Shown here: positions 1 to 64,000 of the stretch, one piece after another
Position numbering within the stretch: position 1 is the stretch's first letter
Layout of the letters: the number at the start of each line of letters is the position of its first letter
IMG/VR virus record: IMGVR_UViG_3300027996_002186
Location: 248,001-312,000 of that record
DNA length: 64,000 nucleotides
Direction: 5' to 3' (one strand)
Translations under genes and position numbers: made by a program
Notes under the pieces: model-generated
Databases searched by the model: none
The model's input: the letters and a program-made list of their open reading frames with translations, nothing else
What the model was told of the DNA's origin: nothing

Positions 1-1776
1 ATATTCTATGCCTCTTTTATAAAAAGAATGTGCTGCTACTGCAATAGGTTGTGTAATAGCCGTGGTTGTATAACCATCAATATACCTTGTCCATGATCCA
101 ACTCTGAATTTATCATCAAAGAATTTAATAACATCTTTTGAATTATCATTTATTTTAATTCCTTTGATATAAAATGAATCTTTTAATTTTAACCTTTCAA
201 AATCACTTCTACTAAGATAAAATTTATAAACTTTGTGTGATATTTCTCTTGAACTAAATGTACCACCAGATTTATATTCGGAAATGTTAAACTCATCATA
301 ATCCAATATTTTAATTATTTCATCACTAAGATAATTTGAATTCTTTATAACTGATTTACCATAATTGGAGTTAACTGACTTTATGTTATTAAACATTGTA
401 TTTGTTGATCTAGATGTTTTAACTTCTGAATTATTAACAAAGGCATCTTCGAACCGACAATTCTCAAAGAATGCTTTATTTACTGTATTATTATACTTTT
501 GTGTTATTCCTAGTTGTTTGTTGATATATCGTAAAATATGACTTTCGACAATTGAATATGTTAATGATATATCACCACCAATATTTGTATTTATGAAATT
601 TCCGTTATTAACAACAGATTTTTTGATTTCAGAATCAATTATATAATTAAACCCTTTGTTATTATTATCTGGTTTGTTTACCTTTTGGTAAGGTATTCCA
701 TATTCATCAAGCTCAGATAAATAACTTTCTGGTAATGTATATTTAGAATCAAATGTACCATCTTCCCATTCAGTATTTAATAATGTTCCATTGTACCAAG
801 AACCTTTTCCTTCCCATTTTATTTTCTCATCTTGTCTACCATAAACTCCTGTGTTCCAATCTCCTTTAAAATTACCATTCCTAAAATTACCCTTAGTTAA
901 CAAAGATTGATTATATAAAATATTAATTATCCATTCTGATTGTGTACCTGGTACAGCATCGTGCTCTGGTGCCGTTCCCCACTCATAAGTAAATCCTTCT
1001 TTGAATTCAAATGATTTACCCCCAAAACTATGACTAAATGTATCATTTAATATTCTAACCTTGTTATTATTTGTGTATGTTGGTGAAAGTGCATAAGAAA
1101 ATGAACCAGACATAAACTCAGTTGTTATATTAGTCCATCCATCTATGTCATCTCTAACAAAAAATCCTGGACTACCAACTAAACCATCATTCTGACCCCA
1201 AGAAGTTAGTGGATCCCAATTTTGTTCTGTATAAATTATACTATTTTGATAGTAATTATATTTGTAATCAAAACTACCTTCTCTAGTTGTTATCTCTCTA
1301 TTAACATTTAAGAAATCTTCTTTTGTTTTAACGTTACGAACTTTTATAAATTGGTCTAAATCATCATCTTGCCAAACCGGAACACCTATATAATCAATAT
1401 CTAAAACAACTTGGCAATTATCAATGAATATAACTTTATAACCATCCCTACCTTTCTTATATTTATCTAATTTTATTAATAAATCATTGTCATAATTACC
1501 GTTAAGTATAAATACTCTATCACCAACTTTTAATCCAGAATTTACCTCAGTATAAAACAAGGTTTTTCTTATACCACCTATTATATAAGGCTCTACCCAA
1601 TTTAATAATCTTGGTGAAAAGGGTTTATCTGATTGATAATCTAAGCTTTTGAGAGGATCAACACCAACCAATTTTATATTATCACCAGCAGATTTTAAAT
1701 CCTCTGATGATATTAATCTAGGTTTGGTGGAAATTAATTTCCCAATATTTTTAGATAAAGATGAAAATGATGCCAT
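1..1776 (-). CDS. Large hypothetical (likely virion) protein, truncated by left window edge; contains NGxW/NGxF-type repeats
   Basis: Not in ORF track. ATG at 1776, MASFSSLSKNIGKL...; frame read open at both ends (592 codons to position 1, middle only spot-checked); repeats such as NGNFRNGNF and WYNGTLLNTEWEDGTF; TATATATA 23 nt upstream. Confidence 0.8.
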   Translation of the reverse strand, partial: MASFSSLSKNIGKLISTKPRLISSEDLKSAGDNIKLVGVDPLKSLDYQSDKPFSPRLLNWVEPYIIGGIRKTLFYTEVNSGLKVGDRVFILNGNYDNDLLIKLDKYKKGRDGYKVIFIDNCQVVLDIDYIGVPVWQDDDLDQFIKVRNVKTKEDFLNVNREITTREGSFDYKYNYYQNSIIYTEQNWDPLTSWGQNDGLVGSPGFFVRDDIDGWTNITTEFMSGSFSYALSPTYTNNNKVRILNDTFSHSFGGKSFEFKEGFTYEWGTAPEHDAVPGTQSEWIINILYNQSLLTKGNFRNGNFKGDWNTGVYGRQDEKIKWEGKGSWYNGTLLNTEWEDGTFDSKYTLPESYLSELDEYGIPYQKVNKPDNNNKGFNYIIDSEIKKSVVNNGNFINTNIGGDISLTYSIVESHILRYINKQLGITQKYNNTVNKAFFENCRFEDAFVNNSEVKTSRSTNTMFNNIKSVNSNYGKSVIKNSNYLSDEIIKILDYDEFNISEYKSGGTFSSREISHKVYKFYLSRSDFERLKLKDSFYIKGIKINDNSKDVIKFFDDKFRVGSWTRYIDGYTTTAITQPIAVAAHSFYKRGIEY

Positions 1777-1847
1777 TAATAGTTTGCAAACTTTTTAGTA
1801 TATATAAATTTGTTAATAGTTTCTATAAGGTATTAAACATTTTTACC

Positions 1848-1855
1848 TATATTTG
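1848..1855 (+). promoter_or_regulatory. Bacteroidota-type -7 promoter element TAnnTTTG
   Basis: TATATTTG 10 nt before sirtuin ATG. Confidence 0.6.
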
Positions 1856-1865
1856 TATAAATAAT

Positions 1866-2573
1866 ATGAAAAAGAAAATTTTAGTATTTACAGGAGCCGG
1901 AGTTTCGGCGGAGAGTGGGGTGGAAACATTTCGTGATACCAATGGATTATGGTGTAATCATAAGATAGAAGATGTGGCTACTCCTGATGGTTGGAAAAAA
2001 GACAAAGAAACTGTCTTAGAGTTCTATAACCAACGAAGAAAACAGTTAAAAACTGTATTTCCAAATAAAGCTCATGAAATAATTGCTGAATTAGAAAAGG
2101 ATTTTGATGTAACTGTTGTTACTCAGAATGTTGATAACCTCCACGAAAGAGCAGGTTCTACTAATGTTGTGCATTTACACGGTGAATTAACAAAAGTTCG
2201 TTCAACATTAAATCCTAGATTAATATATGATTGGGAAGATGATTTGAATATAGGTGATAAATGTGAGAAAGGTTCTCAACTAAGACCACATATAGTTTGG
2301 TTTAGTGAGGTTTTATCTACTAAAGATACTGAAAAGGCATACGTTGCAGCAGAAGAAGCTGATGTTTGTGTTGTTGTTGGTACTTCTATGCAAGTTTCTC
2401 CTGCAAATACTATACCTTTCTTAACAAAGGGAGATTCACTGATATATTATGTTGATCCATCTGAAATAAACTTCTTTATTGATAAACAGAGAAAACCGTT
2501 TTTTGAACACGTTAAGGGTGGTGCTGGTGATGGAATGGAAAAAGTTAAAAATGATTTAATTAAATTAATATGA
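1866..2573 (+). CDS. cobB: NAD-dependent protein deacylase, Sir2/CobB class III
   Basis: GAGVSAESG, TQNVDNLHERAG, LHG, RPHIVWF, GTS motifs; FYNQRR with class III Tyr/Arg; start moved to MKKKILV (1866). Confidence 0.9.
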   Translation: MKKKILVFTGAGVSAESGVETFRDTNGLWCNHKIEDVATPDGWKKDKETVLEFYNQRRKQLKTVFPNKAHEIIAELEKDFDVTVVTQNVDNLHERAGSTNVVHLHGELTKVRSTLNPRLIYDWEDDLNIGDKCEKGSQLRPHIVWFSEVLSTKDTEKAYVAAEEADVCVVVGTSMQVSPANTIPFLTKGDSLIYYVDPSEINFFIDKQRKPFFEHVKGGAGDGMEKVKNDLIKLI

Positions 2574-2794
2574 AAGAATATAATATTTATAAATCCGGAG
2601 ATTACTATAATGTGAAGTATGGTGATGGGTACGGTAGTTACTATAAAACTTATGATGAGTGTGTGAAAGAGGTTTCTAAATATTACACGATGGGTAATTT
2701 TGTTGAGGTTGAATCCGAATCTGAAATATCTGATCGTTTACAGAGAGAGAAAGCTTTGAAAAGAAATAATAAGATTGATCAAATTTTAGGATAA
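2570..2794 (+). CDS. Small hypothetical protein with C-terminal RxxK tag
   Basis: ATGA overlap; ends RNNKIDQILG. Confidence 0.75.
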   Translation: MKEYNIYKSGDYYNVKYGDGYGSYYKTYDECVKEVSKYYTMGNFVEVESESEISDRLQREKALKRNNKIDQILG

Positions 2795-3330
2795 TGGGAA
2801 TATATCATTTCTTAATAGCATTTTCAATAGTCATCCCATTTTTCGCATTGATGATATCAATACCGTCAATAATATCTATATTTAAGATAGGTCGTTCAGA
2901 TTATTTTAGAAATATAAAATTACTTTATAGACTTCCCAAGAAATTAAACTTATGTTATAAATTAGATTCTAGAATATCATATAATATAAATGGCCGGATA
3001 CATAATAGAAAGGATAAAGATTATTATTTTCCGATATATGTGAATGATGAAAATGTATTCATTGTTAATAAAAGTGATAAGGGTTTGTGGTATAATTTAA
3101 GAATAAATGATGCTAAGTATGATGGTGAAAATTGGAAAACAGACCTCATAGAAATAAGAACAACAACTTGTATGTTTACACAAATACTTAATGATAGATT
3201 TCAGAAAAAATTAGATAATTTAGTAGAATCATCAGTTATGTTAGAAGATATTGAAAATTTAAATCAATTAATAAATAGTGAGATAGTGAGTATAAGAAGA
3301 GAAAGTAAATTAAACCAAATAATAAACTAA
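2794..3330 (+). CDS. Hypothetical protein, N-terminal TM helix, C-terminal RxxK tag
   Basis: Hydrophobic residues 3-30; ends RESKLNQIIN. Confidence 0.75.
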   Translation: MGIYHFLIAFSIVIPFFALMISIPSIISIFKIGRSDYFRNIKLLYRLPKKLNLCYKLDSRISYNINGRIHNRKDKDYYFPIYVNDENVFIVNKSDKGLWYNLRINDAKYDGENWKTDLIEIRTTTCMFTQILNDRFQKKLDNLVESSVMLEDIENLNQLINSEIVSIRRESKLNQIIN

Positions 3331-3446
3331 TGGATTATAGTTGGATAATGACTAATCTAAATAAGGCATTACGAGAGAGTAGTACCTTTTTGAAATCTAG
3401 AAAAAGGAAAGAGAAATTGAAAAAACTTTTATATGAAAAAGCTTAA
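3330..3446 (+). CDS. 38 aa small protein with RxxK tag (missed by ORF track)
   Basis: TAATG coupling to upstream stop; MDYSWIMTNLNKALRESSTFLKSRKRKEKLKKLLYEKA. Confidence 0.6.
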   Translation: MDYSWIMTNLNKALRESSTFLKSRKRKEKLKKLLYEKA

Positions 3447-3696
3447 TGAGATAGTATTATATAAACCAACGGTGAATGATATTAAGAAGAAAATTAGATT
3501 TTTACCTAATTTAGATGAAAATCTTAGTAAACACAAACCATATTTTATAGACCATACTAGTATTATTAGTGGATTTAATAACCTTGGTAAGACTTCAATG
3601 AATTTATCAAATATGATGAATCAAATGACTCAGATGATGAATAGGTTGAAACCACATAATAGACGTAAAGATAAAATTAAAAGAATATTCGAATGA
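3433..3696 (+). CDS. Small hypothetical protein with RxxK tag
   Basis: Ends RKDKIKRIFE. Confidence 0.7.
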   Translation: MKKLNEIVLYKPTVNDIKKKIRFLPNLDENLSKHKPYFIDHTSIISGFNNLGKTSMNLSNMMNQMTQMMNRLKPHNRRKDKIKRIFE

Positions 3697-3827
3697 AACA
3701 AATGATTTTACTAAAGTCGAGACAAGTGGGTAAATCCTATATGAATTCAATGAATATGATGAAACATTTCATGGAATATAAAAAATTCTCAAGGTGTCAA
3801 AGTATAAAGAAAATATTTAATATATAA
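3693..3827 (+). CDS. 44 aa small protein with RxxS tag (missed by ORF track)
   Basis: ATGA overlap; MKQMILLKSRQVGKSYMNSMNMMKHFMEYKKFSRCQSIKKIFNI. Confidence 0.6.
   Translation: MKQMILLKSRQVGKSYMNSMNMMKHFMEYKKFSRCQSIKKIFNI
3819..3826 (+). promoter_or_regulatory. Putative phage late promoter AATATATA
   Basis: 20 nt before HD gene ATG. Confidence 0.45.
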
Positions 3828-3846
3828 CAAAAACGAATTAATTTTT

Positions 3847-4407
3847 ATGGACTTACAGGAGTTATTAAATAAATGGAATATAAAATGTGATGTTAATACA
3901 GTATTAGCTATGTGGAATGAATCTCATAGAGCTTATCATACATTAACACACTTAAATGATCTTATTGATCAGATAAATGAAAATAAATCAAAGTTTTCAG
4001 AAAAACAATATGAAAAACTCCTAATTACATCACTTTTTCACGATTGTATTTATGATCCAATGGCTTATGATAACGAAGAAAAGTCAGCAGATTTCTTTAT
4101 AGAATGTGCTGTTGATAAGACTAATGAAGATATACAAGAAATTAATCAAATGATACTTGATACAAAAACACACCAATCAAATACACTATTATCCGAATCT
4201 TTTAATAATTATGATATGAACATAGTTGAAAGAGACTTTGATCAACTTCTAATGTGGGAGGAAGGTATCCACGAAGAGTTTAAGGGTTATGGTGATGAAA
4301 TGTATAAGATGGGTAGATTAAAGTTCTTAGAATCACTCTTAGATAAATATCCAAATAACACAGAGAATTTAATTAAACTTGTTGATTGGGTTAAAGAAAA
4401 CTACTAA
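3847..4407 (+). CDS. HD-superfamily metal-dependent phosphohydrolase
   Basis: RAYHTLTHL, LFHDCIYDP, EEKSA motifs. Confidence 0.8.
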   Translation: MDLQELLNKWNIKCDVNTVLAMWNESHRAYHTLTHLNDLIDQINENKSKFSEKQYEKLLITSLFHDCIYDPMAYDNEEKSADFFIECAVDKTNEDIQEINQMILDTKTHQSNTLLSESFNNYDMNIVERDFDQLLMWEEGIHEEFKGYGDEMYKMGRLKFLESLLDKYPNNTENLIKLVDWVKENY

Positions 4408-4408
4408 T

Positions 4409-4831
4409 ATGGATTATGGTGTTATTTATGTCAAGATTTGTCCACCAAAAGGACATAATGCTGAATGGATAAAATATTGTCATATATTAAGTAGTACACC
4501 AACTTCATTACAGTCTAATATAAGACAAATTGTAAATCAAATAAATTCTGATTATAAAGATAGTATAGTTATACCAATGGATATAACTGTTCATCCTGGT
4601 TGTACAACAACTGTTGAGTCTGTTGAAGAGATATCAAAAGAGATATATTCTTATTTTGTAGAGATGATGAATAGACAAGATGTTCCTGATTGTGTTAGGT
4701 GTGTTTATTCTGTTGGTGAGTTATCTAATATAAACGTTGATTCTACACATCACTTAGGTCCCGATGAAGTTATGATTGAACTTGGTAGGTTTTTAGATTC
4801 GTCTGATGAGTCTGGTATATTTAAGGTTTAA
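4409..4831 (+). CDS. Hypothetical protein
   Basis: ORF; start moved to MDYGVIY right after upstream stop. Confidence 0.65.
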   Translation: MDYGVIYVKICPPKGHNAEWIKYCHILSSTPTSLQSNIRQIVNQINSDYKDSIVIPMDITVHPGCTTTVESVEEISKEIYSYFVEMMNRQDVPDCVRCVYSVGELSNINVDSTHHLGPDEVMIELGRFLDSSDESGIFKV

Positions 4832-5538
4832 TAATTGGATATAAAATATTCAGTACCCATTATAGTCTTCTTGGATTCAAATTTACAATTAGGGTAAAGT
4901 TCTCTTAATCCATCAAAGTAAAAATAACTCAATATAAATTTACCTTTAATTTTATTTATAATTTCTGATAATTCTTTATGTGATTCTTTATCGAAGCTAT
5001 GATTTAAGTAATAATCTTCTTTATCCATATAGGGTGGATCTAAATAAAAGAATGTTGATTCAGAATCATATTTACTGATAACTTCTTTGTAATCTATGTT
5101 TAATATGTCAGTTATTTTATTAACCTTTTTCTTATAAGAACTCCACTTTAACTTAAAAATATTAAATTCCTCGGATCCTATCCATGAGTCTTCTCCTATT
5201 TTTCGTGGGTGTGAACAAGTTAATACAATTAACCAATCCAATGCTAATTGTTTCTTATCTTTATTCTCTAAATTATTTAATGAGTTTTGGTAATAAAGTT
5301 TATCAATAGTAGTCGCCTTAACTAAATCAATAAACTCTGAATCTTGTAATTGAAGAAACAGATTATAGTTTAAATGATTAGAGTCATTATAAACGTATTT
5401 AATATCTTTAATATTGAGTGAGAAATAAATACCAAACATACCACCAAATGGCTCCACATAAGTAGAAATATCAGTAGGTATATTTGGTGTTATAAAGTTT
5501 GAAAGCTTTGATTTTTCTCCTAGATAGGGAACAATCAT
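4828..5538 (-). CDS. dam: DNA adenine methyltransferase (Dam/D12 class)
   Basis: PYLGEK, YVEPFGG, YND, FFYLDPPY, LSY motifs. Confidence 0.85.
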   Translation of the reverse strand: MIVPYLGEKSKLSNFITPNIPTDISTYVEPFGGMFGIYFSLNIKDIKYVYNDSNHLNYNLFLQLQDSEFIDLVKATTIDKLYYQNSLNNLENKDKKQLALDWLIVLTCSHPRKIGEDSWIGSEEFNIFKLKWSSYKKKVNKITDILNIDYKEVISKYDSESTFFYLDPPYMDKEDYYLNHSFDKESHKELSEIINKIKGKFILSYFYFDGLRELYPNCKFESKKTIMGTEYFISNY

Positions 5539-6648
5539 TTATTTCTTGAACTCTTTTTTATCACTAGAGATATGGAAGTTCTCAAATTGAAAATACTTAT
5601 CATAAACTTCTTTAACCTTTTTCATGTTAACGTCATCTAAAATGTCATAAACAGACCATCCATCTGGGCTAATCCATTGTCCAACATTCTTATATCTAAG
5701 AATTTCATCTTTTTGTTTTCTAACTAAGTAATATTCTTTACATATGTTAAGTCTTTCTTTCGTTAGATACTTATCTGGTTTAGTTAAAACTTCTTTAGTA
5801 GCTTCAACAACAGCTTTATAGTTCTTATTTGATGTTAGTGTTGCGATAGTAGATATACCTTGTTTATTAACTCTAGATAAGTAACAATGTACGTAATAAA
5901 CTAATCCTTTTTTCTCTCTTATCTCTTGATAAAGAGGTGACATAAGACCCATAGATAACATAGCATTTATAAAATGCACATATCCAAAATCTTCTTCGAT
6001 CACAGGAGATAACATTATCAATGATGTTTTATCTTTAAATTCATTACCTAACTCAAGGTCAGTCTCGAAGTCACCATAAACTAATGGTTTAACTATTTCT
6101 CTTTCGGCGAAATCAATTGTATTATTTTTATATTCTTTACCCTTAGAAACGTTTATTATCTTAGTTGGTCTAGCATATTGTAATTCATAATAATTAAGAC
6201 AATCCATAAATTTCATTTTCTCTAAATCTGATTTTAATCCAATTGGATCATAATCATTAAATAATTTACGAGAAAGATTTAAGCTATGTGTTTGTGTTTG
6301 ATCATTAAAACAATCCATATATTCTTCTAAAACAATATTTCTTTCATTTTTAAATTGTTCTTTAGTAACGTTAAATTGACCAAGTAATTTTACAAATTCA
6401 TGTTTCCATTTATTTACCTTTTCTTCTAAACCTTGTATATAAAATACAATTTCGTTTCCAGAAGTATAAGCATTCCAATCAATACCATCTTTATCGAAAT
6501 CTTCTTGTAGGTGGTCGAAATTCTTACACATCAAGTGTTCCATTAAATGTGATATTCCGTACCATCCTGGCTTCTCTAAATTAGTTGATCCGTCATATAC
6601 GACATAGAATCCAGATAGATCTGTTTGTGATTTTAAATTTATTATCAT
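5539..6648 (-). CDS. M16 (insulinase-like) zinc peptidase
   Basis: GISHLMEH (HxxEH), WNAYT, ERNIVLEE, LYQEIREKKGLVY. Confidence 0.9.
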   Translation of the reverse strand: MIINLKSQTDLSGFYVVYDGSTNLEKPGWYGISHLMEHLMCKNFDHLQEDFDKDGIDWNAYTSGNEIVFYIQGLEEKVNKWKHEFVKLLGQFNVTKEQFKNERNIVLEEYMDCFNDQTQTHSLNLSRKLFNDYDPIGLKSDLEKMKFMDCLNYYELQYARPTKIINVSKGKEYKNNTIDFAEREIVKPLVYGDFETDLELGNEFKDKTSLIMLSPVIEEDFGYVHFINAMLSMGLMSPLYQEIREKKGLVYYVHCYLSRVNKQGISTIATLTSNKNYKAVVEATKEVLTKPDKYLTKERLNICKEYYLVRKQKDEILRYKNVGQWISPDGWSVYDILDDVNMKKVKEVYDKYFQFENFHISSDKKEFKK

Positions 6649-6682
6649 GTTAAAATATTTAGTTTATTATTATAGTATAATT

Positions 6683-6690
6683 TATATATT
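6683..6690 (-). promoter_or_regulatory. Putative late promoter AATATATA
   Basis: 34 nt before M16 gene. Confidence 0.4.
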
Positions 6691-6716
6691 AGTTCTGTCA
6701 TTTACACAATCTGGTT

Positions 6717-7667
6717 TTAATAATGATGGTCGAAATTCTTTTCGAAATCTCCGTATAGTATTAATTCGTTTCCGGTTGACTCAATATCTTTACCAAACCC
6801 ATATAATAAATTTGATAATTCACTTCCAAATTCCTCATTTGTGATTTTATTACCACCATTTAATTCACTTAGTAATTCGTTTAAATCCTCAACGGCCTCT
6901 CTTATGAAGAAAATAATTCTATCTTCTTCCAATATATGATATTTATCGAAATCTCTAACATTACTATTTCTCACTATATTACTAATATCCGTATAGTTTT
7001 GATTTTCATACTTACTCCTAATTACACTATTTATAACGTCATCTAACCAATCTTCTTTCATCATAGAAACCAAAAACTTAGTAACTTTTAATACAAATTC
7101 ATCAACACTACTGTTTGCTTGTTTTAGCATCAAGTGACCATATTGTGTATGGTGGTATCCATATTTATATCTTATTGGTAATTCCTCATCCATGTATAAA
7201 GAATCAACCCATCCGTTACCACCTAATCTAACTTTGTTTTTATCAAGTCCTAATTTATCAACAGTTCTGTATAAATAATAATCAATGTATCCATTTGTCA
7301 CATCCATTGGTGATTTATGTATAACACCAAATATATCATCACCACAAAGTTTATCAACCTCTTTAGAAAATAGATTTTTTATACTTTCAAAATCCCAACC
7401 CTTTCTATCGAGTAATTTTTGCATATTATTGTAATCTAAATCTAAATCTGATTGGGTAAGGTTGTGTTTTTTACACAAATCAGAAAAATTTGTTCTATAA
7501 AATTCACTTAAAAGTAAAACATCATCTGTAAACTCATCTCTTAAAACAGTCATCTTATCTCTAGTGAATCTATGTTCCATAATAAAATCACTTACCTTTT
7601 GTGGTACTTTAGACTTTCTATAATAAGATTCTTTTATAAAGTCACTATATTTCCGATTAATCGCCAT
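6717..7667 (-). CDS. Putative internal head protein (capsid-targeting-like N-terminus)
   Basis: MAINRKYSDFIKES; AATATATA 4 nt upstream (7672-7679). Confidence 0.6.
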   Translation of the reverse strand: MAINRKYSDFIKESYYRKSKVPQKVSDFIMEHRFTRDKMTVLRDEFTDDVLLLSEFYRTNFSDLCKKHNLTQSDLDLDYNNMQKLLDRKGWDFESIKNLFSKEVDKLCGDDIFGVIHKSPMDVTNGYIDYYLYRTVDKLGLDKNKVRLGGNGWVDSLYMDEELPIRYKYGYHHTQYGHLMLKQANSSVDEFVLKVTKFLVSMMKEDWLDDVINSVIRSKYENQNYTDISNIVRNSNVRDFDKYHILEEDRIIFFIREAVEDLNELLSELNGGNKITNEEFGSELSNLLYGFGKDIESTGNELILYGDFEKNFDHHY

Positions 7668-7681
7668 AATGTATATATTAA

Positions 7682-8659
7682 TTAGTATTTTCTATTTTTT
7701 AGATGATTTATAAAATCAAATGAATTATCGATGGTATCTCCTATTAAATCTTTAGTAACATTTATTTTATCAACATTATCCCAACCATCTTCCATTTGAA
7801 AGAAATGATCCGAAGCATCTAATTTTGATTTACTAATGTATATTTCACAATCAATAAAGCTTTTCATAAAAAAATCTTTTAATATGGCTGATGTTCTTAA
7901 ACCAACTTCATCACTATCAGAGAATATGTTTATCTTAGATGGCTTCTTTTTGAGTACTTTGTATAATTGAACCCCGCTCCACATAGCACTTGAACACGAT
8001 ACACACTTCTCCCCATTTGTTTGTATAGCCATCATATCAAATACTCCTTCTGTTAACCATACCTCATCTCCTTCATTTATATTATCTAATCCCCAAACTG
8101 GGATATCTGGACAAGCTAATGAATACTTTAGTGATTTCTTATCTGTGTTCTCTATAGCTATTTTTCTGATAGCACAATTTACTAAAACTCCATTTTCAAA
8201 TAGTGGTATAATTATACCACCATTTTTTATACCATCAACTAATATTTTTTTAAGAGTTGGGTGGCAAGTAGCTCCTATTGTTTCTAGATTTTTATAATCT
8301 TTTATGTTTGATAGTCCTAATAAGTCATACTTTTCAATGATAACATCACAACCTCTTCCAATTAGATAATTATATTCATTTTCACTAAATTTACCTTTAT
8401 TCTTTATGAATAGATTTGTTAATGATTCTAAATCTTCTTTATTCACTATAACATCATCACACTCAGTATCAATTTCACTAAGATTAACTTCAACCATCCT
8501 TGAATCAGAAACATATAAAGATTTTGATTTATTAAATTTTCTTTCTATGTTTATAATTTTAAATGGATTAATATCATCTGATAAAAAATTATTAACAACT
8601 CCTTTAACAGAACGATTGTTATATAATATAAACCCAAGTTCTTCTTTGGTATAATTCAT
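7682..8659 (-). CDS. TOPRIM-domain (primase-like) protein
   Basis: WLTEGVFDMMA and FSDSDEVG acidic motifs; no CHC2 zinc finger seen. Confidence 0.7.
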   Translation of the reverse strand: MNYTKEELGFILYNNRSVKGVVNNFLSDDINPFKIINIERKFNKSKSLYVSDSRMVEVNLSEIDTECDDVIVNKEDLESLTNLFIKNKGKFSENEYNYLIGRGCDVIIEKYDLLGLSNIKDYKNLETIGATCHPTLKKILVDGIKNGGIIIPLFENGVLVNCAIRKIAIENTDKKSLKYSLACPDIPVWGLDNINEGDEVWLTEGVFDMMAIQTNGEKCVSCSSAMWSGVQLYKVLKKKPSKINIFSDSDEVGLRTSAILKDFFMKSFIDCEIYISKSKLDASDHFFQMEDGWDNVDKINVTKDLIGDTIDNSFDFINHLKNRKY

Positions 8660-8697
8660 TTAATCAATTAATATTTGTTTTATTTATTAATTATTAC

Positions 8698-8705
8698 TAT
8701 ATTTG
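8698..8705 (+). promoter_or_regulatory. TAnnTTTG promoter element
   Basis: TATATTTG before coaE. Confidence 0.6.
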
Positions 8706-8724
8706 TTTTATAAAATTAATTATA

Positions 8725-9348
8725 ATGGTTCATATAGGATTAACAGGAAATAGATATTCAGGTAAAGATAGAGTAGCCAAGCTATTTAAACAAATACATA
8801 TACCAGTGTTTGACGCTGATGTTGTGTTAAGATTTGCTATTAATTATAATATCGAACTTTTAAAAAAGTTAAAATTATCAATGGGTGAATATTACTTCGA
8901 TAATGTTATCCTAAATATGGATAGAGTAAGATGTGATAATAAATTCGGTGAAGTTATTGACTTTTTCAAAGAAGATATATTTAATGCTTTCGATAGATTC
9001 AATAAAAAAAATTCAAATTCGGTTTATACAATTTTCCACTCTTCAATTTTATTTGAATCAGGATGGGATAAAAAAATGGACCAAACTATAAGCGTATTTT
9101 CTCCTATTAATAGCAGAATAGAAAGATGTCAATTTCTTACAGAATATAAGTTATCTGAAATACATAAACTTATTAAGACGGAAATAGATGAATTAGAAAA
9201 AAATAAATTATCAACATATGTAATACATAATTATGAACTAATTGGTCGAGATACTTTAGATAGTGTTTGTGATACTGATCAAAAAATCATAAATTTTTAC
9301 CTATATGATAAGTTATCCGAACAAATAGAAAATCAACTATATGATTAA
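8725..9348 (+). CDS. coaE: Dephospho-CoA kinase-like protein
   Basis: IGLTGNRYSGKD P-loop, VFDAD, LFESGW, RIER; some canonical residues diverged. Confidence 0.75.
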   Translation: MVHIGLTGNRYSGKDRVAKLFKQIHIPVFDADVVLRFAINYNIELLKKLKLSMGEYYFDNVILNMDRVRCDNKFGEVIDFFKEDIFNAFDRFNKKNSNSVYTIFHSSILFESGWDKKMDQTISVFSPINSRIERCQFLTEYKLSEIHKLIKTEIDELEKNKLSTYVIHNYELIGRDTLDSVCDTDQKIINFYLYDKLSEQIENQLYD

Positions 9349-9406
9349 TAATATCTAAAAAAGATTTAGAATAAATATTTAGTAAAAATAAGAAAATAAA
9401 TAAGTT

Positions 9407-10129
9407 ATGATAGTAGTTTGTAAAAAAGGAACAAAACGTTTAATCAAAGGACATAGATATGAAGTTACAAGTCTATATAATAGTGGAGTTGGAAGTTCTT
9501 GGAGAAACGGTAAAATAGTTATTAAGAATATTGGTAGGTTTAGTGTTAAGAGCTTTACTGATACTAATGGTGAAGAAATAGCTAAAGTAGATTATCAGGC
9601 AACAATAGTAAGACCAACAAGATATACATTTGAAGATTGTAGTAAGGGAGATATATTAGTTTGTAATAGTGATAGATATAAAACATTTGTTAAGGGTGGT
9701 ATGTATAAAATTGAAGAATTAACAACCGTTAATAGTGTTGTTAATATCAAATATAATAACACTACTAGAAATGTAACTACAAATTATGTTAAATTTGTTG
9801 GTATAAAAAGAAAGTTGAAATTTAATTCTTGGAGTTTTAGAAGACTCAATTCAGATGAAGCAAGGGAGATTTCATTAAATCACATATTAAATAATGACGA
9901 TACTAATATCATAATAGAATCAGTTAAAAGAAATATTGAATTGGTTGATGATAAAGATGGTGTTTTGTTGAAAATATTAGCTAAGTCTATTTTAGATCCA
10001 TACAGACATGATTTATCAGTTATTGAATGGGGTTGTAATAAACACGGAGATAAACTTTCATTAGAATCTAGTGATTTTGATCCATACTTAAATATGACAC
10101 TTGCTGATATTTTGAAAAAAATAGATTAA
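9407..10129 (+). CDS. Hypothetical protein with internal RxxS tag
   Basis: ORF; REISLNHIL internal. Confidence 0.7.
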   Translation: MIVVCKKGTKRLIKGHRYEVTSLYNSGVGSSWRNGKIVIKNIGRFSVKSFTDTNGEEIAKVDYQATIVRPTRYTFEDCSKGDILVCNSDRYKTFVKGGMYKIEELTTVNSVVNIKYNNTTRNVTTNYVKFVGIKRKLKFNSWSFRRLNSDEAREISLNHILNNDDTNIIIESVKRNIELVDDKDGVLLKILAKSILDPYRHDLSVIEWGCNKHGDKLSLESSDFDPYLNMTLADILKKID

Positions 10130-10185
10130 AACTTGTTAATGTAAATTTAATTACGTATATTAATAGTTGAATAAAAATATACATT

Positions 10186-10959
10186 ATGTACAATAAAATA
10201 TATGACTTTTGTAAAGTAAGAAATGTTGGTGGTGTTCATAGTAATGATCCCGAAAATCCAACACCAAGAGTTATATTCCTTATGGAGTTACTAGACTCAG
10301 AGGGTATTGAATATGAATTAGACAAATTCCCAACAAATGGGGGTTGGACTTCTAAAGAAGGAGTTGGTTATAATTTAATATTAAAGGGTACATCAAATCG
10401 AATGGTTGTTGCACATCACGATGTTAACAATCCTAACATAGATAATGCTAATGATAACTCAGCTTCCGTTATAAATGCTATAATGGTTAAGAAGTTAATG
10501 CCGAATATGAATGTTGTCCTATTGGATGGTGAAGAGTTTGGTGGGTTAGGTTCTCAAAGAGTTTCTGAGCAAATAAACGAAAATTACTACGGTGATATAG
10601 AATGGGTATTAAATTTTGAATTAACTGGTAAGGGTGGTAAACACTTTTTCATCGGTAATTATCCAGGTAAATTAACAGAGCACATCAAGTCTTTATTTGA
10701 TTGTCCTATTGTAAACACTCCTTATAATGATTCTGTTACTATTCGTAGAAATGGTATAGACTCTTGTGTTATTAATCCATTACCACCTTTATTAGAAGGT
10801 AAATCTCAAGTTAAATGGGAAGAAGATGTTTATTTGGATTATCAAATGTTATTCAATTGTCACAACGAAAGAGATAATATTGATTCTATTGATATTAAAG
10901 ACATGAAAGAATTTGTTGAAGAAGTTGCTATAAAAATACTTTCCTACCAATTGAACTAA
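10186..10959 (+). CDS. M28-family metallopeptidase
   Basis: VVAHHD, ANDNSAS, DGEEFG, LNFE, C-terminal H. Confidence 0.8.
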   Translation: MYNKIYDFCKVRNVGGVHSNDPENPTPRVIFLMELLDSEGIEYELDKFPTNGGWTSKEGVGYNLILKGTSNRMVVAHHDVNNPNIDNANDNSASVINAIMVKKLMPNMNVVLLDGEEFGGLGSQRVSEQINENYYGDIEWVLNFELTGKGGKHFFIGNYPGKLTEHIKSLFDCPIVNTPYNDSVTIRRNGIDSCVINPLPPLLEGKSQVKWEEDVYLDYQMLFNCHNERDNIDSIDIKDMKEFVEEVAIKILSYQLN

Positions 10960-10988
10960 AAAACCCTCAAATCGATTCAAGGGTTTTA
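10958..10988. terminator. Bidirectional intrinsic terminator
   Basis: AAACCCT...AGGGTTT hairpin between convergent genes. Confidence 0.65.
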
Positions 10989-11006
10989 TTAATGTTTATT
11001 TCCTAA

Positions 11007-11216
11007 TTATTTAACAATTTTAAAATCCGAAGGTGATATTTTAGAGTTTTTATTAAATCTTTTAATACAATTAATTACTAATCTTAAACCTCTTCTACTT
11101 ATTTCCGGGTGTTTCTTGTTAATTTCGTCATTTGCACCACTAAAGGCAGATAGATAAATCTCATCACTACCAGCATCATATATTAATTCACCAGCACCGT
11201 TTGTTTTTGTTATTTC
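11007..11216 (-). pseudogene. Start-less 69-codon frame (probable damaged ATG)
   Basis: EITKTNGAGELIYDAGSDEIYLS...KIVK*; preceded by ATTAGGAA, one T short of ATTATGGAA. Confidence 0.4.
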
Positions 11217-11224
11217 CTAATTTT

Positions 11225-11995
11225 TTATTTGAAATTAGTAAATTTATTAATATGTATAAGTTTAGATTCATAGGCTATCGAACCCCTCCCCATCATTTCC
11301 TTTTCTTCTTCTGGTGTAATATCAAAAGAATCATCCGGTGTATCAGTATCAGTTAAAGGAGTCTTTTTCTCAGTTGGTTTAACCTCTACTGGTTCTGATA
11401 CTTTTGATTTTGGTATATCCTTTAATAAATCTTCAAAATTCTTACTAAGTCCTTCCTCTCCTCTATGTAAACCAAACTTCAACATCTGGTAATCACCACC
11501 AGCTTTTTCTTTCCACTCACTCAAATATTCATTTCCTGTTGGGAATTTTTCCGATTCATGACTAAATATATAACCATCTTGTACAATCCTCATCCAAATC
11601 TGTTCGAATGTATTTACATCAATATCATAATTATCATTAACTGGGTATGGTATAAATCTATCATATGTTTTCACAAAACCATCTTTAGTTATATTAGCAA
11701 AATCTAAAATATTATATATTCGAAAATATATAGAAGCAAGTCCCATATATGGTGATGAGTTAGTGTTATTCCTCCATCCTTTTTGTTCTTTTTTAAGTTT
11801 TGTAAGCTCAGATTTTAACTTTTTTAAAACAGGTGTTAAATTTTTAGGAGCTATTAATGTTTTTTGTTCTTTACCTCGGATAATCCTTTTACCGAATTTA
11901 GCTTGTTCCTCAAACCTTTTTTTATCTTTATTATCAAGCATCCTCTCATTAATAGCTTGTGTATTAAATTCGTTAAATTTTTTAACATTACCCAT
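11225..11995 (-). CDS. Putative internal head protein
   Basis: MGNVKKFNEF...AINE; acidic Pro/Thr linker; C-terminal IAYESKLIHINKF; AATATATA at 12022-12029. Confidence 0.65.
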   Translation of the reverse strand: MGNVKKFNEFNTQAINERMLDNKDKKRFEEQAKFGKRIIRGKEQKTLIAPKNLTPVLKKLKSELTKLKKEQKGWRNNTNSSPYMGLASIYFRIYNILDFANITKDGFVKTYDRFIPYPVNDNYDIDVNTFEQIWMRIVQDGYIFSHESEKFPTGNEYLSEWKEKAGGDYQMLKFGLHRGEEGLSKNFEDLLKDIPKSKVSEPVEVKPTEKKTPLTDTDTPDDSFDITPEEEKEMMGRGSIAYESKLIHINKFTNFK

Positions 11996-12071
11996 AATTT
12001 TCTATTTTTTTTAATATAAGTTATATATTAATATAGAAATATACCTTTTTGTGATAAATAAAATTAAGCAT

Positions 12072-12099
12072 AAAAAAACCCAGATAAATCTGGGTTTTT
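12072..12099. terminator. Intrinsic terminator
   Basis: AAAAAAACCCAGA-TAAA-TCTGGGTTTTT, downstream of the S1 gene. Confidence 0.8.
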
Positions 12100-12117
12100 C
12101 GTTTGATTAATTATTAA

Positions 12118-13221
12118 TTAATCTAGTGTCAAGAAGATTTTTCTACTTTGACGGTCAACAGAAAGTACTTTCACATTAACATTATCACCTTTAGAGAAAG
12201 ATTTATTTAACTTAGACATTTCTGATGTGTGTATAAGACCAACAGTCTCTTCGTCTAAATTAACAAGTGTACCAAATTGTTTAACATCTTTGATTTTACC
12301 TTTGATAACTTGTCCATTTTTAATAGTGTCCCATAGTGTTTCTCTCAAAATTTGAGTTAAGATAATTTTAGGGAACTTAGCGTTCTTTATTATCTCTTTA
12401 ACATAGAATTCAATTTGGAAACCAGCACTTATTTCTGATATTCTATTTTCCCACTCTGGATTAATATTAGCCTTGTGTATCATACCAGTTAAGCATTCAT
12501 TAAACTCAACAAATACTCCAAACGGGGCGGTTCCGGTCACTGTTCCTGTGTAAGATTCATCAAATGTTAATTCTTTAACAACTGATGGTATTAAACTATG
12601 AAGATATTTTCTTCTACTTACAATGTAAGTTCCTTCTCTCTCAGCATAAGATTCAATCATTACATCGAAAGTTTCACCAATAATTGATGTTGGGTCGTGT
12701 AATTTATTGATACCAGCTAGTGTGTTCGGCATAAATGCTGGTAGAACAACTCCACCGTGTAATAACTCAATATCATACCCAGCTGGATTTAATGCTTTTA
12801 CATAAGCTTGTACAGATTCGTTATCTTTTAATGATTTAAGTGTAACGTGTGCCATACTTTCATACAATGCTGATACACTACCTTTGATGAAAAATTCATC
12901 GTGATTAATACTTATCACAATAATATCGATTGTAGTTCCTACTTCTATATCTCTAAGATATTTAGATTCACCTGGTTTAACATCAACTCTAACATCATCC
13001 TTAAAACCATCTACTGAGAAAACATATTGTTCAGATGAAATACCTTGGTATTCACCATTTACAACTTCACCAGGTTTTGGCATTTTCATAATAGTTGCTT
13101 CATAAAGATCTGATAATCTTTTATATTCTTCTGAATTCATTTTATCTTCGAGTGAATCATTACTATATAATAAATCGAAGTCGGGATTACCCATTTCATT
13201 TTTTGTTTTAATCATATTCAT
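12118..13221 (-). CDS. rpsA: Ribosomal protein S1-like, multiple S1 domains
   Basis: Repeated S1 motifs: YTGTVTGTAPFGVFVEF...GMIHKA, GKIKDVKQFGTLV...GLIHTSE, VKVLSVD; about 4 domains, shorter than full bacterial S1. Confidence 0.85.
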   Translation of the reverse strand: MNMIKTKNEMGNPDFDLLYSNDSLEDKMNSEEYKRLSDLYEATIMKMPKPGEVVNGEYQGISSEQYVFSVDGFKDDVRVDVKPGESKYLRDIEVGTTIDIIVISINHDEFFIKGSVSALYESMAHVTLKSLKDNESVQAYVKALNPAGYDIELLHGGVVLPAFMPNTLAGINKLHDPTSIIGETFDVMIESYAEREGTYIVSRRKYLHSLIPSVVKELTFDESYTGTVTGTAPFGVFVEFNECLTGMIHKANINPEWENRISEISAGFQIEFYVKEIIKNAKFPKIILTQILRETLWDTIKNGQVIKGKIKDVKQFGTLVNLDEETVGLIHTSEMSKLNKSFSKGDNVNVKVLSVDRQSRKIFLTLD

Positions 13222-13272
13222 ATTTTTTTAGTTCCGTGTTTTTTTATTGAAAAATGCTGAAAAGTTGTAAAA

Positions 13273-13665
13273 TTAATTATTTCTTTTAATTCTATTTTCT
13301 ATCATATAGTCTCTTAGTCTAGCAGCTTCTTCATACTTTTCACCTTTCAATAGTTCCATCATTTTTTGATTTAACTCTTTCAATATTTCTTTTTTATCTT
13401 TTGATTCAGATATATTCGAAAGTGAATTATAGAATTCTTCCATCTTAGAGATATCAGGAAAATAAATAGGTGTTAATTCATAACCCCCTTCATTTGACAT
13501 TTTTTCTTGTAGTTCCTGTAACTTATCACTTTTTAAAATTTTACTAATAAAATTAGTATCGAGAGCGGAATTTTCGATTAAATATTTGCTTAAGTGATAT
13601 GGTCTATTTTTAAATAATTTAAGTAAAGTAACTAAATTATTATACAACTCGTCATCATTATTCAT
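13273..13665 (-). CDS. Protein with C-terminal UVR (UvrB/UvrC) motif
   Basis: MMELLKGEKYEEAARLRD. Confidence 0.7.
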   Translation of the reverse strand: MNNDDELYNNLVTLLKLFKNRPYHLSKYLIENSALDTNFISKILKSDKLQELQEKMSNEGGYELTPIYFPDISKMEEFYNSLSNISESKDKKEILKELNQKMMELLKGEKYEEAARLRDYMIENRIKRNN

Positions 13666-13695
13666 AAAGTGTTTATGATGAAAGTAGAGATAAGT

Positions 13696-14382
13696 TTATA
13701 TCTTTTCGAATAAAATATTGAAATAATAATCAAAGTTATAGATAGCACTATCTTTCTCTTGATTAAACAAGAGATTTATAGATGATCCATCAAAAGCTGT
13801 TTCAGTTTGAATTTTAGTTAATTTAGATGATATCGGTGTATTAATATTCCAATTATTTTTATATCTTAATAAAGATTGGTCTCTCATATCTTTATAATCA
13901 ACATATAAATCAATTGATTTATACTTATATCTATTCAATACATTATACCTTATATAATCTCTTATGGCAACATCAACATCATTATATTTATTCATTCCGT
14001 TTTTAACACCCTCAAAGGTTCTAAAATTCTTTAATGTAGAGAATAAATAATTTGAAAGTATTTGATTAAGGTTTATCGACATTATCCATTTAGTATTATT
14101 GTCTAATTGGTATTTAGATTGACTTTCATCTATTACTAATGTATGATTATCCAATTTATCATTTGATGATGAGTAAATATAAGATGATAATGTTGATTCT
14201 ATTGATAAATCTATTTGTTCATTATTTAATTTTTGATAATAGATTATATCTTGTTTATCTATTGGTATCATATCTTCAACTTCAAGCATTTTAGCACCGA
14301 AGAAATTACTTTCTTCTACCATATTAAATGTACCATATACATTATTGTAATAATATTCAGGTGATATATAGGTTCTTCTCAT
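13696..14382 (-). CDS. Hypothetical structural-operon protein
   Basis: Tightly coupled to large upstream genes. Confidence 0.7.
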   Translation of the reverse strand: MRRTYISPEYYYNNVYGTFNMVEESNFFGAKMLEVEDMIPIDKQDIIYYQKLNNEQIDLSIESTLSSYIYSSSNDKLDNHTLVIDESQSKYQLDNNTKWIMSINLNQILSNYLFSTLKNFRTFEGVKNGMNKYNDVDVAIRDYIRYNVLNRYKYKSIDLYVDYKDMRDQSLLRYKNNWNINTPISSKLTKIQTETAFDGSSINLLFNQEKDSAIYNFDYYFNILFEKI

Positions 14383-14383
14383 T

Positions 14384-17300
14384 TTATGATAATTTTTTTA
14401 TAATTAGTGGTTGTCCGATTATTTTAGGGATAATTAGTGGTGTTGTTATTCGAATATTTGGTCTCGTCCTCTTACGTAAATTCAGAGTTTCTACATGGTA
14501 TTTATAATCCCAAGTAGATGCAAATATGAAAAAGTCTTTAACACCATATCCAAATTCATCAACCATAGGGTATATAGATTTTATATCCTCTTCTTCACTC
14601 AACTTTAATACAGAACCTTTTCTATTAATTTTCCTTATTTTCCTTTCTTTTATAATACCAAAATCTGTTAAGGTAGTATCAAATTTATAATTACCACTCG
14701 TCTTATATTCACTATTTTTTTCAAAAATTTGTAAATCATAGAATAGTGGCATATAGAATCCACTAAATCTATAAATATTATCAGCGACTATATTTTTATT
14801 ACCATGATAATTTTCAAAAACTTTTGGTCGAAATTGATTTTCGATTATATTAGATGCTATCGGTATTTTATTGAAATAATTTAGATCATTTAAAGATTTA
14901 ATTTTTCCATTTGATAATTCCTTTTTAGGGTTTAATTCATTTGGTAATTCAATTGGTATCTTTCTTAAAGATTTAATTTTAGTTGAAAATAAATCAGGAT
15001 TATTACACTTTATCATATAAGGTAATGTTTCTATATTATTTTTATAATTGTGTCTGGTAAAAGTTCCATCTTCTTCAATAATTACATAATTCACATAATC
15101 AGTAAATCCGTTTTTATTAGAAATATCGTTTATAGACTCCATAAAGTTATAAGCTGTTACCTTTTTATATAAATCATCATAAAGTTCATCCCTATCAGTC
15201 TCGGATATATTCGGAAGTGTGTTATCAGATATATTAATGTTTATTAAAACATTTTTCCACTTTTTATTTATGTATATAACAATACCATTGTCTAATGTGG
15301 AATCAGATATATTAGAATTACAAAGATAATACCTATTATTCATATCTATAATAGGGTTAATTGGGTAGAGCGGTGGTAGTGCTTCTTGTCCTGGATAAAC
15401 ATAATCAGTATCCGGCTCTAATCTATATTCTTGAGTCCATATATTAGAAACTCCTGGTTCATTACCAGGTCTCGCTGGTGTACTTGTAGACCAAATAGTA
15501 TCGTTGTGTATGACTGATTGAGTACCAACCGGAAATACATTTTCTAGGTAAGAAACACTTGGGTTCCAAAGTTCAATAGTTTTCCACCTTGGATTACTTG
15601 ATTGTGTACCCACCCAATACCCTGAAGTAGAAAATTGATTATTCCTAACAAATTTTCTTCTGAAATTTGGATCATAATGGTTACTACTTGTCATCGACAT
15701 ATAATAATTACCTTTATAAAGAACTACATCACCAAAATCATAACCAGTACTAGATGATGCTGGGTTCCAGAAATCTTCTGTTCCACCTGATGAATATTTA
15801 TAATACTCACCGTGATTATACACAAAATCATTTGTAGTATATGTCGTGTTAGGTTCCCAAAATATATTATTTGGACCTAGGAATTGAATAGGTGCACCAT
15901 AGCTGATACTTAATTGGTCATAAAATTCCCACTGTGATTGGTTATAAGGAGCTGATTTTACTTGTCTAAGTGAATATAATCTAATTGGATTATTAGTTGT
16001 TACGTTTGAGTTTGATACGTATAATATATCATCAAATATAACAACAGAACCAGTAGCATAATCTTTATCCATTTTCCAATCATCTATTATCGTCCAATCC
16101 ATTAAATTATCTGATACAGTAACATTATTATTATCAACATCAATTGAAAAATTGTTATCCGATAATAGAATAGAAAATTTATAACCATCAAATCTATTAC
16201 TAGATGATATATTAAATGATTCCAATTCATCAGAATCATTAAGAGTTACACTTTCAACATCATAAATTGAAAATTCAATACCTCTTAATAAAGTTGTATT
16301 TGGTATTGATTTATCACCAATATTAAATTCTGAGTATTTTTTAACATTCTTTTTAATATCAGAATTGTTGAAATATGTATTTCTGTCAAATAGTGATGTG
16401 AAATAATCGAAAGAATAGGTTGCTGATGAAGCACTACCAGTAGAATATGTAGCAACATTTAAATACTTATCCAATTCAAATCTAAAGTTAGTATCTATAT
16501 CACCATTATCATCAAAACTTTCAATGTGTAATGTGTGATGTAAATATGAAGCTGTTGATGAATTTATTGTATAAAAATAATCTAAATTTCTTTCTATCCT
16601 TTTTGGATCAGGATCAAAAGGATTAACACTTCTATTAAATTCTTCAAACATATTAGAATTATTTAAGGAATAAGGATAATCATTAGCTGATGTGGAATTT
16701 TGATAAGACCATCTACAATAGACTGGATTCTTTCTCCAAATTTCCGATAAATCATCATCATCAATCTTAAATGTTTCGTAATTAGCTGTATATTCAGATG
16801 AAACTGGTATATTAACAACTTCGTCCTTATAGATAAAATCATCCAAATCTTTCGGGTTGGATCTACTTGATAAGTTCTCCATATACATTTTTGTTTCATC
16901 CGTTAATGTTATCTCATCTTCTTTTTCATATTCATATTTTGAATATTCTGTGTCAATTATTCTGTCATCAAAATCTTTGATATCACTAAATTTACATTTA
17001 TAAATGTTAAATTTCTTAGGTTGGTTATTATAATCAACTATTATACTAACTTTAGTAGTTTCATTCCTTACTGTATATTCATAATCATTTTGGTTGAAGT
17101 TGAATGAATAATCAGTAACTATTTTTATTGATTCACCATCCCCGATCAAGTTATGTAAAATTCCGTCTATCTCTATCATCCAAACATCAGCATCTTCAAA
17201 TCCATCTATTTGAAGATAATCTATATTATAATCTATTAATTTATTATCAACATCAATTAATCCAAAGTTTTTATTTAAATCATTTTGCTTACCGGTTAAG

Positions 17301-18445
17301 TCAACATCAGAAATTATTCTATATCTAGTAACTTCTGTTGGTTGATATGACTCTTTTATAAACCTAACACCTTTAGTCTTCTTAGACTTTTGTAAACTAA
17401 CACCAACATTTTCAACAAATCTTTCTACCTTGTAATAAGATCCATTACACTCTACATAAAATGGTCTAGTAGATACCCAACCTGTACCTGTCTCTTCATT
17501 ATAAAATGGATCAGTGTTAGTTGGTGAATATATAATATTACCATCCGATATAATAACATCATCTCTTAAAAATGGTGTTATATAAGGTGATATTGTTTGT
17601 GTCAATTCCATATCTTCCAAGTAAAATCCAAGATATCTATTTAAAGACCACTTTCTTTTAATATCAGGTGTTGATGGTGTGTCATCAAATAAGAATGTAA
17701 AATTCATTATATTTGGAAAAACAACTTTATTTTCTTGATAAGAATCTAAAATGAATTTATCCAGTTCAAATATTTCTTTTTCCTCATCTAGTATATCATC
17801 TATAAATTTAGATTTTGATGTATATCCACCAGTAGTATAATCAATACCATTCCAATTAGAGAATTCAAGATTTCTAAAATCCACATCCAATGGTGTTAAA
17901 GGGAAAAATTCATTATTAACAAAATTAATATCTAACCATTCTCCTAGTGAAGATTCTTTAGTCATATCAAATAGTTTAATAACCTTTAAGTTATTTATTA
18001 TCTCTGATGTAAAATTCTCTTTTGATAAAACTCCCAATCCAGGTCCATCAACTCTAAATATTATGAATTTCTTAGGTAGATTATTAGTTATATATAATGG
18101 AGCAAAATATTCAAACTCTTCTTTATAGTTTTTATTACTTACTATATTTCTAGCTCCATATTGATATATCTCATCATATTGCTCACTAAATTCATCACTC
18201 ATTGTATCAACATCATTATCATATTTAATACTATAAGCTATTTCACTAGGCAAACCCTTGTAAAAATATGGTATTAGTTCATCATAATAATTTGTTTTAA
18301 TAAACGAAACATTTTTATATTTATCTAAAGATAATTCATCAGCAGAATCAATACTATCCAAGCTAAGTGAATAGTTAGAATCAACCATTAACTTAATATT
18401 GGTTGTTAATCCTACGTTTGTTCTGAGTAAACCAAAGCTTTTCAT
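14384..18445 (-). CDS. Large virion (baseplate-like) protein with aromatic carbohydrate-binding-type repeats
   Basis: 1353 aa; W-x(4-5)-Y..GD.V.Y-type repeats (WEPNTTYTTNDFVYNHGEYY, YDFGDVVLYKGNYY, WKMDKDYATGSVVIFDD). Confidence 0.6.
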   Translation of the reverse strand: MKSFGLLRTNVGLTTNIKLMVDSNYSLSLDSIDSADELSLDKYKNVSFIKTNYYDELIPYFYKGLPSEIAYSIKYDNDVDTMSDEFSEQYDEIYQYGARNIVSNKNYKEEFEYFAPLYITNNLPKKFIIFRVDGPGLGVLSKENFTSEIINNLKVIKLFDMTKESSLGEWLDINFVNNEFFPLTPLDVDFRNLEFSNWNGIDYTTGGYTSKSKFIDDILDEEKEIFELDKFILDSYQENKVVFPNIMNFTFLFDDTPSTPDIKRKWSLNRYLGFYLEDMELTQTISPYITPFLRDDVIISDGNIIYSPTNTDPFYNEETGTGWVSTRPFYVECNGSYYKVERFVENVGVSLQKSKKTKGVRFIKESYQPTEVTRYRIISDVDLTGKQNDLNKNFGLIDVDNKLIDYNIDYLQIDGFEDADVWMIEIDGILHNLIGDGESIKIVTDYSFNFNQNDYEYTVRNETTKVSIIVDYNNQPKKFNIYKCKFSDIKDFDDRIIDTEYSKYEYEKEDEITLTDETKMYMENLSSRSNPKDLDDFIYKDEVVNIPVSSEYTANYETFKIDDDDLSEIWRKNPVYCRWSYQNSTSANDYPYSLNNSNMFEEFNRSVNPFDPDPKRIERNLDYFYTINSSTASYLHHTLHIESFDDNGDIDTNFRFELDKYLNVATYSTGSASSATYSFDYFTSLFDRNTYFNNSDIKKNVKKYSEFNIGDKSIPNTTLLRGIEFSIYDVESVTLNDSDELESFNISSSNRFDGYKFSILLSDNNFSIDVDNNNVTVSDNLMDWTIIDDWKMDKDYATGSVVIFDDILYVSNSNVTTNNPIRLYSLRQVKSAPYNQSQWEFYDQLSISYGAPIQFLGPNNIFWEPNTTYTTNDFVYNHGEYYKYSSGGTEDFWNPASSSTGYDFGDVVLYKGNYYMSMTSSNHYDPNFRRKFVRNNQFSTSGYWVGTQSSNPRWKTIELWNPSVSYLENVFPVGTQSVIHNDTIWSTSTPARPGNEPGVSNIWTQEYRLEPDTDYVYPGQEALPPLYPINPIIDMNNRYYLCNSNISDSTLDNGIVIYINKKWKNVLININISDNTLPNISETDRDELYDDLYKKVTAYNFMESINDISNKNGFTDYVNYVIIEEDGTFTRHNYKNNIETLPYMIKCNNPDLFSTKIKSLRKIPIELPNELNPKKELSNGKIKSLNDLNYFNKIPIASNIIENQFRPKVFENYHGNKNIVADNIYRFSGFYMPLFYDLQIFEKNSEYKTSGNYKFDTTLTDFGIIKERKIRKINRKGSVLKLSEEEDIKSIYPMVDEFGYGVKDFFIFASTWDYKYHVETLNLRKRTRPNIRITTPLIIPKIIGQPLIIKKLS

Positions 18446-18448
18446 CTA

Positions 18449-21400
18449 TTATCTTACTAATGTATTTATAGCCCTTGATGTTTTTCTAACAATGACTTTG
18501 TTTCTATTTAAATTAAATTTAATAGTGAATATAAAAGGTCTGTTTTCAGATTCATTTTCCAAAAAGAATCGAACTTTTTTAATGTGTTTGACTGTTCTAT
18601 TTTTTCTATTTAAGTTTATATATTCATAGTTTAATCCATTTTGGTTATTATCTAAAGCATTCATCTTGAAATAAATATTAAGTGGTACAATTAGTGAGTT
18701 TTTATCACCAGCATTTACGACCTTAACCTTATCACTATTTGATTCAACAATAGTTTCTAAATCCTTAATAACTGGGTGTATAGTTGATAACAATTTTCCT
18801 GTTGATGCTACTGAAACACTTGAATCAACCCATTTAGCTGAATCTAGTAATGATTTATTATTCCCAACAAATGATAATATCGTTGTTTCGTTATATCCAA
18901 TATTATATTCTGTTGAACTCAGTATTGGTGTTATTGAATTATCTGCATTTGTAGTAAATGAGTTTCCGATATTTTCGGAAACTTTAGCAACTTCTGTTTC
19001 ATTTACTGAATCATAATTCATACCCCAAATAAATTGATTATTTAATTGTGTTCTTGTTTGTGTTGAAATATCAGATGTTATCATCTCATCTTGATCATTA
19101 ACCCAGAATACTTGTGGTACTGCTGTATTATAAACATTAGAATTTTGTAAATATGTTCTATTTGATAATAACCCAAGTGGTGATTCAGTAGCTTTATTTC
19201 TAAGCTTTACTACGAAATCTTTTATTACGTAGATGTCATTAGCATAAACTCTACCAGTAGGTATACCTTGACCGGTGAAGTTATTAAGATAATCTTCACA
19301 TTCTACATTGAACACTGTTTCTGATCCATTACTAACAATATATTCTTGGTTATTTCTAAGTATAATAACTTCAAGTTCACCTTTAGATCTTTTAATTTTC
19401 TCTTCAAGTCCTCTTATTCTATCCTCAAGACCTTTCATATATTCGAATAAATCAAGTGATATACCATTTTCATCTCTAAAACCAGACAATATCTTTGTGG
19501 AATCATGATGAAATGTTTTAGAATTTTGTGTTATTGTATCAGATAAGTGATCATCTAAACCTTTAGCTGATAACTCATTTTCCATACTAACAATCAAATC
19601 TTCTTTAGTAGCTTCTTGTAATATAAAATCAGTATCGTTTAAAACATTATTTAAATCATCAGGAAATTCTACATTTAAAATGTCAGACCAATCAGACTCA
19701 ACTGCTGATTCTGGCCAACCTACCTCAGATATAGACTTTATTCTAACCTCAACTCTTTCATTCGCTTTTATTGCAATATCCATTTGGTTTATGTTTGGTG
19801 TATCAGCATTTTCTATATCTTCAATTTCCCAAAAGTATGCTCCTGTTTCCTTATTATATGTCCTTTTCCTAGCATCAGTTTTGAATTCTGTCCAGTTAGA
19901 GAAACTAGCTCTTTCCTGTGTGTTATTAACTTGGAAAGTTTCAATAGGTGTTTCTCGCCCATCCTTACTAACATATCTATATTGTACTCTAAATTGAACA
20001 ATTTCTTGTGGTTTAGTTCCTCTAGTTACAACTGATTCTGGCATTGTCCAGAATCCCCTAACTCTAAACTTAGGTTCAACTTTTGTAGAAGGACTTTTTG
20101 ATAACTCAATTATCTCTTTTGTTACAGATGCTAGTAATTTAGATTTACTGACTTTCTTCCTTCCTAATTCCGTGATTTCTAATTTAGATTGCTTTTTAGA
20201 AGATTTAGATTTAAATTTATTATATCTCAATTTTTTATTTCTATCTAAAATAGCATCTTGTATTTGTATAACTTCTGATTTAAGTGAAAGTTGGTAATTA
20301 TGTTTTTGCTTTATAAGGTTACCATCTGGTGTATCAGTTAAATGTTTGTTAACCTGAACAACCTTGAAATTATCATTAACTAATGATGGTGAATTTGGTG
20401 TGCCAGCTAATTTACTTGGTGTTTTTTTAGCAACCAAATCTTGTAGTACTTCACCATAATCATAAACATAATCAACATAGAATTGTTCCATTGTTAACCC
20501 ATTTGAATCTGATTCGTTTTCTAATCTTAAATCATTTGTATAAAACCCAGTACCTAAACTCCATTTTTTAGCAACTAAATGGTTATTTGCATTAATCGGT
20601 TTTAAGAAAACAATATTTCTTTCATTATATCCAATACTAATCCTCACATTTTTAGTATAAATAACCGGTGAGTATATTTTCAATGCTCCAATTGCTACTG
20701 GAATTACTTCAATACCTTCAACTCTTTCAAATCTAGCTCTTGGGTTAGATTGAGCTGTTGATATTTCTATTACTTTATATCTTGATGATGTTCTTTGAGA
20801 ATTAATAATTACTTCATCTCCCTCGGTTAAGGTTTGAACCTCAGTAGTATCAACAATAATATATTCTAATGTATTTAGTACATACCAAAGTTTTCTATTT
20901 AATCTATCTTCTTGTATTCTTAATACAGAAAATTCACCATCATATAATAAACTATTAGGTTGTAAATCGAAAACTTGTTCATCATACCTTGGGTTATTCG
21001 GTTCAACCAACCCTGGTGTTGTTTTATGCCAAGATTCAAAATCAGAAAAAACAATATTAGCATTTCCTCTGAATAAACTATTATAGCTAGTAAGAGCTGA
21101 TTGGCCTAAATTTGTTAGGTTACCAGCAACATCTTTAGCAAAATCAACAATATATCTTCTAGATTGACACTTTCTTACATTATCCTCTATCTTTCCTGAT
21201 AAATCAATTTCCACAGAAAGTAATGGATCAAGTAAACTATCAAAAAACCAATTAACATCAGACTTAAAGTTAGAAATACTACCCAGACTATTAACTGAAT
21301 TAGGTTCTCTGTTTAAATCAACAGTTATAATCTTCTTAAATTTGTTTTGATTACTTGTTTGTATAAGTGCTCCATCAGCATCTATACTATAAAGTGAATT

Positions 21401-21616
21401 AATATTATTATTCAATCTATCAATTTCAGCTTTTAATGATGTAAATGATGGTAAAGAAAAATTTCTTAAAACCCCATTTTCATCAAAAATTTGAATATTA
21501 ACAGTTGAATCAGTCGTAGTTGTAAGAGTGTTGATTTTTGATAAAATATCAACAATGTTCTTGTTATAAGTTATGACTTGGTCAGCTACCTTAGGAAATG
21601 AACTTTGAATCGGCAT
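18449..21616 (-). CDS. Large virion structural protein with coiled coils and FN3-like segment
   Basis: 1055 aa; EVRIKSISEVGW...SDWSD resembles FN3 end; AATATATA at 21638-21645. Confidence 0.6.
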   Translation of the reverse strand: MPIQSSFPKVADQVITYNKNIVDILSKINTLTTTTDSTVNIQIFDENGVLRNFSLPSFTSLKAEIDRLNNNINSLYSIDADGALIQTSNQNKFKKIITVDLNREPNSVNSLGSISNFKSDVNWFFDSLLDPLLSVEIDLSGKIEDNVRKCQSRRYIVDFAKDVAGNLTNLGQSALTSYNSLFRGNANIVFSDFESWHKTTPGLVEPNNPRYDEQVFDLQPNSLLYDGEFSVLRIQEDRLNRKLWYVLNTLEYIIVDTTEVQTLTEGDEVIINSQRTSSRYKVIEISTAQSNPRARFERVEGIEVIPVAIGALKIYSPVIYTKNVRISIGYNERNIVFLKPINANNHLVAKKWSLGTGFYTNDLRLENESDSNGLTMEQFYVDYVYDYGEVLQDLVAKKTPSKLAGTPNSPSLVNDNFKVVQVNKHLTDTPDGNLIKQKHNYQLSLKSEVIQIQDAILDRNKKLRYNKFKSKSSKKQSKLEITELGRKKVSKSKLLASVTKEIIELSKSPSTKVEPKFRVRGFWTMPESVVTRGTKPQEIVQFRVQYRYVSKDGRETPIETFQVNNTQERASFSNWTEFKTDARKRTYNKETGAYFWEIEDIENADTPNINQMDIAIKANERVEVRIKSISEVGWPESAVESDWSDILNVEFPDDLNNVLNDTDFILQEATKEDLIVSMENELSAKGLDDHLSDTITQNSKTFHHDSTKILSGFRDENGISLDLFEYMKGLEDRIRGLEEKIKRSKGELEVIILRNNQEYIVSNGSETVFNVECEDYLNNFTGQGIPTGRVYANDIYVIKDFVVKLRNKATESPLGLLSNRTYLQNSNVYNTAVPQVFWVNDQDEMITSDISTQTRTQLNNQFIWGMNYDSVNETEVAKVSENIGNSFTTNADNSITPILSSTEYNIGYNETTILSFVGNNKSLLDSAKWVDSSVSVASTGKLLSTIHPVIKDLETIVESNSDKVKVVNAGDKNSLIVPLNIYFKMNALDNNQNGLNYEYINLNRKNRTVKHIKKVRFFLENESENRPFIFTIKFNLNRNKVIVRKTSRAINTLVR

Positions 21617-21719
21617 TTGTCTATCTTTGATTTTGTTTATATATTAATTTTTATCTATTTCTTTGACTATTTAATTTTAATTTTATATATTTGTAGTTAT
21701 AAAACTATTCGAGCTTAGT

Positions 21720-21754
21720 AATTTATTGGTTAAATTGAATAATTTATTGGTTAA
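21720..21754 (+). repeat. 14 bp direct repeat, 21 bp period
   Basis: AATTTATTGGTTAA at 21720-21733 and 21741-21754. Confidence 0.7.
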
Positions 21755-21769
21755 TTAAAATTAAATTAG

Positions 21770-21777
21770 TATATTTG
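21770..21777 (+). promoter_or_regulatory. TAnnTTTG promoter element
   Basis: TATATTTG 4 nt before ligase ATG; second copy at 21686-21693. Confidence 0.55.
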
Positions 21778-21781
21778 TAAT

Positions 21782-23638
21782 ATGATAGAACAATTAAAAG
21801 AAAATATAATTAAGGCCAATGCGTCTTATAGAAAAGGTAATCCTATTATGTCTGATTCTGAGTATGATACATTACTTGAAGAATTAGCTTTACTATCACC
21901 AGATGATGATTTACTATCTTTAGTAGGTCATGTCGTTGTTGATGAATCTCGTAAGAGAAGACTTCCCATTGATATGGCATCAATGAATAAAATTAAATCT
22001 ATGGATGATGTCAATGATTGGTGTCGTCTTAAAGGTATTTCAAAATCCGAAATAGTTATCATAACTCCTAAATTTGATGGTCTTTCTCTTTGTGTGAATG
22101 AATTGGATAATTCTTCATCCACAAGAGGTGATGGAACTTTTGGACAACAATCAGACGAACATTATAAATTGATTGGTAATCATTTAGATGTACATGAAGA
22201 TGTTAATACTTTACCATTTACATATACTTATGGTGAGGTGATGATGGCTAAGAAAAAATTTGAAGATGATTATTCAAAAGACTTCGCTAACCCAAGAAAT
22301 CTTGTTGCTGGTTTACTAAATTCAAAAAGTATTAGTGAATCACTAAAAGATTGTGATTACATTAAGTATGGTGCTATTTGTAGAACTAAATTTAGCACAA
22401 AAAAAGAAATAATTGACGAACTAAATAATGGTCAACGAGTAAAAGTTAATTACCATATCTGTATGATTTCAGAATTAACAGAAGATTTACTTATTGACCT
22501 TTTCCATAAATTATCACCTGATTATGAAATTGATGGTTTAATCATTGAGATTAACGATATATCAATACAAAATAGATTGGGTAGAGAAACTTCCTCAAAC
22601 AATCCAGTTTGGGCAAGAGCATTCAAACATCCAAGTTTCGAGCAAACTGCTGAGTCAGAAGTTATCGGGATATCTTGGAATATTTCAAAACAAGGTTTAT
22701 TAAAACCTATTCTACACATTACTCCTATTAAACTTGATGGTGTTACAGTATCTAATGTTACTGGAAACAACGCTCGTTTTGTAAAAGATATGGGTATCGG
22801 AGTTGGTGCTAAAGTATTAGTGAAACGTAGTGGTATGGTTATACCATTAATCGTTGATGTTTTAGAAACTGTTGATTTCATACAACCTACAATCGAAGGT
22901 GTTGATATTGGTTGGAATGAAGCTGGTATTGAATTAATAACATTAACAGAAACAGACGACCAAAAATTAAAAAAGAATGTTGCATTCTTTGAAATCCTAG
23001 AAGCTGATAATGTATCAGAGGGTGTTATTACCCAACTTTGGGAAGCTGGTCATACAACAATAAAAGACATTCTAAACCTCACAAAAGTTGATTTAGAGAA
23101 GATTGACCGGTTCGGGAAAAGAAAGTCAAGTATAGTGTTCAACTCTATTCAAAAGTCTGTTAAAGACGTTCAATTGAGTAAACTACAACACGCTACAGGT
23201 ATCTTTAGAGGCTTGGGAAGTAAGAAATTAGTATTACTAGAACAATTCACTGAAAAGCCTAGTATTGATAACGTAATGGTGATTGATGGATTCGCTGAGA
23301 AGTCAGCAAAATCTTACATTGATTCTTATGATGAATTCTTTGAGTTCATAAAAGACTTACCCGTTACTATCGAAGAAAAGGTCGAAGTGGCTCCCGTTGG
23401 TGATGATTTAATTGGTAAACAATTTGTCTTCACAGGAGTTCGTAGAAAAGACTTGAATGAAGTGATTGAATCAAGAGGTGGTAAGATTGGTAGTGGTGTA
23501 TCTAAAAACACATCATACTTAGTTGTAAAGGCTACTGGAAGTGGATCATCAAAAGAAAATAAAGCTATCAAGTTAAAAGATTCTGGACAAGATATTGAGG
23601 TTATAACAGTTGAACAATTAGAAGTGATATTAGGATAA
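21782..23638 (+). CDS. ligA: NAD-dependent DNA ligase
   Basis: MSDSEYD, PKFDG, TRGDG, ANPRN, YEIDG, ARAFK, OB domain, HhH, BRCT (FVFTG...GSGVSKNTSYLV). Confidence 0.95.
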   Translation: MIEQLKENIIKANASYRKGNPIMSDSEYDTLLEELALLSPDDDLLSLVGHVVVDESRKRRLPIDMASMNKIKSMDDVNDWCRLKGISKSEIVIITPKFDGLSLCVNELDNSSSTRGDGTFGQQSDEHYKLIGNHLDVHEDVNTLPFTYTYGEVMMAKKKFEDDYSKDFANPRNLVAGLLNSKSISESLKDCDYIKYGAICRTKFSTKKEIIDELNNGQRVKVNYHICMISELTEDLLIDLFHKLSPDYEIDGLIIEINDISIQNRLGRETSSNNPVWARAFKHPSFEQTAESEVIGISWNISKQGLLKPILHITPIKLDGVTVSNVTGNNARFVKDMGIGVGAKVLVKRSGMVIPLIVDVLETVDFIQPTIEGVDIGWNEAGIELITLTETDDQKLKKNVAFFEILEADNVSEGVITQLWEAGHTTIKDILNLTKVDLEKIDRFGKRKSSIVFNSIQKSVKDVQLSKLQHATGIFRGLGSKKLVLLEQFTEKPSIDNVMVIDGFAEKSAKSYIDSYDEFFEFIKDLPVTIEEKVEVAPVGDDLIGKQFVFTGVRRKDLNEVIESRGGKIGSGVSKNTSYLVVKATGSGSSKENKAIKLKDSGQDIEVITVEQLEVILG

Positions 23639-23639
23639 T

Positions 23640-23831
23640 ATGAATTATATAGTTTGGAAAGTAATCGGAGATGCAACAGATGAAATAGTACAATTCATAA
23701 AAAATAAAATAAAATCCAATTATAACAAAATCCAAAAGAAATTATCGAATGCTGGAATAACACCAGAGAGTGATTATATCTCTGTGAGTAAAGGTAGTGC
23801 TGAGTTTTGGGATAATTGGTCTAAAAAATAA
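23640..23831 (+). CDS. Small hypothetical protein
   Basis: Coupled ORF. Confidence 0.55.
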   Translation: MNYIVWKVIGDATDEIVQFIKNKIKSNYNKIQKKLSNAGITPESDYISVSKGSAEFWDNWSKK

Positions 23832-23832
23832 T

Positions 23833-24141
23833 ATGAATATGGTAAAATTGGAGATAGGATTTACACATATACGGTATATCTGGGTACCGGGTGATAAATC
23901 CACCGAAATGTATTACATGGGTGGTGAGTCAGAAGATAATGATAAAAGATTAACGATTGGTAATAGATATCGAGTTAGTCAACCACATTATGCAGAAAAT
24001 AAAGACCAGAAAAGAAGAAGAGTTTGGACTTGTAATGATGATGAAAATAAAGGGAAGCTTTGTAGAATCAATAAAGGAAATTTTAGTATTCTTCCACTTG
24101 ATAAACGCCGAGATAATAAACTTAAAAAAATATTAAAATGA
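23833..24141 (+). CDS. Hypothetical protein with RxxK tag
   Basis: Start moved to ATG 23833; ends RDNKLKKILK. Confidence 0.7.
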   Translation: MNMVKLEIGFTHIRYIWVPGDKSTEMYYMGGESEDNDKRLTIGNRYRVSQPHYAENKDQKRRRVWTCNDDENKGKLCRINKGNFSILPLDKRRDNKLKKILK

Positions 24142-24156
24142 TAACATTAAAAGAAA

Positions 24157-24783
24157 TTGAATCGTATGTATAATATAGAAGATGGAGATACCCTTAAAAT
24201 ATTACCATTCATAGAAAATGGTAAGTTGATATGGGGTAAGCAGTATGATCTTGTGAGTACTAATAGTGGTTTAGTTTATGACACAAATGGTTATTTAAGA
24301 AAGATGTGGTTTATACACAGAGATAAACGTTCTTATGATAAAGATTATTATAAACCTATTAGTTTATCGAAGAGAACTATGTTACACGTTTATGTAAATG
24401 GTGAATCAAAGTTAATAGGAGTCGGTAGAAAAATAGTTGATTTAGTAACTGAGAATAAATCAACTTTGTTTGACTTGAGATGTAATGATCACATTTTAGT
24501 ATCTAAAGATATGGTTAAGGTCAATCATCAAGGACTTATATTACCTAGTTATGACAACTGTTCTGTTATAACAAAGGATTGGAATGCTCCCGTAACAGAT
24601 ATTAATTCAAAAGAAGAATGGTTTGAGTATTTAATTAATAACCAACCAGAACCAAATCCATACGATTCAAAATATGATATATTAAATCAAAGAGATGCTT
24701 TGATAGATTTATTTGGTAGTGATTTATTAAGCGAAGTGATTAAAACAGAGAGAAATAAAAAGTTGGAAACAATATTAAATTAA
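24157..24783 (+). CDS. Degenerate T4 gp32-like ssDNA-binding-fold protein with RxxK tag
   Basis: LKILPF, IGVGRKIVDLV, LFDL, PSYDNCS echo gp32 IRFLP, FGKKIWD, SNYDES; ends RNKKLETILN. Confidence 0.45.
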   Translation: MNRMYNIEDGDTLKILPFIENGKLIWGKQYDLVSTNSGLVYDTNGYLRKMWFIHRDKRSYDKDYYKPISLSKRTMLHVYVNGESKLIGVGRKIVDLVTENKSTLFDLRCNDHILVSKDMVKVNHQGLILPSYDNCSVITKDWNAPVTDINSKEEWFEYLINNQPEPNPYDSKYDILNQRDALIDLFGSDLLSEVIKTERNKKLETILN

Positions 24784-24787
24784 GTGA

Positions 24788-24824
24788 TATATTTGTTAAT
24801 AAAGGAAACAACTTTTAATATATA
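24788..24824 (+). promoter_or_regulatory. Tandem TAnnTTTG and AATATATA elements before sigma gene
   Basis: TATATTTG 24788-24795; AATATATA 24817-24824. Confidence 0.5.
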
Positions 24825-24912
24825 ATGGGTATAAGTAAGTACAATTAACGGCAATAAAAAGATTGACAAGACTAAAAAAGTTGAAGTCAAATTAAAAACA
24901 AAAAGCATAAAT

Positions 24913-25521
24913 ATGAAATTAGATGCAATAACTACATTCTCTGATCAAGAGAAATTATTCAGAGAAAGAACAGGTAAAGATTTTACCGAACTCTACCAAA
25001 AGTACTATCCAAAACTTATTTATTTCACAGGAAGAATTTGTAATGACCCTCAGAAAGCAGAGGATTTATCAACAGATGCTTTCATGACAGCACTTGAAAA
25101 AATCGAAAAGTATGACAGAGAGAAATCACAATTCTCGACATGGCTTTTCACAATCGCAAAAAATCTAACATTACAAAACATTAAGGTCTCTAAGAAGTCA
25201 GTATCATTAGATGTTGAATTTGATAACGAGGGTACAACTATGAAAGATTTCATAGAAGAAGACGACACATCAAACCAAACTGTTGTTAATAATGTCTTTG
25301 ATAAAAAGGCTACTATAATGAAAAGTAGAATCAAGCAATTAAAGGAACCGTATCGAACGGTAATTGAAATGAGAGAAATTAACAGGATGGCATATAAGGA
25401 TATAGCAGACCAACTTGGTAAAAACCTATCAACTATTAAATCACAAATTAGAAATGGCCGCCATATTCTTATTGAACAAACTCAAAATGAGTTTGATGAA
25501 ATAGATGAAATGTACCTTTAA
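24913..25521 (+). CDS. ECF-type sigma-70 factor
   Basis: Region 2 AEDLSTDAF, FSTWLFTIAKN; region 4 LKEPYRTVIEM...YKDIADQLGKNLSTIKSQIRNGR. Confidence 0.9.
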   Translation: MKLDAITTFSDQEKLFRERTGKDFTELYQKYYPKLIYFTGRICNDPQKAEDLSTDAFMTALEKIEKYDREKSQFSTWLFTIAKNLTLQNIKVSKKSVSLDVEFDNEGTTMKDFIEEDDTSNQTVVNNVFDKKATIMKSRIKQLKEPYRTVIEMREINRMAYKDIADQLGKNLSTIKSQIRNGRHILIEQTQNEFDEIDEMYL

Positions 25522-25532
25522 AAATTAAAACA

Positions 25533-26783
25533 ATGGACGTAGAAAACCTTGGTCGTCAAGCTATAGACCAAATTAAGTCAAAATGGGGTTTACCCTTACA
25601 GGGATTTGTCGCTGGTGGATCAATTGCTAATATAATTTGGGAATTGGTTTCTGGTAACAAAGCAGTTGTCAATGATATTGATATTTTCGTTTTCGAAAAG
25701 CAGATAGATAAGATTGATGATAATACCAAAACTCTATTTAAATATAAAGATCAGGACTTAAAGTATTACGAAGATTATTCAGGGATTCAATTCTCTTCGT
25801 ATACCAAGGATTTCTACACCATTTCTGAATCTTTAAGAGACGGTATTTTCAATACTATAACCTATCAATCGAATACAACAGACCCCGGGCTTGTAATTAG
25901 CTCATTTGATATAAACGCTACTAAAGTAGGGTACTCTATTGATGAGGATAAATTTTATTGGACAAAAGACTTTGAAGAGTTTTTAGAAACGGGTGAGTTA
26001 AGAATATCTAATTTAATGACTCCATCACATAGTGCTGTTAGATTAGCTAAAAAATCAAAAGAATTGAATGTTGAATTAAAAGAGTTTGAATGTAATTTAT
26101 TACAGTACGCTTTATATTATAGGTTCAGTGATATGATTAAATTAAGATTCAAGGAAAGATATTTTGATATGTATAAGGATAATGAAGATTTACTTAAAAA
26201 ACATTTTATTCTATGTCGCGATGAAGAAATGGAAGAATATGTTTTTACTAAGTTTGGTGATAAATCAGAATTACATTATGTTAAAAGTATTGAAATGAAA
26301 GATCATAAACACTCTGATATTTTTGAAAATAGAAGACCACTTATCTTTTCAGAAGACACCAATCTAAGTAATATTTTTCTATCTGGTATTTACTTATTCT
26401 ATATGAGGAATATTTATGGAGATGATGAAAAAGTAAAACTTTGGTCTAAGCTAAGTTATTTCTTTGATGATCCTAATTACTTTGATAAAGAAGTTAATAA
26501 CGAAGATATTGATTTATTAAATAGACTTTGTAAATTTGCACCAAAATCAATATCTAACTTGAAGGGTATTAAATTATCTGAACAAGTAATAATAGTTAAG
26601 AAGTTACTTGATAAATTCAAAGACGATCCAATTATTGCTATTTCAATTTTAGAGAAAGTTAAAGTAGATAAAGATATGGTGTTGGACGAACAAACTTCAT
26701 TATTATTAGAATTGTCTGTTAGAAAAGAAATCATTAATGATACAAGAGGTAAAGTTAATTCTATCTTGAGAAGAAAAGGTTAA
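25533..26783 (+). CDS. Class II nucleotidyltransferase-like (CCA/poly(A) polymerase head)
   Basis: FVAGGSIAN, NDIDIF (DxD), SFDINA. Confidence 0.6.
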   Translation: MDVENLGRQAIDQIKSKWGLPLQGFVAGGSIANIIWELVSGNKAVVNDIDIFVFEKQIDKIDDNTKTLFKYKDQDLKYYEDYSGIQFSSYTKDFYTISESLRDGIFNTITYQSNTTDPGLVISSFDINATKVGYSIDEDKFYWTKDFEEFLETGELRISNLMTPSHSAVRLAKKSKELNVELKEFECNLLQYALYYRFSDMIKLRFKERYFDMYKDNEDLLKKHFILCRDEEMEEYVFTKFGDKSELHYVKSIEMKDHKHSDIFENRRPLIFSEDTNLSNIFLSGIYLFYMRNIYGDDEKVKLWSKLSYFFDDPNYFDKEVNNEDIDLLNRLCKFAPKSISNLKGIKLSEQVIIVKKLLDKFKDDPIIAISILEKVKVDKDMVLDEQTSLLLELSVRKEIINDTRGKVNSILRRKG

Positions 26784-26862
26784 TACCGGTCTTACCTCCG
26801 ATTTAGATGATTTAGTAAACTTTTGAAGATTTACTAAATATAACTTAAAATAAAATAAAATT

Positions 26863-27192
26863 ATGGTAGTGTTTATAACAGAATTAAACGATAGTAACTA
26901 TTCGGATTTCTTATCAAATAACAATCTTGCTCTTGTTGATATTTGGGCTGAATGGTGTGGACCTTGTAAATTGATAGGTCCAATCATTGATCAGATATCA
27001 GTTGATTTTCAAAGTAAATTATCAGTTGGTAAATTAGAAGCGGATGTAAATAGAGATATCGTGAAAGAACTTGGTATCAGAAACATCCCAACTATTTTAC
27101 TTTATAAAGATGGTGTGATTATTAATAAATCAGTTGGTGCGATTACTAAAGAAAAATTAACAGAAATGATTAACGAGCACATTTCTGAATAA
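26863..27192 (+). CDS. trxA: Thioredoxin
   Basis: WAEWCGPCK, IRNIPT. Confidence 0.95.
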   Translation: MVVFITELNDSNYSDFLSNNNLALVDIWAEWCGPCKLIGPIIDQISVDFQSKLSVGKLEADVNRDIVKELGIRNIPTILLYKDGVIINKSVGAITKEKLTEMINEHISE

Positions 27193-27861
27193 ATGGAATC
27201 AATTGAATATTTATATGACCTTGTTGATAAGTCTGATGTTTCAGTTTTAGGATACACTTATAAAAGTGAAAGAATAAAGGATGAATTTATTTCAAGATTA
27301 CCACACTTGAAAATTGGTGAAGTAGATTCATCCTTCAGTTTCGTTAGTTATTTGAGAGAAATAAAACTAACACAGATTTTGGGAGATTCTCCTTATTTCA
27401 AGTATGTTGTGTTGGATATAGGTGATGTGAGATATTCGAGTAAGGTTGATGGTATGGGATTTTCAGTGGTTATAAGGAAAATGATTGAGAAAATCAGAAC
27501 AGATATGTTCAAAGCATACAACAAAATACAAGAAGAAAGTTTAGGTCTTGATTTTGATGATCCAGAAAGTCACAAACCAGAAGTTATAGAAACCCCTTAT
27601 AAATTAATAATAACAACCCCAATGTATAAGAGTTCAAGTAAGTTTCAGATACATAATTTTACTGGTGGTGATTCTACACTAATGATTTCTGATTTAGCGT
27701 TTGTTATACAAGACTCTAATATAACAGATAAACTTCTTGGAAAGAAACCATATATATCCATAATGAAGAATCGATATGGTATGGATGGTGAAAATGTTTC
27801 ACTTGAAGAAATTTTATTACCATTAGAGAGAAACTATAAATTAGAAAAGGTTCTTAATTAA
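27193..27861 (+). CDS. Hypothetical protein with two RxxK tags
   Basis: Internal REIKLTQIL, terminal RNYKLEKVLN; KNRYG is reminiscent of DnaB C-terminus. Confidence 0.7.
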   Translation: MESIEYLYDLVDKSDVSVLGYTYKSERIKDEFISRLPHLKIGEVDSSFSFVSYLREIKLTQILGDSPYFKYVVLDIGDVRYSSKVDGMGFSVVIRKMIEKIRTDMFKAYNKIQEESLGLDFDDPESHKPEVIETPYKLIITTPMYKSSSKFQIHNFTGGDSTLMISDLAFVIQDSNITDKLLGKKPYISIMKNRYGMDGENVSLEEILLPLERNYKLEKVLN

Positions 27862-27868
27862 ATATACC

Positions 27869-28306
27869 ATGAGTATAGTAAAAAATAGAAAAGCATATTA
27901 TGAATATCACATACTTGATGAGTATGAAGCTGGTGTTGTGCTTATGGGTAGTGAAGTTAAATCTATAAGAATGGGTAATGTAACATTATCTGATTCATTC
28001 ATATACTTAAAAAGTGGTGAGGTTTGGATAAAGAATCTAAAGGTAGCAAGGTATGCACAAACTCATATTTCCGAACCACATAATGAGAATCGTGATAAAA
28101 AACTACTTTTAACTAAAAAAGAAATAAATAAAATAAGTAGAAGTTTAGAAGACCAAGGTATAACTTGTATTCCACTTACTATTTTTACTAAACGAAATAA
28201 GCTTAAGATAAAAATTGGTGTTGCTAAGGGAAAAAAGCTTTTTGATAAAAGGCAGAGTATTAAAGAGAAGGATATGAAAAGAGAACTTCAAAGAAATCTA
28301 AAATAA
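27869..28306 (+). CDS. smpB: SsrA-binding protein SmpB
   Basis: NRKAYYEY, EAGVVLMGSEVKS, KKLLL, GVAKGKKLFDKRQSIKE. Confidence 0.95.
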   Translation: MSIVKNRKAYYEYHILDEYEAGVVLMGSEVKSIRMGNVTLSDSFIYLKSGEVWIKNLKVARYAQTHISEPHNENRDKKLLLTKKEINKISRSLEDQGITCIPLTIFTKRNKLKIKIGVAKGKKLFDKRQSIKEKDMKRELQRNLK

Positions 28307-28308
28307 TA

Positions 28309-28680
28309 ATGTCTAAAGAAGAAGAATTTATTTTTTTATTTGAGGAATTAGAAAACTCAAATAATGAAGAAGAAGTTTTTAAGAATCTTAAAAGAATTCT
28401 TAAAGAATCTAGTTCTGTCTTTTATAAGAATAAAATACTTAATAACCCATATTTCAAATCTCTTTTGATTGATGTAAGGGAAGATGTATTAATAGAAATA
28501 TCAGAAATAAGGAAATCATTAAAGGATGAAATAAAATCAATTGATGTTGAAATTATGAGTCTTTTGTCTAAAGACAAAGACAACTCAAATATAAATAAAT
28601 TCAAATCATTGAAACGAGATTGTATATCATTAGTTTATGAAATCGATGATAGAAAAAAAGATATAATTAATTTAATATAG
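28309..28680 (+). CDS. Hypothetical coiled-coil protein
   Basis: Coupled ORF; ends RKKDIINLI (possible tag variant). Confidence 0.6.
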   Translation: MSKEEEFIFLFEELENSNNEEEVFKNLKRILKESSSVFYKNKILNNPYFKSLLIDVREDVLIEISEIRKSLKDEIKSIDVEIMSLLSKDKDNSNINKFKSLKRDCISLVYEIDDRKKDIINLI

Positions 28681-30394
28681 ATTTTATATACTTTTCTATA
28701 TTTTTCAATCTTTCTAAATCATTTTTCATTATATCAATGTCATCAATATTACTATCATTATTCATATAATCTATAACTCCCGTTGGTGATGATGAATTAG
28801 AAAACATTTTATCTAAGCAATGTCTTATAGGTGTGGATTCTGGCTTAAATAAATTATTAATCATAACTTTTCTAATAGACTCAACTTTGCTACATAAAAA
28901 TATGTATTCTTCAATAGAATTTATTTCTTGTTTTAATAAGTAATCTTTTATATACGAACCTAAATATTTACAAATTTTAAGATATTCATTTAGTAGATCA
29001 AATTGTTTGCCTTTTTCTGGTATATCTATATATGTCTGATAATTTTTAGATATTTTATTTTTATAAAAAGAAGATCTTTCATTACTATCTTCATAAAGAA
29101 TTATTACTTTATTAAAATTTCTTTTAATTCTTTCTTCACTATATTCATCTTTAATGGATACCATTAAAGTCAAAATAGACTTATAAAATTGCTCAACATA
29201 GGTTCCAAATTCTGGTCTATTACTATTAATTGAGAAGTATGAATAATCTCCTAATATTGTTGTTGATATAAATTTTTGTAAATTTTTCAAGTCTATTGAC
29301 TTTACATTTATTCCCATTTTGGAAACCAAAATACCTATATATCTTTTAATATTATCGTTTTTAATATCATTATCACTCATTAATTTTAAAGCTCCTAGTC
29401 TATTTACAATTCTATCATTATTAGTTTCTGAACTTTTCTTAAATCCAGCATCTAACATTTTATCTAGATATATAACAACTGCAAAATCAGCATTTTCAAT
29501 ATCTTTCCAATTTTTATTATAAAGTGAGGTGTGTTCATCTTTATATTTAGACCAATTTTTTAATCTACCACGACCACTTAATGGTAAATTAAATATAAAT
29601 GGACTATCTATTTTTTCTTCAGGTTTATTATCGAAATCACTAATAATTAAAGGATAGGCACCTTCTGTATATTTATACACCAGTGAATGGTCATCATTTA
29701 TACTACCTGGGTTACCTAATGACCATGAATACATATGATTTCCACCCAACCAATTTGGAATTCCTATTGAAGAATCAGATCCCCAATTTTTCCAATCGTT
29801 ATTAGGGGGTGAGCTACCCGAAGAAACATCTTGTATAGCATATAATTGTGGATGTGGGGCATTGGTGTCTATATATATTTTACCCTTAGAAAAGCTATCA
29901 AAACTTAGTGAATTATTGAAACAACCAATAATATCATCACCATGTTTAAGATCATAATAATCAACAATTTTAGTTAATGTTCCGGTTTTTATATTTAATG
30001 TGTTTTTTATATATGATACAATTTCACTTGTCATAACATTTCTTTTGTTATTATCATTACTTTGCCACATGATAAAATCATCCATCTTTTTATCACCAAC
30101 ACCAGTATATCCTATAAACCCATCTTCTAAAGAGAACCAGAATTTTAAACAAAAAACACCTTTATCATTTGATACTTCATTATCTGAGTTTATTAATAAA
30201 GCTTTTTTAGCAGATAAATATTCAACATCATTATCTGATATCTTATCAATTGGGTAATCATAATTTTTCAAAATACTTTTTAACCCAATAACAAACTTTT
30301 TAGAATGTTTTTTACCAACCCTTTTACTAACATATTTTAATACTTTAGAAATTGCATCAGAATCAAACGCCTCATATAGATATAAATACTTCAT
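28667..30394 (-). CDS. Putative internal head protein
   Basis: MKYLYLYEAF; AATATATA at 30400-30407, 5 nt upstream. Confidence 0.7.
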   Translation of the reverse strand: MKYLYLYEAFDSDAISKVLKYVSKRVGKKHSKKFVIGLKSILKNYDYPIDKISDNDVEYLSAKKALLINSDNEVSNDKGVFCLKFWFSLEDGFIGYTGVGDKKMDDFIMWQSNDNNKRNVMTSEIVSYIKNTLNIKTGTLTKIVDYYDLKHGDDIIGCFNNSLSFDSFSKGKIYIDTNAPHPQLYAIQDVSSGSSPPNNDWKNWGSDSSIGIPNWLGGNHMYSWSLGNPGSINDDHSLVYKYTEGAYPLIISDFDNKPEEKIDSPFIFNLPLSGRGRLKNWSKYKDEHTSLYNKNWKDIENADFAVVIYLDKMLDAGFKKSSETNNDRIVNRLGALKLMSDNDIKNDNIKRYIGILVSKMGINVKSIDLKNLQKFISTTILGDYSYFSINSNRPEFGTYVEQFYKSILTLMVSIKDEYSEERIKRNFNKVIILYEDSNERSSFYKNKISKNYQTYIDIPEKGKQFDLLNEYLKICKYLGSYIKDYLLKQEINSIEEYIFLCSKVESIRKVMINNLFKPESTPIRHCLDKMFSNSSSPTGVIDYMNNDSNIDDIDIMKNDLERLKNIEKYIKSILN

Positions 30395-30439
30395 GTTATT
30401 ATATATTAAATTTTATTTTATAAATCTAAACTTTATTAC

Positions 30440-30447
30440 TATCTTTG
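30440..30447 (+). promoter_or_regulatory. TAnnTTTG promoter element
   Basis: TATCTTTG at 5' edge of candidate RNA. Confidence 0.5.
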
Positions 30448-30861
30448 TCTAAGATTTAAAGTCACTAAGATAATATATCGTGAGATAAGTTTAGACTTTC
30501 CATCCGGAGACCGATTAAAAGGATTTGGGTATATATAATATGGATGAGTTTTAGTGAAATTATGGTGGTAAGTAGCTGTTAAATAAGTTAACATCTTTGA
30601 TAAACCCAGTGAACCACCTTGTATATAACTATATAATACGTAAAGATGTAGGTGCTTAAAATGTGTTGGTGATAAAGTACTTCAAATAACTAAATGAATA
30701 ATCCCAACTCTATGAAGATTAAAACGAGTAGAAAGGTAACACTACTCAACCAAGGGTGATGAGCCCATTAAAAGGTAATCCTAAGTGATGAGGTCACTAA
30801 AAGTCAAGCAGAAGGTTCTAGGGTTCCGACCATACTTGACAGAAGTTCCAGAATCTTCATA
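30447..30861 (+). ncRNA. Candidate large structured non-coding RNA
   Basis: No ORF of 60 codons or more in the track; more than 10 helices including 10 bp 30711-30720/30852-30861 and 9 bp 30549-30557/30794-30802; family not recognised. Confidence 0.6.
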
Positions 30862-31022
30862 TTATTTCTGTGAATATGAGAAGAATAATTTTTACATATA
30901 ATGATAAAGTTCATAAGGGGATAGTTATTCCTGATAAAATGTTTTGGGGTAATTATAAAATTATATCAGATAATATGATTTTATCATATAGTTTAATTGA
31001 AAAAAAAATAATAAAAATAGAT

Positions 31023-31418
31023 ATGTTACTAAGAGAACAAATTAGCAAAGACTACATGACAGCTTTCAAAGAAAGAAATTTAGTAGCAAAGAGTTTACTT
31101 TCTGTTATTAAGGGAGAAATCCAAACAATTGAAAAAAACAAAATAAAAGAACTATCTGATGAAGAAGTAATGGCTATTTTGTTAAAAACAGCTAAGTCTC
31201 TAAAAGAAACTATTAAGTATGGTGGGGTTCAAGCATCTCTAGAATTAGCTATTGTTGAAGCTTACTTACCAAAACAAATGTCAAGAGAAGAAGTAACTGA
31301 AAAGTTAACTGAGCTTGTAAACTCTGGTGTCACTAAAATGGGTGTTGTTATGAAGGAGTTCGCTGGGTTCAACGACAAGAAGATGGTTTCTGAAATTTTC
31401 AGAGAATTAACAAAATAA
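31023..31418 (+). CDS. yqeY: GatB/YqeY domain protein
   Basis: Start moved to MLLREQISKDYMTAFKER; LSDEEV, VEAYLPKQMSREE, MGVVMK. Confidence 0.85.
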   Translation: MLLREQISKDYMTAFKERNLVAKSLLSVIKGEIQTIEKNKIKELSDEEVMAILLKTAKSLKETIKYGGVQASLELAIVEAYLPKQMSREEVTEKLTELVNSGVTKMGVVMKEFAGFNDKKMVSEIFRELTK

Positions 31419-31430
31419 TTTAGGAAAGAT

Positions 31431-31459
31431 AAAGACTCAGAGTAATCTGGGTCTTTTTT
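31431..31459 (+). terminator. Intrinsic terminator
   Basis: AAGACTCAGA-GTAA-TCTGGGTCTTTTTT. Confidence 0.8.
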
Positions 31460-31610
31460 ATTTCTATTGTATTATATTTTTTATATATACATTATGTCAA
31501 AAACAATCTATAATTATAGAACCGTTTGACTCATTAATAAACGATAGATAGTCTAATATCATAAAACTTTTTTGTACTTTTTGTATATATTAAAAAAAGA
31601 ATAGTTAAAT

Positions 31611-31823
31611 ATGAGTGATTTTAAACCAAGTGGTATAATAACAGAGCGTGATTATACTGGGAAAACATTGGAAGAAGCAACAAATGAAGCTCGCAAACGT
31701 GGATTTGTAGTTAGAATAGTTGAAACTAATGGTAATTCTGTAATGTTAGATATGTCTGTTAGTGGATCTAGAATAAATTTCAGAGTATCTAATGGTATTA
31801 TAACAGCAGCTTTCGGTGGATAA
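31611..31823 (+). CDS. Peptidase inhibitor I78-like small protein
   Basis: YTGKTLEEA...VRIV...MLDMSVSGSRINFRVSNGIITAAFGG resembles I78 xMDYRxDRxN pattern. Confidence 0.5.
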   Translation: MSDFKPSGIITERDYTGKTLEEATNEARKRGFVVRIVETNGNSVMLDMSVSGSRINFRVSNGIITAAFGG

Positions 31824-31824
31824 T

Positions 31825-32247
31825 ATGATGTATAAGATAGATAAACAACAAGCATATCATTCCTTTACGGTTATGCCCAAAGATTGTAATTTCAATAAAA
31901 GGGATAATGGCGGTAATGATACACTATTTGGAGGTAAGTTAATGTATGAGATGGATTATGCTGGTGCTAAAATAGCTAGAAGAGCTACTTATGGTATCGA
32001 TATTGACATGATAGTAACTGCTTCAACTGACAGGATTAACTTTGAGAAACCTGCCTTTATTGGTGATTTGGTAACTATGGAAGCCACTATTAAAGCTTAT
32101 GGTAAATCATCTATACAAATACGTATAAAGGTAAGGAGAGAAGATTTGAAAGGTGAGGTAGAACAAATTTGCTCAGCTAATATGACTTTTGTTACTATAA
32201 AAGGTGGTAAGCCGATAACTCATGGATTATGCTTTACTAAAAATTAA
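31825..32247 (+). CDS. Acyl-CoA thioesterase (hotdog fold, YciA-like)
   Basis: VMPKDCN, LFGGKLMYEMD, VTAS, INFEKPAFIGD, ANMTFV. Confidence 0.85.
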   Translation: MMYKIDKQQAYHSFTVMPKDCNFNKRDNGGNDTLFGGKLMYEMDYAGAKIARRATYGIDIDMIVTASTDRINFEKPAFIGDLVTMEATIKAYGKSSIQIRIKVRREDLKGEVEQICSANMTFVTIKGGKPITHGLCFTKN

Positions 32248-32254
32248 TATTAAT

Positions 32255-32524
32255 ATGAATTCAACTAGATTAGATTTAATTAAAGATGGTGATGTAGTTA
32301 TAATAGTTGGGAATAATCAACCATTTAAGGTTTTTAGTAAGAGTAGTTTGTCTAGGAAAGTTAAGGGTATTTGGTTATTAACAGGTGATGAAATTTTTTT
32401 AGATGGTGGAGAAGCTACATTACCAACAGACCAAGATTGGATACTATCATTAGTTGAGAAACTAGAAAATGATAAAATCGAAATTGATAAAAGAATCAAA
32501 TCTATAAAATCTATTGTTAATTAA
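32255..32524 (+). CDS. Small hypothetical protein with RxxS tag
   Basis: Start moved to 32255; ends RIKSIKSIVN. Confidence 0.6.
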   Translation: MNSTRLDLIKDGDVVIIVGNNQPFKVFSKSSLSRKVKGIWLLTGDEIFLDGGEATLPTDQDWILSLVEKLENDKIEIDKRIKSIKSIVN

Positions 32525-32637
32525 AACAATCAAAAATACCTATGAAAAAGGTATTAAAATTCACCAACATACCCTATTAAAAAATATAAAATATAGAATT
32601 AAATCTAAATTTGATTGGTGATCAACAATAAAAAACC

Positions 32638-32645
32638 TATATTTG
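32638..32645 (+). promoter_or_regulatory. TAnnTTTG promoter element
   Basis: TATATTTG 7 nt before leader-peptide ATG. Confidence 0.65.
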
Positions 32646-32652
32646 TAACATA

Positions 32653-32697
32653 ATGAAACATTTACACACATATAAAATTATGATTGACTGGGGTTAA
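32653..32697 (+). CDS. Putative hisS attenuator leader peptide MKHLHTYKIMIDWG
   Basis: 14 aa, His codons at 3 and 5; codons 11-14 form the antiterminator arm. Confidence 0.7.
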   Translation: MKHLHTYKIMIDWG

Positions 32698-32751
32698 TAC
32701 CAGCTACACATTATATATGTATAGCCTAGTCAATTTTGACTGGGTTTTTTT
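32683..32751 (+). promoter_or_regulatory. Attenuator: antiterminator/terminator switch
   Basis: ATTGACTGGG (32683-32692) pairs with CCTAGTCAAT (32725-32734), mutually exclusive with terminator CCTAGTCA/TGACTGGG (32725-32744) followed by T7. Confidence 0.75.
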
Positions 32752-32784
32752 ATGCAAAAAATAAATGATTAAAAAATTATAAAG

Positions 32785-33420
32785 ATGGAAATTAAAATTG
32801 ATAGTACTTACAAAGGAACAAGAATCCTTTTTGCGGAAACAGCTAAGAGTAAACGAGTTTTACTTAATGATATGATTGAAATACTTGAGTCTTATGGATA
32901 TCAAGAAATTATGATACCTATCATTCAAAAGCAAGAAACTTTCGAATTGAAGGTTGGTGATGAAAACCAAAATATGATGTATAACTTCAAAGACAGAGGT
33001 AACAGAGATTTATGTTTATCACCAGAATACACAGCAATTGTTCAACAATTAGCTTCTAATAGAATGAAATTTGACAAAGATGTTAAGATGTTCTACATAG
33101 GAGAATGTTTTCGTGGAGAGAATACGCAAAGGGGTAGATGGAGACAATTTACACAATTTGGTGTTGAAGTCTTGAATCCAAGTAAAGATTACTCAGACGA
33201 GATGGTTGAAATTGCTACTAAACTAATTCAATTAGTTACAAAAAATTATGAACTAAACACAGAAGCAACAAGAGGTCTAGATTACTATGATGGTGGAAAA
33301 GGATTCGAAATCGCTTGTCCTGAGTTGGGAGCCGCTAAACAAATTTGTGGAGGTGGGTCTTATAAAGGAGGAGTAGGGTTTGCAATAGGTGTGGATAGAT
33401 TACTATTATGCAACAAATAA
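32785..33420 (+). CDS. hisS: Minimal histidyl-tRNA synthetase catalytic domain
   Basis: LSPEYT, motif 2 FRGENTQRGRWRQFTQFGVE, RGLDYY, GGGSY, motif 3 GFAIGVDRL; only 211 aa, no anticodon domain. Confidence 0.85.
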   Translation: MEIKIDSTYKGTRILFAETAKSKRVLLNDMIEILESYGYQEIMIPIIQKQETFELKVGDENQNMMYNFKDRGNRDLCLSPEYTAIVQQLASNRMKFDKDVKMFYIGECFRGENTQRGRWRQFTQFGVEVLNPSKDYSDEMVEIATKLIQLVTKNYELNTEATRGLDYYDGGKGFEIACPELGAAKQICGGGSYKGGVGFAIGVDRLLLCNK

Positions 33421-33451
33421 GATATTTAAATTTTAATAAAGTAAGTGATAG

Positions 33452-33562
33452 ATGGGCATCGATGTAAAAATCACATTTAAGACTGTTAAAGAACAACGAA
33501 AGTTTATTAATAGTCATGAGACCATACTTTATTACCAACACTATATGTCCCTACACTCATAA
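33452..33562 (+). CDS. Possible 36 aa ORF
   Basis: MGIDVKITFKTVKEQRKFINSHETILYYQHYMSLHS; no recognised motif. Confidence 0.3.
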   Translation: MGIDVKITFKTVKEQRKFINSHETILYYQHYMSLHS

Positions 33563-33576
33563 ACTATGTATATTTT

Positions 33577-34950
33577 TTAATCTGTTGTTACTATCCACCC
33601 CTTTGTTATTAAATCATTCTTAGCCGTTACTCCATCATAACCACCAGAACTTCCATCTGGAGCTATATTTGATGATATGTTTATTTGTCTACCTGTGAAT
33701 CCAGCGGTACACCCATTATTAACATTAACTAAAAATTTATTAACTTCTACAACACCAAGTGAATTATCATGCACCTCATATCGGGCATTATTAACATCAC
33801 CCCATTGTGTGAATTTTTCAAACCCATTAAGAGCGGTTAAGCCACATCCATAATATTTTACTGATACAATTATCGCATTAGATCCAGTTGGAGCTGTTAC
33901 TTGGGTTAAGTTAGGGTTATTCCATCCATCTAAATATAATTGAGGACCTTCCCATAAGGTTAAATCTTTCATATCTAGATGTCCAACTAAATCACAATCA
34001 TTGAATCGGATTATATACCAAGTGCCTAATGTAGCTCCTGGTAGTGTAACAGTTTGTAACAACGGACAGTTTTGGCAATCTATCCAGAGTTGTACACTAT
34101 TTTGCCACCCAAGAACACTAAAATCAATTTCATTAACTGCTGTGTCGTATATACTCATCGTCCTCATTGTGGAAGTTCCATCAAAATAGATATTTTGTAT
34201 ATTACCTGTGGCTCCAGTTATACCAGTACCCTTTATATGAAATTGACTATTTAAATTTTGGTTTGTGAAATCAGCATCCCAGTTGTTCGCATCCCCAGCA
34301 CTTGGACCAACAGCCACTAAATCTGACCTCCAAAAAAACTGACCTCCTGAATCAGAATTAACATCATTTAATTTTATCCTATCAAAATTAACAGTACTAC
34401 CTAGTGTGTAAAGTGAATTAAAACCACCCCACTGAGTTGTATCAAATGTACTATCCGTAATACCTTGTATATTTATCGATCCACTATTACTTCGAAAGTA
34501 TAAACTTGTATTATTACCAAGAGGAGTAGATAAGTATTGTGTTGGCATAATTATAGAAGCTGTTGCTGTGCTAGGTAAATAAAATTTCCTCATATAATTA
34601 TAATTTGAGAAATCCAAAGTTCCCCAATCAACCCCACTTGGTGCACTAAATTGCCACCCACCGAAACTATTTATGGGATCTCTACCATATACCCTTATGG
34701 TATAACTACCAGTAACACCATAAGAATGTCCCAGGAATGGACTATCATCTATATTTTGTGTATCACTACCATCACCCCAATCAATTTCAAAAGTACCGTG
34801 ATAAAAATCGTAAGATTTGGCTCCTCCATAGTTTGTAAGCGCGGGGGTAAATGCACAATTATATGTTGTGGGTGGAGAAGTTACATTAATATTTATTTCG
34901 ATATAATCATTCTCATTCTTTTCTCTAAATTGTCTGCTAAGTCCTATCAT
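33577..34950 (-). CDS. Fibre-associated / receptor-binding protein with PKD-like and LRR-like repeats
   Basis: IDWGDG...HSYGVTGSYTI; repeated NxxLxxVxxP units. Confidence 0.6.
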   Translation of the reverse strand: MIGLSRQFREKNENDYIEININVTSPPTTYNCAFTPALTNYGGAKSYDFYHGTFEIDWGDGSDTQNIDDSPFLGHSYGVTGSYTIRVYGRDPINSFGGWQFSAPSGVDWGTLDFSNYNYMRKFYLPSTATASIIMPTQYLSTPLGNNTSLYFRSNSGSINIQGITDSTFDTTQWGGFNSLYTLGSTVNFDRIKLNDVNSDSGGQFFWRSDLVAVGPSAGDANNWDADFTNQNLNSQFHIKGTGITGATGNIQNIYFDGTSTMRTMSIYDTAVNEIDFSVLGWQNSVQLWIDCQNCPLLQTVTLPGATLGTWYIIRFNDCDLVGHLDMKDLTLWEGPQLYLDGWNNPNLTQVTAPTGSNAIIVSVKYYGCGLTALNGFEKFTQWGDVNNARYEVHDNSLGVVEVNKFLVNVNNGCTAGFTGRQINISSNIAPDGSSGGYDGVTAKNDLITKGWIVTTD

Positions 34951-34952
34951 AA

Positions 34953-36770
34953 TTATGTGAAATTTTTACCAAATGACGCATAATAATCAGTACCGTCATA
35001 TACCATAGTTACTAAATCTAAAGCGTTGTCGATACTAGTAGGTATTAATGAAACACCACTTTCCCATTTAATAGATGTTGGCCAATTTACAGTAGTTAAG
35101 TTAGATCCTTGTATTATTTTAATAGTATATGTTCCTCCAGTTTTTTGGTTTGAGAAACTAAATGTAACTCCTGTTGGAGCACTTTGGAAATCAACAACTT
35201 GTATATTACCATTATCCCAATCTATATTTTGTGAATTGGTTGATGGGCTTAATGTGACGGGTATATCAACATAAACTTGCCCAGTTATTTTAATATTCCC
35301 AACAACCTCTACCTTTTCAACTGGTGAGGCTGTACCAAATCCAGAAAATCCAGTTGATTCTGAAAAAACTACATCAGCCGATTCTGGTAAAATAGTTATG
35401 GTCTTTCCACTTCCACTATCTACGTCTAATATCATTCCATCCAGTCCCGAATTGGCCTTCATAACTAACATATTCTGGTATTTGGGTGATCCACCACTAG
35501 TTAAATATGTCGGAGAGAAATATGCAAATTGTCCATGAACTTTATTTGCTGGTGTTGTGAAATCACCAACGATAAACCTAGCAACAGCATTAGTACCAGA
35601 TGTGTCAGAATTATGTAACATATGTACGGTGTCTCCATCATGATCAAACCAAGTAACTGATCCCTGTGCAGTTCCACCAAGTGTTGTTATTGTATCTGAG
35701 TGTATTAAATAATCACCCGTTATATTAACATCACCAAAAACAGTTAACATATTATCAGCCGATGCTGTTCCTATACCAACACCAGTATCGTCCGATGATG
35801 CTAAAGAATCTGTTAATCCAGTTGCCGATGACCACTTAGGTATATAATTTGTTGTTCCTGTTCCAGAAATTCCCGAAGGTGTCTCCCAAGAACCAACACC
35901 ATCTCCAGCAACATCTGTTAGTACTTTACCAACCCCTTCATTACCATCAACCATTCTAATTGAACCACCAACGTGAAGTTGTTCTGTTGGTGTAAGTTCA
36001 CCAATTCCTACATTACCATCATTGGTGAGTAAAGCATAATTGTTATTACCGTTTATAGCATTGAAATATCCACCAACATTATTCCCAGCTGCGTGAGTTC
36101 CTTCTATTGAAACGAAATATCCATATACTGCATTTGCTCCCGACTTAGTAGTATTACTTAAAATTCTAGACCCATATATTGGATTCGTTGCATCAGCCTT
36201 TTGTTGTATGATGTAGTGAGCCGTATTGTGTGTCGTAGCCACTTGATAGAATTGATAGGAAGGAGTATTTCCTTGACCTATTGACCAACTTGCATCAACA
36301 TTCGTAGTTTTCAATCCTCCCGAACCTGAAAACTCTATATCAAATCCACTTGTGTTTACTATAATGTCAGATGGTAAAGCACCACTTCCTCCGTATATAC
36401 CAGTATTTTTTGAATCAACATAAGCAATTGAAGATACAGTTCCAAAATCAACCTCTAATTGGTTATTTGATTTTGTTAATCCAGAACCAGCTTCTGTTAT
36501 TATTGTAGATTCAGACCCAGATAAACCAGCTACCCAGTAATCTGTTGTTTCATTCCAAATTAATCTAGAATTTGTACTATTCCCCCTATTTATTTCTATA
36601 CCAGAATCCAATACAGGAGATCCAGAAAATGTAGCATTTAATGTTATTATATTATCAGATACATATAATTCTTCTACATTTAGAGAAGTTTGTGTTCCTG
36701 ATATAACCATATTCCCCAATACAGTTAAGTCTCCACCTAGTATTTCTGTATTACCGTATATTTTTGGCAT
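34953..36770 (-). CDS. Tail fibre protein
   Basis: Gly/Ser/Thr rich; GNVGIG.xP.E.L.V.G repeats; C-terminal DWDNGNIQ...IKW domain. Confidence 0.75.
   Translation of the reverse strand: MPKIYGNTEILGGDLTVLGNMVISGTQTSLNVEELYVSDNIITLNATFSGSPVLDSGIEINRGNSTNSRLIWNETTDYWVAGLSGSESTIITEAGSGLTKSNNQLEVDFGTVSSIAYVDSKNTGIYGGSGALPSDIIVNTSGFDIEFSGSGGLKTTNVDASWSIGQGNTPSYQFYQVATTHNTAHYIIQQKADATNPIYGSRILSNTTKSGANAVYGYFVSIEGTHAAGNNVGGYFNAINGNNNYALLTNDGNVGIGELTPTEQLHVGGSIRMVDGNEGVGKVLTDVAGDGVGSWETPSGISGTGTTNYIPKWSSATGLTDSLASSDDTGVGIGTASADNMLTVFGDVNITGDYLIHSDTITTLGGTAQGSVTWFDHDGDTVHMLHNSDTSGTNAVARFIVGDFTTPANKVHGQFAYFSPTYLTSGGSPKYQNMLVMKANSGLDGMILDVDSGSGKTITILPESADVVFSESTGFSGFGTASPVEKVEVVGNIKITGQVYVDIPVTLSPSTNSQNIDWDNGNIQVVDFQSAPTGVTFSFSNQKTGGTYTIKIIQGSNLTTVNWPTSIKWESGVSLIPTSIDNALDLVTMVYDGTDYYASFGKNFT
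36414..36680. repeat. Module shared between two fibre genes (copy 1)
   Basis: EELYVSDNIITLNAT...GLSGSESTIITEAGSGLTK...VDFGTVSSIAYVD; copy 2 at about 38658-38927. Confidence 0.85.
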
Positions 36771-36773
36771 CCC

Positions 36774-39700
36774 TTATATTATTATTGTTTTTATATTTGT
36801 TAGTGTTTGACTAATAGTTACATCAATAGATGCTGTTCCATTAATCTGAATTGTATCAGGTATAATTTGAAGTCCTGTTGAATCATATGTTTGTATAATT
36901 AAATCTTCTGTATTTAAATTGTGTATAATTGTTTCAGCTACACTAGCAGTGAAGTTTCTTATATCACTTACTTTGTTTATTATATCCGAAGTCAAGGCAA
37001 TAGTTCCTGACGCATCAGGTAGTCTCCAAGTTCTGTCTGCCATTAATACTGATGAACCTAACCTTCCACCAAATATAGTTCCGTTTGCTTGTATAAATTC
37101 AAACATTCTATCTGATGTTGTGCTATCAAGCCAAAATCCTGATGTCATTAATCCAATACCCCCACTAAACTCCATTTCATCACCAGTATCGTCTATTAGA
37201 ACCACACCAGCCGTATTACCTTCAATAATCAAAGAACCACTATCGTTGTATATATTATCTCCGACAAATTGTAGTTGATTAAGTCCCATTGCAATATTAC
37301 CACTCATCGTTCCACCAGCAAGAGGTAAGAAATCTCCAGTAGGATTACCAGAAACTAAAGCAACTGTACCTGTTGCGTCAGGCATTCCCCAACTCCTATC
37401 TGTTGTTGGTAAAGTCGATAGGTCTAAAGTATTCTCGATACCAGATAACGTAGCTCTAATCGTTCCGTCACTTGCATCCATGACCAGCGACCCAGGAGCC
37501 ATACCACTACCAGTTATAGTTATTTGAGGACCACTATCCGAAAAATCGTAGGTTTGACCATTCGCATCTATTGTTGTATTTTTATTAGACCGTATAGTTA
37601 ATACACCGGCCGGATTTGTAATATAACCAAGATTTCCTCCAAAGTCAATAGCAGTAGCTCCAGTAAGAGTTATCTCGTCTGCATAAATATCGTAACCTCC
37701 ATTGGTAATATCACCGCTCATTGTGCCACCAGCAAGTGGAAGATACGTTCCAGATAATGTACTAGGTGAGAATTTAACACCATCAAACAAAAGAGCTTGT
37801 CCGTTTGTTGCTGATGTTGGATCAATTTCAACTGAATTAACAGAGAATGAAGAACCAACGACATAAACACCATCAGTTGCTAATAAATCTAAGTTAGTAC
37901 TTGATAATGTAGTATCACCGCCAGATAAAATCTGTGTAGAACCTGTTCCAGAATCCAAACTAACAAAGTCACTTTCAACATCAAAAACAGATGATGTGAA
38001 TAGTAAATACCCAATATCACCTAGTGTAATATCATACCCATCAGAATTAATGGAAGTGTTTTGTGATAATGTACCACCTAATCCAATATAGTCAGACGTA
38101 ATAGATAAACCATTATTAACTTGAGCATCTAAAGTAACAACACCAGCAGTTCCACCACCAGTAAGTCCTTGACCACCTATAACTTCTGTTATATAATCGT
38201 TATTAATGTTATCAATTGCTATCCATAAAGAATTAGTAGCTGTGTCTAAATCAGATGATAAAGAAACTGTTCCGCTAATATTAGGCATTATCCAATCCCT
38301 ATTATCTGTTAATATAGAGCTTTTTATATCTCCGGTAAATGATCCACTAAGTCCAAATCTAAAACCAAATGTTCCACCAATCGCAAGGCTGGTGTTTGTG
38401 AATTCCATTTTATTAGTACCATCTTGTTCAAATCTAATTTGACCAGTAGAACCACCATCTAATACAACATCACCACCTGGTTTATTATTGTATAAAACAA
38501 CTTCATTACCGGCTGATTGGTATTGTAATCCAGAGTACGCATCAGTTGATAAGTTAATGTATGAATTATCTAATAGTTGAAGTGCTTCTCCAGATGATAA
38601 ATTAATAGAACCGGACATTGTTCCACCAGTAAGTGGTAAGTAATTACCAACTTGTGTATCTACATAAGTAATAGAAGATACAGTTCCAAAATCAACTGAT
38701 AGTTCGTTATTTGTTTTGGTTAAACCACTTCCTGCTTCTGTTATAATTGTAGATTCAGAACCCGAAAGTCCAAGAGCCCAATATTCAAGTGTTTCATCCC
38801 ATATTATGGATGATGATTGTGATGAACCTCTTAATACGTGAACACCAGCATCTAAGAATGGTGTTCCTGAACTATAAGTAGCATTTAATGTTATTATATT
38901 ATCAGCTACATATAATTCTTCTGTATTTACATAAGTTGCTGTTCCCGAAACAGTTAAATCACCAGATATAATTACAGAATCAGCAAATGTTCTATTACCA
39001 ACAACCGTATCTTTTAATCTTATTTGATTATTAGAATCAACTTCCAATGAATTTGAATTCAATTCTAATGTTATATCATCTACGGAAAAAGTAAGTCCTG
39101 AGTTTGTTTCTAGATTAACATCTAAAGTAACTACACCAGCAGTTCCACCACCAGTTAAACCAACACCACCTATAACTTCTGTTATATAATCATTGTTTAT
39201 ATTATCAATTGCTGTCCATAATGAAGATGTTCCACTATCGACATATAGTTTACTAACTAAAGAATTATTAACAAATGTTCCTGAGTAATCAGTTACATAA
39301 ACAAATCCTTGTAAATTACCAGTAAAAACACTTGCTGTATTAGCAGCATTAATTGATATATCAGTATCTAATGATATGTTTGTTGGTAAAAAAGGATCTG
39401 GTGATATATAAATTGAGTTTGGTGATCCGTTGTAATCTAGGTGTATTTCCGAACTACCATTTGAAGAAAGAATATTAGTACTGGTACCCATTATTATATT
39501 ATGAGTACCGGAATTATTATCAATTAATAAAACATCACTCAGTCCGGATGTATTAACATCAGAAGACCAATAAATATTTCCCAATCCATCACTTGTTAAT
39601 AATTGACCAGAAGAACCATCAATATTAGGTAATGTATAAGAATCATTTATATTAAGACTACCACCTATATAAACATAATTAGATTGTGATCCTGTTATAG

Positions 39701-40310
39701 ATTGTCCACCAATTATAACAGAGTTAACCACACCAGGACTCATCATTGAATTTCTAGTACCAACAAAAACAGCTTGTTTGTTATTATCACTAGTTGATGA
39801 TGTTGAACTACCATTATTTGATATTTTCAAATCATCGCGTGATAACAAACCAACACCTAATTTCAAATCACCCAATGTATTATATAATTCAATATTATCA
39901 GTTCCATCATGAAGCACTAAAGCTTGTGAATATCCATTAGCAAAAAGTGAATAATTTGAATCATCCATTAAAATACCATGTTCTCCTTGAGAAGCATTAT
40001 CAGTTGATATTAATATTGAATTTGTACTACCAGAATAATCTAAATCTATTCTACCTCCACCATTTGATGATAATATCGAAGTTGATGTTCCCATTATTAA
40101 GGGTACATTAGCAATGTTTGAGATACCCATAACTTCACTCAGAGAAGGGGTTAAACCTAATTCTGGACCACCACCAATTTCGGTGATAATTCCAAATTCA
40201 TCTTTTTGTTTTAATATACCATCTAAATCATAAGCCACAACTTTACCACCACTTGATGGAGTTGCCGCTGTTAACATATCTAAGGTACTGCCGAATATTA
40301 CTGATGCCAT
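36774..40310 (-). CDS. Long tail fibre protein
   Basis: 1178 aa; 3x [YF]LPL[AT]GGTMSG, 3x R.W.[ML]P..[ST]GT[VI].L; AATATATA at 40334-40341. Confidence 0.75.
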   Translation of the reverse strand: MASVIFGSTLDMLTAATPSSGGKVVAYDLDGILKQKDEFGIITEIGGGPELGLTPSLSEVMGISNIANVPLIMGTSTSILSSNGGGRIDLDYSGSTNSILISTDNASQGEHGILMDDSNYSLFANGYSQALVLHDGTDNIELYNTLGDLKLGVGLLSRDDLKISNNGSSTSSTSDNNKQAVFVGTRNSMMSPGVVNSVIIGGQSITGSQSNYVYIGGSLNINDSYTLPNIDGSSGQLLTSDGLGNIYWSSDVNTSGLSDVLLIDNNSGTHNIIMGTSTNILSSNGSSEIHLDYNGSPNSIYISPDPFLPTNISLDTDISINAANTASVFTGNLQGFVYVTDYSGTFVNNSLVSKLYVDSGTSSLWTAIDNINNDYITEVIGGVGLTGGGTAGVVTLDVNLETNSGLTFSVDDITLELNSNSLEVDSNNQIRLKDTVVGNRTFADSVIISGDLTVSGTATYVNTEELYVADNIITLNATYSSGTPFLDAGVHVLRGSSQSSSIIWDETLEYWALGLSGSESTIITEAGSGLTKTNNELSVDFGTVSSITYVDTQVGNYLPLTGGTMSGSINLSSGEALQLLDNSYINLSTDAYSGLQYQSAGNEVVLYNNKPGGDVVLDGGSTGQIRFEQDGTNKMEFTNTSLAIGGTFGFRFGLSGSFTGDIKSSILTDNRDWIMPNISGTVSLSSDLDTATNSLWIAIDNINNDYITEVIGGQGLTGGGTAGVVTLDAQVNNGLSITSDYIGLGGTLSQNTSINSDGYDITLGDIGYLLFTSSVFDVESDFVSLDSGTGSTQILSGGDTTLSSTNLDLLATDGVYVVGSSFSVNSVEIDPTSATNGQALLFDGVKFSPSTLSGTYLPLAGGTMSGDITNGGYDIYADEITLTGATAIDFGGNLGYITNPAGVLTIRSNKNTTIDANGQTYDFSDSGPQITITGSGMAPGSLVMDASDGTIRATLSGIENTLDLSTLPTTDRSWGMPDATGTVALVSGNPTGDFLPLAGGTMSGNIAMGLNQLQFVGDNIYNDSGSLIIEGNTAGVVLIDDTGDEMEFSGGIGLMTSGFWLDSTTSDRMFEFIQANGTIFGGRLGSSVLMADRTWRLPDASGTIALTSDIINKVSDIRNFTASVAETIIHNLNTEDLIIQTYDSTGLQIIPDTIQINGTASIDVTISQTLTNIKTIII
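38128..38227. repeat. ~100 bp internal direct repeat in fibre gene (copy 2 at 39121-39220)
   Basis: Both encode W.AIDNINNDYITEVIGG.GLTGGGTAGVVTLD. Confidence 0.9.
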
Positions 40311-40366
40311 TATAAAATATTATTTTATTACTCTATATATTATTTCTGAATATTCTTTTTATTTAT

Positions 40367-40374
40367 TATATTTG
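40367..40374 (+). promoter_or_regulatory. TAnnTTTG promoter element
   Basis: TATATTTG upstream of M42 gene. Confidence 0.5.
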
Positions 40375-40455
40375 TAAAAAACATATAATGAATTATAACT
40401 TCTGATTAAATCAGTGATATACAATTAGAAGGAATATTAATCAAATAATAAATAA

Positions 40456-41526
40456 ATGAAAGTAAACGAAAAATTCTTAGAAAAGTACCTAAATTCTAAT
40501 TCACCAACTGGTTTTGAATACCAATTAGGTGGACAGAAAGTTTGGATGGACTATATCTCAAAGTTTGTAGATAAAGTTGAAATTGATAATTATGGAACAG
40601 CCTATGGTGTGATGGGTAATTTAGATTCAGATTTCAAAGTAGTGATAGAAGCACACGCTGATGAAATCTCTTGGTTTGTCAATTACATAGACTCTAAGGG
40701 TTATATTAAAGTTATTCGTAATGGAGGGTCAGATGCAACAATTGCACCGTCTATGAGAGTAACATTACACGGTGAAAATGGACCAGTTGATGGTGTATTT
40801 GGACATCCAGCTATTCATATAAAGAATAGAAAAAAAGAAGCAACTTTAGATTCAATTTTTATTGATGTTGGAGCTTCTTCAAAAGAAGATGTTGAGAAAA
40901 TGGGTATTCAAATCGGGACCGTTATAACATTCAAAGATAATTTCATGAAACTTGGAGAAAACTATTATACAGGTAGAGCACTTGATAATAGAATAGGTGG
41001 GGTTATGATAGCAGAAGTTGCTAGAAAATTAAAAGAGAAGGGTAAGAAATTACCATTCAAACTTTACGTAGTTAATAGTGTTCAAGAAGAAATTGGATTA
41101 AGAGGAGCACAAATGATTGCTGATACACTTAAACCAAATGTTGCAATTATCACAGATGTATGTCACGAAACATCATCACCTTGTTATACACCTAGTAAAC
41201 AAGGAGAACATATTGCTGGTAATGGTGGAGTTGTAACAAGAGCACCAGCAGTTCACAACATTTTAAGAAAACTTATTTTAGATACTGGTGATGAGAAAAA
41301 GATTCCATATCAATTAGCGGCTTCATCAAGAGCTACTGGAACTGACACAGATGCGTTTGCGTTTTCTAACGGAGGAGTACCATCAGCACTTATCTCTCTA
41401 CCTTTGAAGTATATGCACACGACTTGTGAAACTGTTCATAAAGATGATGTTAAGAATGTTATTAAGTTAATATACCAAACACTTCTTAATATTGAAGAGA
41501 ACCACAATTTTAAGTATAATGTCTAA
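40456..41526 (+). CDS. M42-family aminopeptidase
   Basis: IEAHADEI, RALDNRIG, SVQEEIGLRGA, TDV, GTDTD, YMHT. Confidence 0.95.
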   Translation: MKVNEKFLEKYLNSNSPTGFEYQLGGQKVWMDYISKFVDKVEIDNYGTAYGVMGNLDSDFKVVIEAHADEISWFVNYIDSKGYIKVIRNGGSDATIAPSMRVTLHGENGPVDGVFGHPAIHIKNRKKEATLDSIFIDVGASSKEDVEKMGIQIGTVITFKDNFMKLGENYYTGRALDNRIGGVMIAEVARKLKEKGKKLPFKLYVVNSVQEEIGLRGAQMIADTLKPNVAIITDVCHETSSPCYTPSKQGEHIAGNGGVVTRAPAVHNILRKLILDTGDEKKIPYQLAASSRATGTDTDAFAFSNGGVPSALISLPLKYMHTTCETVHKDDVKNVIKLIYQTLLNIEENHNFKYNV

Positions 41527-41827
41527 GACTGATAAAGAGAAAGCTTATAATTTATCTTGTAGATTCAGAAGAATAAATCTCATACGTAGTTTGAAGGATT
41601 TTTCTATCGAGCATCAAGAGTATGAATTTGCGGCATATCTTAGAGATATTGAAAGAGATATTGAAAAGGAACATGATTTTGATGAAGAGGTATTAACACT
41701 TGATGATGTCTATATAAGATTGACAAAATTATATGAGAAAATGAGAGAGAGTAATTCAAAAGATTATCTTAACTCAGTATTAAGAGAACATAAAATAGAT
41801 ACAATACTAAAAAACCCACTCGATTGA
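41519..41827 (+). CDS. UVR-motif-like protein with RxxK tag
   Basis: QEYEFAAYLRDIE; REHKIDTIL near C-terminus. Confidence 0.65.
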   Translation: MSKTDKEKAYNLSCRFRRINLIRSLKDFSIEHQEYEFAAYLRDIERDIEKEHDFDEEVLTLDDVYIRLTKLYEKMRESNSKDYLNSVLREHKIDTILKNPLD

Positions 41828-41837
41828 GTGGGTTTTT
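41810..41837. terminator. Bidirectional intrinsic terminator
   Basis: AAAAACCCACTC-GATT-GAGTGGGTTTTT. Confidence 0.85.
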
Positions 41838-41840
41838 GTT

Positions 41841-42209
41841 TTAATATTTTGGTATTTTCATATCGGTTGAAATTTCAATCTTAAATCCAAATCCTAGTTC
41901 ATCATCAGATCCATACTTAGTATGTGATTCATATCCATCTTGTCCTTCAAATGTTATTGGTTTAGGTCCGTTTTGAGCTTTTATTCTATCTTGTTCAGCT
42001 TTTTTCTTAGCTTCTTCTTGAGCAACCATTTCCTCAAATGTTTGTGCTGGTTTTACTGGTTCAACTTCTTGTTTGTGAGTTGAGAAGCTTTCATCTGGGT
42101 TATGACCATATCTACGTAGAATTTCTTCTGCCTCTGATCCAGTTATTTCTCTCTCGGCTTCAACCTTCTGACCTTCTATTTGTCTAGTATTTGCTAATCC
42201 TCTATTCAT
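41841..42209 (-). CDS. Hypothetical protein
   Basis: ORF; AATATATA 4 nt upstream (42214-42221). Confidence 0.7.
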   Translation of the reverse strand: MNRGLANTRQIEGQKVEAEREITGSEAEEILRRYGHNPDESFSTHKQEVEPVKPAQTFEEMVAQEEAKKKAEQDRIKAQNGPKPITFEGQDGYESHTKYGSDDELGFGFKIEISTDMKIPKY

Positions 42210-42241
42210 ATCTTATATATTAATTTCTAAAACCCACTCTG

Positions 42242-42973
42242 TTATTTAATTAGAATACTAAATTCTGATTTTATATCATCAACTTTACCACTTAGTAACT
42301 TCTCAATATAATCCAAATCTCCTTCTTTGTACCAATCTCCAATCCATTTGCCTGTTATCCTTGAAAAATAATTAGAATTGGCTCTACCACGAATTGAAAT
42401 ATAATCAATAGTATATTTACTATCATTAAGATATGATATTAAACTAACTATGTTACTTACTAATTCTTCATCAGTAATATTAGATTCAAATTTTGATGAG
42501 TAGTTACCTTTTATATTTATTGAATAGGTGTATTTATCTGATCCCTTTACCATTTTTAGAAATTTTGGAAATAAATCTACATAATGATACCAATCTCTAT
42601 CTCGACCAAATGACTTTGTTAATACATGAACGGTGTTGGCTTCTATACCAACTGATACTTTATAACTATTATCGGTTAAATCAAGTAAAAAATCTTTTAT
42701 ATTACCAAGAAGTTCATCATCAACATCAATAACATCTTTAGAATATGTGATATACTTATATACTGTATTTATATCTTCATCTGATAGATTACCCATTTCA
42801 TCTTCTACCCAATAAGGATTTTCTATATCATAACCACCTCTTGTTAATATAGCATATACCCGACCAGTATCCGGATCCAAAACATGACCAATTGATTGAA
42901 GTTCGATAAAATTATCTGGTATAGGTTCACTTTTCCATTCAAATACTTTACTATATTTTTTCAAATACTTCAT
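42242..42973 (-). CDS. Putative internal head protein
   Basis: Start moved to MKYLKKYSKVFE (track extension overlaps the tRNA); AATATATA at 42979-42986. Confidence 0.7.
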   Translation of the reverse strand: MKYLKKYSKVFEWKSEPIPDNFIELQSIGHVLDPDTGRVYAILTRGGYDIENPYWVEDEMGNLSDEDINTVYKYITYSKDVIDVDDELLGNIKDFLLDLTDNSYKVSVGIEANTVHVLTKSFGRDRDWYHYVDLFPKFLKMVKGSDKYTYSINIKGNYSSKFESNITDEELVSNIVSLISYLNDSKYTIDYISIRGRANSNYFSRITGKWIGDWYKEGDLDYIEKLLSGKVDDIKSEFSILIK

Positions 42974-43054
42974 AACAATATATATTAAGTTACTAACTTT
43001 GAAAATAAATTCCAAAAGGATACCAACCTTTTTAATATATAAACGTATATATAT

Positions 43055-43126
<72 letters not shown>

Positions 43127-43283
43127 CTAAAAGAGAAGAAATTCCCAAATAAATGAAAATAAATTTGGTTAGAAATAACTAAATGTTAAATAACTGGAGT
43201 TTTTTAATTTATTCTAAATATGTAATAATCTACTCTATGTAAATAATTTTCGGATTCAAATAGTTTATATGCTTTTAAGTATC

Positions 43284-43940
43284 TCATCTTTTTGATATCT
43301 TGGTGTGTATATTTTCTTCTTCCTTTGATAACATTTCCTCAAGATATAAATAAATGTATTTTCTATACCTTTTAAGTATATTCTCATCACAAACTCTATT
43401 AATAGTACCCCATAGTTGTTTCCACTGTAATTGCTCAAATCCCTTTGTATCTAATCTATGAATAGCTTCTTTAACTGTTTGACTTTTCTTTGAAAGGTCA
43501 TTTGCTATTGTCCAAGAGAAAGCCATTATTTCTTCTTTATCAGAGAAATACTTATTTTGTTCAATAGGGTTTGGTAATTCAAATTTTATTCCTCTTCTTC
43601 TTTTAGTTTGCTCTTTGTGAATTAATTCATGGCCAATTATATCATTAACTATTTCTTTGAAATTTGGAAATCTTTTAATGATCTTATCATCAGATATTAC
43701 AAACATTGGTTTTTTTCTCTCAGGGTGGAAGAGTGCAAAAAATGGGGCAAATTTTGGTGGAGCTGTTTTCTTATCAAGTTCATTTAATGAATCATAAAAT
43801 TCATCATACCCAACTACATCAAAATCATTTTGATTTCCATATTCAACTAAATCATCAAATGAATTGATAAATAAATCGCTTTCTATTTTTTGTGGAATAA
43901 TAACTGCTTCGAATGTCTTGTATGTTTTAAGATATTTCAT
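43284..43940 (-). CDS. Putative internal head protein with HExxH zinc motif
   Basis: MKYLKTYKTFEA; GHELIHKEQ...EIMAFS; AATATATA at 43945-43952. Confidence 0.7.
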   Translation of the reverse strand: MKYLKTYKTFEAVIIPQKIESDLFINSFDDLVEYGNQNDFDVVGYDEFYDSLNELDKKTAPPKFAPFFALFHPERKKPMFVISDDKIIKRFPNFKEIVNDIIGHELIHKEQTKRRRGIKFELPNPIEQNKYFSDKEEIMAFSWTIANDLSKKSQTVKEAIHRLDTKGFEQLQWKQLWGTINRVCDENILKRYRKYIYLYLEEMLSKEEENIHTKISKR

Positions 43941-43990
43941 AATGTATATATTCATATCATGAAACATGAAATCAATAGAATAATAAAAAC

Positions 43991-44017
43991 AAAAAGTCCA
44001 GATTAACTGGACTTTTT
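43991..44017. terminator. Intrinsic terminator
   Basis: AAAAAGTCCAG-ATTAA-CTGGACTTTTT. Confidence 0.85.
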
Positions 44018-44024
44018 ATTTAAT

Positions 44025-44681
44025 TTATTTACTATTGAGATATTCACTTTTGTAAGTAGACCAAGCTTTTCTTGTAAAAGGACCGAAACTACCATACCCA
44101 TTTGATTTGTTAACGTTTTTACCTTTAACCCAACCTGAGTGAGTAACATCCATCCAATCTTGGAAAGCTCTAACATCATCAGGAGCATCTGGTTTAACTG
44201 GTTTAGTTGGTTCGGGTTCTTTATCAAGACCTTGTATAAATGAATCAATCAATCTAGAAACCATTTCCGGTTTTTCATCAGATTTGAATTTAACTTTTAT
44301 TTTAGCTAAACCAGAACCGTCTGGGTTTTTACCAGAGTCCACTTCTATACCTTTGATGTTATGTTCGTGACTATCTTCTTTATTTTTGAAGAATCCTAAT
44401 ATACTTCTTTTTAAGTCTGATGGTTCGTTATCACCAATCACCAATCTAGCATCAAACTCTATATCAAGTTCATCTACCCCAATTGAAGAATGATCTGCTA
44501 ATATGTATAATGGTACATAAACATCTTTATCACCAATAACAAACTTTTGTGTTTTTGGAGCACCATTATCATTAAAATAATTTGATAGGTTATTGATATG
44601 TTGTTTTTCTGCAATTCTACCAGCTACCATCGCGGCTTCTAATAAACCACCCACTAATTCCTCTATATTCAATCTTGCCAT
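44025..44681 (-). CDS. DUF2589-like protein with C-terminal possible peptidoglycan-binding extension
   Basis: LNIEELVGGLLEA, VPLYIL..HSSIGVDELDIEF, PEMVSRL; PT/KP linker then VRAFQDW...GSFGPFTRKAW. Confidence 0.6.
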   Translation of the reverse strand: MARLNIEELVGGLLEAAMVAGRIAEKQHINNLSNYFNDNGAPKTQKFVIGDKDVYVPLYILADHSSIGVDELDIEFDARLVIGDNEPSDLKRSILGFFKNKEDSHEHNIKGIEVDSGKNPDGSGLAKIKVKFKSDEKPEMVSRLIDSFIQGLDKEPEPTKPVKPDAPDDVRAFQDWMDVTHSGWVKGKNVNKSNGYGSFGPFTRKAWSTYKSEYLNSK

Positions 44682-44731
44682 CTATTTTATATATTTTTCT
44701 TCTTATTATAGACATAAAATAATCTAAGTTT

Positions 44732-44766
44732 AAAAAAAAGGGTGGTTATTAAATAACCACCCTTTT
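44732..44766. terminator. Intrinsic terminator
   Basis: AAAAGGGTGGTTATT/AATAACCACCCTTTT perfect inverted repeat. Confidence 0.8.
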
Positions 44767-44783
44767 AATAATTTTAATTCTAA

Positions 44784-45389
44784 TTATTTATCTTTCTTAT
44801 CACCTTCATTCATTGGAATAGCAGATGGTTCTAACATTTGTATTAGATAATCTGATAATTTCAACATACCCTCAGTTGGTGGTAATTGCTCAGCATGAAC
44901 TTTTACATTATACTTAGCTGAATTATCAGTACTTCTAGTATTTTCTTTGTGTGTAGAAACTTTACCAGAAACACTTGCTGAATATTTCATTCCCCAGAAA
45001 CCTCCGGATGCAGATGCTTCAACTTTTGTTTCAGTATCAAGACTTGATTTATCAACTTCAGCAGTTTTTACTTCCATTGTGAATTCAATATCCGCTGATG
45101 TAATAGCTAATGATGGAAGAGGTACTAATGGCAACATTGGAATTTTCGAATAAACTTTTTCTAAAGATTGAACACCTTCACCATCAGTAACTACTCTATT
45201 CATTTCAACATCCAAAGACCTTGCTGTTGTTACACCATCATCATCAGTTACGAAAGCAACCTCTGAGATATATTTCCAGGTTACATCATTTAATTGAGCT
45301 TGTCCTTTCGCCATACCAACTAATGGTGATACAATAAGATCTTCAATTGGTAGTCCAGAGAATTGTGACGCTATGTTATTTTCTGCCAT
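44784..45389 (-). CDS. DUF2589-family protein
   Basis: QFSGLPIEDLIVSPL..MAKGQ, IPMLPLVPLPSLAI..ADIEFTMEV, TRSTDNSAKYNV...PPTEGM; AATATATA at 45411-45418. Confidence 0.8.
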   Translation of the reverse strand: MAENNIASQFSGLPIEDLIVSPLVGMAKGQAQLNDVTWKYISEVAFVTDDDGVTTARSLDVEMNRVVTDGEGVQSLEKVYSKIPMLPLVPLPSLAITSADIEFTMEVKTAEVDKSSLDTETKVEASASGGFWGMKYSASVSGKVSTHKENTRSTDNSAKYNVKVHAEQLPPTEGMLKLSDYLIQMLEPSAIPMNEGDKKDK

Positions 45390-45436
45390 AATTTATTTGT
45401 TATTTGTTATTATATATTAAAAGGTAAATACGTTTT

Positions 45437-45640
45437 TTATTTAAATTTCGTTGTTTTTTCATACCTTTTCTTTATATCATTAATATCTCCCAACACCTTA
45501 GAAAACTTATCTTTTATGTCTTTATCAACTGTGAAATTTAAAATGATATCACAAAAAGGACATTTTGAAATTGGGTTTTTAATGATAAATTTTAAGTCTA
45601 ATCCGATATCTTTTCCACAAGAAGGACAAGGTAAAGCCAT
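45437..45640 (-). CDS. Small zinc-ribbon protein
   Basis: CPSC...CPFC. Confidence 0.75.
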   Translation of the reverse strand: MALPCPSCGKDIGLDLKFIIKNPISKCPFCDIILNFTVDKDIKDKFSKVLGDINDIKKRYEKTTKFK

Positions 45641-45725
45641 ACATTTAATTTTTTTTTATATTTTATATATCATTTTTTACATATTTGTTATTTAATTAGA
45701 ACACTCATTATTTTATAAATAATGA

Positions 45726-46235
45726 ATGGGAAGAAAATCAAGTATAAATAAAATAAAGAGAGATAATTCAAAAAGCAAAAACATAGAAGCGGCTATGTGT
45801 ATGTATCTGTATGAGAAATCACACTCACCAATCACAACACACTTTACTGGCATGGGTCTTATGGAATGTGATGTACTTTCAATTTCAAAGGCCGATTATA
45901 TCTATGAGTATGAGGTGAAGATTAGTAGAGCTGATTTTAAGAAAGATTTTATAAAAGAAAAACACACTCATATAATAAATGAGAAGTATACCAGAACTCG
46001 AAAGGGTTCATTAGTATATTTACTTCCAAATTACTTTAACTTTGTCACACCAAAAGATTTAATCTCAATAGATGAAGTTCCTGATTATGCTGGTCTAATT
46101 TATATGAACGAGGATAGTAGTTTCACTATTGTTAAAAAACCAAAACTTTTACACAAGACAAAAGCTAACGAGGCTTTTATCAGACAAGTTGCACATAATC
46201 TGAGCTGTAAACTTATTTTCAAGAAAATTTCTTAA
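45726..46235 (+). CDS. PD-(D/E)xK nuclease-fold protein (MmcB-like)
   Basis: ECDVL, YEYEVKISRADFKKD, PNYFNFVTP, YAGL. Confidence 0.7.
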   Translation: MGRKSSINKIKRDNSKSKNIEAAMCMYLYEKSHSPITTHFTGMGLMECDVLSISKADYIYEYEVKISRADFKKDFIKEKHTHIINEKYTRTRKGSLVYLLPNYFNFVTPKDLISIDEVPDYAGLIYMNEDSSFTIVKKPKLLHKTKANEAFIRQVAHNLSCKLIFKKIS

Positions 46236-46389
46236 AATGCTCTTTCTACGTAACTTCGATCCTGTTTATCCATATTCAAAACTATATCATATAGTTTATC
46301 ATAATCAAACTCAATAAAGACACCCATTAAACCACCATATCTATCATCAAGTATATTAAAACTTGTATGTTATTTTTAATATAAATGAT

Positions 46390-46713
46390 ATGGAGAAATG
46401 TAGAAGAGTACATCACAGAAAGGAACCTTATGATATACTAATTGATAGAACTTCAAAATGGGGTTCTCCATATAGCACAAAATCACATTCAAAAGCTAAG
46501 TATTTAGTTTCTAGTAGAAAAGAAGCTATTGATAATCACAAAGAATGGTTACAATATGGTGATGGCCAATATCTATTAGAAGACTTACATGAACTCAAAG
46601 GTAAAGTATTGGGTTGTTGGTGTAATCCAAATCAAACTTGTCATGGTGACATACTTGTTAAACTAGTAAATAATTTAGATAAGAAGGGATTGGAAGATGT
46701 TTTCTTTGGATAA
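46390..46713 (+). CDS. DUF4326-domain protein
   Basis: IDRTSKWGSPY, LKGKVLGCWC...CHGDIL. Confidence 0.85.
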   Translation: MEKCRRVHHRKEPYDILIDRTSKWGSPYSTKSHSKAKYLVSSRKEAIDNHKEWLQYGDGQYLLEDLHELKGKVLGCWCNPNQTCHGDILVKLVNNLDKKGLEDVFFG

Positions 46714-46771
46714 ACTTTTAACATCTAAAGTGATAAGAGATATATGAATCAAAAGATAAAATAATATCGAA

Positions 46772-47434
46772 ATGGAAAAAGAACTATTTATGTTTGATAT
46801 AGAAACAACAGGAGCTCACCCTGATTATGATACCTTTAAATTAGAAGATGAAAGGGGTGCTAAACTATTTGAATCAAAATATTCAAAATTCAAATGGGAA
46901 GAAAAATATGAGGACATAAACGATGCTTATGTTAATAATGCTGGTATCGTATCAACATTCGGTAAGATAGTTTGTATATCATTCGGATACATTAATAACT
47001 CAGGAGAAAAGAAAATATCATCATATTATGGTGATGATGAAAAAGATATTGTTAATTCATTTAATGAACTACTTAAAAAGATTGAGAAGAAAACATTTAA
47101 CATTTCTGGGTTTAGAATAAATCACTTTGATATTCCTTGGGTATTACACAAGTTACATAAATATAGTATAAAGCCAGCTAATATAATTTATATGTATGAT
47201 AAGAAGCCTTGGGATATGAGAGTTACTGATATGGCTGATGATTGGAAACAAAAGTTTGCTTGGGCTTTCTCATTCGATGAAATGTGTTATGAACTTGGTG
47301 TAGTATCTCCAAAAGAGAATATGAATGGTTCTGATGTACATCAAGTTTATTGGGATGGTGGTGTTGAGAAGGTTAAAGATTATTGTGAAAGAGATGTTAG
47401 TTCATCAATAGACGCTTCATTAAAAATATATTAA
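46772..47434 (+). CDS. DEDD 3'-5' exonuclease (PolB exonuclease-like)
   Basis: FDIET, GKIVCIS, GFRINHFDIP, YCERDV. Confidence 0.85.
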   Translation: MEKELFMFDIETTGAHPDYDTFKLEDERGAKLFESKYSKFKWEEKYEDINDAYVNNAGIVSTFGKIVCISFGYINNSGEKKISSYYGDDEKDIVNSFNELLKKIEKKTFNISGFRINHFDIPWVLHKLHKYSIKPANIIYMYDKKPWDMRVTDMADDWKQKFAWAFSFDEMCYELGVVSPKENMNGSDVHQVYWDGGVEKVKDYCERDVSSSIDASLKIY

Positions 47435-47675
47435 AATAACTCGCATGAAATTCGCTACAAAAGAAAAATATATGATATTGTATTAACACTACTTATTTGT
47501 GTATCATTTTGGATAGCTTTAGAGTGGATAACTCCTGGTGATATTGAAGAAAAAACAATCAATCTTTATATAATGTGTGTGTTCGTTAAGAAATTCAAAC
47601 TCAAAAAGTAGGTATATTAATATATTTTCCTTATATTTATTATTATTATTAATAACCACTTAAAACAAAAAGATT

Positions 47676-47861
47676 ATGGGAAGAATGAAAGATATATTTA
47701 TCGACTTACAAAATCAATATGGTGAGAACCTTGAAAGAGCTCCAGAAGATTTCTCTGTGGAGAATCATCTAAAAGAATTGGAGTCTGAATCTTTAGAAAG
47801 ATGGAAGAAACAATTAACTACTGATGAATTCAATGCGAAATTTCCCTATTACAATAAGTAA
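47676..47861 (+). CDS. Small hypothetical protein
   Basis: ORF followed by terminator. Confidence 0.6.
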   Translation: MGRMKDIFIDLQNQYGENLERAPEDFSVENHLKELESESLERWKKQLTTDEFNAKFPYYNK

Positions 47862-47882
47862 TAGTATAAAATATTAAGACAG

Positions 47883-47911
47883 ACCACCAATTTTTTATTG
47901 GTGGTTTTTTT
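47883..47911 (+). terminator. Intrinsic terminator
   Basis: ACCACCAAT...ATTGGTGGTTTTTTT. Confidence 0.75.
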
Positions 47912-47924
47912 ATATATAGTCTTA

Positions 47925-48629
47925 ATGAAATACCTAAACACATACGATAAATTATTTGAGGCTCATTGGAAAGATGATTTGATAAAGAGTGATAAACTTT
48001 CATTCCATAGAAAGGACTCTATCGAGGAAGTTTTCTATGAACTTATGGATAATGGTTATCTTGTACGTATCTCTCAAGAATTATATGATGATGAATTTAA
48101 TTACCCTGGTAAAAAGATAGATTTTTTATCTGATAATAAAAAATTGTATGAGGGTTATAAAATTGCTTTTAATAATAACTCAACACATGTAACGGATATA
48201 GATAAAATAATCGAAAATAAAGAAGAGGAAATTATTATACTTAAAAGATTAAAAGATATGGGTTTTGTTATGAGAGTTGTGATGAGCAGTCATCCCACAA
48301 TAAGTCTTTATCATAAAGATGATATAATATCAAAGAATTTATTTATTGTTACAGATAAGGATTTTAGTTTTTTTAAGAAGTTTAGAGGTAACCTTATAGA
48401 AGCTGAGGAAAAACTTACAAAGATATTTGGTAAAATAGCTTATGTTTTAAAGCTACAAAATGGTAATTTAATAATGAGATTAGATCCTCATAGTGGTGAT
48501 GATTATACACTTGATCAATTATATAAATTTACTAAAAAAGTTCTTATAAATGACGTATTCGTGGTTGATAAGATTATCTCTCTAAGAAGAAGTACTGAAC
48601 CAGATGCTTTAGAAATTTCTATTAGATAA
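47925..48629 (+). CDS. Putative internal head protein
   Basis: Start moved to MKYLNTYDKLFEA; TATATATA at 47911-47918. Confidence 0.65.
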   Translation: MKYLNTYDKLFEAHWKDDLIKSDKLSFHRKDSIEEVFYELMDNGYLVRISQELYDDEFNYPGKKIDFLSDNKKLYEGYKIAFNNNSTHVTDIDKIIENKEEEIIILKRLKDMGFVMRVVMSSHPTISLYHKDDIISKNLFIVTDKDFSFFKKFRGNLIEAEEKLTKIFGKIAYVLKLQNGNLIMRLDPHSGDDYTLDQLYKFTKKVLINDVFVVDKIISLRRSTEPDALEISIR

Positions 48630-49179
48630 TTTCTAATTCCCTAATAGACTCAATAGTATCACCAATAAATACGTCTTTATTATTAACACTTATATTAGAA
48701 AATTTAGCTTTTTCAATATCACCACTTATCACCATTTCCATTAATGCTAAATCATTATGATTACTAGACCATTTTTTAATCATTGATTTGGTTTCTATTA
48801 ATGATTCAATAGCATCTTCTTTGTTAGTAAATATTGCTAACTTATCAAGTAAGTGATCATTAAAGTATTTAGTATTCTTTCTATACAGAGAACTATAAGA
48901 TTTGTATTCTATTTTACCCCTTTTGTATCTAAATATACCTGAGACTATTGAATAGTAATTAAGATTTATTTTCTCAACCACTTTATAACCCTTGTATGAA
49001 TATAATTCTGTTTCTTCAAAGTCGCTATAGGTTGGTACAAACTTTTCAATCAATTGATTTGTTGCTTTATTTCTATACTCCTTATCCTCTTCTTTTTTCA
49101 TAGGAAAACCTTTGAATTTTTGTAATAAAATTTCTTCACTACTTAACTCCTTAATATACTCTATATAACTCTTAATCAT
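48622..49179 (-). CDS. Putative internal head protein
   Basis: MIKSYIEYIKE; AATATATA at 49184-49191. Confidence 0.65.
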   Translation of the reverse strand: MIKSYIEYIKELSSEEILLQKFKGFPMKKEEDKEYRNKATNQLIEKFVPTYSDFEETELYSYKGYKVVEKINLNYYSIVSGIFRYKRGKIEYKSYSSLYRKNTKYFNDHLLDKLAIFTNKEDAIESLIETKSMIKKWSSNHNDLALMEMVISGDIEKAKFSNISVNNKDVFIGDTIESIRELEII

Positions 49180-49285
49180 ATACTATATATTGAATTATAT
49201 AATTCAATTTTAACTTTTATAGTAAAAATTCTATCTATGAGGAAGTATATACTTGTATATATAAGTTAAATTAAAAATACTTATT

Positions 49286-49453
49286 ATGCCAGCTAAAGAT
49301 AAAATGTTTTCACTTAGAATTCCAGAAAAATTATTAGAAGATTATAGACAGTTCTGTGATGAGAACTCCATAAACATATCTAAAAGATTAAGAAAGTTTA
49401 TGGAAAGAGACTTAGATAGTTGGAGAGAAAGGAAAAAGAATTCCAATAATTAA
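49286..49453 (+). CDS. Ribbon-helix-helix (CopG/Arc-like) DNA-binding protein, 55 aa (missed by ORF track)
   Basis: MPAKDKMFSLRIPEKLLEDYRQFCDENSINISKRLRKFMERDL. Confidence 0.8.
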   Translation: MPAKDKMFSLRIPEKLLEDYRQFCDENSINISKRLRKFMERDLDSWRERKKNSNN

Positions 49454-49462
49454 TATATAGTT

Positions 49463-50545
49463 ATGATGAACCATATAAGAAATTTCGAGAATTATAAGAG
49501 AGCTAGAATTACAGAAAATAAATATAATTCTCAGGTATTATTATTACAAGGTGTTGAACTTAGTAATAATGATGAACAACTATTTAAGAATATATTGGAG
49601 AAAGTTTTAGATAATTATAAAAACGAATCTATAAGACAAGAGATTAAACAATATCTTACTAAATCAGAAATGCTTAATGAGGGATTCCTTAATGAGGGAT
49701 TTTTTGATAAATTAAAAGATAGATTTCCCAAGGCTGCTGAAATTTCTAAAATTCTTTCTGATAAAGCAGAATCTGCTTTAAGTAATATACTTAATAAAGT
49801 AAAAGATGCTGTTTCATTTGTTAAGAAAATTGGATCTGGTATAAAAGAATTATTTTTATCAGTTGTTGAGAAGAGTAAGGCATTCTTTATTGATCAAATA
49901 AAGAATGGTAAGTTAAAAGATAAAATAGCAGAACTCACAAAAAACAAAAAGGAAGGATTAATGTCTGATTTATCAACGGTTAAAGAAATTATAACTTTTT
50001 ATAAAACGAAATTTATGTCTAAATTATTGGGTAGTTGTGAAAAAAATATGGGTGATTTTTTATCAAAAGAACAAGATCCAATTGCTGAAGGAATGATAAA
50101 TGAGGAAAAAGGTAATGTTATATCAACACTTATACATGGTATTGAGAAGATACCACCATTTAATTTTTTACAACAAATTGCCAATACTGGTGAGGCCGGT
50201 GCTAATAAACTTATTAATGTTATTAGTAATGTCACTAATAAGTTAGGTGGTCCAAATTTTGCATTACCAGTTATCGGAATACTAATTGGTTTAACCATTG
50301 AATATGTTGTTAAAGATTTTGCTGGACATTGGTTGATAGATATTGCAGGAGATGCTACAGGACTTGGATTAGCAATAAAGGGTGTTAAAATATTAGCTAC
50401 TGTTATTGCATTTTTTGTTGCAATCGATGCTGTAACTGGTGGAAAAGCACTTGGTGGTGGAGAAGCGGTATCTGCTAAAACTGATAAATTAAATGATGAA
50501 AAAACTGATGTTGATCAAGAAGAAGAAGATAAAGAAGGTAAATAA
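49463..50545 (+). CDS. Putative internal head protein with C-terminal hydrophobic helices
   Basis: MMNHIRNFENY; several [ILM]-x-E sites (RITE, MLNEGFLNEG, MINE); hydrophobic 275-325; AATATATA at 49452-49459. Confidence 0.7.
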   Translation: MMNHIRNFENYKRARITENKYNSQVLLLQGVELSNNDEQLFKNILEKVLDNYKNESIRQEIKQYLTKSEMLNEGFLNEGFFDKLKDRFPKAAEISKILSDKAESALSNILNKVKDAVSFVKKIGSGIKELFLSVVEKSKAFFIDQIKNGKLKDKIAELTKNKKEGLMSDLSTVKEIITFYKTKFMSKLLGSCEKNMGDFLSKEQDPIAEGMINEEKGNVISTLIHGIEKIPPFNFLQQIANTGEAGANKLINVISNVTNKLGGPNFALPVIGILIGLTIEYVVKDFAGHWLIDIAGDATGLGLAIKGVKILATVIAFFVAIDAVTGGKALGGGEAVSAKTDKLNDEKTDVDQEEEDKEGK

Positions 50546-50620
50546 AATTAGTCACTCTTTTTAAGATCATCTGTTCACCAATTAGTGATTAATTTATTTG
50601 GAATAATATTAAAAAAATAT

Positions 50621-50628
50621 TATATTTG
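50621..50628 (+). promoter_or_regulatory. TAnnTTTG promoter element
   Basis: TATATTTG before gltX. Confidence 0.6.
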
Positions 50629-50659
50629 TAAGACTTATAAATAATTAAACATTCCCTAT

Positions 50660-52147
50660 ATGAAGAATATCATCACAAGGTTGGCGCCAAGTCCCACTTC
50701 AAATTTTTGTCATCTTGGAAATATCCGAACACTATTATATAACTACTTACTTGCTAAAAAGCATGGTGGTAAATTCCTTGTTAGACTAGAAGATACCGAT
50801 AGAGATAGATACACACCTGGATTTCTAAACTATTTCAGAGACACACTAGATTGGTTAGGAATTGTACCTGATTCTTCTTATTGGAATCCAGATACTTCAA
50901 TTGGATCATTCACACAATCAGAAAGAGATTATAGTGACAAAATCAATTATCTTATCGATAATGGTTATGCTTACTACGCTTTTGATACTAAAGACGATTT
51001 AGACAAAGCACATAAAAATATTCCGAATTTCAAATATGACGCGACTACTCGTATATCAATGAGAAATTCATTCACAATGTCAAAAGAGGATTTTGATAAA
51101 ACTATTAATGATAGAACACCTTATGTTATCAGGTTTGCTGTAACACCTGGAGTTGATATTACTTTCACTGATGCTATCTTAGGAGACATCACAATTAACA
51201 CTAATGTTGTTGATGATAAAGTGCTATTAAAGTCTAATGGTATTGGTTCTTATCACCTTTGTAATGTTAGTGACGACCACGATATGGGAGTAACTCACGT
51301 ACTTAGAGGACAAGAGTGGGTAAACTCAACACCTTTACACGTTTTACTTTACCAAGCTTTTGGTTGGGATGTGCCAACATTTGCACACTTACCACTAATT
51401 ATGAATCCTGATGGGAAAGGAAAATTATCTAAGAGAACATCTACTAGATATGGTATTCCAATCGCTCCACTTGGATATAATGATGGTGATGGTAACTACG
51501 TTAAGGGTTGGAAAGACTTAGGATATGATCCGAAATCATTTATGAATACATTAGCTCTAATTGGATGGAACCCTGGTAATGATGTTGAAATTATGTCAAT
51601 GGATGATATGATTAATAGTTTTACATTGGATAGAGTTCACAAATCAGGAGCTAGATTTGATATGGTTAAATCACAATGGATTAATTCACATTACTTGAAA
51701 CACACACCAAATTCTTGTTTACGTCCTTATATCACATTACCCGATGGTAGATATAATGTTGATAAAGTAGATATGATTATAACACTTGCTAAAGATAGAG
51801 TTGAATTCAAACAAGATTTGAATACGATTGTTGATTTATTCTTTGATAATCCAGTGATTACATCAACTAAGAAATTAGATAACAAATATAAATCTGCTAT
51901 GTCTGTTTTTGTTGATGAAATTGATTCAATTAGTTTTGATGATAACGATTCATTAAAAAAATCAATATTTGATATTTGCTCAAGTGTTGATGTTAAGATG
52001 GGTAAAGTGATGCCTGGATTAAGAATGGCTCTTATGGGTGGTGTCTCTGGTCCAGATTTAATAACAACGATGATAATTCTTGGTAAAGACCAAGTTAAAG
52101 ATAGAATTGCTAATTCGTTGATTTTTGAAAAAGCTATTTTATCATAA
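50660..52147 (+). CDS. gltX: Glutamyl-tRNA synthetase
   Basis: RLAPSPT..CHLGN (HIGH), RLEDTD, SYHL, DDHDMGVTHVLRGQEW, KLSKR, C-terminal anticodon domain LRMALMG..SGP. Confidence 0.95.
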   Translation: MKNIITRLAPSPTSNFCHLGNIRTLLYNYLLAKKHGGKFLVRLEDTDRDRYTPGFLNYFRDTLDWLGIVPDSSYWNPDTSIGSFTQSERDYSDKINYLIDNGYAYYAFDTKDDLDKAHKNIPNFKYDATTRISMRNSFTMSKEDFDKTINDRTPYVIRFAVTPGVDITFTDAILGDITINTNVVDDKVLLKSNGIGSYHLCNVSDDHDMGVTHVLRGQEWVNSTPLHVLLYQAFGWDVPTFAHLPLIMNPDGKGKLSKRTSTRYGIPIAPLGYNDGDGNYVKGWKDLGYDPKSFMNTLALIGWNPGNDVEIMSMDDMINSFTLDRVHKSGARFDMVKSQWINSHYLKHTPNSCLRPYITLPDGRYNVDKVDMIITLAKDRVEFKQDLNTIVDLFFDNPVITSTKKLDNKYKSAMSVFVDEIDSISFDDNDSLKKSIFDICSSVDVKMGKVMPGLRMALMGGVSGPDLITTMIILGKDQVKDRIANSLIFEKAILS

Positions 52148-52210
52148 AAAATTGTAAAGTTCTCTTATAGAACCTTTTATCATTTTAAACTATAATATAT
52201 ATTATATAAT

Positions 52211-52279
52211 GTAACTCGACCTGCCCATGGAAGATGGGGGTTTCGATTGGGGATTTCAATTGATTCTTCAAGTGAGTAT
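52211..52279 (+). promoter_or_regulatory. GC-rich structured 5' leader candidate
   Basis: TCG-ACC-tg-CCCAT-GGAAG-ATGGG-GGT-tt-CGA hairpin plus a weaker second hairpin, just after AATATATA (52194-52201). Confidence 0.35.
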
Positions 52280-52296
52280 AAAAAATAATCTAAACC

Positions 52297-52698
52297 ATGA
52301 AAAGTTTATTATTAATACTTGCCTTATTTATAGGATCATTTTCTTATTCACAAAGTGATAAAACCACTACAAAACTATCGTTTGATGAATGGATTAACAC
52401 AAAAAACAATATACCATCTGACATATTTGATGAAGAATGGTACGCATCATTAGATGAACCAATTAATTTCATAACTTATAGAAGAAGATGTGAAGTAACT
52501 ATACAATTTAGAATTTATAGAGGATTTGAAGAAACATATACCGTTGTTTTAACAAACAAAAATGGATTAGTAGTTTGGAAAGGTGAATTAAAACAAATTG
52601 ATGAGATCGATATTTCTTATTTATATAAAGGTATTTATACATTAACAGCTACCGATTCTGATGGTAATTCAATGGATAAAGAGGTTATTATTGGTTAG
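52297..52698 (+). CDS. Secreted protein with type IX secretion (T9SS type A) CTD-like C-terminus
   Basis: Signal peptide MKSLLLILALFIGSFSYS-Q; IDISYLYKGIYTL...KEVII. Confidence 0.6.
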   Translation: MKSLLLILALFIGSFSYSQSDKTTTKLSFDEWINTKNNIPSDIFDEEWYASLDEPINFITYRRRCEVTIQFRIYRGFEETYTVVLTNKNGLVVWKGELKQIDEIDISYLYKGIYTLTATDSDGNSMDKEVIIG

Positions 52699-52728
52699 TA
52701 TGTTTTTGTTTATATTTGATTAACCCAG

Positions 52729-54969
52729 TTATTCAAAGAGTGGGAATTTTGGAAGATACAATCTAGTAGTTGCGTTATCTGCAAATACTAAGTATTTAGA
52801 ATCGTCTCTAATAATATATTGATTTAATATCTTATTATGTACATTCTCTGGTATAACATCTAAGAACATTCTAATATTAGTAATCTTCATATCAGACGCT
52901 AATATCTCAGGATTGAAGTTTAATAATTCATATTCAATCGGTACTATTGTTTGAGTATCTTGATATAATTTTCTCAGAAGAGTATTTGGTAAACTAGGAG
53001 CATCTTCTTCAAAGTCAACATTTCTCTTATAAATATATTGTTCCATTTTTCTATTTCTCTGATCAATATTAAGAACATAACAGTGCCAAGTTTCCTCTTC
53101 TAATCCTGTTGGATCAGCACCAGTTGTATATGGTGTTAAGTTGAATACATACGTATCTGAGTTAAGTGTTATTGTTATTGTATCATTTAATAACTCAGCT
53201 TTCCAACCAAGTGAAGTCGTTGTATCATAATGAGTCATGAAATTATAAATTTCATCTTGTATGTAATTATTTATATTAAACCAAACTTGGAATCCAATAT
53301 TATCAGATACTTTGAAAATAGGATCAAGATTCTTATATGAAACAGCAGAGTTTCTATAATTGATAGATGATAAGTCATAATGAGCCTTAGCTATAATTGT
53401 TGAAGAATTCTCAACAAGTTCTTTATCTATTTGTGCGTTATATTCTAATCTAATTGGATCTCTTGTTAAAGGAGTAAATTGTTGCTTATTAGCAACTGCT
53501 GCTTTATCCTTAGTTTGTTCGATACCCATTAATTCATCAATTGTAGTATTCTTAGTAAGCTTATCAAGTTTATTTTGTATATCAATAGTACCAGCTTGGA
53601 TATTTGCTTTCTGAGTGTATTTTTTCAGAATCAATTTATAGTAAACTGCTGAGTTATTGAAATTTCTAAACTGTTGTGCGTGATCTACTTGATACATTCT
53701 ATTCACCTCACAGAAATAAAGAAAGTCTTCTTTAGATGGTCTCCTTTGAACACCAAAGATTTCCTTAAATTGTTGTTTGGTTATATGTGCTTCCATTGTT
53801 TCAAACAGATTCAAGTCAAATTGATTCATAACAATTTGACTATCCGGGAAATTATTACCTTCTATTGAAATTTTAATTTCTCCCTCACAAACAACATTAA
53901 ATAATTGATATTCATTTAATGTGTGATCTTGTCCTTTCTTATCAGGATCAGTAACAAAATAAAGAATCTTATGACCGAATACTTGTTCAGCATCTTTACT
54001 TAATTTTGTTAATAAATTAACAGCCGTATTTTGTTGATATGGGTTATATAAATTTGCCTTTTCTTGATCAGTCATAGGTGCGTTAACACCATCAACATCA
54101 CATTTATCACCTGCGCCAGAATTTAGATTCTCATTAGGTATGAAATTACCATCAGCATCAAATATTCCATTCATATTAGACAAACAACATTCTCTTATAC
54201 CAAATAAATTACTTTTTTTCGAATCATTTGTTACATTTTGAAAGTCACCGATTAAATTAATATCTTGTATAGTAACTAATTGACCAGAATTATTTGTAAT
54301 AGAATATTCGATTTGGAAAAACCTTATAGGATTTATATCAGTAGTTGATATATTTTCTTTTGTTAAAGGTTCCCAACTGGACCAAGTTCTTGAACTATCT
54401 TGTGAATATCTATATTCTAATGTTAAACCATCAGGTAACCCACTTTGGTGTGATATTGATATTATTTCTAAATCTGTTATTTTAAATATTTTAAAAATAA
54501 AAGGAGGTTTTATTATTTTTGTTTCACCAGTTGGTATAGAAACAATATCACTATTTTCAATAGGTCTTTCTAATTCACCTTGTAATTCATATTCTAATAT
54601 TCTAATATTATCTAATGTAGATATTCCTTCCCTAATCCATTTTATATCTACATATAATGGATCAAGTGAATCTATAACCGGAAAATTATCAATAAACCTT
54701 TTTAAAACTAACCACTCAGACCAAGATATACCATCTCTAGATACTCTATAATATTGTGATAAAAATCTTTCATCAGATAATCCTAAAGTATCATATTGAA
54801 ATTTGGTAAATTCAGTAACATTTTGTAAATTAGTAAAACTAATAACATACTCATCTCCTGGTTCATAAAAGTAAGGAGTGAAATCACTCGAACCAGTAGC
54901 CGCGTTTATATCGAATTTGTCGGAAATGGTAATAGTACCATCATTAAGGTTTGTAACTACATCATACAT
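52729..54969 (-). CDS. T4 gp14-like neck/head-closure protein with added N- and C-terminal beta domains
   Basis: LYNPY, FGHKILYF, RPSKEDFLYF, RMYQVD, YYKLILKKY parallel gp14; AATATATA at 54975-54982. Confidence 0.65.
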   Translation of the reverse strand: MYDVVTNLNDGTITISDKFDINAATGSSDFTPYFYEPGDEYVISFTNLQNVTEFTKFQYDTLGLSDERFLSQYYRVSRDGISWSEWLVLKRFIDNFPVIDSLDPLYVDIKWIREGISTLDNIRILEYELQGELERPIENSDIVSIPTGETKIIKPPFIFKIFKITDLEIISISHQSGLPDGLTLEYRYSQDSSRTWSSWEPLTKENISTTDINPIRFFQIEYSITNNSGQLVTIQDINLIGDFQNVTNDSKKSNLFGIRECCLSNMNGIFDADGNFIPNENLNSGAGDKCDVDGVNAPMTDQEKANLYNPYQQNTAVNLLTKLSKDAEQVFGHKILYFVTDPDKKGQDHTLNEYQLFNVVCEGEIKISIEGNNFPDSQIVMNQFDLNLFETMEAHITKQQFKEIFGVQRRPSKEDFLYFCEVNRMYQVDHAQQFRNFNNSAVYYKLILKKYTQKANIQAGTIDIQNKLDKLTKNTTIDELMGIEQTKDKAAVANKQQFTPLTRDPIRLEYNAQIDKELVENSSTIIAKAHYDLSSINYRNSAVSYKNLDPIFKVSDNIGFQVWFNINNYIQDEIYNFMTHYDTTTSLGWKAELLNDTITITLNSDTYVFNLTPYTTGADPTGLEEETWHCYVLNIDQRNRKMEQYIYKRNVDFEEDAPSLPNTLLRKLYQDTQTIVPIEYELLNFNPEILASDMKITNIRMFLDVIPENVHNKILNQYIIRDDSKYLVFADNATTRLYLPKFPLFE

Positions 54970-55040
54970 ATCCTTATATATTAAAAATATATTTTCGTTA
55001 ATTAATTTAGATATAATTTGGTAGAATGAATATAAATACC

Positions 55041-55048
55041 TATATTTG
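55041..55048 (+). promoter_or_regulatory. TAnnTTTG promoter element
   Basis: TATATTTG before M28-like gene. Confidence 0.6.
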
Positions 55049-55070
55049 TTAAAATTAATACATAATAAAA

Positions 55071-56258
55071 ATGGTTATGAACATAAAAGAAAAATTCTTA
55101 GAATTAACAAGCAGAACTTATCCTCACGGAACAGAGCAGGAATTATTTCACTTACTTCATGATGAATTACAACCAGATGAATTCGGTAATTTATTTATAA
55201 AAATTGGGGAAAGTGATGCAATGTTTACTTCACACTTAGACACAGCTACTTCTGCATTGAGTAAAATAACTCACGTTTTTGATAAAAATATTATTAAAAC
55301 TGATGGTAAATCCATCTTAGGAGCTGATGATAAAGCTGGTGTAACTATTATGCTTTATATGATTGAACAAAATATCCCTGGTTTATATTACTTTTTCCTT
55401 GGTGAAGAGGTTGGGTGTATCGGTTCTAAAAAAGTTGCTAATAAACTAAAAGATGAAAAAATAGAAGGAATTAATAAAGTTATTTCTTTCGATAGAAGAG
55501 GAACTACAAACGTAATCACACACCAAAGTTCACAAAGATGTGCATCTGATGCTTTTGGAGAAGCTTTAAGTAAACAATTTAATGAAGCTGACGAAACATT
55601 CGCATATGAAAATGACTCAACTGGTGTACTTACTGATTCTATTCAGTTTGTAAAAATATATCCTGAGTGTACTAACATTTCTGTTGGTTACCAAAGAGAA
55701 CACACTTTTTCTGAGTCTCAAGATATCGAACACTTAGATAAATTAGCGAAAGCTTGTTGTAAAGTTGATTGGAATTCACTACCAGTTGAAAGAGACCCAT
55801 CTACAACTGAATATAAAAGTTATGGTGGATATGGTGGATATGGTGGATGGGGTGATGATTACGACACTGGATATAGCAGACACAATAGATCTAATTGGGG
55901 AAGTTCTTTTAATAATACTCCAAAAAAAAACGTAAAAGTTTACGTTCACGATAAAACATTCAACTATGTTTCTTGTATCGAGGTACTTGCTGATACTAAT
56001 AAAGTTGTAAAAGTTGATTTATGTGAACAACGTATTGATTACGAAAAGAAAATCATTGATAATTTACTAAAGTCATTAGAATTGGATTATGAGTATATCA
56101 ATTGGGATGGAATGACTTTGGGTGTTGAGTATGGTGGAGAACACAGTTCAGATTGTGATAGAAACGACTTAATAGAATATTTACCAGAGTTTGACTATAC
56201 TAAACTTGAAGAAATCGGCGGAGAAGAAATAGTATTCACAGGAGATTTAGTTGATTAA
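55071..56258 (+). CDS. M20/M28-family metallopeptidase with C-terminal extension
   Basis: FTSHLDT, LGADDKAG, LGEEVG, SFDRRG, NISVGY..EHT. Confidence 0.8.
   Translation: MVMNIKEKFLELTSRTYPHGTEQELFHLLHDELQPDEFGNLFIKIGESDAMFTSHLDTATSALSKITHVFDKNIIKTDGKSILGADDKAGVTIMLYMIEQNIPGLYYFFLGEEVGCIGSKKVANKLKDEKIEGINKVISFDRRGTTNVITHQSSQRCASDAFGEALSKQFNEADETFAYENDSTGVLTDSIQFVKIYPECTNISVGYQREHTFSESQDIEHLDKLAKACCKVDWNSLPVERDPSTTEYKSYGGYGGYGGWGDDYDTGYSRHNRSNWGSSFNNTPKKNVKVYVHDKTFNYVSCIEVLADTNKVVKVDLCEQRIDYEKKIIDNLLKSLELDYEYINWDGMTLGVEYGGEHSSDCDRNDLIEYLPEFDYTKLEEIGGEEIVFTGDLVD
55821..55848 (+). repeat. 9 nt tandem repeat (TATGGTGGA x3) encoding YGG x3
   Basis: Direct reading. Confidence 0.85.
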
Positions 56259-56273
56259 AAATATATATAAAAT

Positions 56274-56307
56274 AAAAAAGAGTCGAGGTTTAATTCGACT
56301 CTTTTTT
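56274..56307. terminator. Bidirectional intrinsic terminator
   Basis: AAAAAAGAGTCGA...TCGACTCTTTTTT. Confidence 0.85.
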
Positions 56308-56328
56308 ATTTTATATATTATTTGTTTT

Positions 56329-56877
56329 TTACTTAAAATTACCTGCTCTATCCGTTTCAACATTATTCAACCCAATTAGTGTTGCTGTTAAAGAGATTAC
56401 TACTGCAATACCACCCATTATAATAGCAGTGTTAGGTTCAACAACTGAATTTGGTACGAAATCAGCTAAGTTAGTTGCTGTTTCAAGTGCGTGTGCACCA
56501 ATACAAACAGATGTTATACCACCTATCATACCCATAACTCCTAATCTTGTTAACCACTTGAAAAAGGTTTGTTTAACTCTTCCCCACCAATCACTTAAAC
56601 CTTCGTTAAGAGATTCACTAACTTCACCAAGTTCATCAGCTTCTGCTGCTTGTTTAGCAAGAGCTTCTCCTACTTTATTAGTATCTGTCATATCTTCTAG
56701 TGATAAACCAAGTTTATTAGCTAAATCAGATAACTCTTTTTTAACTTTTTCTTTTTCATCATCAGATAATTTATCTAACTTGCTTGTAACAGTTTCACCA
56801 ACTTGCTTCTTTATATCAGCAACGGATGAATCATTTTCGTTAATTTTAAAACTTTCAAATGCTTTAATATATTTCAT
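56329..56877 (-). CDS. Putative internal head protein with two C-terminal TM helices
   Basis: MKYIKAFESFKINE; SLNEG; hydrophobic LGVMGMIGGITSVCIG and IIMGGIAVVISLTATLIGL; two AATATATA copies in 56902-56916. Confidence 0.7.
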   Translation of the reverse strand: MKYIKAFESFKINENDSSVADIKKQVGETVTSKLDKLSDDEKEKVKKELSDLANKLGLSLEDMTDTNKVGEALAKQAAEADELGEVSESLNEGLSDWWGRVKQTFFKWLTRLGVMGMIGGITSVCIGAHALETATNLADFVPNSVVEPNTAIIMGGIAVVISLTATLIGLNNVETDRAGNFK

Positions 56878-56966
56878 AATTATTAATATTTTTTCTTATT
56901 GTATATATTATATATTAAACACCGCTTTTTGTAATTTTTTACATACCAGTATTTAATATATAATGT

Positions 56967-57344
56967 ATGAAACATATTAAACATATTAATGAATATAGAA
57001 CAGTGGGATTTAGATATTCAGAACCAGACTTGGGATTCACTATTTCATTTTATTATAAAGGTGAAATAACAGAGGATGATATATCAGCAATTGCAGAAAG
57101 ATTAGGTGTGAAAGTATCATCTATTAATATAGGTAAAGAATTTGGTGAAATAGAAATAGAATCACCTGATGGTGATGTTAAAGAATTAGAAGTTGATGGT
57201 AATATTAGTTTAGACTTTCACCTTTATGATGAAAAGAAGATTGACGCAATATTAGATGAAATGTCTAAATTGATGTATTCTATATTCACCACAAGTACTT
57301 ATGAATATAATATTAAGGAACACAAAGAAAACCTTAAAAAGTAA
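56967..57344 (+). CDS. Putative internal head protein
   Basis: MKHIKHINEY; AATATATA at 56955-56962. Confidence 0.7.
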   Translation: MKHIKHINEYRTVGFRYSEPDLGFTISFYYKGEITEDDISAIAERLGVKVSSINIGKEFGEIEIESPDGDVKELEVDGNISLDFHLYDEKKIDAILDEMSKLMYSIFTTSTYEYNIKEHKENLKK

Positions 57345-57827
57345 ATGAAATTCTTAAAAAAATTCTTTGAACACAATATATCTATCTTTGATGATAATTG
57401 GAAAAAACTTCTACCAAAAAAAATACAGATTATTACATCAAATGGTTTATTCAATTTGAAATCAAATCAAATGACAATGACCGGTGAGTTGATTAGAATT
57501 TCATATATACAACGTATAAAAGGAGAACCTTTTTTTTTAATGTTTGATATACATCTTGTTAAAGATAATGATGGATTCGAGGCAAATCCAGATACTTTGA
57601 GGTTGAATGTTGATATTACTTATGGTAATAGAATGTGTTCTGAATTCATAATCGAAAAGCCTAATAAAGTAAATATTATTTTATATGATGGGAAAGGTTC
57701 TAAGTATGATAGTGATAATTCTTTTGGATTTACAGACGAATCATTAAATCACTTAGTCAAATTCTTTAATTCATTTGGGTATGAATTAACTATTGGTGAT
57801 TTATATTTTTTAGATAAAGAAAAATAA
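57345..57827 (+). CDS. Putative internal head protein
   Basis: MKFLKKFFE; abuts upstream gene. Confidence 0.65.
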   Translation: MKFLKKFFEHNISIFDDNWKKLLPKKIQIITSNGLFNLKSNQMTMTGELIRISYIQRIKGEPFFLMFDIHLVKDNDGFEANPDTLRLNVDITYGNRMCSEFIIEKPNKVNIILYDGKGSKYDSDNSFGFTDESLNHLVKFFNSFGYELTIGDLYFLDKEK

Positions 57828-57836
57828 TTTAAAATC

Positions 57837-58202
57837 TTAGAAATCTTCATCGCTTATAATCTCTTGTAGTTTATCATCACGTAATTCATCAGGTGATTTG
57901 ATTTCATCATAAAATATATGATAATATTCGATAAAGTCAGATTCTTGTACTCTAATCGTGTCATGATAAATAAATCTATTATCAATAAAAGTATTATTTT
58001 GATATAACCCAGTGATAACTTTAAATGAAAAAACCTTTGTATCATTGTTTGTTCCAACTGTTGGTGATTCAAATATTATATTCATTTCGTTCCCAACTAT
58101 ATTTATATTCAAAAGTTTAGAATATGATGGTACATTACAATTTTGAATATCATAGTCATATTGTGGGATTGTTGATTGTTTTGTTATTATAAACTTAGAC
58201 AT
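57837..58202 (-). CDS. Hypothetical protein with RxxK tag
   Basis: RDDKLQEII near C-terminus. Confidence 0.65.
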   Translation of the reverse strand: MSKFIITKQSTIPQYDYDIQNCNVPSYSKLLNINIVGNEMNIIFESPTVGTNNDTKVFSFKVITGLYQNNTFIDNRFIYHDTIRVQESDFIEYYHIFYDEIKSPDELRDDKLQEIISDEDF

Positions 58203-58247
58203 GACTTATATATAATTTTTGATAATAAAATATTATAAATTTTTTAC

Positions 58248-58255
58248 TATATTTG
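58248..58255 (+). promoter_or_regulatory. TAnnTTTG promoter element
   Basis: TATATTTG before 58276. Confidence 0.6.
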
Positions 58256-58275
58256 TAATTAAATATATATAAAAT

Positions 58276-58734
58276 ATGTTAAAGAAAGTCTATAAATTAA
58301 ATTTCAAAAAATCATCCTATGATCTAAATGAGGATTATGAAAGATTATCAGATCATGAAAAAGAGAGAATATCTGAATTAGACGCTGACACTTACTTTGA
58401 TTATGATGATGATGATGAATGTTATATTTGTTATGTGATAACAACACAACAAGAGATAGATAGATACCTAAAAATATTAACAAATAATCTAATTTATAAT
58501 GTTTGTTATGATTTATCAGAAGATGTCTTGGGTGGGAATATAAATTTAGCAAAAGATTTAAAGTCAATGGTTACGGCCACGACCGCTATAAAGTATAGTT
58601 TTTTTGTCGATGATATAGATGATTGGATTTTACAAAACTTAGATATAGATATAGTTTTGGATAGAATTTCAGAAGTTGGTATTGATAAATTAAGTAATAT
58701 CGAAAATAAGTTTCTTAAAAACTTTCAATTTTAA
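58276..58734 (+). CDS. Hypothetical acidic protein
   Basis: C-terminal DIVLDRISEVGIDKLSNIENKFL helical motif. Confidence 0.7.
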   Translation: MLKKVYKLNFKKSSYDLNEDYERLSDHEKERISELDADTYFDYDDDDECYICYVITTQQEIDRYLKILTNNLIYNVCYDLSEDVLGGNINLAKDLKSMVTATTAIKYSFFVDDIDDWILQNLDIDIVLDRISEVGIDKLSNIENKFLKNFQF

Positions 58735-58757
58735 ATATTTATCCTTATTTTTACTAA

Positions 58758-59171
58758 ATGAATTTATATTTAGATGATAATAGAATGCCGTATATGTCTA
58801 ACTCCGAAGGAAGAGGGTTAGGTGTTTCTTACGCCTCAGAGGATAAATGGGTAATTGTTAGAGATTACTTTGAGTTTATTGATTTTGTGAGTCAAAATTT
58901 TGACGAGATTAATTTAGTGTCGTTTGACCATGATCTTGCATGTTATAAAGATGGTAGAGAGTACACTGGTAAAGATGCTGTCGATTTTTTAATTAACTAT
59001 TGTATGGATAATGATAAGAAATTTCCTAATTGGTTTGTACACTCAGACAACACAACAGGTAAAAGTAATATAATAGGTGTAGTAGTTAATTACTTAAATA
59101 AAGTAGAGGGTATAGATATATCTAAATTTAGATACTACCATAACGGAATTATAAACGGATTAGCAGTATGA
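58758..59171 (+). CDS. Cyclic-phosphate-processing receiver-like domain
   Basis: LYLDDNR.P, W.IVRDY.EF, VSFDHDL, VHS.N.TG. Confidence 0.75.
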   Translation: MNLYLDDNRMPYMSNSEGRGLGVSYASEDKWVIVRDYFEFIDFVSQNFDEINLVSFDHDLACYKDGREYTGKDAVDFLINYCMDNDKKFPNWFVHSDNTTGKSNIIGVVVNYLNKVEGIDISKFRYYHNGIINGLAV

Positions 59172-59485
59172 AACAAAACTTTATAACAGAACATGTTATT
59201 AAACTAATAACAAATGAAATAGAGAACAAAATGAAATTTGTCGAAACTAGTTTTCTTTATTTCAATGATCCAATAACAAATGGAAATAAAAATATTAATA
59301 GAGTTAGCCAATTTAACCCATTTGAAAAAGAGGGAATTTTACCTGTTGGTTGGTATACTTTAGAAGGAAATATACTATTGGGAATTTATGATAAATTAAA
59401 AAGTAATGAATTCTTCTTCTATAAAAGAATAGAAGGTAAGAGTTATAAAGCTAGGTTAAAGAAAAATGTCAAAACTATTAAATAA
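59168..59485 (+). CDS. Hypothetical protein
   Basis: Coupled ORF. Confidence 0.6.
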   Translation: MKQNFITEHVIKLITNEIENKMKFVETSFLYFNDPITNGNKNINRVSQFNPFEKEGILPVGWYTLEGNILLGIYDKLKSNEFFFYKRIEGKSYKARLKKNVKTIK

Positions 59486-60212
59486 AAATTTCAGTTATTC
59501 AATTGATTATGATTTTAATACACAATACTCCTGTGAGGATAGTGGTTGTGGTGATATATGCCGTTGTGGTACTATATATGATGAACATATCAATTCAATT
59601 GATTTCAATGCTATTGTTGGTGATATTTATTCCGAATATTTTGATAACTCCGTATCAACAAAACGTGATAATAGTATAAATTCTATAATATTCGGAATTA
59701 CTAAGGATATTGATTTATATACAATTGATAGAGTTTTAAGACACTTCAAAATTTGGGAAAACTTTAATTGGGAAATGGAAATAGATGAAGGATACTATGG
59801 GCAAGAAATGGGTGATATAGTTCTAAAAAAATCATTATCTAAAGAAATTGAATTTCATTTAGACACCGCATTCTCAATTGATGATTTGAGTGGTAGAATA
59901 GAATATTTATTAGGTCTTGAATATGGTCACTTACTTCCTGAATTGGTCGGGTGTAAATATGAAGTTATTGTAGTTAATAAATCTGATATTATATCTGAAT
60001 CACTTTTCCGTGAAAAGGGTATAGATGGTGTTTATCGGAGAATAAAAAATAAAAAATTCACATTTTATTCGGATTCAAATTATTCTGGTATTAGAGGAAT
60101 TGTTTCTTTGAAAGAAAGAAAGGTCGGTAATCAATGGAGATTAATTGATGGTCACCACAGATGTTCTTCAACTCAAAAAGATAAGGTGAAAGTTCTAAAA
60201 GCTTATAATTAA
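59466..60212 (+). CDS. Protein with Cys cluster and ParB/Srx-like C-terminal motif
   Basis: CEDSGCGDICRC; internal RDNSINSII; WRLIDGHHR. Confidence 0.6.
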   Translation: MSKLLNKNFSYSIDYDFNTQYSCEDSGCGDICRCGTIYDEHINSIDFNAIVGDIYSEYFDNSVSTKRDNSINSIIFGITKDIDLYTIDRVLRHFKIWENFNWEMEIDEGYYGQEMGDIVLKKSLSKEIEFHLDTAFSIDDLSGRIEYLLGLEYGHLLPELVGCKYEVIVVNKSDIISESLFREKGIDGVYRRIKNKKFTFYSDSNYSGIRGIVSLKERKVGNQWRLIDGHHRCSSTQKDKVKVLKAYN

Positions 60213-62162
60213 TTAGGAATCTAATTCTAAGTCAGGTATTTCAATACCCTCTATAAAATCACCATCTTCTATTTGGTCACTTCTTTTTATTAGGTCTTTC
60301 TTCTTTTCTTTTAATTCTTTTCTATATTTTGTATCATCATCTTCATCAAACTTTAATCTTAATTGACTCTTATTTTTGAGTTTATTCCAAACACCAGCAA
60401 GTTCAGTATTTATCCTTTTGTAAATCATTATTAAATGATCTTTAATATCCTCATGATATTGGAATTGGTCTGTTAAAATAGAATCCTCTTCATCTATCTT
60501 ATATTTAAGAATTTTAGCATCTAACTTGTTTAAGTATTCAACTTCAATATTAACTGATTCATTTGTAGGTATAATTTTATATAACTCAACACTAAATATT
60601 TTAGGTATCCAATCACCATCACTATTTTTTATCATAATATCATCTTTTATCCATCCACCACTTTTATAAATACTACTTGATTTAAGTATATAATCAAAAT
60701 CATCCCAATAACGATATTTAGAATCTAAAAATTCAAACCATGTCTTGTCTTTATCAATTTTAATTATATCATCATCTCCCTCTGGATACCAATCACCATC
60801 ACCATCAATATCACCGTTATTTTGTATTTCAACAATTACTCTAACAGCAGTTTCATCATAAATATAATGACTGTATGCTTCTGAATAAACAGCATCATCT
60901 TGATGTATATACTCATCTATATTTTCATCATAAATTATATAATCATCATCCTGGTGGTAAACACCAGTATGCGATCCCTTTGATACGTTAATAGCTTGAT
61001 CTCTATATAACCAATCACCATAAACATCAGAATAAATAGCATCATCTTCTGGTATATGACGATCATGCCATTCAGACCAATAACCACCTTCTACCTCAGT
61101 ATAACCACCACAAGTACTTTCTAATATATAACATCCTTCTTCATCAGACCCTTGATTCTCATCATTCATAAGTATTCCTGTTCTTGGATCAAATCTTCTA
61201 AATGTATCTAAATAAGGATATTTAACATAATCATAATCATTATCAGAACTTCCTACCTTTTTAACTTTAACAGTCATATCCACATTTATTACTTCATCAC
61301 CACCTTTATGTATCAATATAGGTTCGAATGAGTGATGGTTGTTATTTGCTTTTGATACCCAATTCTTTTGTTCTTTAGCATAATTTCTAAATTTTTCAAC
61401 ATCCGAATCTTTAATAGTGTATTGTCTATCCATAAAATAATCAACATCCAAATCATCACCTCTAAATTTTTTAATTGAGTTTAACTTCCAAACAAGTGCT
61501 CTCCCTAATATCTTATCATCTTCTTTTAGAATTAACATTCTACAAACTTCCGGATTCTTAGTATAAATATTAAATATATTATTCTTTTCTGACATACAAG
61601 AACTACCTAATGTACCTCGATTTCCAGCATAGTTTTCAGATTTATACCAAAATGCGATATCATCACCATCAACAATTTCAAATTTCTCACCTTTGTTTTC
61701 AATAGCCGCTTTGAATTTATTTACAAATTCCTCGACATCTTTATCTTTATATTTACCAGTTAATAACTTATTAATAAATTTACCTATTTTAACAGAATTC
61801 CTTGATTTATTATAGACATCATCTTCATCTCCATTTTGATGTCTCATCCAAATAGCATTACGGTGAATTCTGTCTATAACTTCATTACCCCATTCTTCTT
61901 CACCAGTAGGTGGATATGCTTTGGCTAATGTTTTAGCAGCATTTCTCATTGTTGTAAAAGAAAGATATCCTTCCTTATCAATATCAACAAATGTAATGTC
62001 TGGTTTAATATCTGTCAGTTCAACTGATATTAAATCATCTGATATATCTCCACCAACCTTTGATATTACGCTTATAAGATCCGGTGAAAAATAAAGAAAA
62101 GATTCATTCACTAAACTCTCTAGTAACAAGTCTTCTTTAAATTTATTATACTTACTAATCAT
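60213..62162 (-). CDS. Large putative internal head protein
   Basis: Start moved to MISKYNKFKEDLLLESLVNES; AATATATA at 62168-62175; SCM...ILGRALVW...MDRQY domain and acidic aromatic repeats. Confidence 0.7.
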   Translation of the reverse strand: MISKYNKFKEDLLLESLVNESFLYFSPDLISVISKVGGDISDDLISVELTDIKPDITFVDIDKEGYLSFTTMRNAAKTLAKAYPPTGEEEWGNEVIDRIHRNAIWMRHQNGDEDDVYNKSRNSVKIGKFINKLLTGKYKDKDVEEFVNKFKAAIENKGEKFEIVDGDDIAFWYKSENYAGNRGTLGSSCMSEKNNIFNIYTKNPEVCRMLILKEDDKILGRALVWKLNSIKKFRGDDLDVDYFMDRQYTIKDSDVEKFRNYAKEQKNWVSKANNNHHSFEPILIHKGGDEVINVDMTVKVKKVGSSDNDYDYVKYPYLDTFRRFDPRTGILMNDENQGSDEEGCYILESTCGGYTEVEGGYWSEWHDRHIPEDDAIYSDVYGDWLYRDQAINVSKGSHTGVYHQDDDYIIYDENIDEYIHQDDAVYSEAYSHYIYDETAVRVIVEIQNNGDIDGDGDWYPEGDDDIIKIDKDKTWFEFLDSKYRYWDDFDYILKSSSIYKSGGWIKDDIMIKNSDGDWIPKIFSVELYKIIPTNESVNIEVEYLNKLDAKILKYKIDEEDSILTDQFQYHEDIKDHLIMIYKRINTELAGVWNKLKNKSQLRLKFDEDDDTKYRKELKEKKKDLIKRSDQIEDGDFIEGIEIPDLELDS

Positions 62163-62228
62163 AATTCTATATATTAACTTTGTTGATTCAAAATATTTGC
62201 TTATCTTTATAAATAACAAAATATAAAT

Positions 62229-62714
62229 ATGGAACTTATAAATTTAAAGAAACCTTTCGTTATAGTACTTATTGGACCGCCACTTTCAGGTAAAACAACT
62301 TGGATAAGAAATAACTTTCCAGATACGGAAGTTATTAGCCGAGACGAAATACTTATGGAGGTTTATGGTTCCAGAAATTACTCAGAAGCTTTTAAGAATG
62401 TGGACCAAAGAAATGTTGATAAAGTTCTTAAAGAAAGATTGGTTAATGCTGATAAAGAAATGAAGAATACTATTATTGATATGACTAATATGAGTTCTAA
62501 AAGAAGAAGAGGAAACTTAGACTACTTCTCAGATGATTATTTCAAATTAGGAGTAATATTCCCAATTTTAAAGGATGAGGAATATGAAAGAAGAAATAAA
62601 AAGAGAATTGAAGAAGAAAATAAAGACTTACCAATGCACATCGTTAAAAGGATGATATCACAATATCAAAATATTAAAGAAGATGAAGGATTTGATAAGA
62701 TAATTTCTTTATAA
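62229..62714 (+). CDS. P-loop kinase, polynucleotide-kinase-like (AAA_33)
   Basis: LIGPPLSGKTTW, ISRDEI, IIDMTN, RNKKR. Confidence 0.8.
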   Translation: MELINLKKPFVIVLIGPPLSGKTTWIRNNFPDTEVISRDEILMEVYGSRNYSEAFKNVDQRNVDKVLKERLVNADKEMKNTIIDMTNMSSKRRRGNLDYFSDDYFKLGVIFPILKDEEYERRNKKRIEEENKDLPMHIVKRMISQYQNIKEDEGFDKIISL

Positions 62715-62785
62715 AGAAACTGAAAATATATTACTTTAAGGTGATTTATATTGCCTTAAAGTCTTGCCGTTTAAAATAATTTCCG

Positions 62786-62793
62786 TATATTTG
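62786..62793 (+). promoter_or_regulatory. TAnnTTTG promoter element
   Basis: TATATTTG before 62819. Confidence 0.6.
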
Positions 62794-62818
62794 TTATACA
62801 CTAAAAAACAAACACAAT

Positions 62819-63175
62819 ATGGGATTCATCGAAAAATGCACATTAGACCTTAATAACTTAGAAGTAGTTGATACTTATATATTTTCTGATTGGGATGAAT
62901 TAATCTGTGAGCATGATGGTCACTATTCAAGTGATGATCAATATATTATATTCAAGTCTAATGGGATTGAAATGTGTGTAAACTTTGAATTAAGTGTTAC
63001 TGGTTACTATATTTATGATGAAGGTGATTATTGGACACCACCAAGTAGTGATTCTGAAATTACCGATGTTGAAATAAATATTGGTGATGTTTTAATTGAT
63101 GATTCTTATGAGTTAACATTAAATAAAGAAACTCTGAATTTACTCACAAATAAAATTAAGACTTTAATTAAGTAG
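62819..63175 (+). CDS. Hypothetical acidic protein
   Basis: ORF; GDYWTPP motif. Confidence 0.7.
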   Translation: MGFIEKCTLDLNNLEVVDTYIFSDWDELICEHDGHYSSDDQYIIFKSNGIEMCVNFELSVTGYYIYDEGDYWTPPSSDSEITDVEINIGDVLIDDSYELTLNKETLNLLTNKIKTLIK

Positions 63176-63199
63176 TATATTTTTTTTTATATATACCTT

Positions 63200-63706
63200 A
63201 TGCGTATTAAAGGGGTATATGAATTTTTCGATGATGATGATCTAAAATCACAATTCGAGATCCCACATCTAAGAGGTGAAATGGGTGACGAAATTAGTAA
63301 ATGGAAAACATTTGCTGAACCTTTAGGTGATGAAACGCCAAAATCCTTTCTAAATAAAATAGCATTTAAATTTCCCGTACTTAAAAGTTTTCACCAAGAT
63401 GTGAAAACAACTGATGATAATGTTGAAATATATTGCTTTTATGATTACTCACAAGAAGTTTGTGAAAATGGTAATGAATATTATGTGCAGTTAGTTATAT
63501 CATATGATATAAAAACCAAAGAATACTTCATAAACATTGTTATAAGAAACAAAGATGATTACGAAGACCAAAGTAAATGGAAGAGGTATGATGTTGAAAC
63601 TAAAGATATTACTCAAGCTTATGGATTAATCGAATCCTTTTTAACTAGTTGTATAAAACTAAATGTTATAACTCCTGAGCAAAAATCTGCTTTACTATCA
63701 AACTAA
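63200..63706 (+). CDS. Putative internal head protein
   Basis: MRIKGVYEFF; TATATATA 4 nt upstream. Confidence 0.6.
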   Translation: MRIKGVYEFFDDDDLKSQFEIPHLRGEMGDEISKWKTFAEPLGDETPKSFLNKIAFKFPVLKSFHQDVKTTDDNVEIYCFYDYSQEVCENGNEYYVQLVISYDIKTKEYFINIVIRNKDDYEDQSKWKRYDVETKDITQAYGLIESFLTSCIKLNVITPEQKSALLSN

Positions 63707-64000
63707 TGAAACATATTAAAACATTCGAAAGTAAATGGAATTTACCTCAAAATAAGAGGTTAATAGTTCAGGGATCATTTAATAAATCTAACTTTACTCC
63801 AGCAACTGATAAAGTTAATTTATCACAAATATACCAATATATTATAATTGAAACCGAGGGAGGTAATATTATAACAATTGATAAGAGTGGTGTTCTTGAT
63901 ATTTGGATGAATGATGATTCTGGTGTTACTTCTGCTATCAGAAAAGCACTCGATAATATAAGTGACGAAACTTATGATGATATATATTTTGAGGATTTCG
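63706..64000 (+). CDS. Putative internal head protein, truncated by right edge
   Basis: TAATG coupling; MKHIKTFESKW; open to end of window. Confidence 0.7.
   Translation, partial: MKHIKTFESKWNLPQNKRLIVQGSFNKSNFTPATDKVNLSQIYQYIIIETEGGNIITIDKSGVLDIWMNDDSGVTSAIRKALDNISDETYDDIYFEDF

Follow-up and report, generated by a model that had tools for sequence, protein, structure and literature searches.

A recurrent C-terminal motif at the locus

The window examined here is the whole 64,000-nt stretch of IMG/VR record IMGVR_UViG_3300027996_002186, positions 248,001 to 312,000, derived from a huge marine phage. Near its left end, a Bacteroidota-type −7 promoter box, TATATTTG, heads a unit that comprises a Sir2 gene, five consecutive small genes and a gene for a 186-aa protein. 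The five small genes encode otherwise unrelated products, all of which end in the motif R-x-x-[KS]-[IL]-x-x-[ILV]-[ILFV]. A sequence-only reading of this DNA had listed eleven proteins with this C-terminal motif and three internal copies. We found all eleven terminal peptides and all three internal copies at those genes, and that observation is confirmed. In total, eleven of about 77 window proteins end in the motif, 0–5 residues before the stop, the individual motifs each ending 1–5 residues before it. Five small ORF calls at 36–1046 were spurious and were excluded from this ratio, because a minus-strand ORF of at least 598 codons runs off the left edge of the window. The features are collected in Table 1, in which LR denotes the related, complete 634,780-bp phage LR745206.1.

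Table 1 Tagged genes, internal motif copies and promoter boxes in the window (positions refer to the window; tag, the C-terminal motif; id, identity)
Position (strand)	Feature	Motif (nt)	Observations
1848–1855 (+)	TATATTTG, Bacteroidota-type −7 box		10 nt before the real Sir2 start (1866); heads the unit Sir2, five carriers, 186-aa gene (3847–4407)
2570–2794 (+)	74-aa carrier	RNNKIDQIL (2762–2788), then G and a stop	LR orthologue (42% id) ends RNSVIDKILG
2794–3330 (+)	178-aa carrier with an N-terminal membrane anchor	RESKLNQII (3298–3324)	LR orthologue (61% id) keeps RDSKLNLLI; K/R residues follow the anchor in the LR orthologue
3330–3446 (+)	38-aa carrier, little more than the tag	RKEKLKKLL (3405–3431)	Basic subtype; LR has a 41-aa counterpart ending RKNKIKKLL
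3433–3696 (+)	87-aa carrier	RKDKIKRIF (3664–3690)	Single strain difference inside the tag is synonymous
3693–3827 (+)	44-aa carrier	RCQSIKKIF (3792–3818)	Third-position strain differences at 3698, 3701 and 3731
9407–10129 (+)	240-aa protein with an internal copy	REISLNHIL (9863–9889)	Identical in the LR orthologue; status uncertain
21770–21777 (+)	TATATTTG box		12 nt before the NAD-ligase start; heads the unit that holds carriers 23833 and 24166
23833–24141 (+)	102-aa carrier in the NAD-ligase unit	RDNKLKKIL (24109–24135)	
24166–24783 (+)	205-aa predicted gp32-like ssDNA-binding protein (assigned by fold)	RNKKLETIL (24751–24777), then N and a stop	R196, N197, K199, L200, I203 and L204 invariant in 7 orthologues
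27193–27861 (+)	222-aa carrier with an internal and a terminal copy	REIKLTQIL (27355–27381, internal); RNYKLEKVL (27829–27855, terminal)	LR orthologue (53% id) keeps the internal copy and has lost the terminal one
32222–32524 (+)	100-aa carrier	RIKSIKSIV (32492–32518)	
41519–41827 (+)	102-aa carrier overlapping the end of the M42 peptidase gene	REHKIDTIL (41783–41809)	Sub-threshold UVR motif at residues 18–50; LR orthologue keeps REYKLEKIL; TATATTTG at 40367 lies upstream of the unit
57837–58202 (−)	121-aa carrier, the only one on the minus strand	RDDKLQEII (starts at 57881, runs downward)	LR orthologue ends RDDRISEII
59466–60212 (+)	248-aa protein with an internal copy	RDNSINSII (59664–59690)	Compatible with chance

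Enrichment and level of selection

To test whether the motif is concentrated at C-termini beyond what a K/I/L-rich composition would produce, as the sequence-only reading had proposed, we compared protein tails with internal positions. The window contains 11 hits in 574 tail positions against 5 in 18,273 internal positions, a 70-fold enrichment (Fisher 7e-14). Shuffling the last 15 residues of each protein gave a mean of 0.1 hits and a maximum of 3 in 5000 trials, the reversed motif scored 0 in tails, and no N-terminal hits were found. In LR745206.1, 91 proteins carry the motif within 6 residues of the end, against 0.76 expected from the internal rate, and a broadened pattern raised the count to 125 of 957 proteins against 1.2 expected, a more than 100-fold excess. 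The broadened pattern also matched the C-terminal segment of ClpP (R-Y-G-M-I-D-E-I-L), which we count as a false positive because it looks like the conserved ClpP core. Internal hits run only about 2-fold above the tag-less clade, and accordingly the internal copy at 9863 could be due to chance.

Selection acts on the protein rather than on the DNA. Within the tag, Arg is encoded by AGA, AGG, CGT and CGA in genome proportions, and the same holds for Lys, Ile, Leu and Asp. Information peaks at codon positions 1–2, whereas third positions carry little, and the Ser at position +3 of the window tags (counting from the Arg as 0) is written both AGT and TCT. When the gene at 3433–3696 was compared with contigs of a 95–99% variant found in RNA libraries, the differences fell almost only on third codon positions, and in and around the tag only synonymous sites change. 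These metatranscriptome contigs cover parts of the five-gene cluster at low depth, and cannot prove transcription.

The carrier bodies are unrelated. A BLAST comparison of 102 carrier bodies at E 1e-3 yielded 98 components, the only links being orthologue pairs and one pair internal to LR745206.1, and logo positions −20 to −5 are nearly flat. Pfam and PHROGs searches of the carriers gave nothing usable: none of 99 carriers scanned has a credible Pfam domain, and no Pfam family is shared, in comparison with about 20 of 45 untagged window proteins that have one. A profile of 38 tails searched against PDB sequences returned only chance hits, such as a myosin IQ motif and uL18. Our literature searches likewise found no description of the motif.

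Sequence and predicted structure of the tag

The consensus is (K/I/L)-(S/Q)-x-(I/L)-R-(D/E/N)-x-K-(I/L)-(N/K/D/E)-x-(I/L/V)-(L/I/F)-x-COOH, located 0–6 residues from the end and most often 1, and the residues that follow it vary (K, D, N, E, G and others). On a helical wheel the conserved residues lie on one face, namely the Arg, the Lys at +3 and the hydrophobic residues at +4, +7 and +8, flanked by polar or acidic residues at +1 and +5, whereas the two variable positions point away from that face. D or E occupies +1 in 66 of 102 tags, and many tags have D, E or N at +5 and +9. The mean net charge of the decamer is +1.15, and 42 of 125 decamers are at or below 0. Phe occurs at +8 in 13 of 102 tags and no aromatic residue occurs at +7. 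A minor, basic, Phe-ending subtype (RKxKIKxIF) is found on very small proteins.

AF2 modeling placed the tag of the protein encoded at 24166–24783 in a terminal helix spanning residues 185–204, the tag itself lying at 196–204 of 205. In a conserved 78-aa carrier, the tag lies behind a low-confidence linker that follows a confidently modeled body, for which Foldseek found no significant match. Six carriers have an N-terminal anchor followed by K/R residues, from which we infer that the tag is on the cytoplasmic side.

The sequence-only reading had remarked that the tag of a gp32-like protein stands where gp32 has its interaction tail. This remark fits the gene at 24166–24783, at fold level only: Foldseek matched its model to T4 gp32 (8gme_B, E 1e-4, prob 1.0) and to phage SSBs in BFVD. 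The model is of only moderate confidence (pLDDT 64.6), and the assignment has no sequence-level support. A search of the ESM Atlas with the tail of this protein returned nothing. The 222-aa carrier at 27193, considered as an alternative gp32-like gene, gave no gp32 signal. The tag is the most conserved segment of the predicted SSB and is retained in orthologues of 28–37% and of 31% identity.

Promoter class, genomic neighborhood and range

A scan for sigma-70 consensus promoters was uninformative, with 41 hits against 38 expected, and we therefore used de novo k-mer enrichment. In units headed by TATATTTG, 24% of genes are tagged, against 3.7% in units headed by the phage motif TTAATATATA (OR 8.3, p 9e-14). 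The same layout is seen in the window, where plus-strand genes carry TATATTTG upstream and minus-strand genes carry TTAATATAT, in agreement with the remark of the sequence-only reading that nearly all carriers lie on the plus strand with genes of the host-promoter type. In neighborhoods that hold tail and baseplate genes only 5 of 1268 genes are tagged, compared to 56 of 806 around the sigma gene. Recognizable enzymes and regulators lack the tag, including NAD ligase, the Toprim protein, the primase-like protein, both PolB halves, the sigma factor and aminoacyl-tRNA synthetases.

The tag is confined to one subclade of Bacteroidota-infecting huge phages, in which it marks roughly 13% of the proteome. 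It is absent from 976 genes in 49 loci of equally AT-rich relatives. The replisome of the lineage is clade-wide and T4-type, with a split PolB, a gp44-like clamp loader with a Gp44_lid domain and the gp32-like SSB predicted by fold. The C-terminal half of PolB ends RRLSVVMDIFGGFK and sigma ends EFDxIDEMYL, and both tails are conserved in tag-less relatives. The clamp-loader tail, GK[FLI]RDIL-x, is tag-like, but it directly follows the last conserved segment (TNTDPI...) and is kept in a relative whose sampled locus has no tags, suggesting that it is probably structural. A search with T4 gp45 did not identify a clamp gene.

LR745206.1 encodes a 701-aa double-AAA+ ClpC/ClpA-type protein with a UVR middle domain and two ClpP, and the unfoldase is 85% identical in the genome of the window. 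One ClpP is co-transcribed with a 210-aa protein ending RDYKIQKIM-E. The window is rich in peptidases (M16, M28 twice, M42) and has SmpB. However, the unfoldase occurs in more than 576 contigs, including the 49 loci without a single tag, and thus predates the tag. We therefore rejected its distribution as specific evidence for a link to the tag. Only its N-terminal extension seems limited to roughly the tag-bearing clade, which is a weak lead. No phage tmRNA whose tag peptide might resemble the motif was found in the window or in LR745206.1.

Discussion

Our results identify the tag as a genuine, portable short linear motif, predicted to form a C-terminal amphipathic helix of about 10–14 residues, on proteins that are nearly all small, soluble, lineage-specific and transcribed from host-type (early) promoters. 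The analysis itself establishes that the motif exists and is enriched at C-termini, that selection acts on its amino acids, that it is portable, associated with early genes, restricted to one clade and conserved in orthologues, and that it is predicted to be helical. Its cytoplasmic side, its docking function, the existence of a single receptor and the identity of that receptor are inferred, as would be any recruitment of replication partners, binding to a clamp or effect on half-life or localization. The interpretation offered by the sequence-only reading, a portable amphipathic-helix address label amounting to a phage-wide protein-sorting system, is thus partly supported: the helix, its C-terminal enrichment, its link to the host-promoter class and its position on a protein predicted to be gp32-like hold, whereas a sorting system is not shown, nor is the choice among docking, targeting and degradation. 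The tag is also not phage-wide in the sense of all protein classes.

We favor, tentatively, the view that the helix is flexibly exposed at the end of each carrier and plugs into a groove of one common, as yet unidentified, cytoplasmic receptor. Because the tag sits exactly where every characterized SSB carries its partner-docking tail, this receptor would most likely be the protein or proteins that read the tail of the phage SSB, a component of the replication and recombination machinery. In this view, the more than 100 orphan proteins would use the same plug to be brought to that machinery, or to compete there. The tails of E. coli SSB (DDDIPF), T4 gp32 (the A-domain) and T7 gp2.5 are partner-docking elements, and in T7 the tail is shared by two proteins, gp2.5 and gp4. 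Those tails are acidic and belong to one or two proteins read by many partners, whereas here many proteins carry one basic, hydrophobic tail that is predicted to be helical and has an invariant Arg and Lys. The interchangeable C-termini of T4 gp43, gp55 and gp33 dock on gp45 (PMC2988020), providing a precedent for one hub shared by unrelated proteins of one phage, although T4 has three or four such clients and more than 100 clients on one replisome component has no known precedent in phages. Moreover, the absence of the tag from recognizable DNA-metabolism enzymes indicates that it is not a general ticket to the replication site, and carriers of only 36–54 aa are hard to explain as recruited effectors.

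Several rivals remain open, although each appears unlikely. The tag could be a degron, or an adaptor tether, that delivers early orphan proteins, or host proteins bound by them, to the ClpC-like unfoldase and ClpP of the lineage, clearing take-over proteins and recycling amino acids for late synthesis. The presence of this protease, the co-transcription of one ClpP with a tagged protein, the abundance of peptidases and the marking of transient-looking early orphans rather than early enzymes are consistent with this idea, and variable bodies with a constant C-terminal element that binds a degradation hub are found in poxvirus ankyrin/PRANC F-box proteins and in SspB with its C-terminal ClpX-binding peptide. 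However, PRANC is a folded domain of about 50 aa on paralogous proteins and SspB is a single protein. Clp C-terminal degrons of the ssrA-like or ClpX C-motif kind depend on the last residues and the free carboxylate at a fixed distance, whereas here the terminal residues vary and the conserved pattern has helical periodicity. In addition, a strongly conserved tag on an SSB that is needed stoichiometrically and in bulk throughout replication argues against a simple constitutive degron. About equally unlikely is a localization or assembly label that would gather early proteins, through a scaffold or by self-association of the helices, into a replication factory, condensate or shell, in which the SSB would belong. 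A signal shared by more than 10% of a proteome, short, terminal, portable and found in clusters of consecutive carriers, is typical of sorting signals, and encapsulin cargo-loading peptides, microcompartment encapsulation peptides and peroxisomal PTS1 are likewise short terminal elements on unrelated proteins read by one receptor or shell. Their consensus is unrelated, however, no shell or scaffold candidate was found, the ligase, the primase-like protein, the polymerase halves, the sigma factor and aminoacyl-tRNA synthetases lack the tag, and the hydrophobic spacing does not fit a heptad coiled coil.

A sliding-clamp-binding, PIP-like tail is less likely still. The register of hydrophobic residues (+4, +7, +8), often with D/N at +5, matches that of the T4 motif SLDFL[FY], which we read from the gp43 and gp55 tails, and of the PIP box. 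Yet aromatic residues are rare at the last two positions, +1 is D, E, N or K rather than Gln, the basic Arg and Lys contrast with the hydrophobic-acidic T4 motif, the canonical clients carry different tails, and the tag is a subclade innovation in a clade-wide replisome. A membrane-targeting helix of the MinD or FtsA type is very unlikely, since acidic residues are frequent and an invariant Arg in the middle of the hydrophobic face is not expected for lipid binding; only the minor RKxKIKxIF subtype resembles the MinD-type sequence. A virion-loading signal is similarly improbable: C-terminal helices of scaffolding proteins dock on HK97-fold coat proteins, encapsulin cargo uses C-terminal peptides and huge phages package many proteins, but tags sit in early units away from capsid genes. 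Finally, the genome is 28% G+C with K/I/L-rich tails, and carriers are often translationally coupled. Nevertheless, the shuffles, the codon usage, the variable distance to the stop, the unrelated bodies and the absence of the motif from AT-rich relatives do not support chance, a DNA- or RNA-level element (promoter, recombination cassette or coupling signal), a nascent-peptide effect on termination or the relic of one paralogous family, and we regard these readings as highly improbable.

A bolder possibility, which we consider doubtful but compatible with the data, is a phage-encoded, proteome-scale address system, in which a ten-residue helix invented in one subclade of Bacteroidota megaphages would hand more than 100 early proteins, about a quarter of early-unit gene products, together with the SSB to a single dedicated receptor that would set their place or lifetime in the infected cell. 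As far as we could find, this would be the first described general protein-sorting or handling signal of a phage. Most genes of huge phages are orphans with no handle for study, and a tag shared by about 13% of the proteome gives one experimental entry point to more than 100 of them; finding the receptor would show where these proteins go or what they are attached to. The tag is also a simple sequence marker for early genes and for one megaphage subclade in metagenomes. If it proves to be a dedicated address or turnover signal, it would provide a compact, portable peptide tag for Bacteroidota and would show that phages can evolve their own proteome-wide protein-handling code.

Genomic context of the window and its complete relative

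The window has 28% G+C and is densely coding in the standard code. It is identical to parts of IMG/VR contigs of 483 and 313 kb and to a 492,776-bp marine metagenome contig, and it also occurs in many marine and seawater metagenomes. Its only near relative in the phage collection is LR745206.1 (hereafter LR), an unannotated 634,780-bp uncultured phage with 76–78% nucleotide identity over conserved parts. Al-Shayeb et al. report that their five genomes above 634 kb fall in the Mahaphage clade and are predicted to infect Bacteroidetes (PMC7162821). A 133-aa protein of the window gave a sub-threshold match to the type IX secretion C-terminal sorting domain (Por_Secre_tail, E 1.2e-4; 22.8 bits against a cut-off of 27), a Bacteroidota-specific signal that fits the inferred host phylum.

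The window encodes Sir2, a Dam-type methylase, an M16 peptidase, a Toprim protein, CoaE, two M28 peptidases and one M42 peptidase, NAD ligase, GluRS, a HisRS-like fragment, YqeY, thioredoxin, SmpB, an S1-domain protein, a PolB-type exonuclease and a sigma-70-family factor. The SmpB is full-length (E 1e-53), but no tmRNA was found in the window with ARAGORN or Rfam, or in LR with ARAGORN. ARAGORN detected 59 tRNA genes in several clusters in LR, whereas the window has one tRNA-Met. The stretch at the left end of the window looks ORF-free in the ORF list, but it is the 5' part of a minus-strand gene that runs off the edge. The coordinates of these and other features are collected in the table.

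Coordinates of features in the window and in LR745206.1
Sequence	Position	Strand	Feature
Window	1-1794	-	5' part of a gene of at least 598 codons; 76% identical to LR745206.1 304804-306497
Window	1848-1855, 8698, 21770, 24788, 40367, 50621, 55041, 58248, 62786	+	TATATTTG boxes
Window	upstream of 28667-30394, 36774-40310, 52729-54969, 60213-62162 (examples)	-	TTAATATAT about 15 nt before gene starts
Window	3433-3696, 3693-3827	+	Carriers compared with a variant strain
Window	5539-6648, 10186-10959, 40456-41526, 55071-56258		M16, two M28 and M42 peptidases
Window	13273-13665		130-aa protein with a sub-threshold UVR motif
Window	24166-24783	+	Carrier, predicted gp32-like ssDNA-binding protein
Window	24913-25521		Sigma-70-family factor
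Window	27869-28306		SmpB
Window	41519-41827	+	Tagged carrier with a sub-threshold UVR motif
Window	43055-43127		tRNA-Met
Window	44025-44681, 44784-45389	-	Adjacent DUF2589 paralogues
Window	52297-52698		133-aa protein, Por_Secre_tail match
LR745206.1	123556-124221, 75119-75859, 423224-425329		Two ClpP and a ClpC-like unfoldase (the unfoldase, with a UVR middle domain, at 423224-425329)
LR745206.1	232803-234344 and 130568-131992	+ and -	Split family-B DNA polymerase
LR745206.1	342554-421559		59 tRNA genes

The C-terminal motif is strongly enriched

The sequence-only reading had claimed that otherwise unrelated proteins of the window end in a shared peptide. To examine this claim, we scanned all six frames for the proposed pattern and found it 20 times, with eleven occurrences lying 1–5 residues before the stop of a real ORF. 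The observation held. Relative to internal positions the enrichment is 70-fold (Fisher 7e-14), and for the strict form R..K[IL]..[IL][ILF] it is 255-fold. Shuffling the last 15 residues of each protein gave a mean of 0.1 hits and never more than 3 in 5000 trials. The reversed motif had no hit in tails, and the forward motif had none at N-termini.

We then analyzed the whole of LR, which has 91 carriers among 957 called genes, where the internal rate predicts 0.76. A broadened pattern gave 125 carriers (13%), where 1.2 are expected. The sequence logo is (K/I/L)-(S/Q)-x-(I/L)-R-(D>E,N,K)-x-K-(I>L)-(N,K,D,E)-x-(I>L,V)-(L>I,F)-(K/D/N)-stop. One residue after the motif is the commonest spacing (39 of 102), with a range of 0–6. 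With the hydrophobic triad and the Lys fixed, Arg is found in 103 of about 140 tails, making it the strongest position. In L093 (IMGVR_UViG_3300027749_000039), four carriers end in a variant tag, W-R-[DE]-x-Q-I-[DN]-x-I-L, in which Gln replaces Lys at +3 and Trp precedes the Arg; these may be tandem paralogues or a lineage-specific shift of the motif.

Selection acts on the protein, and the motif is portable

In the window the Arg is written AGA, AGG, CGT and CGA, the Ser at +3 is written AGT and TCT, and Leu is written TTA, TTG, CTT and CTA, with information peaking at codon positions 1 and 2. Over 125 tags, the codon frequencies for Arg, Lys, Ile, Leu and Asp broadly match the genome-wide ones. 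Contigs of a 95–99% similar strain differ from the window almost only at third codon positions in two consecutive carrier genes and in the next gene, and the one change inside the tag of the first of these carriers is AAA>AAG. These observations also argue that the tiny ORFs are real genes, and they rule out a promoter, a recombination cassette or another nucleic-acid element.

When the tail was removed, 102 carriers fell into 98 BLAST components. Of the four links, three are window/LR orthologue pairs and one joins two LR proteins. Carriers range from 36 to 731 aa, with a median of about 100–109 depending on the set, and are mostly soluble, with acidic bodies. None of 99 carriers scanned has a credible Pfam domain, and PHROGs adds almost nothing; in contrast, about 20 of 45 untagged window proteins have a credible Pfam domain. 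Six carriers have an N-terminal hydrophobic anchor followed by Lys/Arg, from which we infer, by the positive-inside rule, that the tag is located in the cytoplasm.

The tag is conserved and restricted to one subclade

Five of seven window/LR orthologue pairs keep the tag although the bodies are only 41–61% identical, and one, the gene starting at 27193, has it only in the window. In the seven known orthologues of the carrier starting at 24166, the residues R196, N197, K199, L200, I203 and L204 are invariant, and a 31% identical homologue still ends REKKIGSIID. Around the conserved sigma-factor gene, 35 related IMG/VR loci hold 56 tags in 806 genes. Around a conserved ClpC-like gene the picture is sharp: the 31 loci whose protein best matches that of LR (roughly 65–85% identical) hold 33 tags in 828 genes, whereas the 49 more distant loci hold none in 976 genes of similar base composition. 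The tag is therefore an innovation of one subclade, and the tag-less loci serve as a natural negative control for composition.

The tag marks early genes

De novo k-mer enrichment upstream of LR genes gave two motifs. The first, TA[TA][TA]TTTG, mostly TATATTTG, lies 4–40 nt before the ATG and is the -7 box typical of Bacteroidota promoters. The second, TTAATATATA, lies about 15 nt before the ATG. Genes in units headed by the first motif are tagged in 61 of 251 cases, and those headed by the second in 12 of 324 (OR 8.3, p 9e-14). The contrast persists for proteins of 200 aa or less (29% against 5.5%).

In the window these two promoter-like classes are segregated by strand. The + strand carries the first motif, with very short leaders, before metabolic and replication genes; this covers the Sir2 unit with five carriers, the ligase unit with the carriers starting at 23833 and 24166, and the M42 unit with the carrier starting at 41519. 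The - strand, with its large structural-type genes, carries the second. TATATTTG occurs 25 times against 12.5 expected. On the - strand, two adjacent DUF2589 paralogues are each preceded about 15–31 nt upstream by a TATATA-type motif (AAATATATA and TTAATATAT, respectively). The sigma-70-family factor (regions 2 and 4) has its own TATATTTG box and may direct the TTAATATATA class. Neighbourhoods of the clamp-loader gene, which hold tail and baseplate genes, have 5 tags in 1268 genes.

A predicted gp32-like ssDNA-binding protein carries the tag

Only one carrier, that starting at 24166, could be given a function. Its AF2 model has a pLDDT of 64.6 and places the tag inside a terminal helix (185–204). 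The model matches T4 gp32 in the gp32-Dda complex (8gme_B, E 1e-4, probability 1.0, TM 0.44) ahead of other OB-fold ssDNA binders, and in BFVD it matches phage SSBs. Sequence-level searches gave no support, so this is a fold-level assignment of moderate confidence. Orthologues at 28–37% identity all end in the tag. The characterised SSB tails (E. coli SSB-Ct, the T4 gp32 A-domain and T7 gp2.5) are partner-docking elements. A second model, of a 78-aa carrier conserved across the clade, has a confident body (pLDDT 86–93), a low-confidence linker (residues 56–61) and a separate C-terminal helix that holds the tag.

Alternative explanations and interpretation

A role of the tag in Clp proteolysis is suggested by the gene content of this lineage, which encodes a ClpC/ClpA-type unfoldase with a UVR middle domain and two ClpP, one of them co-transcribed with a tagged protein. 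The set of proteolysis genes is unusually rich, comprising the four peptidases of the window and, in LR, the two ClpP and the unfoldase, which lacks a recognisable Clp_N domain and has homologues in more than 576 IMG/VR contigs. UVR (UvrB/UvrC) motifs, both just under the Pfam cut-off, also occur in a 130-aa protein and in a tagged carrier of the window, and such small UVR proteins might be adaptors of the unfoldase. However, the unfoldase is present throughout the tag-less clade, the predicted SSB carries the tag, and the variable last residues are unlike known Clp degrons.

The closest precedent is offered by the clamp-binding tails of T4, in which the hydrophobic register is the same; the interchangeable C-termini of T4 gp43, gp55 and gp33 dock on gp45 (PMC2988020). 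In this lineage, however, the polymerase and the sigma factor end in different, conserved tails. The family-B DNA polymerase of LR is split into two genes about 100 kb apart on opposite strands, the N-half holding the exonuclease and the start of the polymerase domain, and the C-half (Pfam DNA_pol_B 2.7e-21) holding the rest and ending RRLSVVMDIFGGFK. An orthologue with the same tail (KRLSVVMDIFGG) is present in L097, a relative whose sampled locus has no tags. The sigma tail, EFDxIDEMYL, is conserved across the clade, including loci without tags; it is acidic-hydrophobic and resembles the clamp-binding end of T4 gp55 (SLDFLYEAND). Membrane targeting fits only the minor basic subtype of the tag, and capsid loading conflicts with the early-gene association. 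Chance, DNA-level elements, paralogy and a nascent-chain effect are excluded or unlikely.

The principle of a shared C-terminal docking peptide is known, but full-text literature searches found no description of such a motif. What is new here is this sequence, its scale (13% of a proteome and a quarter of early-unit genes), and its restriction to orphan proteins plus the predicted SSB.

On a helical wheel, R0, K+3 and the hydrophobic +4, +7 and +8 share one face, flanked by D/E/N at +1 and N/D at +5, whereas the variable +2 and +6 point away. In our reading of the logo, this is the signature of a helix that inserts into a groove of a protein partner. Profile, PDB and Atlas searches returned no candidate for such a receptor. 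The proposal of the sequence-only reading, that the tag is a portable helical address label, is thus partly supported: the enrichment, protein-level selection, portability, conservation, subclade restriction and early-gene association come directly from the analysis, whereas the cytoplasmic side, the docking function, a single receptor and its identity are inferred. Our best reading, which remains tentative, is that the tag is a docking motif for one common cytoplasmic receptor, probably the reader of the SSB tail in the replication and recombination machinery.

What the first reader, a model, noticed from the sequence alone, without database searches (positions are those of the whole stretch)
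7668..7679. AATATATA late motif often only 3-6 nt from the start codon: near-leaderless late mRNAs
Seen: spacing to ATG of 4 (7667), 5 (30394), 4 (42209), 5 (42973), 4 (43940), 6 (44681), 4 (49179), 3 (49463), 5 (54969), 4 (56967) and 5 (62162) nt. It is 20-34 nt before other genes and 13 nt before the tRNA. It differs from T4 TATAAATA. The word is common by chance in this AT-rich DNA (rough estimate: tens of copies), so the evidence is positional. Inference: if it is a -10-like element, transcription starts at or near the AUG, giving leaderless mRNAs for head cargo; the phage tRNA-fMet and S1 may serve them.
Basis: partly seen in the sequence, partly recalled or inferred. Interest (0 to 1): 0.6.

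Follow-up and report, generated by a model that had tools for sequence, protein, structure and literature searches.

The report
Promoter box abutting start codons: leaderless phage mRNAs
In this giant phage, which probably infects Bacteroidetes, and in its closest relatives, a conserved 10-base promoter box (TTAATATATA) sits 4-6 bases before the start codon of about one gene in seven, so these genes are most likely transcribed as mRNAs that begin at the AUG; no RNA data could be obtained to prove it.

Summary
All 11 listed sites check out.

- **Spacing.** In the 312.7-kb contig, 85 of 156 AATATATA copies lie 60 nt or less upstream of a called first ATG. Spacings are bimodal: 3-6 nt (39 copies, 20 at exactly 4) and 16-37 nt (44 copies). 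None fall at 10-15 nt.
- **Replication.** Two 634-642-kb relatives (LR745206, LR756502) give the same histogram. The class is kept gene by gene between orthologues.
- **Promoter features.** The motif is strand-specific and heads transcription units. It precedes a tRNA, has no -35 partner, and occupies the position of the host Bacteroidetes -7 box (-12 to -5).
- **Start point.** In the long-leader class the 5th base after the motif is A in 82% of sites. That is where the A of ATG sits at spacing 4.
- **Tight pairs.** Some divergent start codons are only 12-20 nt apart, with one palindromic copy between them.

My reading is a phage-specific, -10-only promoter. About half of its transcription units would be leaderless.

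What is not shown:
- "Late" is only partly supported, because NrdA, topoisomerase II and RNA ligase carry the motif too.
- S1 is unlikely to serve leaderless mRNAs.

The parts
7672..7681 (-). TTAATATATA box, 4 nt before ATG 7667 (316-aa protein starting MAINRKYSDFIKES). It fills most of the 14-nt gap after the stop of the upstream co-directional gene.
30400..30409 (-). box 5 nt before ATG 30394 (575 aa); kept at 6 nt in the LR745206 orthologue
42214..42223 (-). box 4 nt before ATG 42209 (122 aa)
42979..42988 (-). box 5 nt before ATG 42973 (243 aa). It is palindromic with a + strand copy at 42977-42984.
43945..43952 (-). AATATATA 4 nt before ATG 43940 (MKYLKTYKTF...). The longest frame runs from 43967, so a first-ATG gene call misses this start.
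44688..44697 (-). box 6 nt before ATG 44681 (218 aa)
47909..47918 (+). variant TTTATATATA, 6 nt before ATG 47925 (234 aa)
49184..49193 (-). box 4 nt before ATG 49179 (185 aa)
49450..49459 (+). box 3 nt before ATG 49463 (6 nt before the second ATG of ATGATG; 360 aa)
54975..54984 (-). box 5 nt before ATG 54969 (746 aa); 4 and 6 nt in the two orthologues
56953..56962 (+). box 4 nt before ATG 56967 (125 aa)
58207..58216 (-). variant ATTATATATA, 4 nt before ATG 58202 (121 aa)
58262..58271 (+). AATATATATA 4 nt before ATG 58276 (152 aa), with a host-type TATATTTG box just upstream. The LR756502 orthologue has only the host-type box.
62168..62177 (-). box 5 nt before ATG 62162 (649 aa)
63186..63195 (+). 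variant TTTATATATA, 4 nt before ATG 63200 (168 aa)
43032..43041 (+). box 13 nt before the tRNA gene. This shows the motif is a transcription signal, not a translation signal.
43055..43126 (+). initiator-type tRNA-Met (CAU): C1xU72 mismatch, three G-C pairs in the anticodon stem
21638..21647 (-). long-leader example: box 21 nt before ATG 21616 (1055 aa; heads an operon that includes the S1-domain gene). Spacing is 21 and 22 nt in the orthologues.
40334..40343 (-). long-leader example: box 23 nt before ATG 40310 (1178 aa)
3817..3826 (+). long-leader example: box 20 nt before ATG 3847 (186 aa); 24 nt in both relatives
45411..45420 (-). long-leader example: box 21 nt before ATG 45389 (201 aa)
12022..12031 (-). 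long-leader example: box 26 nt before ATG 11995 (256 aa)
21770..21777 (+). host-type Bacteroidetes -7 box TATATTTG, 4 nt before ATG 21782 of the NAD-dependent DNA ligase. Same geometry with a host-type promoter.
24913..25521 (+). ECF-type sigma factor (sigma-1), the best candidate reader of the box. It is conserved in all genomes that carry the signature.
12118..13221 (-). protein with two S1 domains (367 aa)

Best explanation
T-T-A-A-T-A-T-A-T-A is the -10-type element of a phage-specific promoter with no -35 partner. If +1 is the 5th base after the box, the box lies at about -14 to -5. It is probably read by host RNA polymerase core carrying a phage factor. The conserved ECF-type sigma at window 24913-25521 is the best candidate for that factor.

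Transcription would start about 5 nt downstream of the last A. In roughly half of the transcription units the ATG is placed exactly there, at spacing 4, or 1-2 nt further on. The mRNA then begins with AUG or has a 1-2 nt leader. Such an mRNA must be translated by the leaderless route: 5'-terminal AUG, initiator tRNA, and no ribosome-binding leader.

In the other half the same promoter is followed by an A-rich leader of about 12-25 nt without a Shine-Dalgarno sequence. This is the usual Bacteroidetes mode. Leaders of about 6-11 nt are avoided, as expected if only these two initiation modes work.

Shown: the motif, its position, its strand bias, its conservation and its place at the head of units. 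Inferred: the exact start point, the factor that reads the box, and the mode of translation.
For: 1. Spacing is bimodal with an empty zone at 10-15 nt in three genomes. Close spacing is 4-5 times more frequent than random placement within the same intergenic gaps.
2. ATATATA is the most enriched upstream 7-mer: 114 of 385 genes, P about 1e-75. AATATATA is the commonest 8-mer ending 4-6 nt before ATGs.
3. The class is kept between orthologues while flanks diverge. Contig against LR745206 (72% aa identity): close to close 33 of 38, long to long 31 of 42, none to none 151 of 159. Switches between close and long are rare.
4. The 54 close-spaced genes fall in 54 separate BLAST families, so detectable whole-protein paralogy does not inflate the count. 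A short shared N-terminal peptide would escape this test.
5. Genes with the motif head transcription units. 46-58% are divergent from the upstream gene, against 13-15% of other genes. The median upstream gap is 40-86 nt against 5-12 nt. Terminator-like hairpins lie upstream of 9-13% against 1-2%.
6. Some divergent start codons are only 12-20 nt apart, with one palindromic AATATATATT between them, in all three genomes. There is no room for leaders.
7. The box also sits 13 nt before a tRNA gene.
8. In the long-leader class the 5th nt after the box is A in 36/44, 70/85 and 62/75 sites. The 4th nt is A in 51% of sites and the 6th in 69%. That is the position of the A of ATG at the modal spacing.
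9. Host-type TAnnTTTG boxes show the same 4-5 nt spacing to ATG. In Flavobacterium johnsoniae this box lies at -12 to -5, with 4-5 nt to the mapped start (PMC6847099).
10. Frames opening 4-6 nt after the box start almost only with ATG: 41 against 2 GTG and 0 TTG. A Met at codons 4-10 is not enriched. Shine-Dalgarno words are depleted upstream.
11. No RNA polymerase beta, beta-prime or T7-type domain was found. Two sigma-70-family genes are present.
Against:
- The candidate sigmas are ECF-type, and such sigmas normally need a -35 element. None is visible; there is only a faint purine at about -25 and A at about -30.
- Host-type boxes in the leadered arrangement do not show an A at the 5th nt, so that internal calibration did not reproduce.
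- About half of the close-spaced genes follow a co-directional gene. They could also be translated from read-through transcripts, as could the gene of the finding itself, which has only a 14-nt gap.
- Gene starts are my own first-ATG calls.
- Very divergent phage RNA polymerases could escape Pfam and PHROGs. Several proteins of 1100-1900 aa have no match.
Confidence: 0.65

Rival explanations
1. The box is a promoter, but it is read by an unrecognised phage-encoded RNA polymerase rather than host core plus a phage sigma. The model would be the AT-rich early promoters of AR9 and phiKZ-like jumbo phages. The mRNAs would still be leaderless or nearly so.
For: AR9 early promoters read AAATATATATTAT-(6N)-G+1, contain the same 8-mer, and start a fixed 6 nt downstream (PMC5312081). 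There is no -35 element, which is odd for ECF sigmas. Many giant proteins have no family match.
Against: Pfam finds no beta, beta-prime or single-subunit polymerase domains. PHROGs gives no hit for most of the large proteins scanned. Host-type sigma-A boxes occur in the same genomes with the same geometry, which argues that host polymerase is used. A sigma gene is conserved wherever the signature occurs.
Confidence: 0.12
2. The box is a regulatory or operator site, or a weak internal promoter. The close-spaced genes would be expressed mainly from starts further upstream, so most of their mRNA would have a leader that contains the box.
For: About half of the close-spaced genes follow a co-directional gene, sometimes with a gap of only 12-20 nt. 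There are no TSS data.
Against: The other half are divergent from their neighbour. Gaps can be as short as 12-20 nt and hold nothing but the box. No other conserved element lies upstream. Terminator-like hairpins abut the box in 9-13% of cases. The same box precedes a tRNA.
Confidence: 0.12
3. The box acts on the RNA as a translation signal: an AU-rich, non-Shine-Dalgarno ribosome or S1 binding site of the kind seen in Bacteroidetes (GeneMarkS-2 'group B').
For: Bacteroidetes use A-rich motifs a few nt upstream of starts (PMC6028130). The phage encodes an S1-domain protein.
Against: Group-B motifs occur before operon-internal genes as well. This box is nearly confined to first genes of units. 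The same box also sits 16-37 nt upstream, too far for a ribosome site, and before a tRNA. It is an exact 8-10-mer rather than a loose A-rich patch. Its spacing equals that of the host -7 promoter box.
Confidence: 0.08
4. It is a chance or compositional effect of AT-rich intergenic DNA, or an artefact of wrong start codons.
For: The word count in the window is only marginally above shuffles (39 against 25 +/- 5).
Against: Permutation within intergenic gaps, strand asymmetry, the reversed-pattern control, orthologue conservation and no excess of downstream in-frame Met.
Confidence: 0.01

Closest known systems
Leaderless genes predicted from a -10 box about 10 nt before the start codon (GeneMarkS-2 'group C', e.g. 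Mycobacterium, Deinococcus; PMC6028130, PMC3160421)
   Same: A promoter box lies at a fixed short distance from the ATG of first genes in operons. A second, leadered class coexists with it. Roughly 25-50% of units are leaderless.
   Different: This is a phage of a phylum (FCB/Bacteroidetes) whose genomes are 'group B', with few leaderless mRNAs: 3.7% of Bacteroides thetaiotaomicron UTRs are under 10 nt and 5.5% of mRNAs in F. psychrophilum are leaderless. The box is not TANNNT but a long exact AATATATA.
T4 late promoter TATAAATA (-13 to -6), read by gp55 with gp33 and the sliding clamp (PMC1524935)
   Same: An 8-bp AT-only -10-type box with no -35 element, phage-specific, with the start 5-6 nt downstream.
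   Different: The sequence differs. TATAAATA itself shows no positional signal here: 4 of 148 copies. No gp55 homologue was found. T4 late mRNAs have leaders with Shine-Dalgarno sites. Here the box also precedes nucleotide-metabolism genes.
Bacteroidetes sigma-A promoter, -7 box TAnnTTTG at -12 to -5 (PMC6847099, PMC9723704)
   Same: Same position relative to the inferred start. A at -11 and T at -8 and -6 are shared. The phage also uses true TAnnTTTG boxes with identical spacing to ATG.
   Different: A instead of T at -12 and -7, and A instead of G at -5, which are near-invariant host positions. A different specificity factor is therefore expected.
AR9 / phiKZ-type early promoters read by virion RNA polymerase (AAATATATATTAT-N6-G+1; PMC5312081)
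   Same: A long AT-rich exact consensus that contains AATATATA, with a fixed start a few nt downstream.
   Different: AR9 UTRs are 26-491 nt long. Those promoters need a multisubunit phage polymerase, which is not detectable here.

Membership tests
Bacterial leaderless mRNA | Primary 5' end at the A of the AUG (or a UTR of a few nt at most) | not testable with these tools
Bacterial leaderless mRNA | -10-type promoter element ending about 5-8 nt before the start codon of a first-in-unit gene | tested here: met
   Spacing mode is 4 nt. Genes with the motif head units.
Bacterial leaderless mRNA | AUG (not GUG or UUG) start and no Shine-Dalgarno sequence | tested here: met
   ATG 41 against GTG 2 and TTG 0. 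A 4-6 nt spacer cannot hold a Shine-Dalgarno site, and such words are depleted genome-wide.
T4-type late promoter | Consensus TATAAATA at -13 to -6 | tested here: not met
   The box is AATATATA. TATAAATA lies 3-6 nt from an ATG in only 4 of 148 copies.
T4-type late promoter | No -35 element | tested here: met
   Pooled logos of 176 and 199 sites show under 0.25 bit at every position upstream of -16.
T4-type late promoter | gp55-family sigma encoded by the phage | tested here: not met
   No match to T4 gp55, phrog_234 or phrog_12791. The contig may be incomplete.
T4-type late promoter | Restricted to late (virion) genes | tested here: not met
   NrdA, topoisomerase II, RNA ligase and an HNH nuclease also carry the box.
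Bacteroidetes sigma-A promoter | TAHHTTTG with invariant T-12, A-11, T-8, T-7, T-6, G-5 | tested here: not met
   The box has A at -12, -7 and -5.
ECF-sigma promoter | Two-block promoter with a conserved -35 (often AAC) and a -10 (often CGT). These consensus words are from general knowledge, not from a tool. | tested here: not met
phiKZ/AR9 virion-polymerase promoter | Phage-encoded multisubunit RNA polymerase | tested here: inconclusive
   Pfam Rpb2_6 and Rpb1_2 give no hit, but such polymerases are very divergent.

The most novel reading that the evidence does not exclude
A sub-clade of the largest known phages (about 480-640 kb, Mahaphage clade, Bacteroidetes hosts) has moved a large share of its genes to leaderless expression: 15-19% of all genes and about half of transcription units, from both host-type and phage-type promoters. 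The host phylum hardly uses this mode. The phage supplies its own initiator tRNA from the same promoter, which would favour leaderless initiation and so give phage messages priority. A regulon of proteins with T4-like capsid-targeting N-termini is wired this way. Single palindromic boxes in 15-20-nt gaps would act as minimal bidirectional leaderless promoters.
Probability: 0.22. Interest if true: 0.8.

Novelty: new variant of a known kind. Interest (0 to 1): 0.6.

Why it matters
Nothing is known about how the huge, uncultured Bacteroidetes phages organise gene expression.

This finding gives:
- a precise, conserved promoter word;
- a predicted start point;
- a genome-wide map of transcription units;
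- a testable claim that about one gene in six is made from leaderless mRNA, in a host phylum where such mRNAs are 4-5% of the total and translation initiation is already unusual.

It also improves start-codon calls. For example, 43940, 42973 and 62162 are mis-started by longest-frame rules.

It links three features that have been discussed separately for huge phages: a phage sigma factor, an initiator tRNA and a family of putative head-cargo proteins.

The paper library I searched holds no description of this motif or of leaderless expression in these phages.

Tried and rejected
- **Paralogy.** Rejected as the source of the signal: 54 close-spaced genes fall in 54 BLAST families.
- **Wrong start codons.** Rejected: a Met at codons 4-10 occurs in 2-8% of close-spaced genes, no more than elsewhere.
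- **A -35 element.** Looked for and not found.
- **T4 gp55.** Searched by protein and by two PHROG profiles, with no match.
- **RNA polymerase.** Multisubunit and T7-type domains gave nothing. The T7-type control rang nowhere, so that blank is uninformative.
- **Internal calibration of +1.** Leadered host-type boxes show no A preference at the 5th nt.
- **Second sigma.** The one at contig 20.0-20.6 kb has no counterpart in LR745206 or LR756502, so I set it aside as the reader of a motif conserved in all three.
- **Function of large motif-bearing proteins.** Pfam and PHROGs left most of them unnamed. I could not locate the capsid, portal, sheath or terminase genes for a clean test of 'late'.

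Full report
**What the window is.** The window is the reverse strand of bases 180099-244098 of a single 312,709-bp IMG/VR virus contig with 29% G+C. Its nearest records in the phage collection are the uncultured huge phages LR745206 (634,780 bp, 77% nucleotide identity over a 7-kb probe) and LR756502 (642,428 bp). Al-Shayeb et al. 2020 place all of their genomes above 634 kb in the 'Mahaphage' clade and predict Bacteroidetes hosts. They also note that huge phages with S1-like genes rarely show Shine-Dalgarno sites. They say nothing on promoters or leaderless mRNAs (PMC7162821). A 483-kb IMG/VR contig is identical to this contig over the 20 kb compared, so the contig is probably a fragment.

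**Checking the observation.** So are the 20-34 nt class and the 13 nt to the tRNA. The word count alone is unremarkable: 39 copies in the window against 25 +/- 5 in shuffles. The position is not.

I called genes on the whole contig with a self-trained codon model, always taking the first ATG: 385 genes, 91% coding. Of 156 copies on both strands, 85 lie within 60 nt upstream of such an ATG. The spacings are bimodal: 3:1, 4:20, 5:11, 6:7, then almost nothing, with none at 10-15. After that comes a broad mode at 16-37 nt with 44 copies.

- Placing each intergenic copy at random inside its own intergenic gap predicts 8.0 +/- 2.5 copies at 3-6 nt. 37 are seen, and 5000 trials never exceeded 19.
- The reverse complement gives 5 of 156. 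The median 8-mer of the same composition gives 2.
- ATATATA is the most enriched 7-mer in the 60 nt upstream of genes: 114 of 385 genes against 10 expected.
- AATATATA is by far the commonest 8-mer ending 4-6 nt before an ATG.

**Replication in relatives.** I fetched LR745206 and LR756502 whole and treated them the same way. The histogram repeats: LR745206 gives 4:49, 5:25, 6:7 plus a second mode at 16-29. LR756502 gives 4:54, 5:29, 6:17, 7:10 plus the same second mode.

TTAATATATANNNNATG occurs 34 and 31 times in these two, against 1 and 0 for the reversed control. The shorter TAATATATANNNNATG occurs 31 times against 1 for the control in a 476-kb IMG/VR relative, and 20 against 0 in LR756504. 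It is at background level in LR756501 (735 kb), LR756500 and Sphingomonas phage PAU. The signature therefore belongs to a sub-clade.

Using the ATATATA core, the counts per genome are:

| Genome | Close-spaced genes | Long-leader genes | All genes |
|---|---|---|---|
| this contig | 54 | 60 | 385 |
| LR745206 | 114 | 118 | 882 |
| LR756502 | 143 | 101 | 905 |

**Is it inherited noise?** The 54 close-spaced genes fall in 54 different BLAST families, although a short shared N-terminal peptide would escape that test. I compared reciprocal best hits whose alignments begin at both N-termini. The class is kept gene by gene:
- Against LR745206 (72% aa identity): close to close 33 of 38, long to long 31 of 42, none to none 151 of 159.
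- Against LR756502 (56% aa identity): close to close 13 of 23, long to long 21 of 35.
- Changes between the two classes are rare.

Aligned upstream regions show that in the more distant relative only the box, the spacing and the ATG survive.

**Why a promoter.**
- The box is strand-specific.
- It sits 13 nt before a tRNA gene.
- Genes that carry it head transcription units. 46-58% are divergent from the gene upstream, against 13-15% of other genes. Median upstream gaps are 40-86 nt against 5-12 nt. Hairpin-plus-T-run terminators lie within 80 nt upstream in 9-13% of close-spaced genes, against 1-2% of genes without the box.
- No second conserved block exists upstream. Apart from T at the two positions before the 8-mer (70% and 81%), every position back to -57 carries under 0.25 bit.

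**Why the start is probably at the ATG.**
1. In Bacteroidetes the housekeeping -7 box TAnnTTTG lies at -12 to -5, with 4 or 5 nt to the mapped start (PMC6847099; also PMC9723704). These phages carry true TAnnTTTG boxes, and those show the same peak at 4-5 nt before ATGs. There are 6, 42 and 26 such genes in the three genomes. One is in the window: TATATTTG at 21770-21777, ATG at 21782, the NAD-dependent DNA ligase. AATATATA therefore occupies the slot of a promoter element whose distance to +1 has been measured.
2. In the long-leader class the 5th nt after the box is A in 36/44, 70/85 and 62/75 sites (82% overall). The 4th nt is A in 51% and the 6th in 69%. This is the position of the A of ATG at the modal spacing.
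3. Divergent start codons are sometimes only 12-20 nt apart. A single palindromic AATATATATT serves both sides, for example at contig 82142-82158, and in three and two such gaps in the relatives.
4. Frames that open 4-6 nt after the box begin with ATG 41 times, GTG twice and TTG never. A Met at codons 4-10 is no commoner than elsewhere. These ATGs are therefore the real starts, and they meet the AUG requirement of leaderless translation.
5. Shine-Dalgarno words are depleted upstream of all genes: 1.6-3.0% against 3.7-7.8% in an internal control. Long leaders are A-rich, as in the host phylum.
6. The empty zone at 10-15 nt fits two distinct initiation modes.

The same logic underlies published in-silico calls of leaderless genes (PMC6028130). 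What is unusual is the setting. Bacteroidetes genomes are 'group B'. Only 3.7% of B. thetaiotaomicron UTRs are under 10 nt, and 5.5% of F. psychrophilum mRNAs are leaderless. Here the predicted share is 15.6-18.7% of all genes, counting both promoter types. Among motif-driven units it is 47-59%.

**Who reads the box.** Pfam finds no RNA polymerase beta or beta-prime domain and no T7-type polymerase. T4 gp55 has no detectable homologue. Two sigma-70-family genes are present, both ECF-type.

The one in the window (24913-25521) has orthologues at 84%, 67%, 71% and 47% identity in the four other genomes that carry the signature. It has a more distant 37% homologue in LR756501, which lacks the signature. 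The second sigma has no counterpart in the two whole relatives.

Sigma-1 is therefore my candidate, but an ECF sigma working without a -35 element would be unusual. AR9's virion polymerase recognises AAATATATATTAT-N6-G+1, which contains the same word. An unrecognised phage polymerase therefore stays a live rival. It would not change the leaderless conclusion.

**'Late', 'head cargo', tRNA and S1.**
- Motif-bearing genes include a tail-fibre protein and the unit that holds a baseplate-wedge gene. They also include NrdA, both topoisomerase II subunits, an RNA ligase, a Clp/Lon-like ATPase and an HNH nuclease. N-terminal sequences read by eye also suggest NrdB, DnaJ and adenylate kinase, without a family search.
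- Host-type boxes precede the DNA ligase, Glu-tRNA synthetase and an HNH nuclease. A split between host-type (early) and phage-type (everything later) promoters fits better than 'late only'. Timing is untested.
- The close-spaced class is strongly enriched for N-termini such as MLKKYKEFIKES and MAINRKYSDFIKES. [YF]xx[FY] occurs at residues 5-8 in 35-45% of these genes, against 8-9% of genes without the box.
- T4 internal proteins IPIII and IPII begin MKTYQEFIAE. I know this from memory as their capsid-targeting, protease-cleaved peptide. The spacing histogram is the same with and without this peptide.
- The tRNA is initiator-like, with a C1xU72 mismatch and three G-C pairs in the anticodon stem.
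- An S1-domain protein is encoded at 12118-13221. From established E. coli work, which I recall and did not test here, S1 is dispensable for leaderless mRNAs. It more likely serves the A-rich leadered class.

**Limits.** No RNA data could be obtained. Gene starts are my own calls. Most large motif-driven proteins have no family match, so I could not place the capsid, portal or terminase genes. The host is inferred from promoter type, the lack of Shine-Dalgarno sites and the literature on the relatives.

**Verdict.** The promoter reading is well supported. The leaderless reading is the most economical one but awaits 5'-end mapping. 'Late' and the role of S1 are not supported as stated.

Noticed in passing
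window 21770-21784; also 6, 42 and 26 genes in the contig, LR745206 and LR756502: Host-type Bacteroidetes -7 boxes (TAnnTTTG, mostly ccgTATATTTGta) also sit 4-5 nt before ATGs, for example before the NAD-dependent DNA ligase. Leaderless geometry is therefore not confined to the phage-specific motif.
   Followed up: partly
window 6717-7667 (-), 43284-43940 (-), 42242-42973 (-) and many genes elsewhere in the contig: Many proteins begin with a peptide like MK.L.KY.EF or M.KKY.EFI.ES, close to T4 IPIII/IPII MKTYQEFIAE. This is 35-45% of close-spaced genes, 13-18% of long-leader genes and 8-9% of the rest. It is possibly a capsid-targeting or propeptide signal. The prohead protease was not sought.
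   Followed up: partly
contig 82142-82158, 273103-273114; LR745206 93251-93265, 528181-528197, 362259-362278; LR756502 79801-79817, 383489-383505: Divergent start codons lie only 12-20 nt apart, separated by one palindromic AATATATATT. If the box is a promoter, these are bidirectional leaderless promoters of minimal size.
   Followed up: partly
window 24788-24912: The sigma-1 gene has a long leader of about 90 nt. A host-type TATATTTG lies at 24788-24795 and the phage box at 24817-24824. The element TTAACGGCAAT (24845-24855) is conserved in the leaders of all three genomes. This suggests early priming, then self-amplification, plus a regulatory site.
   Followed up: no
L089 (IMGVR_UViG_3300027996_002186, 483,262 bp): A 483-kb IMG/VR contig is identical to this contig over the 20 kb fetched. 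The 312.7-kb contig, rated 91% complete by CheckV, is therefore probably a fragment of a larger genome.
   Followed up: no
window 56260-56319: Two copies of the motif on opposite strands flank a strong bidirectional terminator hairpin between convergent genes. Their role there is unclear.
   Followed up: no
window 5539-6648 (-) and 7682-8659 (-): The gene after the finding's gene carries Peptidase_M16 domains (insulinase-like). The gene before it has a weak Toprim_2 hit. The exact 316-aa protein is on record in 89 blocks of public assemblies, so the phage is widespread.
   Followed up: no
contig 178.7 kb (-) and other sites: Terminator hairpin, T-run, box and ATG are packed into about 45 nt (for example ccagat...atctgg-T7-ATATATA-aaaa-ATG). 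The T-run of the terminator doubles as the T-rich flank of the box.
   Followed up: partly
window 43940, 42973, 62162: Longest-frame rules extend these genes upstream (to ATG 43967, TTG 43096 and TTG 62219). The box-plus-ATG signature marks the likelier starts.
   Followed up: partly

What the first reader, a model, noticed from the sequence alone, without database searches (positions are those of the whole stretch)
30447..30861. Candidate large, ornate non-coding RNA (~415 nt)
Seen: a 630 nt gap before the true yqeY start, beginning at a TAnnTTTG element, visibly more GC-rich than its flanks and densely paired. Helices: 30447-52/30491-96, 30462-65/30480-83, 30501-05/30542-46, 30564-69/30613-18, 30577-82/30588-93, 30591-98/30642-49, 30665-69/30704-08, 30711-20/30852-61 (10 bp), 30726-31/30742-47, 30754-57/30763-66, 30803-08/30835-40, and a UCCG-capped hairpin at 30822-31. 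Long-range or pseudoknot options: 30549-57/30794-802, 30520-25/30777-82, 30525-30/30604-09. GTGATGAG occurs twice in hairpin loops (30756, 30785), matching the C-box/K-loop consensus RUGAUGA. I could not match tmRNA, RNase P, SRP or group I/II cores. Inference: a new or divergent large phage RNA in the style of GOLLD/ROOL.
Basis: partly seen in the sequence, partly recalled or inferred. Interest (0 to 1): 0.8.

Follow-up and report, generated by a model that had tools for sequence, protein, structure and literature searches.

The report
New pseudoknotted RNA family, huge phages
The flagged stretch is a real, strongly conserved and intricately folded RNA of about 410 bases that matches no catalogued RNA family. 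It heads the yqeY gene in the translation-gene island of huge phages that, by their promoter type and clade, infect Bacteroidetes, and its job is still unknown.

Summary
The finding holds up. Window ~30453-30863 (+ strand) encodes a structured RNA with its own Bacteroidetes-type promoter (TAtcTTTG, 30440-30447; such a box lies upstream in 49/49 distinct relatives).

- **Conservation:** I recovered about 55 homologues from huge-phage contigs. The RNA is 88% identical to LR745206, where the neighbouring 575-aa protein is 42% identical.
- **Structure:** Covariation supports 13 helices, including two H-type pseudoknots (domain 1, 30556-30710) and a six-way junction closed by a 10-bp helix (domain 2, 30711-30861). 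Domain 2 is 98.8% paired against 90.1% in shuffles, with 17 pairs changed on both sides (0/500 shuffles reach this).
Seven are confirmed. The K-loop reading, the UCCG hairpin and most long-range options are not.
- **Known families:** Rfam 15 and ARAGORN find nothing. The defining features of tmRNA, RNase P, OLE, ROOL/GOLLD and T-box are not met.
- **Context:** Synteny is fixed as smpB-p123-<p575-RNA>-yqeY(-tRNA arrays). No full-length member has a hairpin terminator between the RNA and the next ORF, which starts 4-36 nt downstream in most loci.
- **Reduced variants:** Domain 2 alone, or pseudoknot A alone with a terminator, still sit before yqeY.

Best reading (inferred): an RNA co-transcribed with yqeY that binds YqeY, as a ribonucleoprotein (RNP) and/or a feedback leader. 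Function is unproven.

The parts
30428..30447 (+). Promoter: conserved AAACTTT, 5-nt spacer, then a Bacteroidetes-type -7 box TAtcTTTG (30440-30447). The transcription start is inferred at about 30453-30456.
   Evidence: A TAnnTTTG box lies upstream of the RNA in 49 of 49 distinct loci, 16-127 nt before helix H1 in 47 of them, usually preceded by AAACTTT. Near-identical to LR745206. The start site itself is inferred, not measured.
30455..30555 (+). Variable 5' domain. It is closed by helix H0 (30463-70 CACUAAGA with 30548-55 UUUUAGUG) and holds an inner helix 30501-05/30542-46 plus a hairpin that carries a GAAA tetraloop in relatives.
   Evidence: Length varies from about 8 nt to about 115 nt between clades. 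H0 shows compensatory changes: GUUAAGAC/GUCUUAAC, ACUAAGAC/GUCUUAGU, AUUGAGAC/GUCUCAAU, AUCAAAAC/GUUUUGAU (read by eye). A best-match statistic does not separate own from cross pairings (8.2 against 7.9).
30556..30649 (+). Pseudoknot A. H1 is 30564-69/30613-18 and H2 is 30575-78/30607-10. H3 (30591-98/30642-49) pairs the H1/H2 loop with downstream sequence.
   Evidence: H1+H2 are 99.4% paired and H3 is 99.3% paired. H3 has 12-15 double changes at each of three pairs. 0/500 shuffles reach the observed pairing, and slid controls reach at most 72%.
30650..30710 (+). Pseudoknot B. H4 is 30650-57/30675-82, interleaved with H5, 30663-69/30704-10.
   Evidence: H4 is 91% paired with 46 double-changed cells. 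H5 is 80.5% paired with 20 double-changed cells, and one clade has a different 7-bp complement (UUGGUGU/ACACCAA). 0/500 shuffles reach the pairing for either. H5 is the weakest helix.
30711..30861 (+). Domain 2, a six-way junction closed by H6 (30711-20/30852-61). It contains H7 (30726-31/30742-47, invariant loop AAUGGUAACA), variable H8 (30754-56/30764-66), H9 (30773-75/30780-82), invariant hairpin H10 (30784-89/30793-98), H11 (30803-08/30835-40, with a variable insertion) and H12 (30814-17/30828-31).
   Evidence: Covariance model R1 finds 60 matches. 98.8% of cells are paired against 90.1% in shuffles, 17 of 30 pairs change on both sides, and 0/500 shuffles reach this on all five measures; slid controls give 37-51%. 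The single-sequence MFE reproduces the fold, z -2.46.
30735..30849 (+). Candidate third pseudoknot (inferred). GG(U)AAC in the H7 loop (30735-40) would pair with GUUCC (30845-49), which lies in the junction just before the H6 3' strand.
   Evidence: GGUAAC is present in 52/53 distinct sequences and GUUCC in 50/53 by pattern match. Both are kept in the reduced LR756502 variant. Because both segments are invariant, covariation cannot test the pairing.
30876..31418 (+). Downstream ORF in the same transcription unit. The YqeY domain starts at ATG 31023. An in-frame 49-aa N-terminal extension starts at ATG 30876, 13 nt after the mapped end of the RNA.
   Evidence: Pfam YqeY, E 3.8e-15. The 180-aa ORF is kept in L011 and L030 with amino-acid changes. 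In most loci the yqeY ATG lies 21-36 nt after H6.
31431..31466 (+). Intrinsic terminator ending the RNA-yqeY unit.
   Evidence: This is the only terminator-like site in 30300-31500: an 11-bp stem followed by a T run.
27869..28306 (+). smpB, a syntenic neighbour of the RNA.
   Evidence: Pfam SmpB, E 1.3e-53. The order smpB-p123-<p575-RNA>-yqeY is conserved across the loci.
28667..30394 (-). p575, a divergently transcribed conserved protein of unknown fold. It was used to fetch the homologous loci.
   Evidence: 66 homologues and no Pfam family. The AF2 model has pLDDT 85.8 but no fold match in PDB or AFDB.

Best explanation
**Shown.** Window ~30453-30863 encodes a member of a previously uncatalogued family of large structured RNAs found in huge phages.
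- Its relatives belong to the Mahaphage clade, which is predicted to infect Bacteroidetes.
- It is transcribed from its own strong Bacteroidetes-type promoter.
- It folds into a variable 5' domain, two consecutive H-type pseudoknots, and a six-way-junction domain closed by a 10-bp helix.
- No terminator separates it from the next ORF, so it is made as the 5' part of the yqeY transcript.

**Inferred.** The RNA is a binding partner of the YqeY protein that it is co-expressed with. YqeY is a GatB-tail-like tRNA/RNA-binding module. The complex would act in the phage's translation and tRNA programme as an RNP, in the way the OLE RNA gene sits next to the gene of its partner OapA. The same binding, next to the start codon and a U-rich tract, could also feed back on yqeY expression.

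The invariant single-stranded elements are the likely contact or tertiary sites. These are the H7 loop AAUGGUAACA, hairpin H10, the H12 loop and the junction CAGnnGUUCC.
For: **A real functional RNA.**
- It is 87.7% identical to LR745206, against 78.9% for alignable neighbouring DNA and 42% for the adjacent protein. Conservation stops abruptly at 30863.
- About 55 homologues were recovered where the flanking protein is only about 30% identical.
- Covariation supports the fold.
- G-U pairs fix the + strand as the transcribed strand.
- A promoter box lies upstream in 49/49 distinct loci.

**Co-transcription with yqeY.**
- The ORF start lies 4-36 nt after H6 in most loci.
- 0/47 distinct loci have a hairpin terminator within 60 nt after the RNA, while 15/47 have one 400-720 nt downstream.
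- In this window the only terminator follows yqeY.

**The RNA stays with yqeY.**
- In LR756502 an extra 575-aa gene was inserted between p575 and the RNA, not between the RNA and yqeY. There a reduced RNA, domain 2 only, still abuts yqeY.
- The pseudoknot-A-only variants in L061 and L073 also abut yqeY.
- The one apparent 'RNA without yqeY' case, L084, is a recent deletion that leaves a yqeY C-terminal remnant.

**YqeY binds RNA.**
- The YqeY domain enhances tRNA binding in D. radiodurans GlnRS and forms the GatB tail that recognises tRNA (abstracts of PMC1865053 and PMC2811023).
- The Breaker laboratory reports preliminary evidence that YqeY binds the large ncRNA OLE. It also notes that ole and oapA colocalise, which is how OapA was found as a partner (PMC12054373).
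Against: - No binding data exist, so the YqeY link rests on gene adjacency within one related phage group whose synteny is conserved anyway. The loci are not independent observations.
- yqeY persists without the RNA in L022, L056 and L014.
- The RNA sits in front of unrelated ORFs in L055 and L051.
- No canonical expression platform is conserved. The spacer to the start codon is unconserved AU-rich sequence.
- The RNA is not homologous to OLE: Rfam gives no hit at E<=10.
- The size and the number of invariant nucleotides would also fit a ribozyme or an RNA that binds host machinery.
Confidence: 0.4

Rival explanations
1. A purely cis-acting sensor, meaning a very large riboswitch or a T-box-like attenuator. 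Its ligand would be something other than YqeY, for example uncharged tRNA or a metabolite. Ligand-dependent folding of the closing helix next to a U-rich tract and the start codon would control read-through or initiation of yqeY.
For: - The RNA lies upstream of, and co-oriented with, the same gene at 4-36 nt in most loci.
- No full-length member has a terminator of its own.
- L073 has the classic aptamer, canonical terminator (GGAACGGUA...UACCGUUCC plus U8), gene layout. In L061 the 3' strand of the pseudoknot helix H3 is followed directly by U8.
- About 60% of members have at least 5 U right after H6 (counted by eye).
- The H7 loop contains UGGU, which is complementary to a tRNA 3' ACCA end, as in T-box discriminators (resemblance only).
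- The window unit runs promoter, RNA, one ORF, terminator.
Against: - At 320-410 nt with 13 helices it is larger than any known riboswitch.
- Rfam T-box and riboswitch models give nothing.
- No alternative (antiterminator) pairing is conserved.
- H6 is AU-rich and closes a 130-nt multiloop, so it would make a poor terminator.
- U runs are expected by chance in DNA that is 75% A+T.
- The RNA is kept in front of unrelated genes in L055 and L051.
Confidence: 0.25
2. A trans-acting stable RNA in the manner of ROOL, GOLLD or the T4 stable RNAs C and D. It would be processed from the 5' end of the operon transcript and act on tRNAs, ribosomes or host defences, independently of YqeY.
For: - Large, ornate and extremely conserved, with many invariant unpaired nucleotides.
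- Its own strong promoter.
- It lies in a translation island with smpB, a HisRS-like gene and tRNA arrays. In LR745206 it lies about 6.6 kb upstream of the first of the tRNA arrays, which hold 59 tRNAs in all. In L093 the order is RNA, yqeY, p70, then tRNAs on one strand.
- ROOL and GOLLD are typically phage-borne and near tRNA genes (established knowledge from Weinberg et al.; recalled, not tested here).
Against: - No terminator or recognisable processing site follows it in any of 47 distinct full-length loci.
- Adjacency to yqeY survives an upstream insertion and domain loss.
- There is no homology to ROOL or GOLLD.
- It is lost in several relatives that keep the tRNA-island genes.
Confidence: 0.17
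3. A non-canonical partner RNA for the phage SmpB. It would be a tmRNA analogue that has lost the standard tRNA-like domain, or uses domain 2 in its place.
For: - smpB lies 2 kb away in conserved synteny in nearly every locus.
- The complete 634,780-bp relative LR745206 encodes SmpB and 59 tRNAs but no tmRNA detectable by ARAGORN, and it has a single copy of this RNA.
- The size (~400 nt) and the tandem H-type pseudoknots recall tmRNA.
Against: - ARAGORN and the Rfam tmRNA models (standard, alpha, beta, cyano) find nothing, even at E<=10 on 381 nt.
- The 5' end is variable and can be about 8 nt long.
- The 3' end pairs internally (H6), so no acceptor stem joins the two ends.
- No covarying partner exists for 30843-44, and the CCA after GUUCC is not invariant.
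- No conserved tag ORF is present (alignments).
- Several relatives have SmpB but no RNA at this locus.
- Lak phages and the 636-kb and 735-kb phages have SmpB with neither this RNA nor a tmRNA within 12 kb.
- Phage SmpB could simply use host tmRNA.
Confidence: 0.07
4. A ribozyme, either RNase-P-like for the phage's tRNA arrays or self-cleaving. Its catalytic core would be built around the invariant GG(U)AAC/GUUCC pairing.
For: - The motif GACAG followed by a short invariant strand and then the closing helix superficially recalls the RNase P order J18/2, P4 3' strand, P2 3' strand.
- The candidate pairing has a bulged U like P4. This is my own comparison from memory of E. coli M1 RNA, so it is a lead, not a test.
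- The relative genome carries 59 tRNAs.
Against: - None of the Rfam RNase P families, nor any ribozyme family, hits at E<=10.
- The conserved CR-I (GGAAAGUC) is absent.
- The two bases after CAG vary freely (AA, GC, AC, UA, GA), whereas RNase P conserves them.
- The topology differs: the 5' strand sits inside a hairpin loop.
- The pseudoknots are local, not core-spanning.
Confidence: 0.04

Closest known systems
OLE RNA and the OLE RNP (Bacillota)
   Same: - Both are large, ornate, highly conserved RNAs.
- The RNA gene colocalises with the gene of a protein partner (ole with oapA).
- YqeY and bS21 are reported as OLE binders, preliminarily for YqeY (PMC12054373).
- Both have links to translation proteins.
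   Different: - No sequence or structure homology: Rfam OLE gives no hit.
- About 320-410 nt against about 600 nt.
- Phage-borne with a Bacteroidetes-type promoter, against Gram-positive cellular genomes.
- It has two H-type pseudoknots.
- The neighbouring partner candidate is YqeY, not a membrane protein such as OapA.
ROOL and GOLLD RNAs (large phage-associated ncRNAs)
   Same: Both are phage-encoded, large, multi-helix RNAs that lie in or near tRNA gene regions and have no known function.
   Different: - No homology by Rfam.
- This RNA is smaller.
- It has no terminator of its own and directly abuts an ORF.
- It is confined, as far as searched, to one clade of huge phages.
tmRNA (ssrA) with SmpB
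   Same: Both lie near smpB, are about 400 nt long, and have consecutive H-type pseudoknots.
   Different: There is no tRNA-like domain, no 3' CCA or acceptor stem, and no tag reading frame. ARAGORN and Rfam do not detect it.
T-box leaders and ribosomal-protein or aaRS autoregulatory leaders
   Same: - Both are structured 5' leaders with a pseudoknot, placed in front of a translation-related gene.
- One variant (L073) has an aptamer-plus-terminator layout.
- A target-mimicry logic is possible.
   Different: - No T-box sequence, specifier loop or Rfam hit.
- Much larger than r-protein leaders.
- No conserved terminator/antiterminator pair in full-length members.
Bacterial RNase P RNA
   Same: Both have a GACAG junction followed by an invariant strand, a possible bulged-U pseudoknot helix, and a link to tRNA genes.
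   Different: The conserved regions CR-I to CR-V are absent, the topology differs, and Rfam gives no hit.

Membership tests
tmRNA | A tRNA-like domain: an acceptor stem formed by the 5' and 3' ends, a T-arm, a G3-U70 pair and a 3' CCA. | tested here: not met
   ARAGORN finds none in the window or in any locus. Rfam tmRNA families give no hit at E<=10. The 5' end is variable and the 3' end pairs internally with 30711-20. 30843-44 have no covarying partner.
tmRNA | A conserved tag-peptide reading frame with a resume codon and a stop. | tested here: not met
   The alignments show no conserved ORF. The variable stretches are AU-rich with frequent stops, and the apparent AUG-GUR-GUA frame changes its stop position with helix covariation (by inspection).
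tmRNA | Binding to SmpB. | not testable with these tools
   Only gene proximity is shown.
RNase P RNA (bacterial A/B, archaeal, type T) | A conserved P4 core (CR-I GGAAAGUC and CR-V ACAGAA...GGCUUA) and family-level homology. | tested here: not met
   No Rfam RNase P hit at E<=10. No CR-I is present. The bases after CAG vary.
OLE RNA | Homology to the OLE consensus (Rfam RF01071). | tested here: not met
   No hit at gathering score or at E<=10.
OLE RNA | The RNA gene colocalises with a protein-partner gene, and it binds YqeY and bS21. | tested here: inconclusive
   Colocalisation with yqeY is shown. Binding is not testable here. The literature precedent is preliminary (PMC12054373).
ROOL / GOLLD | Homology to the Rfam models. 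| tested here: not met
   No hits.
T-box leader | Stem I with a specifier loop, a conserved T-box sequence forming an antiterminator, and a competing terminator. | tested here: not met
   No Rfam hit. No hairpin terminator lies within 60 nt in 0/47 distinct full-length members. Only the reduced L073 variant has one.
Cis-regulatory leader (generic riboswitch criterion) | Consistently upstream of, and co-oriented with, the same gene family, with an expression platform. | tested here: inconclusive
   The upstream position is met. The loci are related and syntenic, so they are not independent observations. No conserved expression platform was found.
C/D-box K-turn or K-loop | A conserved RUGAUGA box forming tandem G-A pairs opposite a CUGA box or within a loop. 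| tested here: not met
   The copy at 30757 is a non-conserved loop (CGAAAG, ACAAAU and others in relatives). The copy at 30785 is Watson-Crick paired in H10 and is GUGAUUAG in a subclade.

The most novel reading that the evidence does not exclude
The RNA is the RNA subunit of a phage-encoded particle that targets translation. In the most novel version it works with the neighbouring SmpB, and perhaps YqeY, as a ribosome-rescue or ribosome-hijacking RNA that lacks a canonical tRNA-like domain. This would be a second, unrecognised solution to what tmRNA does, in phages that carry smpB and 59 tRNAs but no detectable tmRNA.
Probability: 0.07. Interest if true: 0.95.

Novelty: categorically new. 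Interest (0 to 1): 0.72.

Why it matters
Large, intricately folded bacterial and phage RNAs with strong covariation are rare. When solved, they have repeatedly revealed new biology: HEARO turned out to be the IscB guide RNA, OLE forms an RNP, and ROOL and GOLLD form RNA cages.

- **The find itself.** This is a well-supported new class with 13 helices, two or three pseudoknots and dozens of invariant unpaired bases. As far as searched, it is confined to the largest known phages.
- **Its setting.** It sits inside their private translation toolkit of smpB, yqeY, an aaRS fragment and tRNA arrays.
- **What it could explain.** It gives a concrete handle on two open questions. One is what the widespread but uncharacterised YqeY protein binds. 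The other is why huge phages carry smpB without a tmRNA.
- **Why it is tractable.** Natural reduced variants already exist (domain 2 alone, pseudoknot A alone), which amounts to a ready-made dissection of the RNA.

Tried and rejected
1. **Rfam 15.** Searched at gathering score on the whole window and at E<=10 on 901 and 381 nt. Only chance-level CRISPR-repeat and snoRNA matches appeared, best E 0.61.
2. **ARAGORN.** Run on the window, about 40 loci and the whole LR745206 genome. No tmRNA was found.
3. **RNase P by eye.** The motif GGUGGUAAGUAGC resembles the type-A L13 region, and GACAGAA resembles J18/2. I rejected this on topology, the absence of CR-I, the variable bases after CAG and the lack of any Rfam hit.
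4. **A tRNA-like 3' end (GUUCCA as N-CCA).** Rejected. There is no covarying acceptor partner, and the A is a C in LR745206 and LR756502.
5. **Whole-region folding energy.** Not significant (z -1.29). It is uninformative here because the pseudoknots are not modelled.
6. **Exact-pattern scan of 185,579 species genomes.** It gave 3 hits, all chance matches inside GC-rich coding DNA. No cellular copy was found at that sensitivity.
7. **Function of p575.** Nothing came from Pfam, PHROGs, NCBIfam, the protein atlas, or Foldseek against PDB and AFDB clusters.
8. **Supplement of the huge-phage paper.** The 'tmRNA' hits were the letters TMRNA inside protein translations.
9. **Best-match statistic for helix H0.** It did not discriminate in AU-rich sequence, so H0 rests on compensatory changes read by eye.
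10. **Literature searches** for a described smpB- or yqeY-associated phage RNA motif. None was found. The 10,006-candidate virus RNA catalogue could not be checked because no supplement is held.
Full report
**1. What is at the coordinates**

The flagged stretch lies between a 575-aa ORF on the minus strand (28667-30394, 'p575') and a plus-strand ORF that carries a YqeY domain. An SmpB gene lies 2 kb upstream (27869-28306; Pfam E 1.3e-53). The TAnnTTTG box is at 30440-30447. G+C is modestly raised, 0.31-0.36 against 0.21-0.26 in the immediate flanks. The minimum free energy of the whole 415 nt is not better than shuffles (z -1.29; minus strand +0.17). That criterion turns out to be a poor one here.

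**2. Conservation**

- The only relative in the phage collection is LR745206, a complete 634,780-bp huge-phage genome. Window 30399-30863 is 87.7% identical to it, and identity collapses exactly at 30863.
- The alignable neighbourhood averages 78.9%, and the adjacent p575 protein is only 42% identical.
- The huge-phage paper places its largest genomes in the 'Mahaphage' clade, predicted to infect Bacteroidetes (PMC7162821). The promoter type fits that.
- I used p575 as a handle. It has 66 homologues and no Pfam family. One metagenome scan fetched 79 loci. A profile search found the RNA upstream of p575 in about 55 of them, although the protein is only about 30% identical there.
- A motif scan found 16 viral contigs of 14-483 kb (14 beyond the window's own genome), all with the same gene context. 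It also found three species-genome hits, which are chance matches in coding DNA.
- The conserved core is window ~30556-30861. The first ~100 nt vary in length and sequence between clades.

**3. Structure**

- RNAalifold on 39 sequences predicted 44 pairs, 20 of them with compensatory changes.
- On 54 distinct sequences I counted pairs for 13 helices. I ran shuffle and slide controls for domain 1, including both pseudoknot helices.
  - H1+H2 are 99.4% paired.
  - H3 (30591-98/30642-49, a pseudoknot with the H1/H2 hairpin loop) is 99.3% paired, with 12-15 double changes at each of three pairs.
  - H4 is 91% paired.
  - H5 is 80.5% paired and forms the second pseudoknot, interleaved with H4. It is the weakest helix.
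  - All four exceed every one of 500 shuffles in pairing, and slid registers give far less.
- For domain 2 I built a covariance model, collected 60 matches and used the pair-counting tool. 98.8% of cells are paired against 90.1% in shuffles. 17 of 30 pairs change on both sides. 0/500 shuffles reach the observed value on all five measures, and slid controls give 37-51%.
- Domain 2 folded alone reproduces this structure, z -2.46.
- G-U pairs that would be A-C on the other strand fix the + strand as the transcribed one.
- A mutual-information scan returned the same helices at the top and no further convincing partner.
- In the variable 5' domain, a closing helix H0 (30463-70/30548-55) shows several compensatory changes between clades (read by eye).
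- Two invariant five-base strands could form a third pseudoknot with a bulged U: GG(U)AAC in the H7 loop and GUUCC just before the H6 3' strand. Because both are invariant, covariation cannot test this.

**4.

- Seven of the eleven local helices are confirmed and an eighth is plausible.
- The first helix overlaps the promoter and is broken in close relatives.
- 30462-65/30480-83 and 30577-82/30588-93 clash with covarying helices.
- The UCCG hairpin is replaced by H12.
- Two long-range options use the non-conserved 5' domain.
- The third long-range option (30549-57/30794-802) is uncompensated in most clades. An equivalent pairing does appear in the reduced LR756502 variant, where the H10 5' strand is missing.
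- GUGAUGAG copy 1 is a variable loop. Copy 2 is the paired stem of an invariant hairpin. Neither is a K-loop.

**5. Transcription unit and context**

- A TAnnTTTG box, usually preceded by AAACTTT, lies upstream of the RNA in 49 of 49 distinct loci, 16-127 nt before H1 in 47 of them. The RNA therefore has its own conserved promoter, and its minimal form starts only a few bases before H1.
- Downstream, the next ORF starts 4-36 nt after H6 in most loci, and it is nearly always yqeY.
- None of 47 distinct full-length loci has a hairpin terminator within 60 nt after the RNA, while 15 have one 400-720 nt downstream. In the window the only terminator follows yqeY, at 31431-31466.
- In the window an in-frame ATG at 30876 gives a 180-aa ORF that is conserved in L011 and L030.
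- The gene order smpB-p123-<p575-RNA>-yqeY-p70 is conserved, often followed by tRNA arrays.

Informative exceptions:
- The RNA is absent, with no room for it, in L022 and L056. It is replaced by other genes in L014, L021, L023 and L059.
- The RNA sits in front of unrelated ORFs in L055 and L051.
- L084, which looked like an RNA without yqeY, keeps a yqeY C-terminal remnant, so it is a recent deletion.
- L061 and L073 keep only pseudoknot A. In L061 it is followed by U8. In L073 it is followed by a canonical terminator and then yqeY.
- In the 642-kb phage LR756502 an extra 575-aa gene lies between p575 and the RNA. The RNA there is a ~215-nt domain-2-only form that directly abuts yqeY.

The RNA is therefore modular. 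When present, it stays attached to yqeY.

**6. Is it something known?**

- Rfam 15 gives no family at gathering score, and only chance-level hits at E<=10 even on 381 nt.
- *tmRNA* was the obvious suspect because of smpB. No tRNA-like domain, acceptor stem, 3' CCA or tag frame exists. ARAGORN finds no tmRNA in any locus.
- The complete genome LR745206 has SmpB, 59 tRNAs, one copy of this RNA and no ARAGORN-detectable tmRNA. That keeps a non-canonical SmpB partnership alive as a low-probability reading.
- Other huge phages with SmpB (Lak phages and the 636-kb and 735-kb genomes) have neither this RNA nor a tmRNA within 12 kb.
- The RNase P resemblances I noted by eye fail on conserved regions, topology and Rfam.
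- OLE, ROOL, GOLLD, HEARO and T-box models give nothing.
- Literature searches found no description of the family.

**7. How it most likely works**

Shown:
- It is a structured RNA under strong purifying selection.
- It has its own promoter.
- It is co-transcribed with yqeY.

Inferred:
- The RNA and YqeY work together. YqeY is the free-standing form of the GatB tail domain. That domain recognises tRNA, and it increases tRNA affinity when fused to Deinococcus GlnRS (PMC2811023, PMC1865053).
- The Breaker laboratory reports preliminary evidence that YqeY binds OLE RNA. It recalls that OapA was found as an OLE partner because ole and oapA colocalise (PMC12054373).
- A large RNA encoded immediately upstream of yqeY in one transcription unit fits that pattern.
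- Binding could build an RNP that acts in the phage's translation programme. Because the RNA ends 4-36 nt from the start codon, next to a U-rich tract, binding could also feed back on yqeY expression.

I put this at 0.40. The rivals are:

| Rival | Probability |
|---|---|
| A cis sensor for another ligand (the L073 and L061 layouts favour attenuation) | 0.25 |
| A free-standing processed RNA in the ROOL/GOLLD or T4 stable-RNA manner | 0.17 |
| An SmpB partner | 0.07 |
| A ribozyme | 0.04 |

That it is a genuine new RNA family I hold at about 0.95.

**8. Verdict**

The boundaries are better set at ~30453-30863, with the conserved core at 30556-30861. The RNA is not free-standing but heads the yqeY unit. 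Function remains open, and the decisive tests are transcript-end mapping and YqeY, SmpB and tRNA binding assays.

Noticed in passing
window 27869-28306; whole LR745206 (L102-L114): The phage encodes a full-length SmpB. The complete 634,780-bp relative carries 59 tRNA genes but no tmRNA detectable by ARAGORN. Either the phage SmpB works with host tmRNA or its partner is unrecognised.
   Followed up: partly
window 28667-30394 (-): p575 is a conserved protein with 66 homologues in huge-phage contigs and a confident AF2 model (pLDDT 85.8). It has no Pfam, PHROG or NCBIfam family and no fold match in PDB or AFDB clusters. It may be a new fold.
   Followed up: partly
window 30876-31022: An in-frame 49-aa extension upstream of the YqeY domain gives a 180-aa ORF that starts 13 nt after the mapped end of the RNA. 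The ORF is kept, with amino-acid changes, in L011 and L030. It is absent in LR745206, which has a different small ORF there.
   Followed up: partly
L115 (LR756502) 16236-16450: This is a natural domain-2-only form of the RNA, about 215 nt. The H10 5' strand is missing, and UCACCAAAA can instead pair with a 5' UUGUGGUGA. An extra 575-aa ORF (L115 14415-16142) with no family match lies upstream.
   Followed up: partly
L061 2243-2460 (-); L073 663-880 (-): These are natural pseudoknot-A-only forms of the RNA. In L061 the pseudoknot is followed by U8. In L073 it is followed by a canonical terminator. In both, the yqeY start codon then follows directly.
   Followed up: partly
window 32785-33420: A 211-aa ORF matches only the class-II catalytic core of histidyl-tRNA synthetase (Pfam E 1.3e-22), so it is a truncated, HisZ-like fragment. 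It is 82% identical in LR756502, far more conserved than its neighbours.
   Followed up: no
window 30428-30447 and the equivalent sites in 49 loci: The promoter has a conserved AAACTTT placed 5 nt upstream of the TAnnTTTG box, rather than the usual -33 TTTG spacing. This may be a phage-specific promoter variant. A sigma-70 family (regions 2 and 4) gene lies at 24913-25521.
   Followed up: no
H11 of the RNA (window 30809-30813; e.g. L040, L046, L055, L083): Several clades carry a ~25-nt hairpin inserted after the H11 5' strand. L036 and L071 carry larger insertions there and in the pseudoknot-A linker. These mark solvent-exposed, tolerant sites.
   Followed up: no
window 21782-23638; 40456-41526; 43055-43127: Other genes in the window include an NAD-dependent DNA ligase, an M42 aminopeptidase and a single tRNA-Met.
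   Followed up: no
window 30587 / 30595 / 30645: G30587 covaries with C30595 (GC 36, AU 14), and C30595 also covaries with its H3 partner G30645. This could be a base triple or an alternative local hairpin in pseudoknot A.
   Followed up: no
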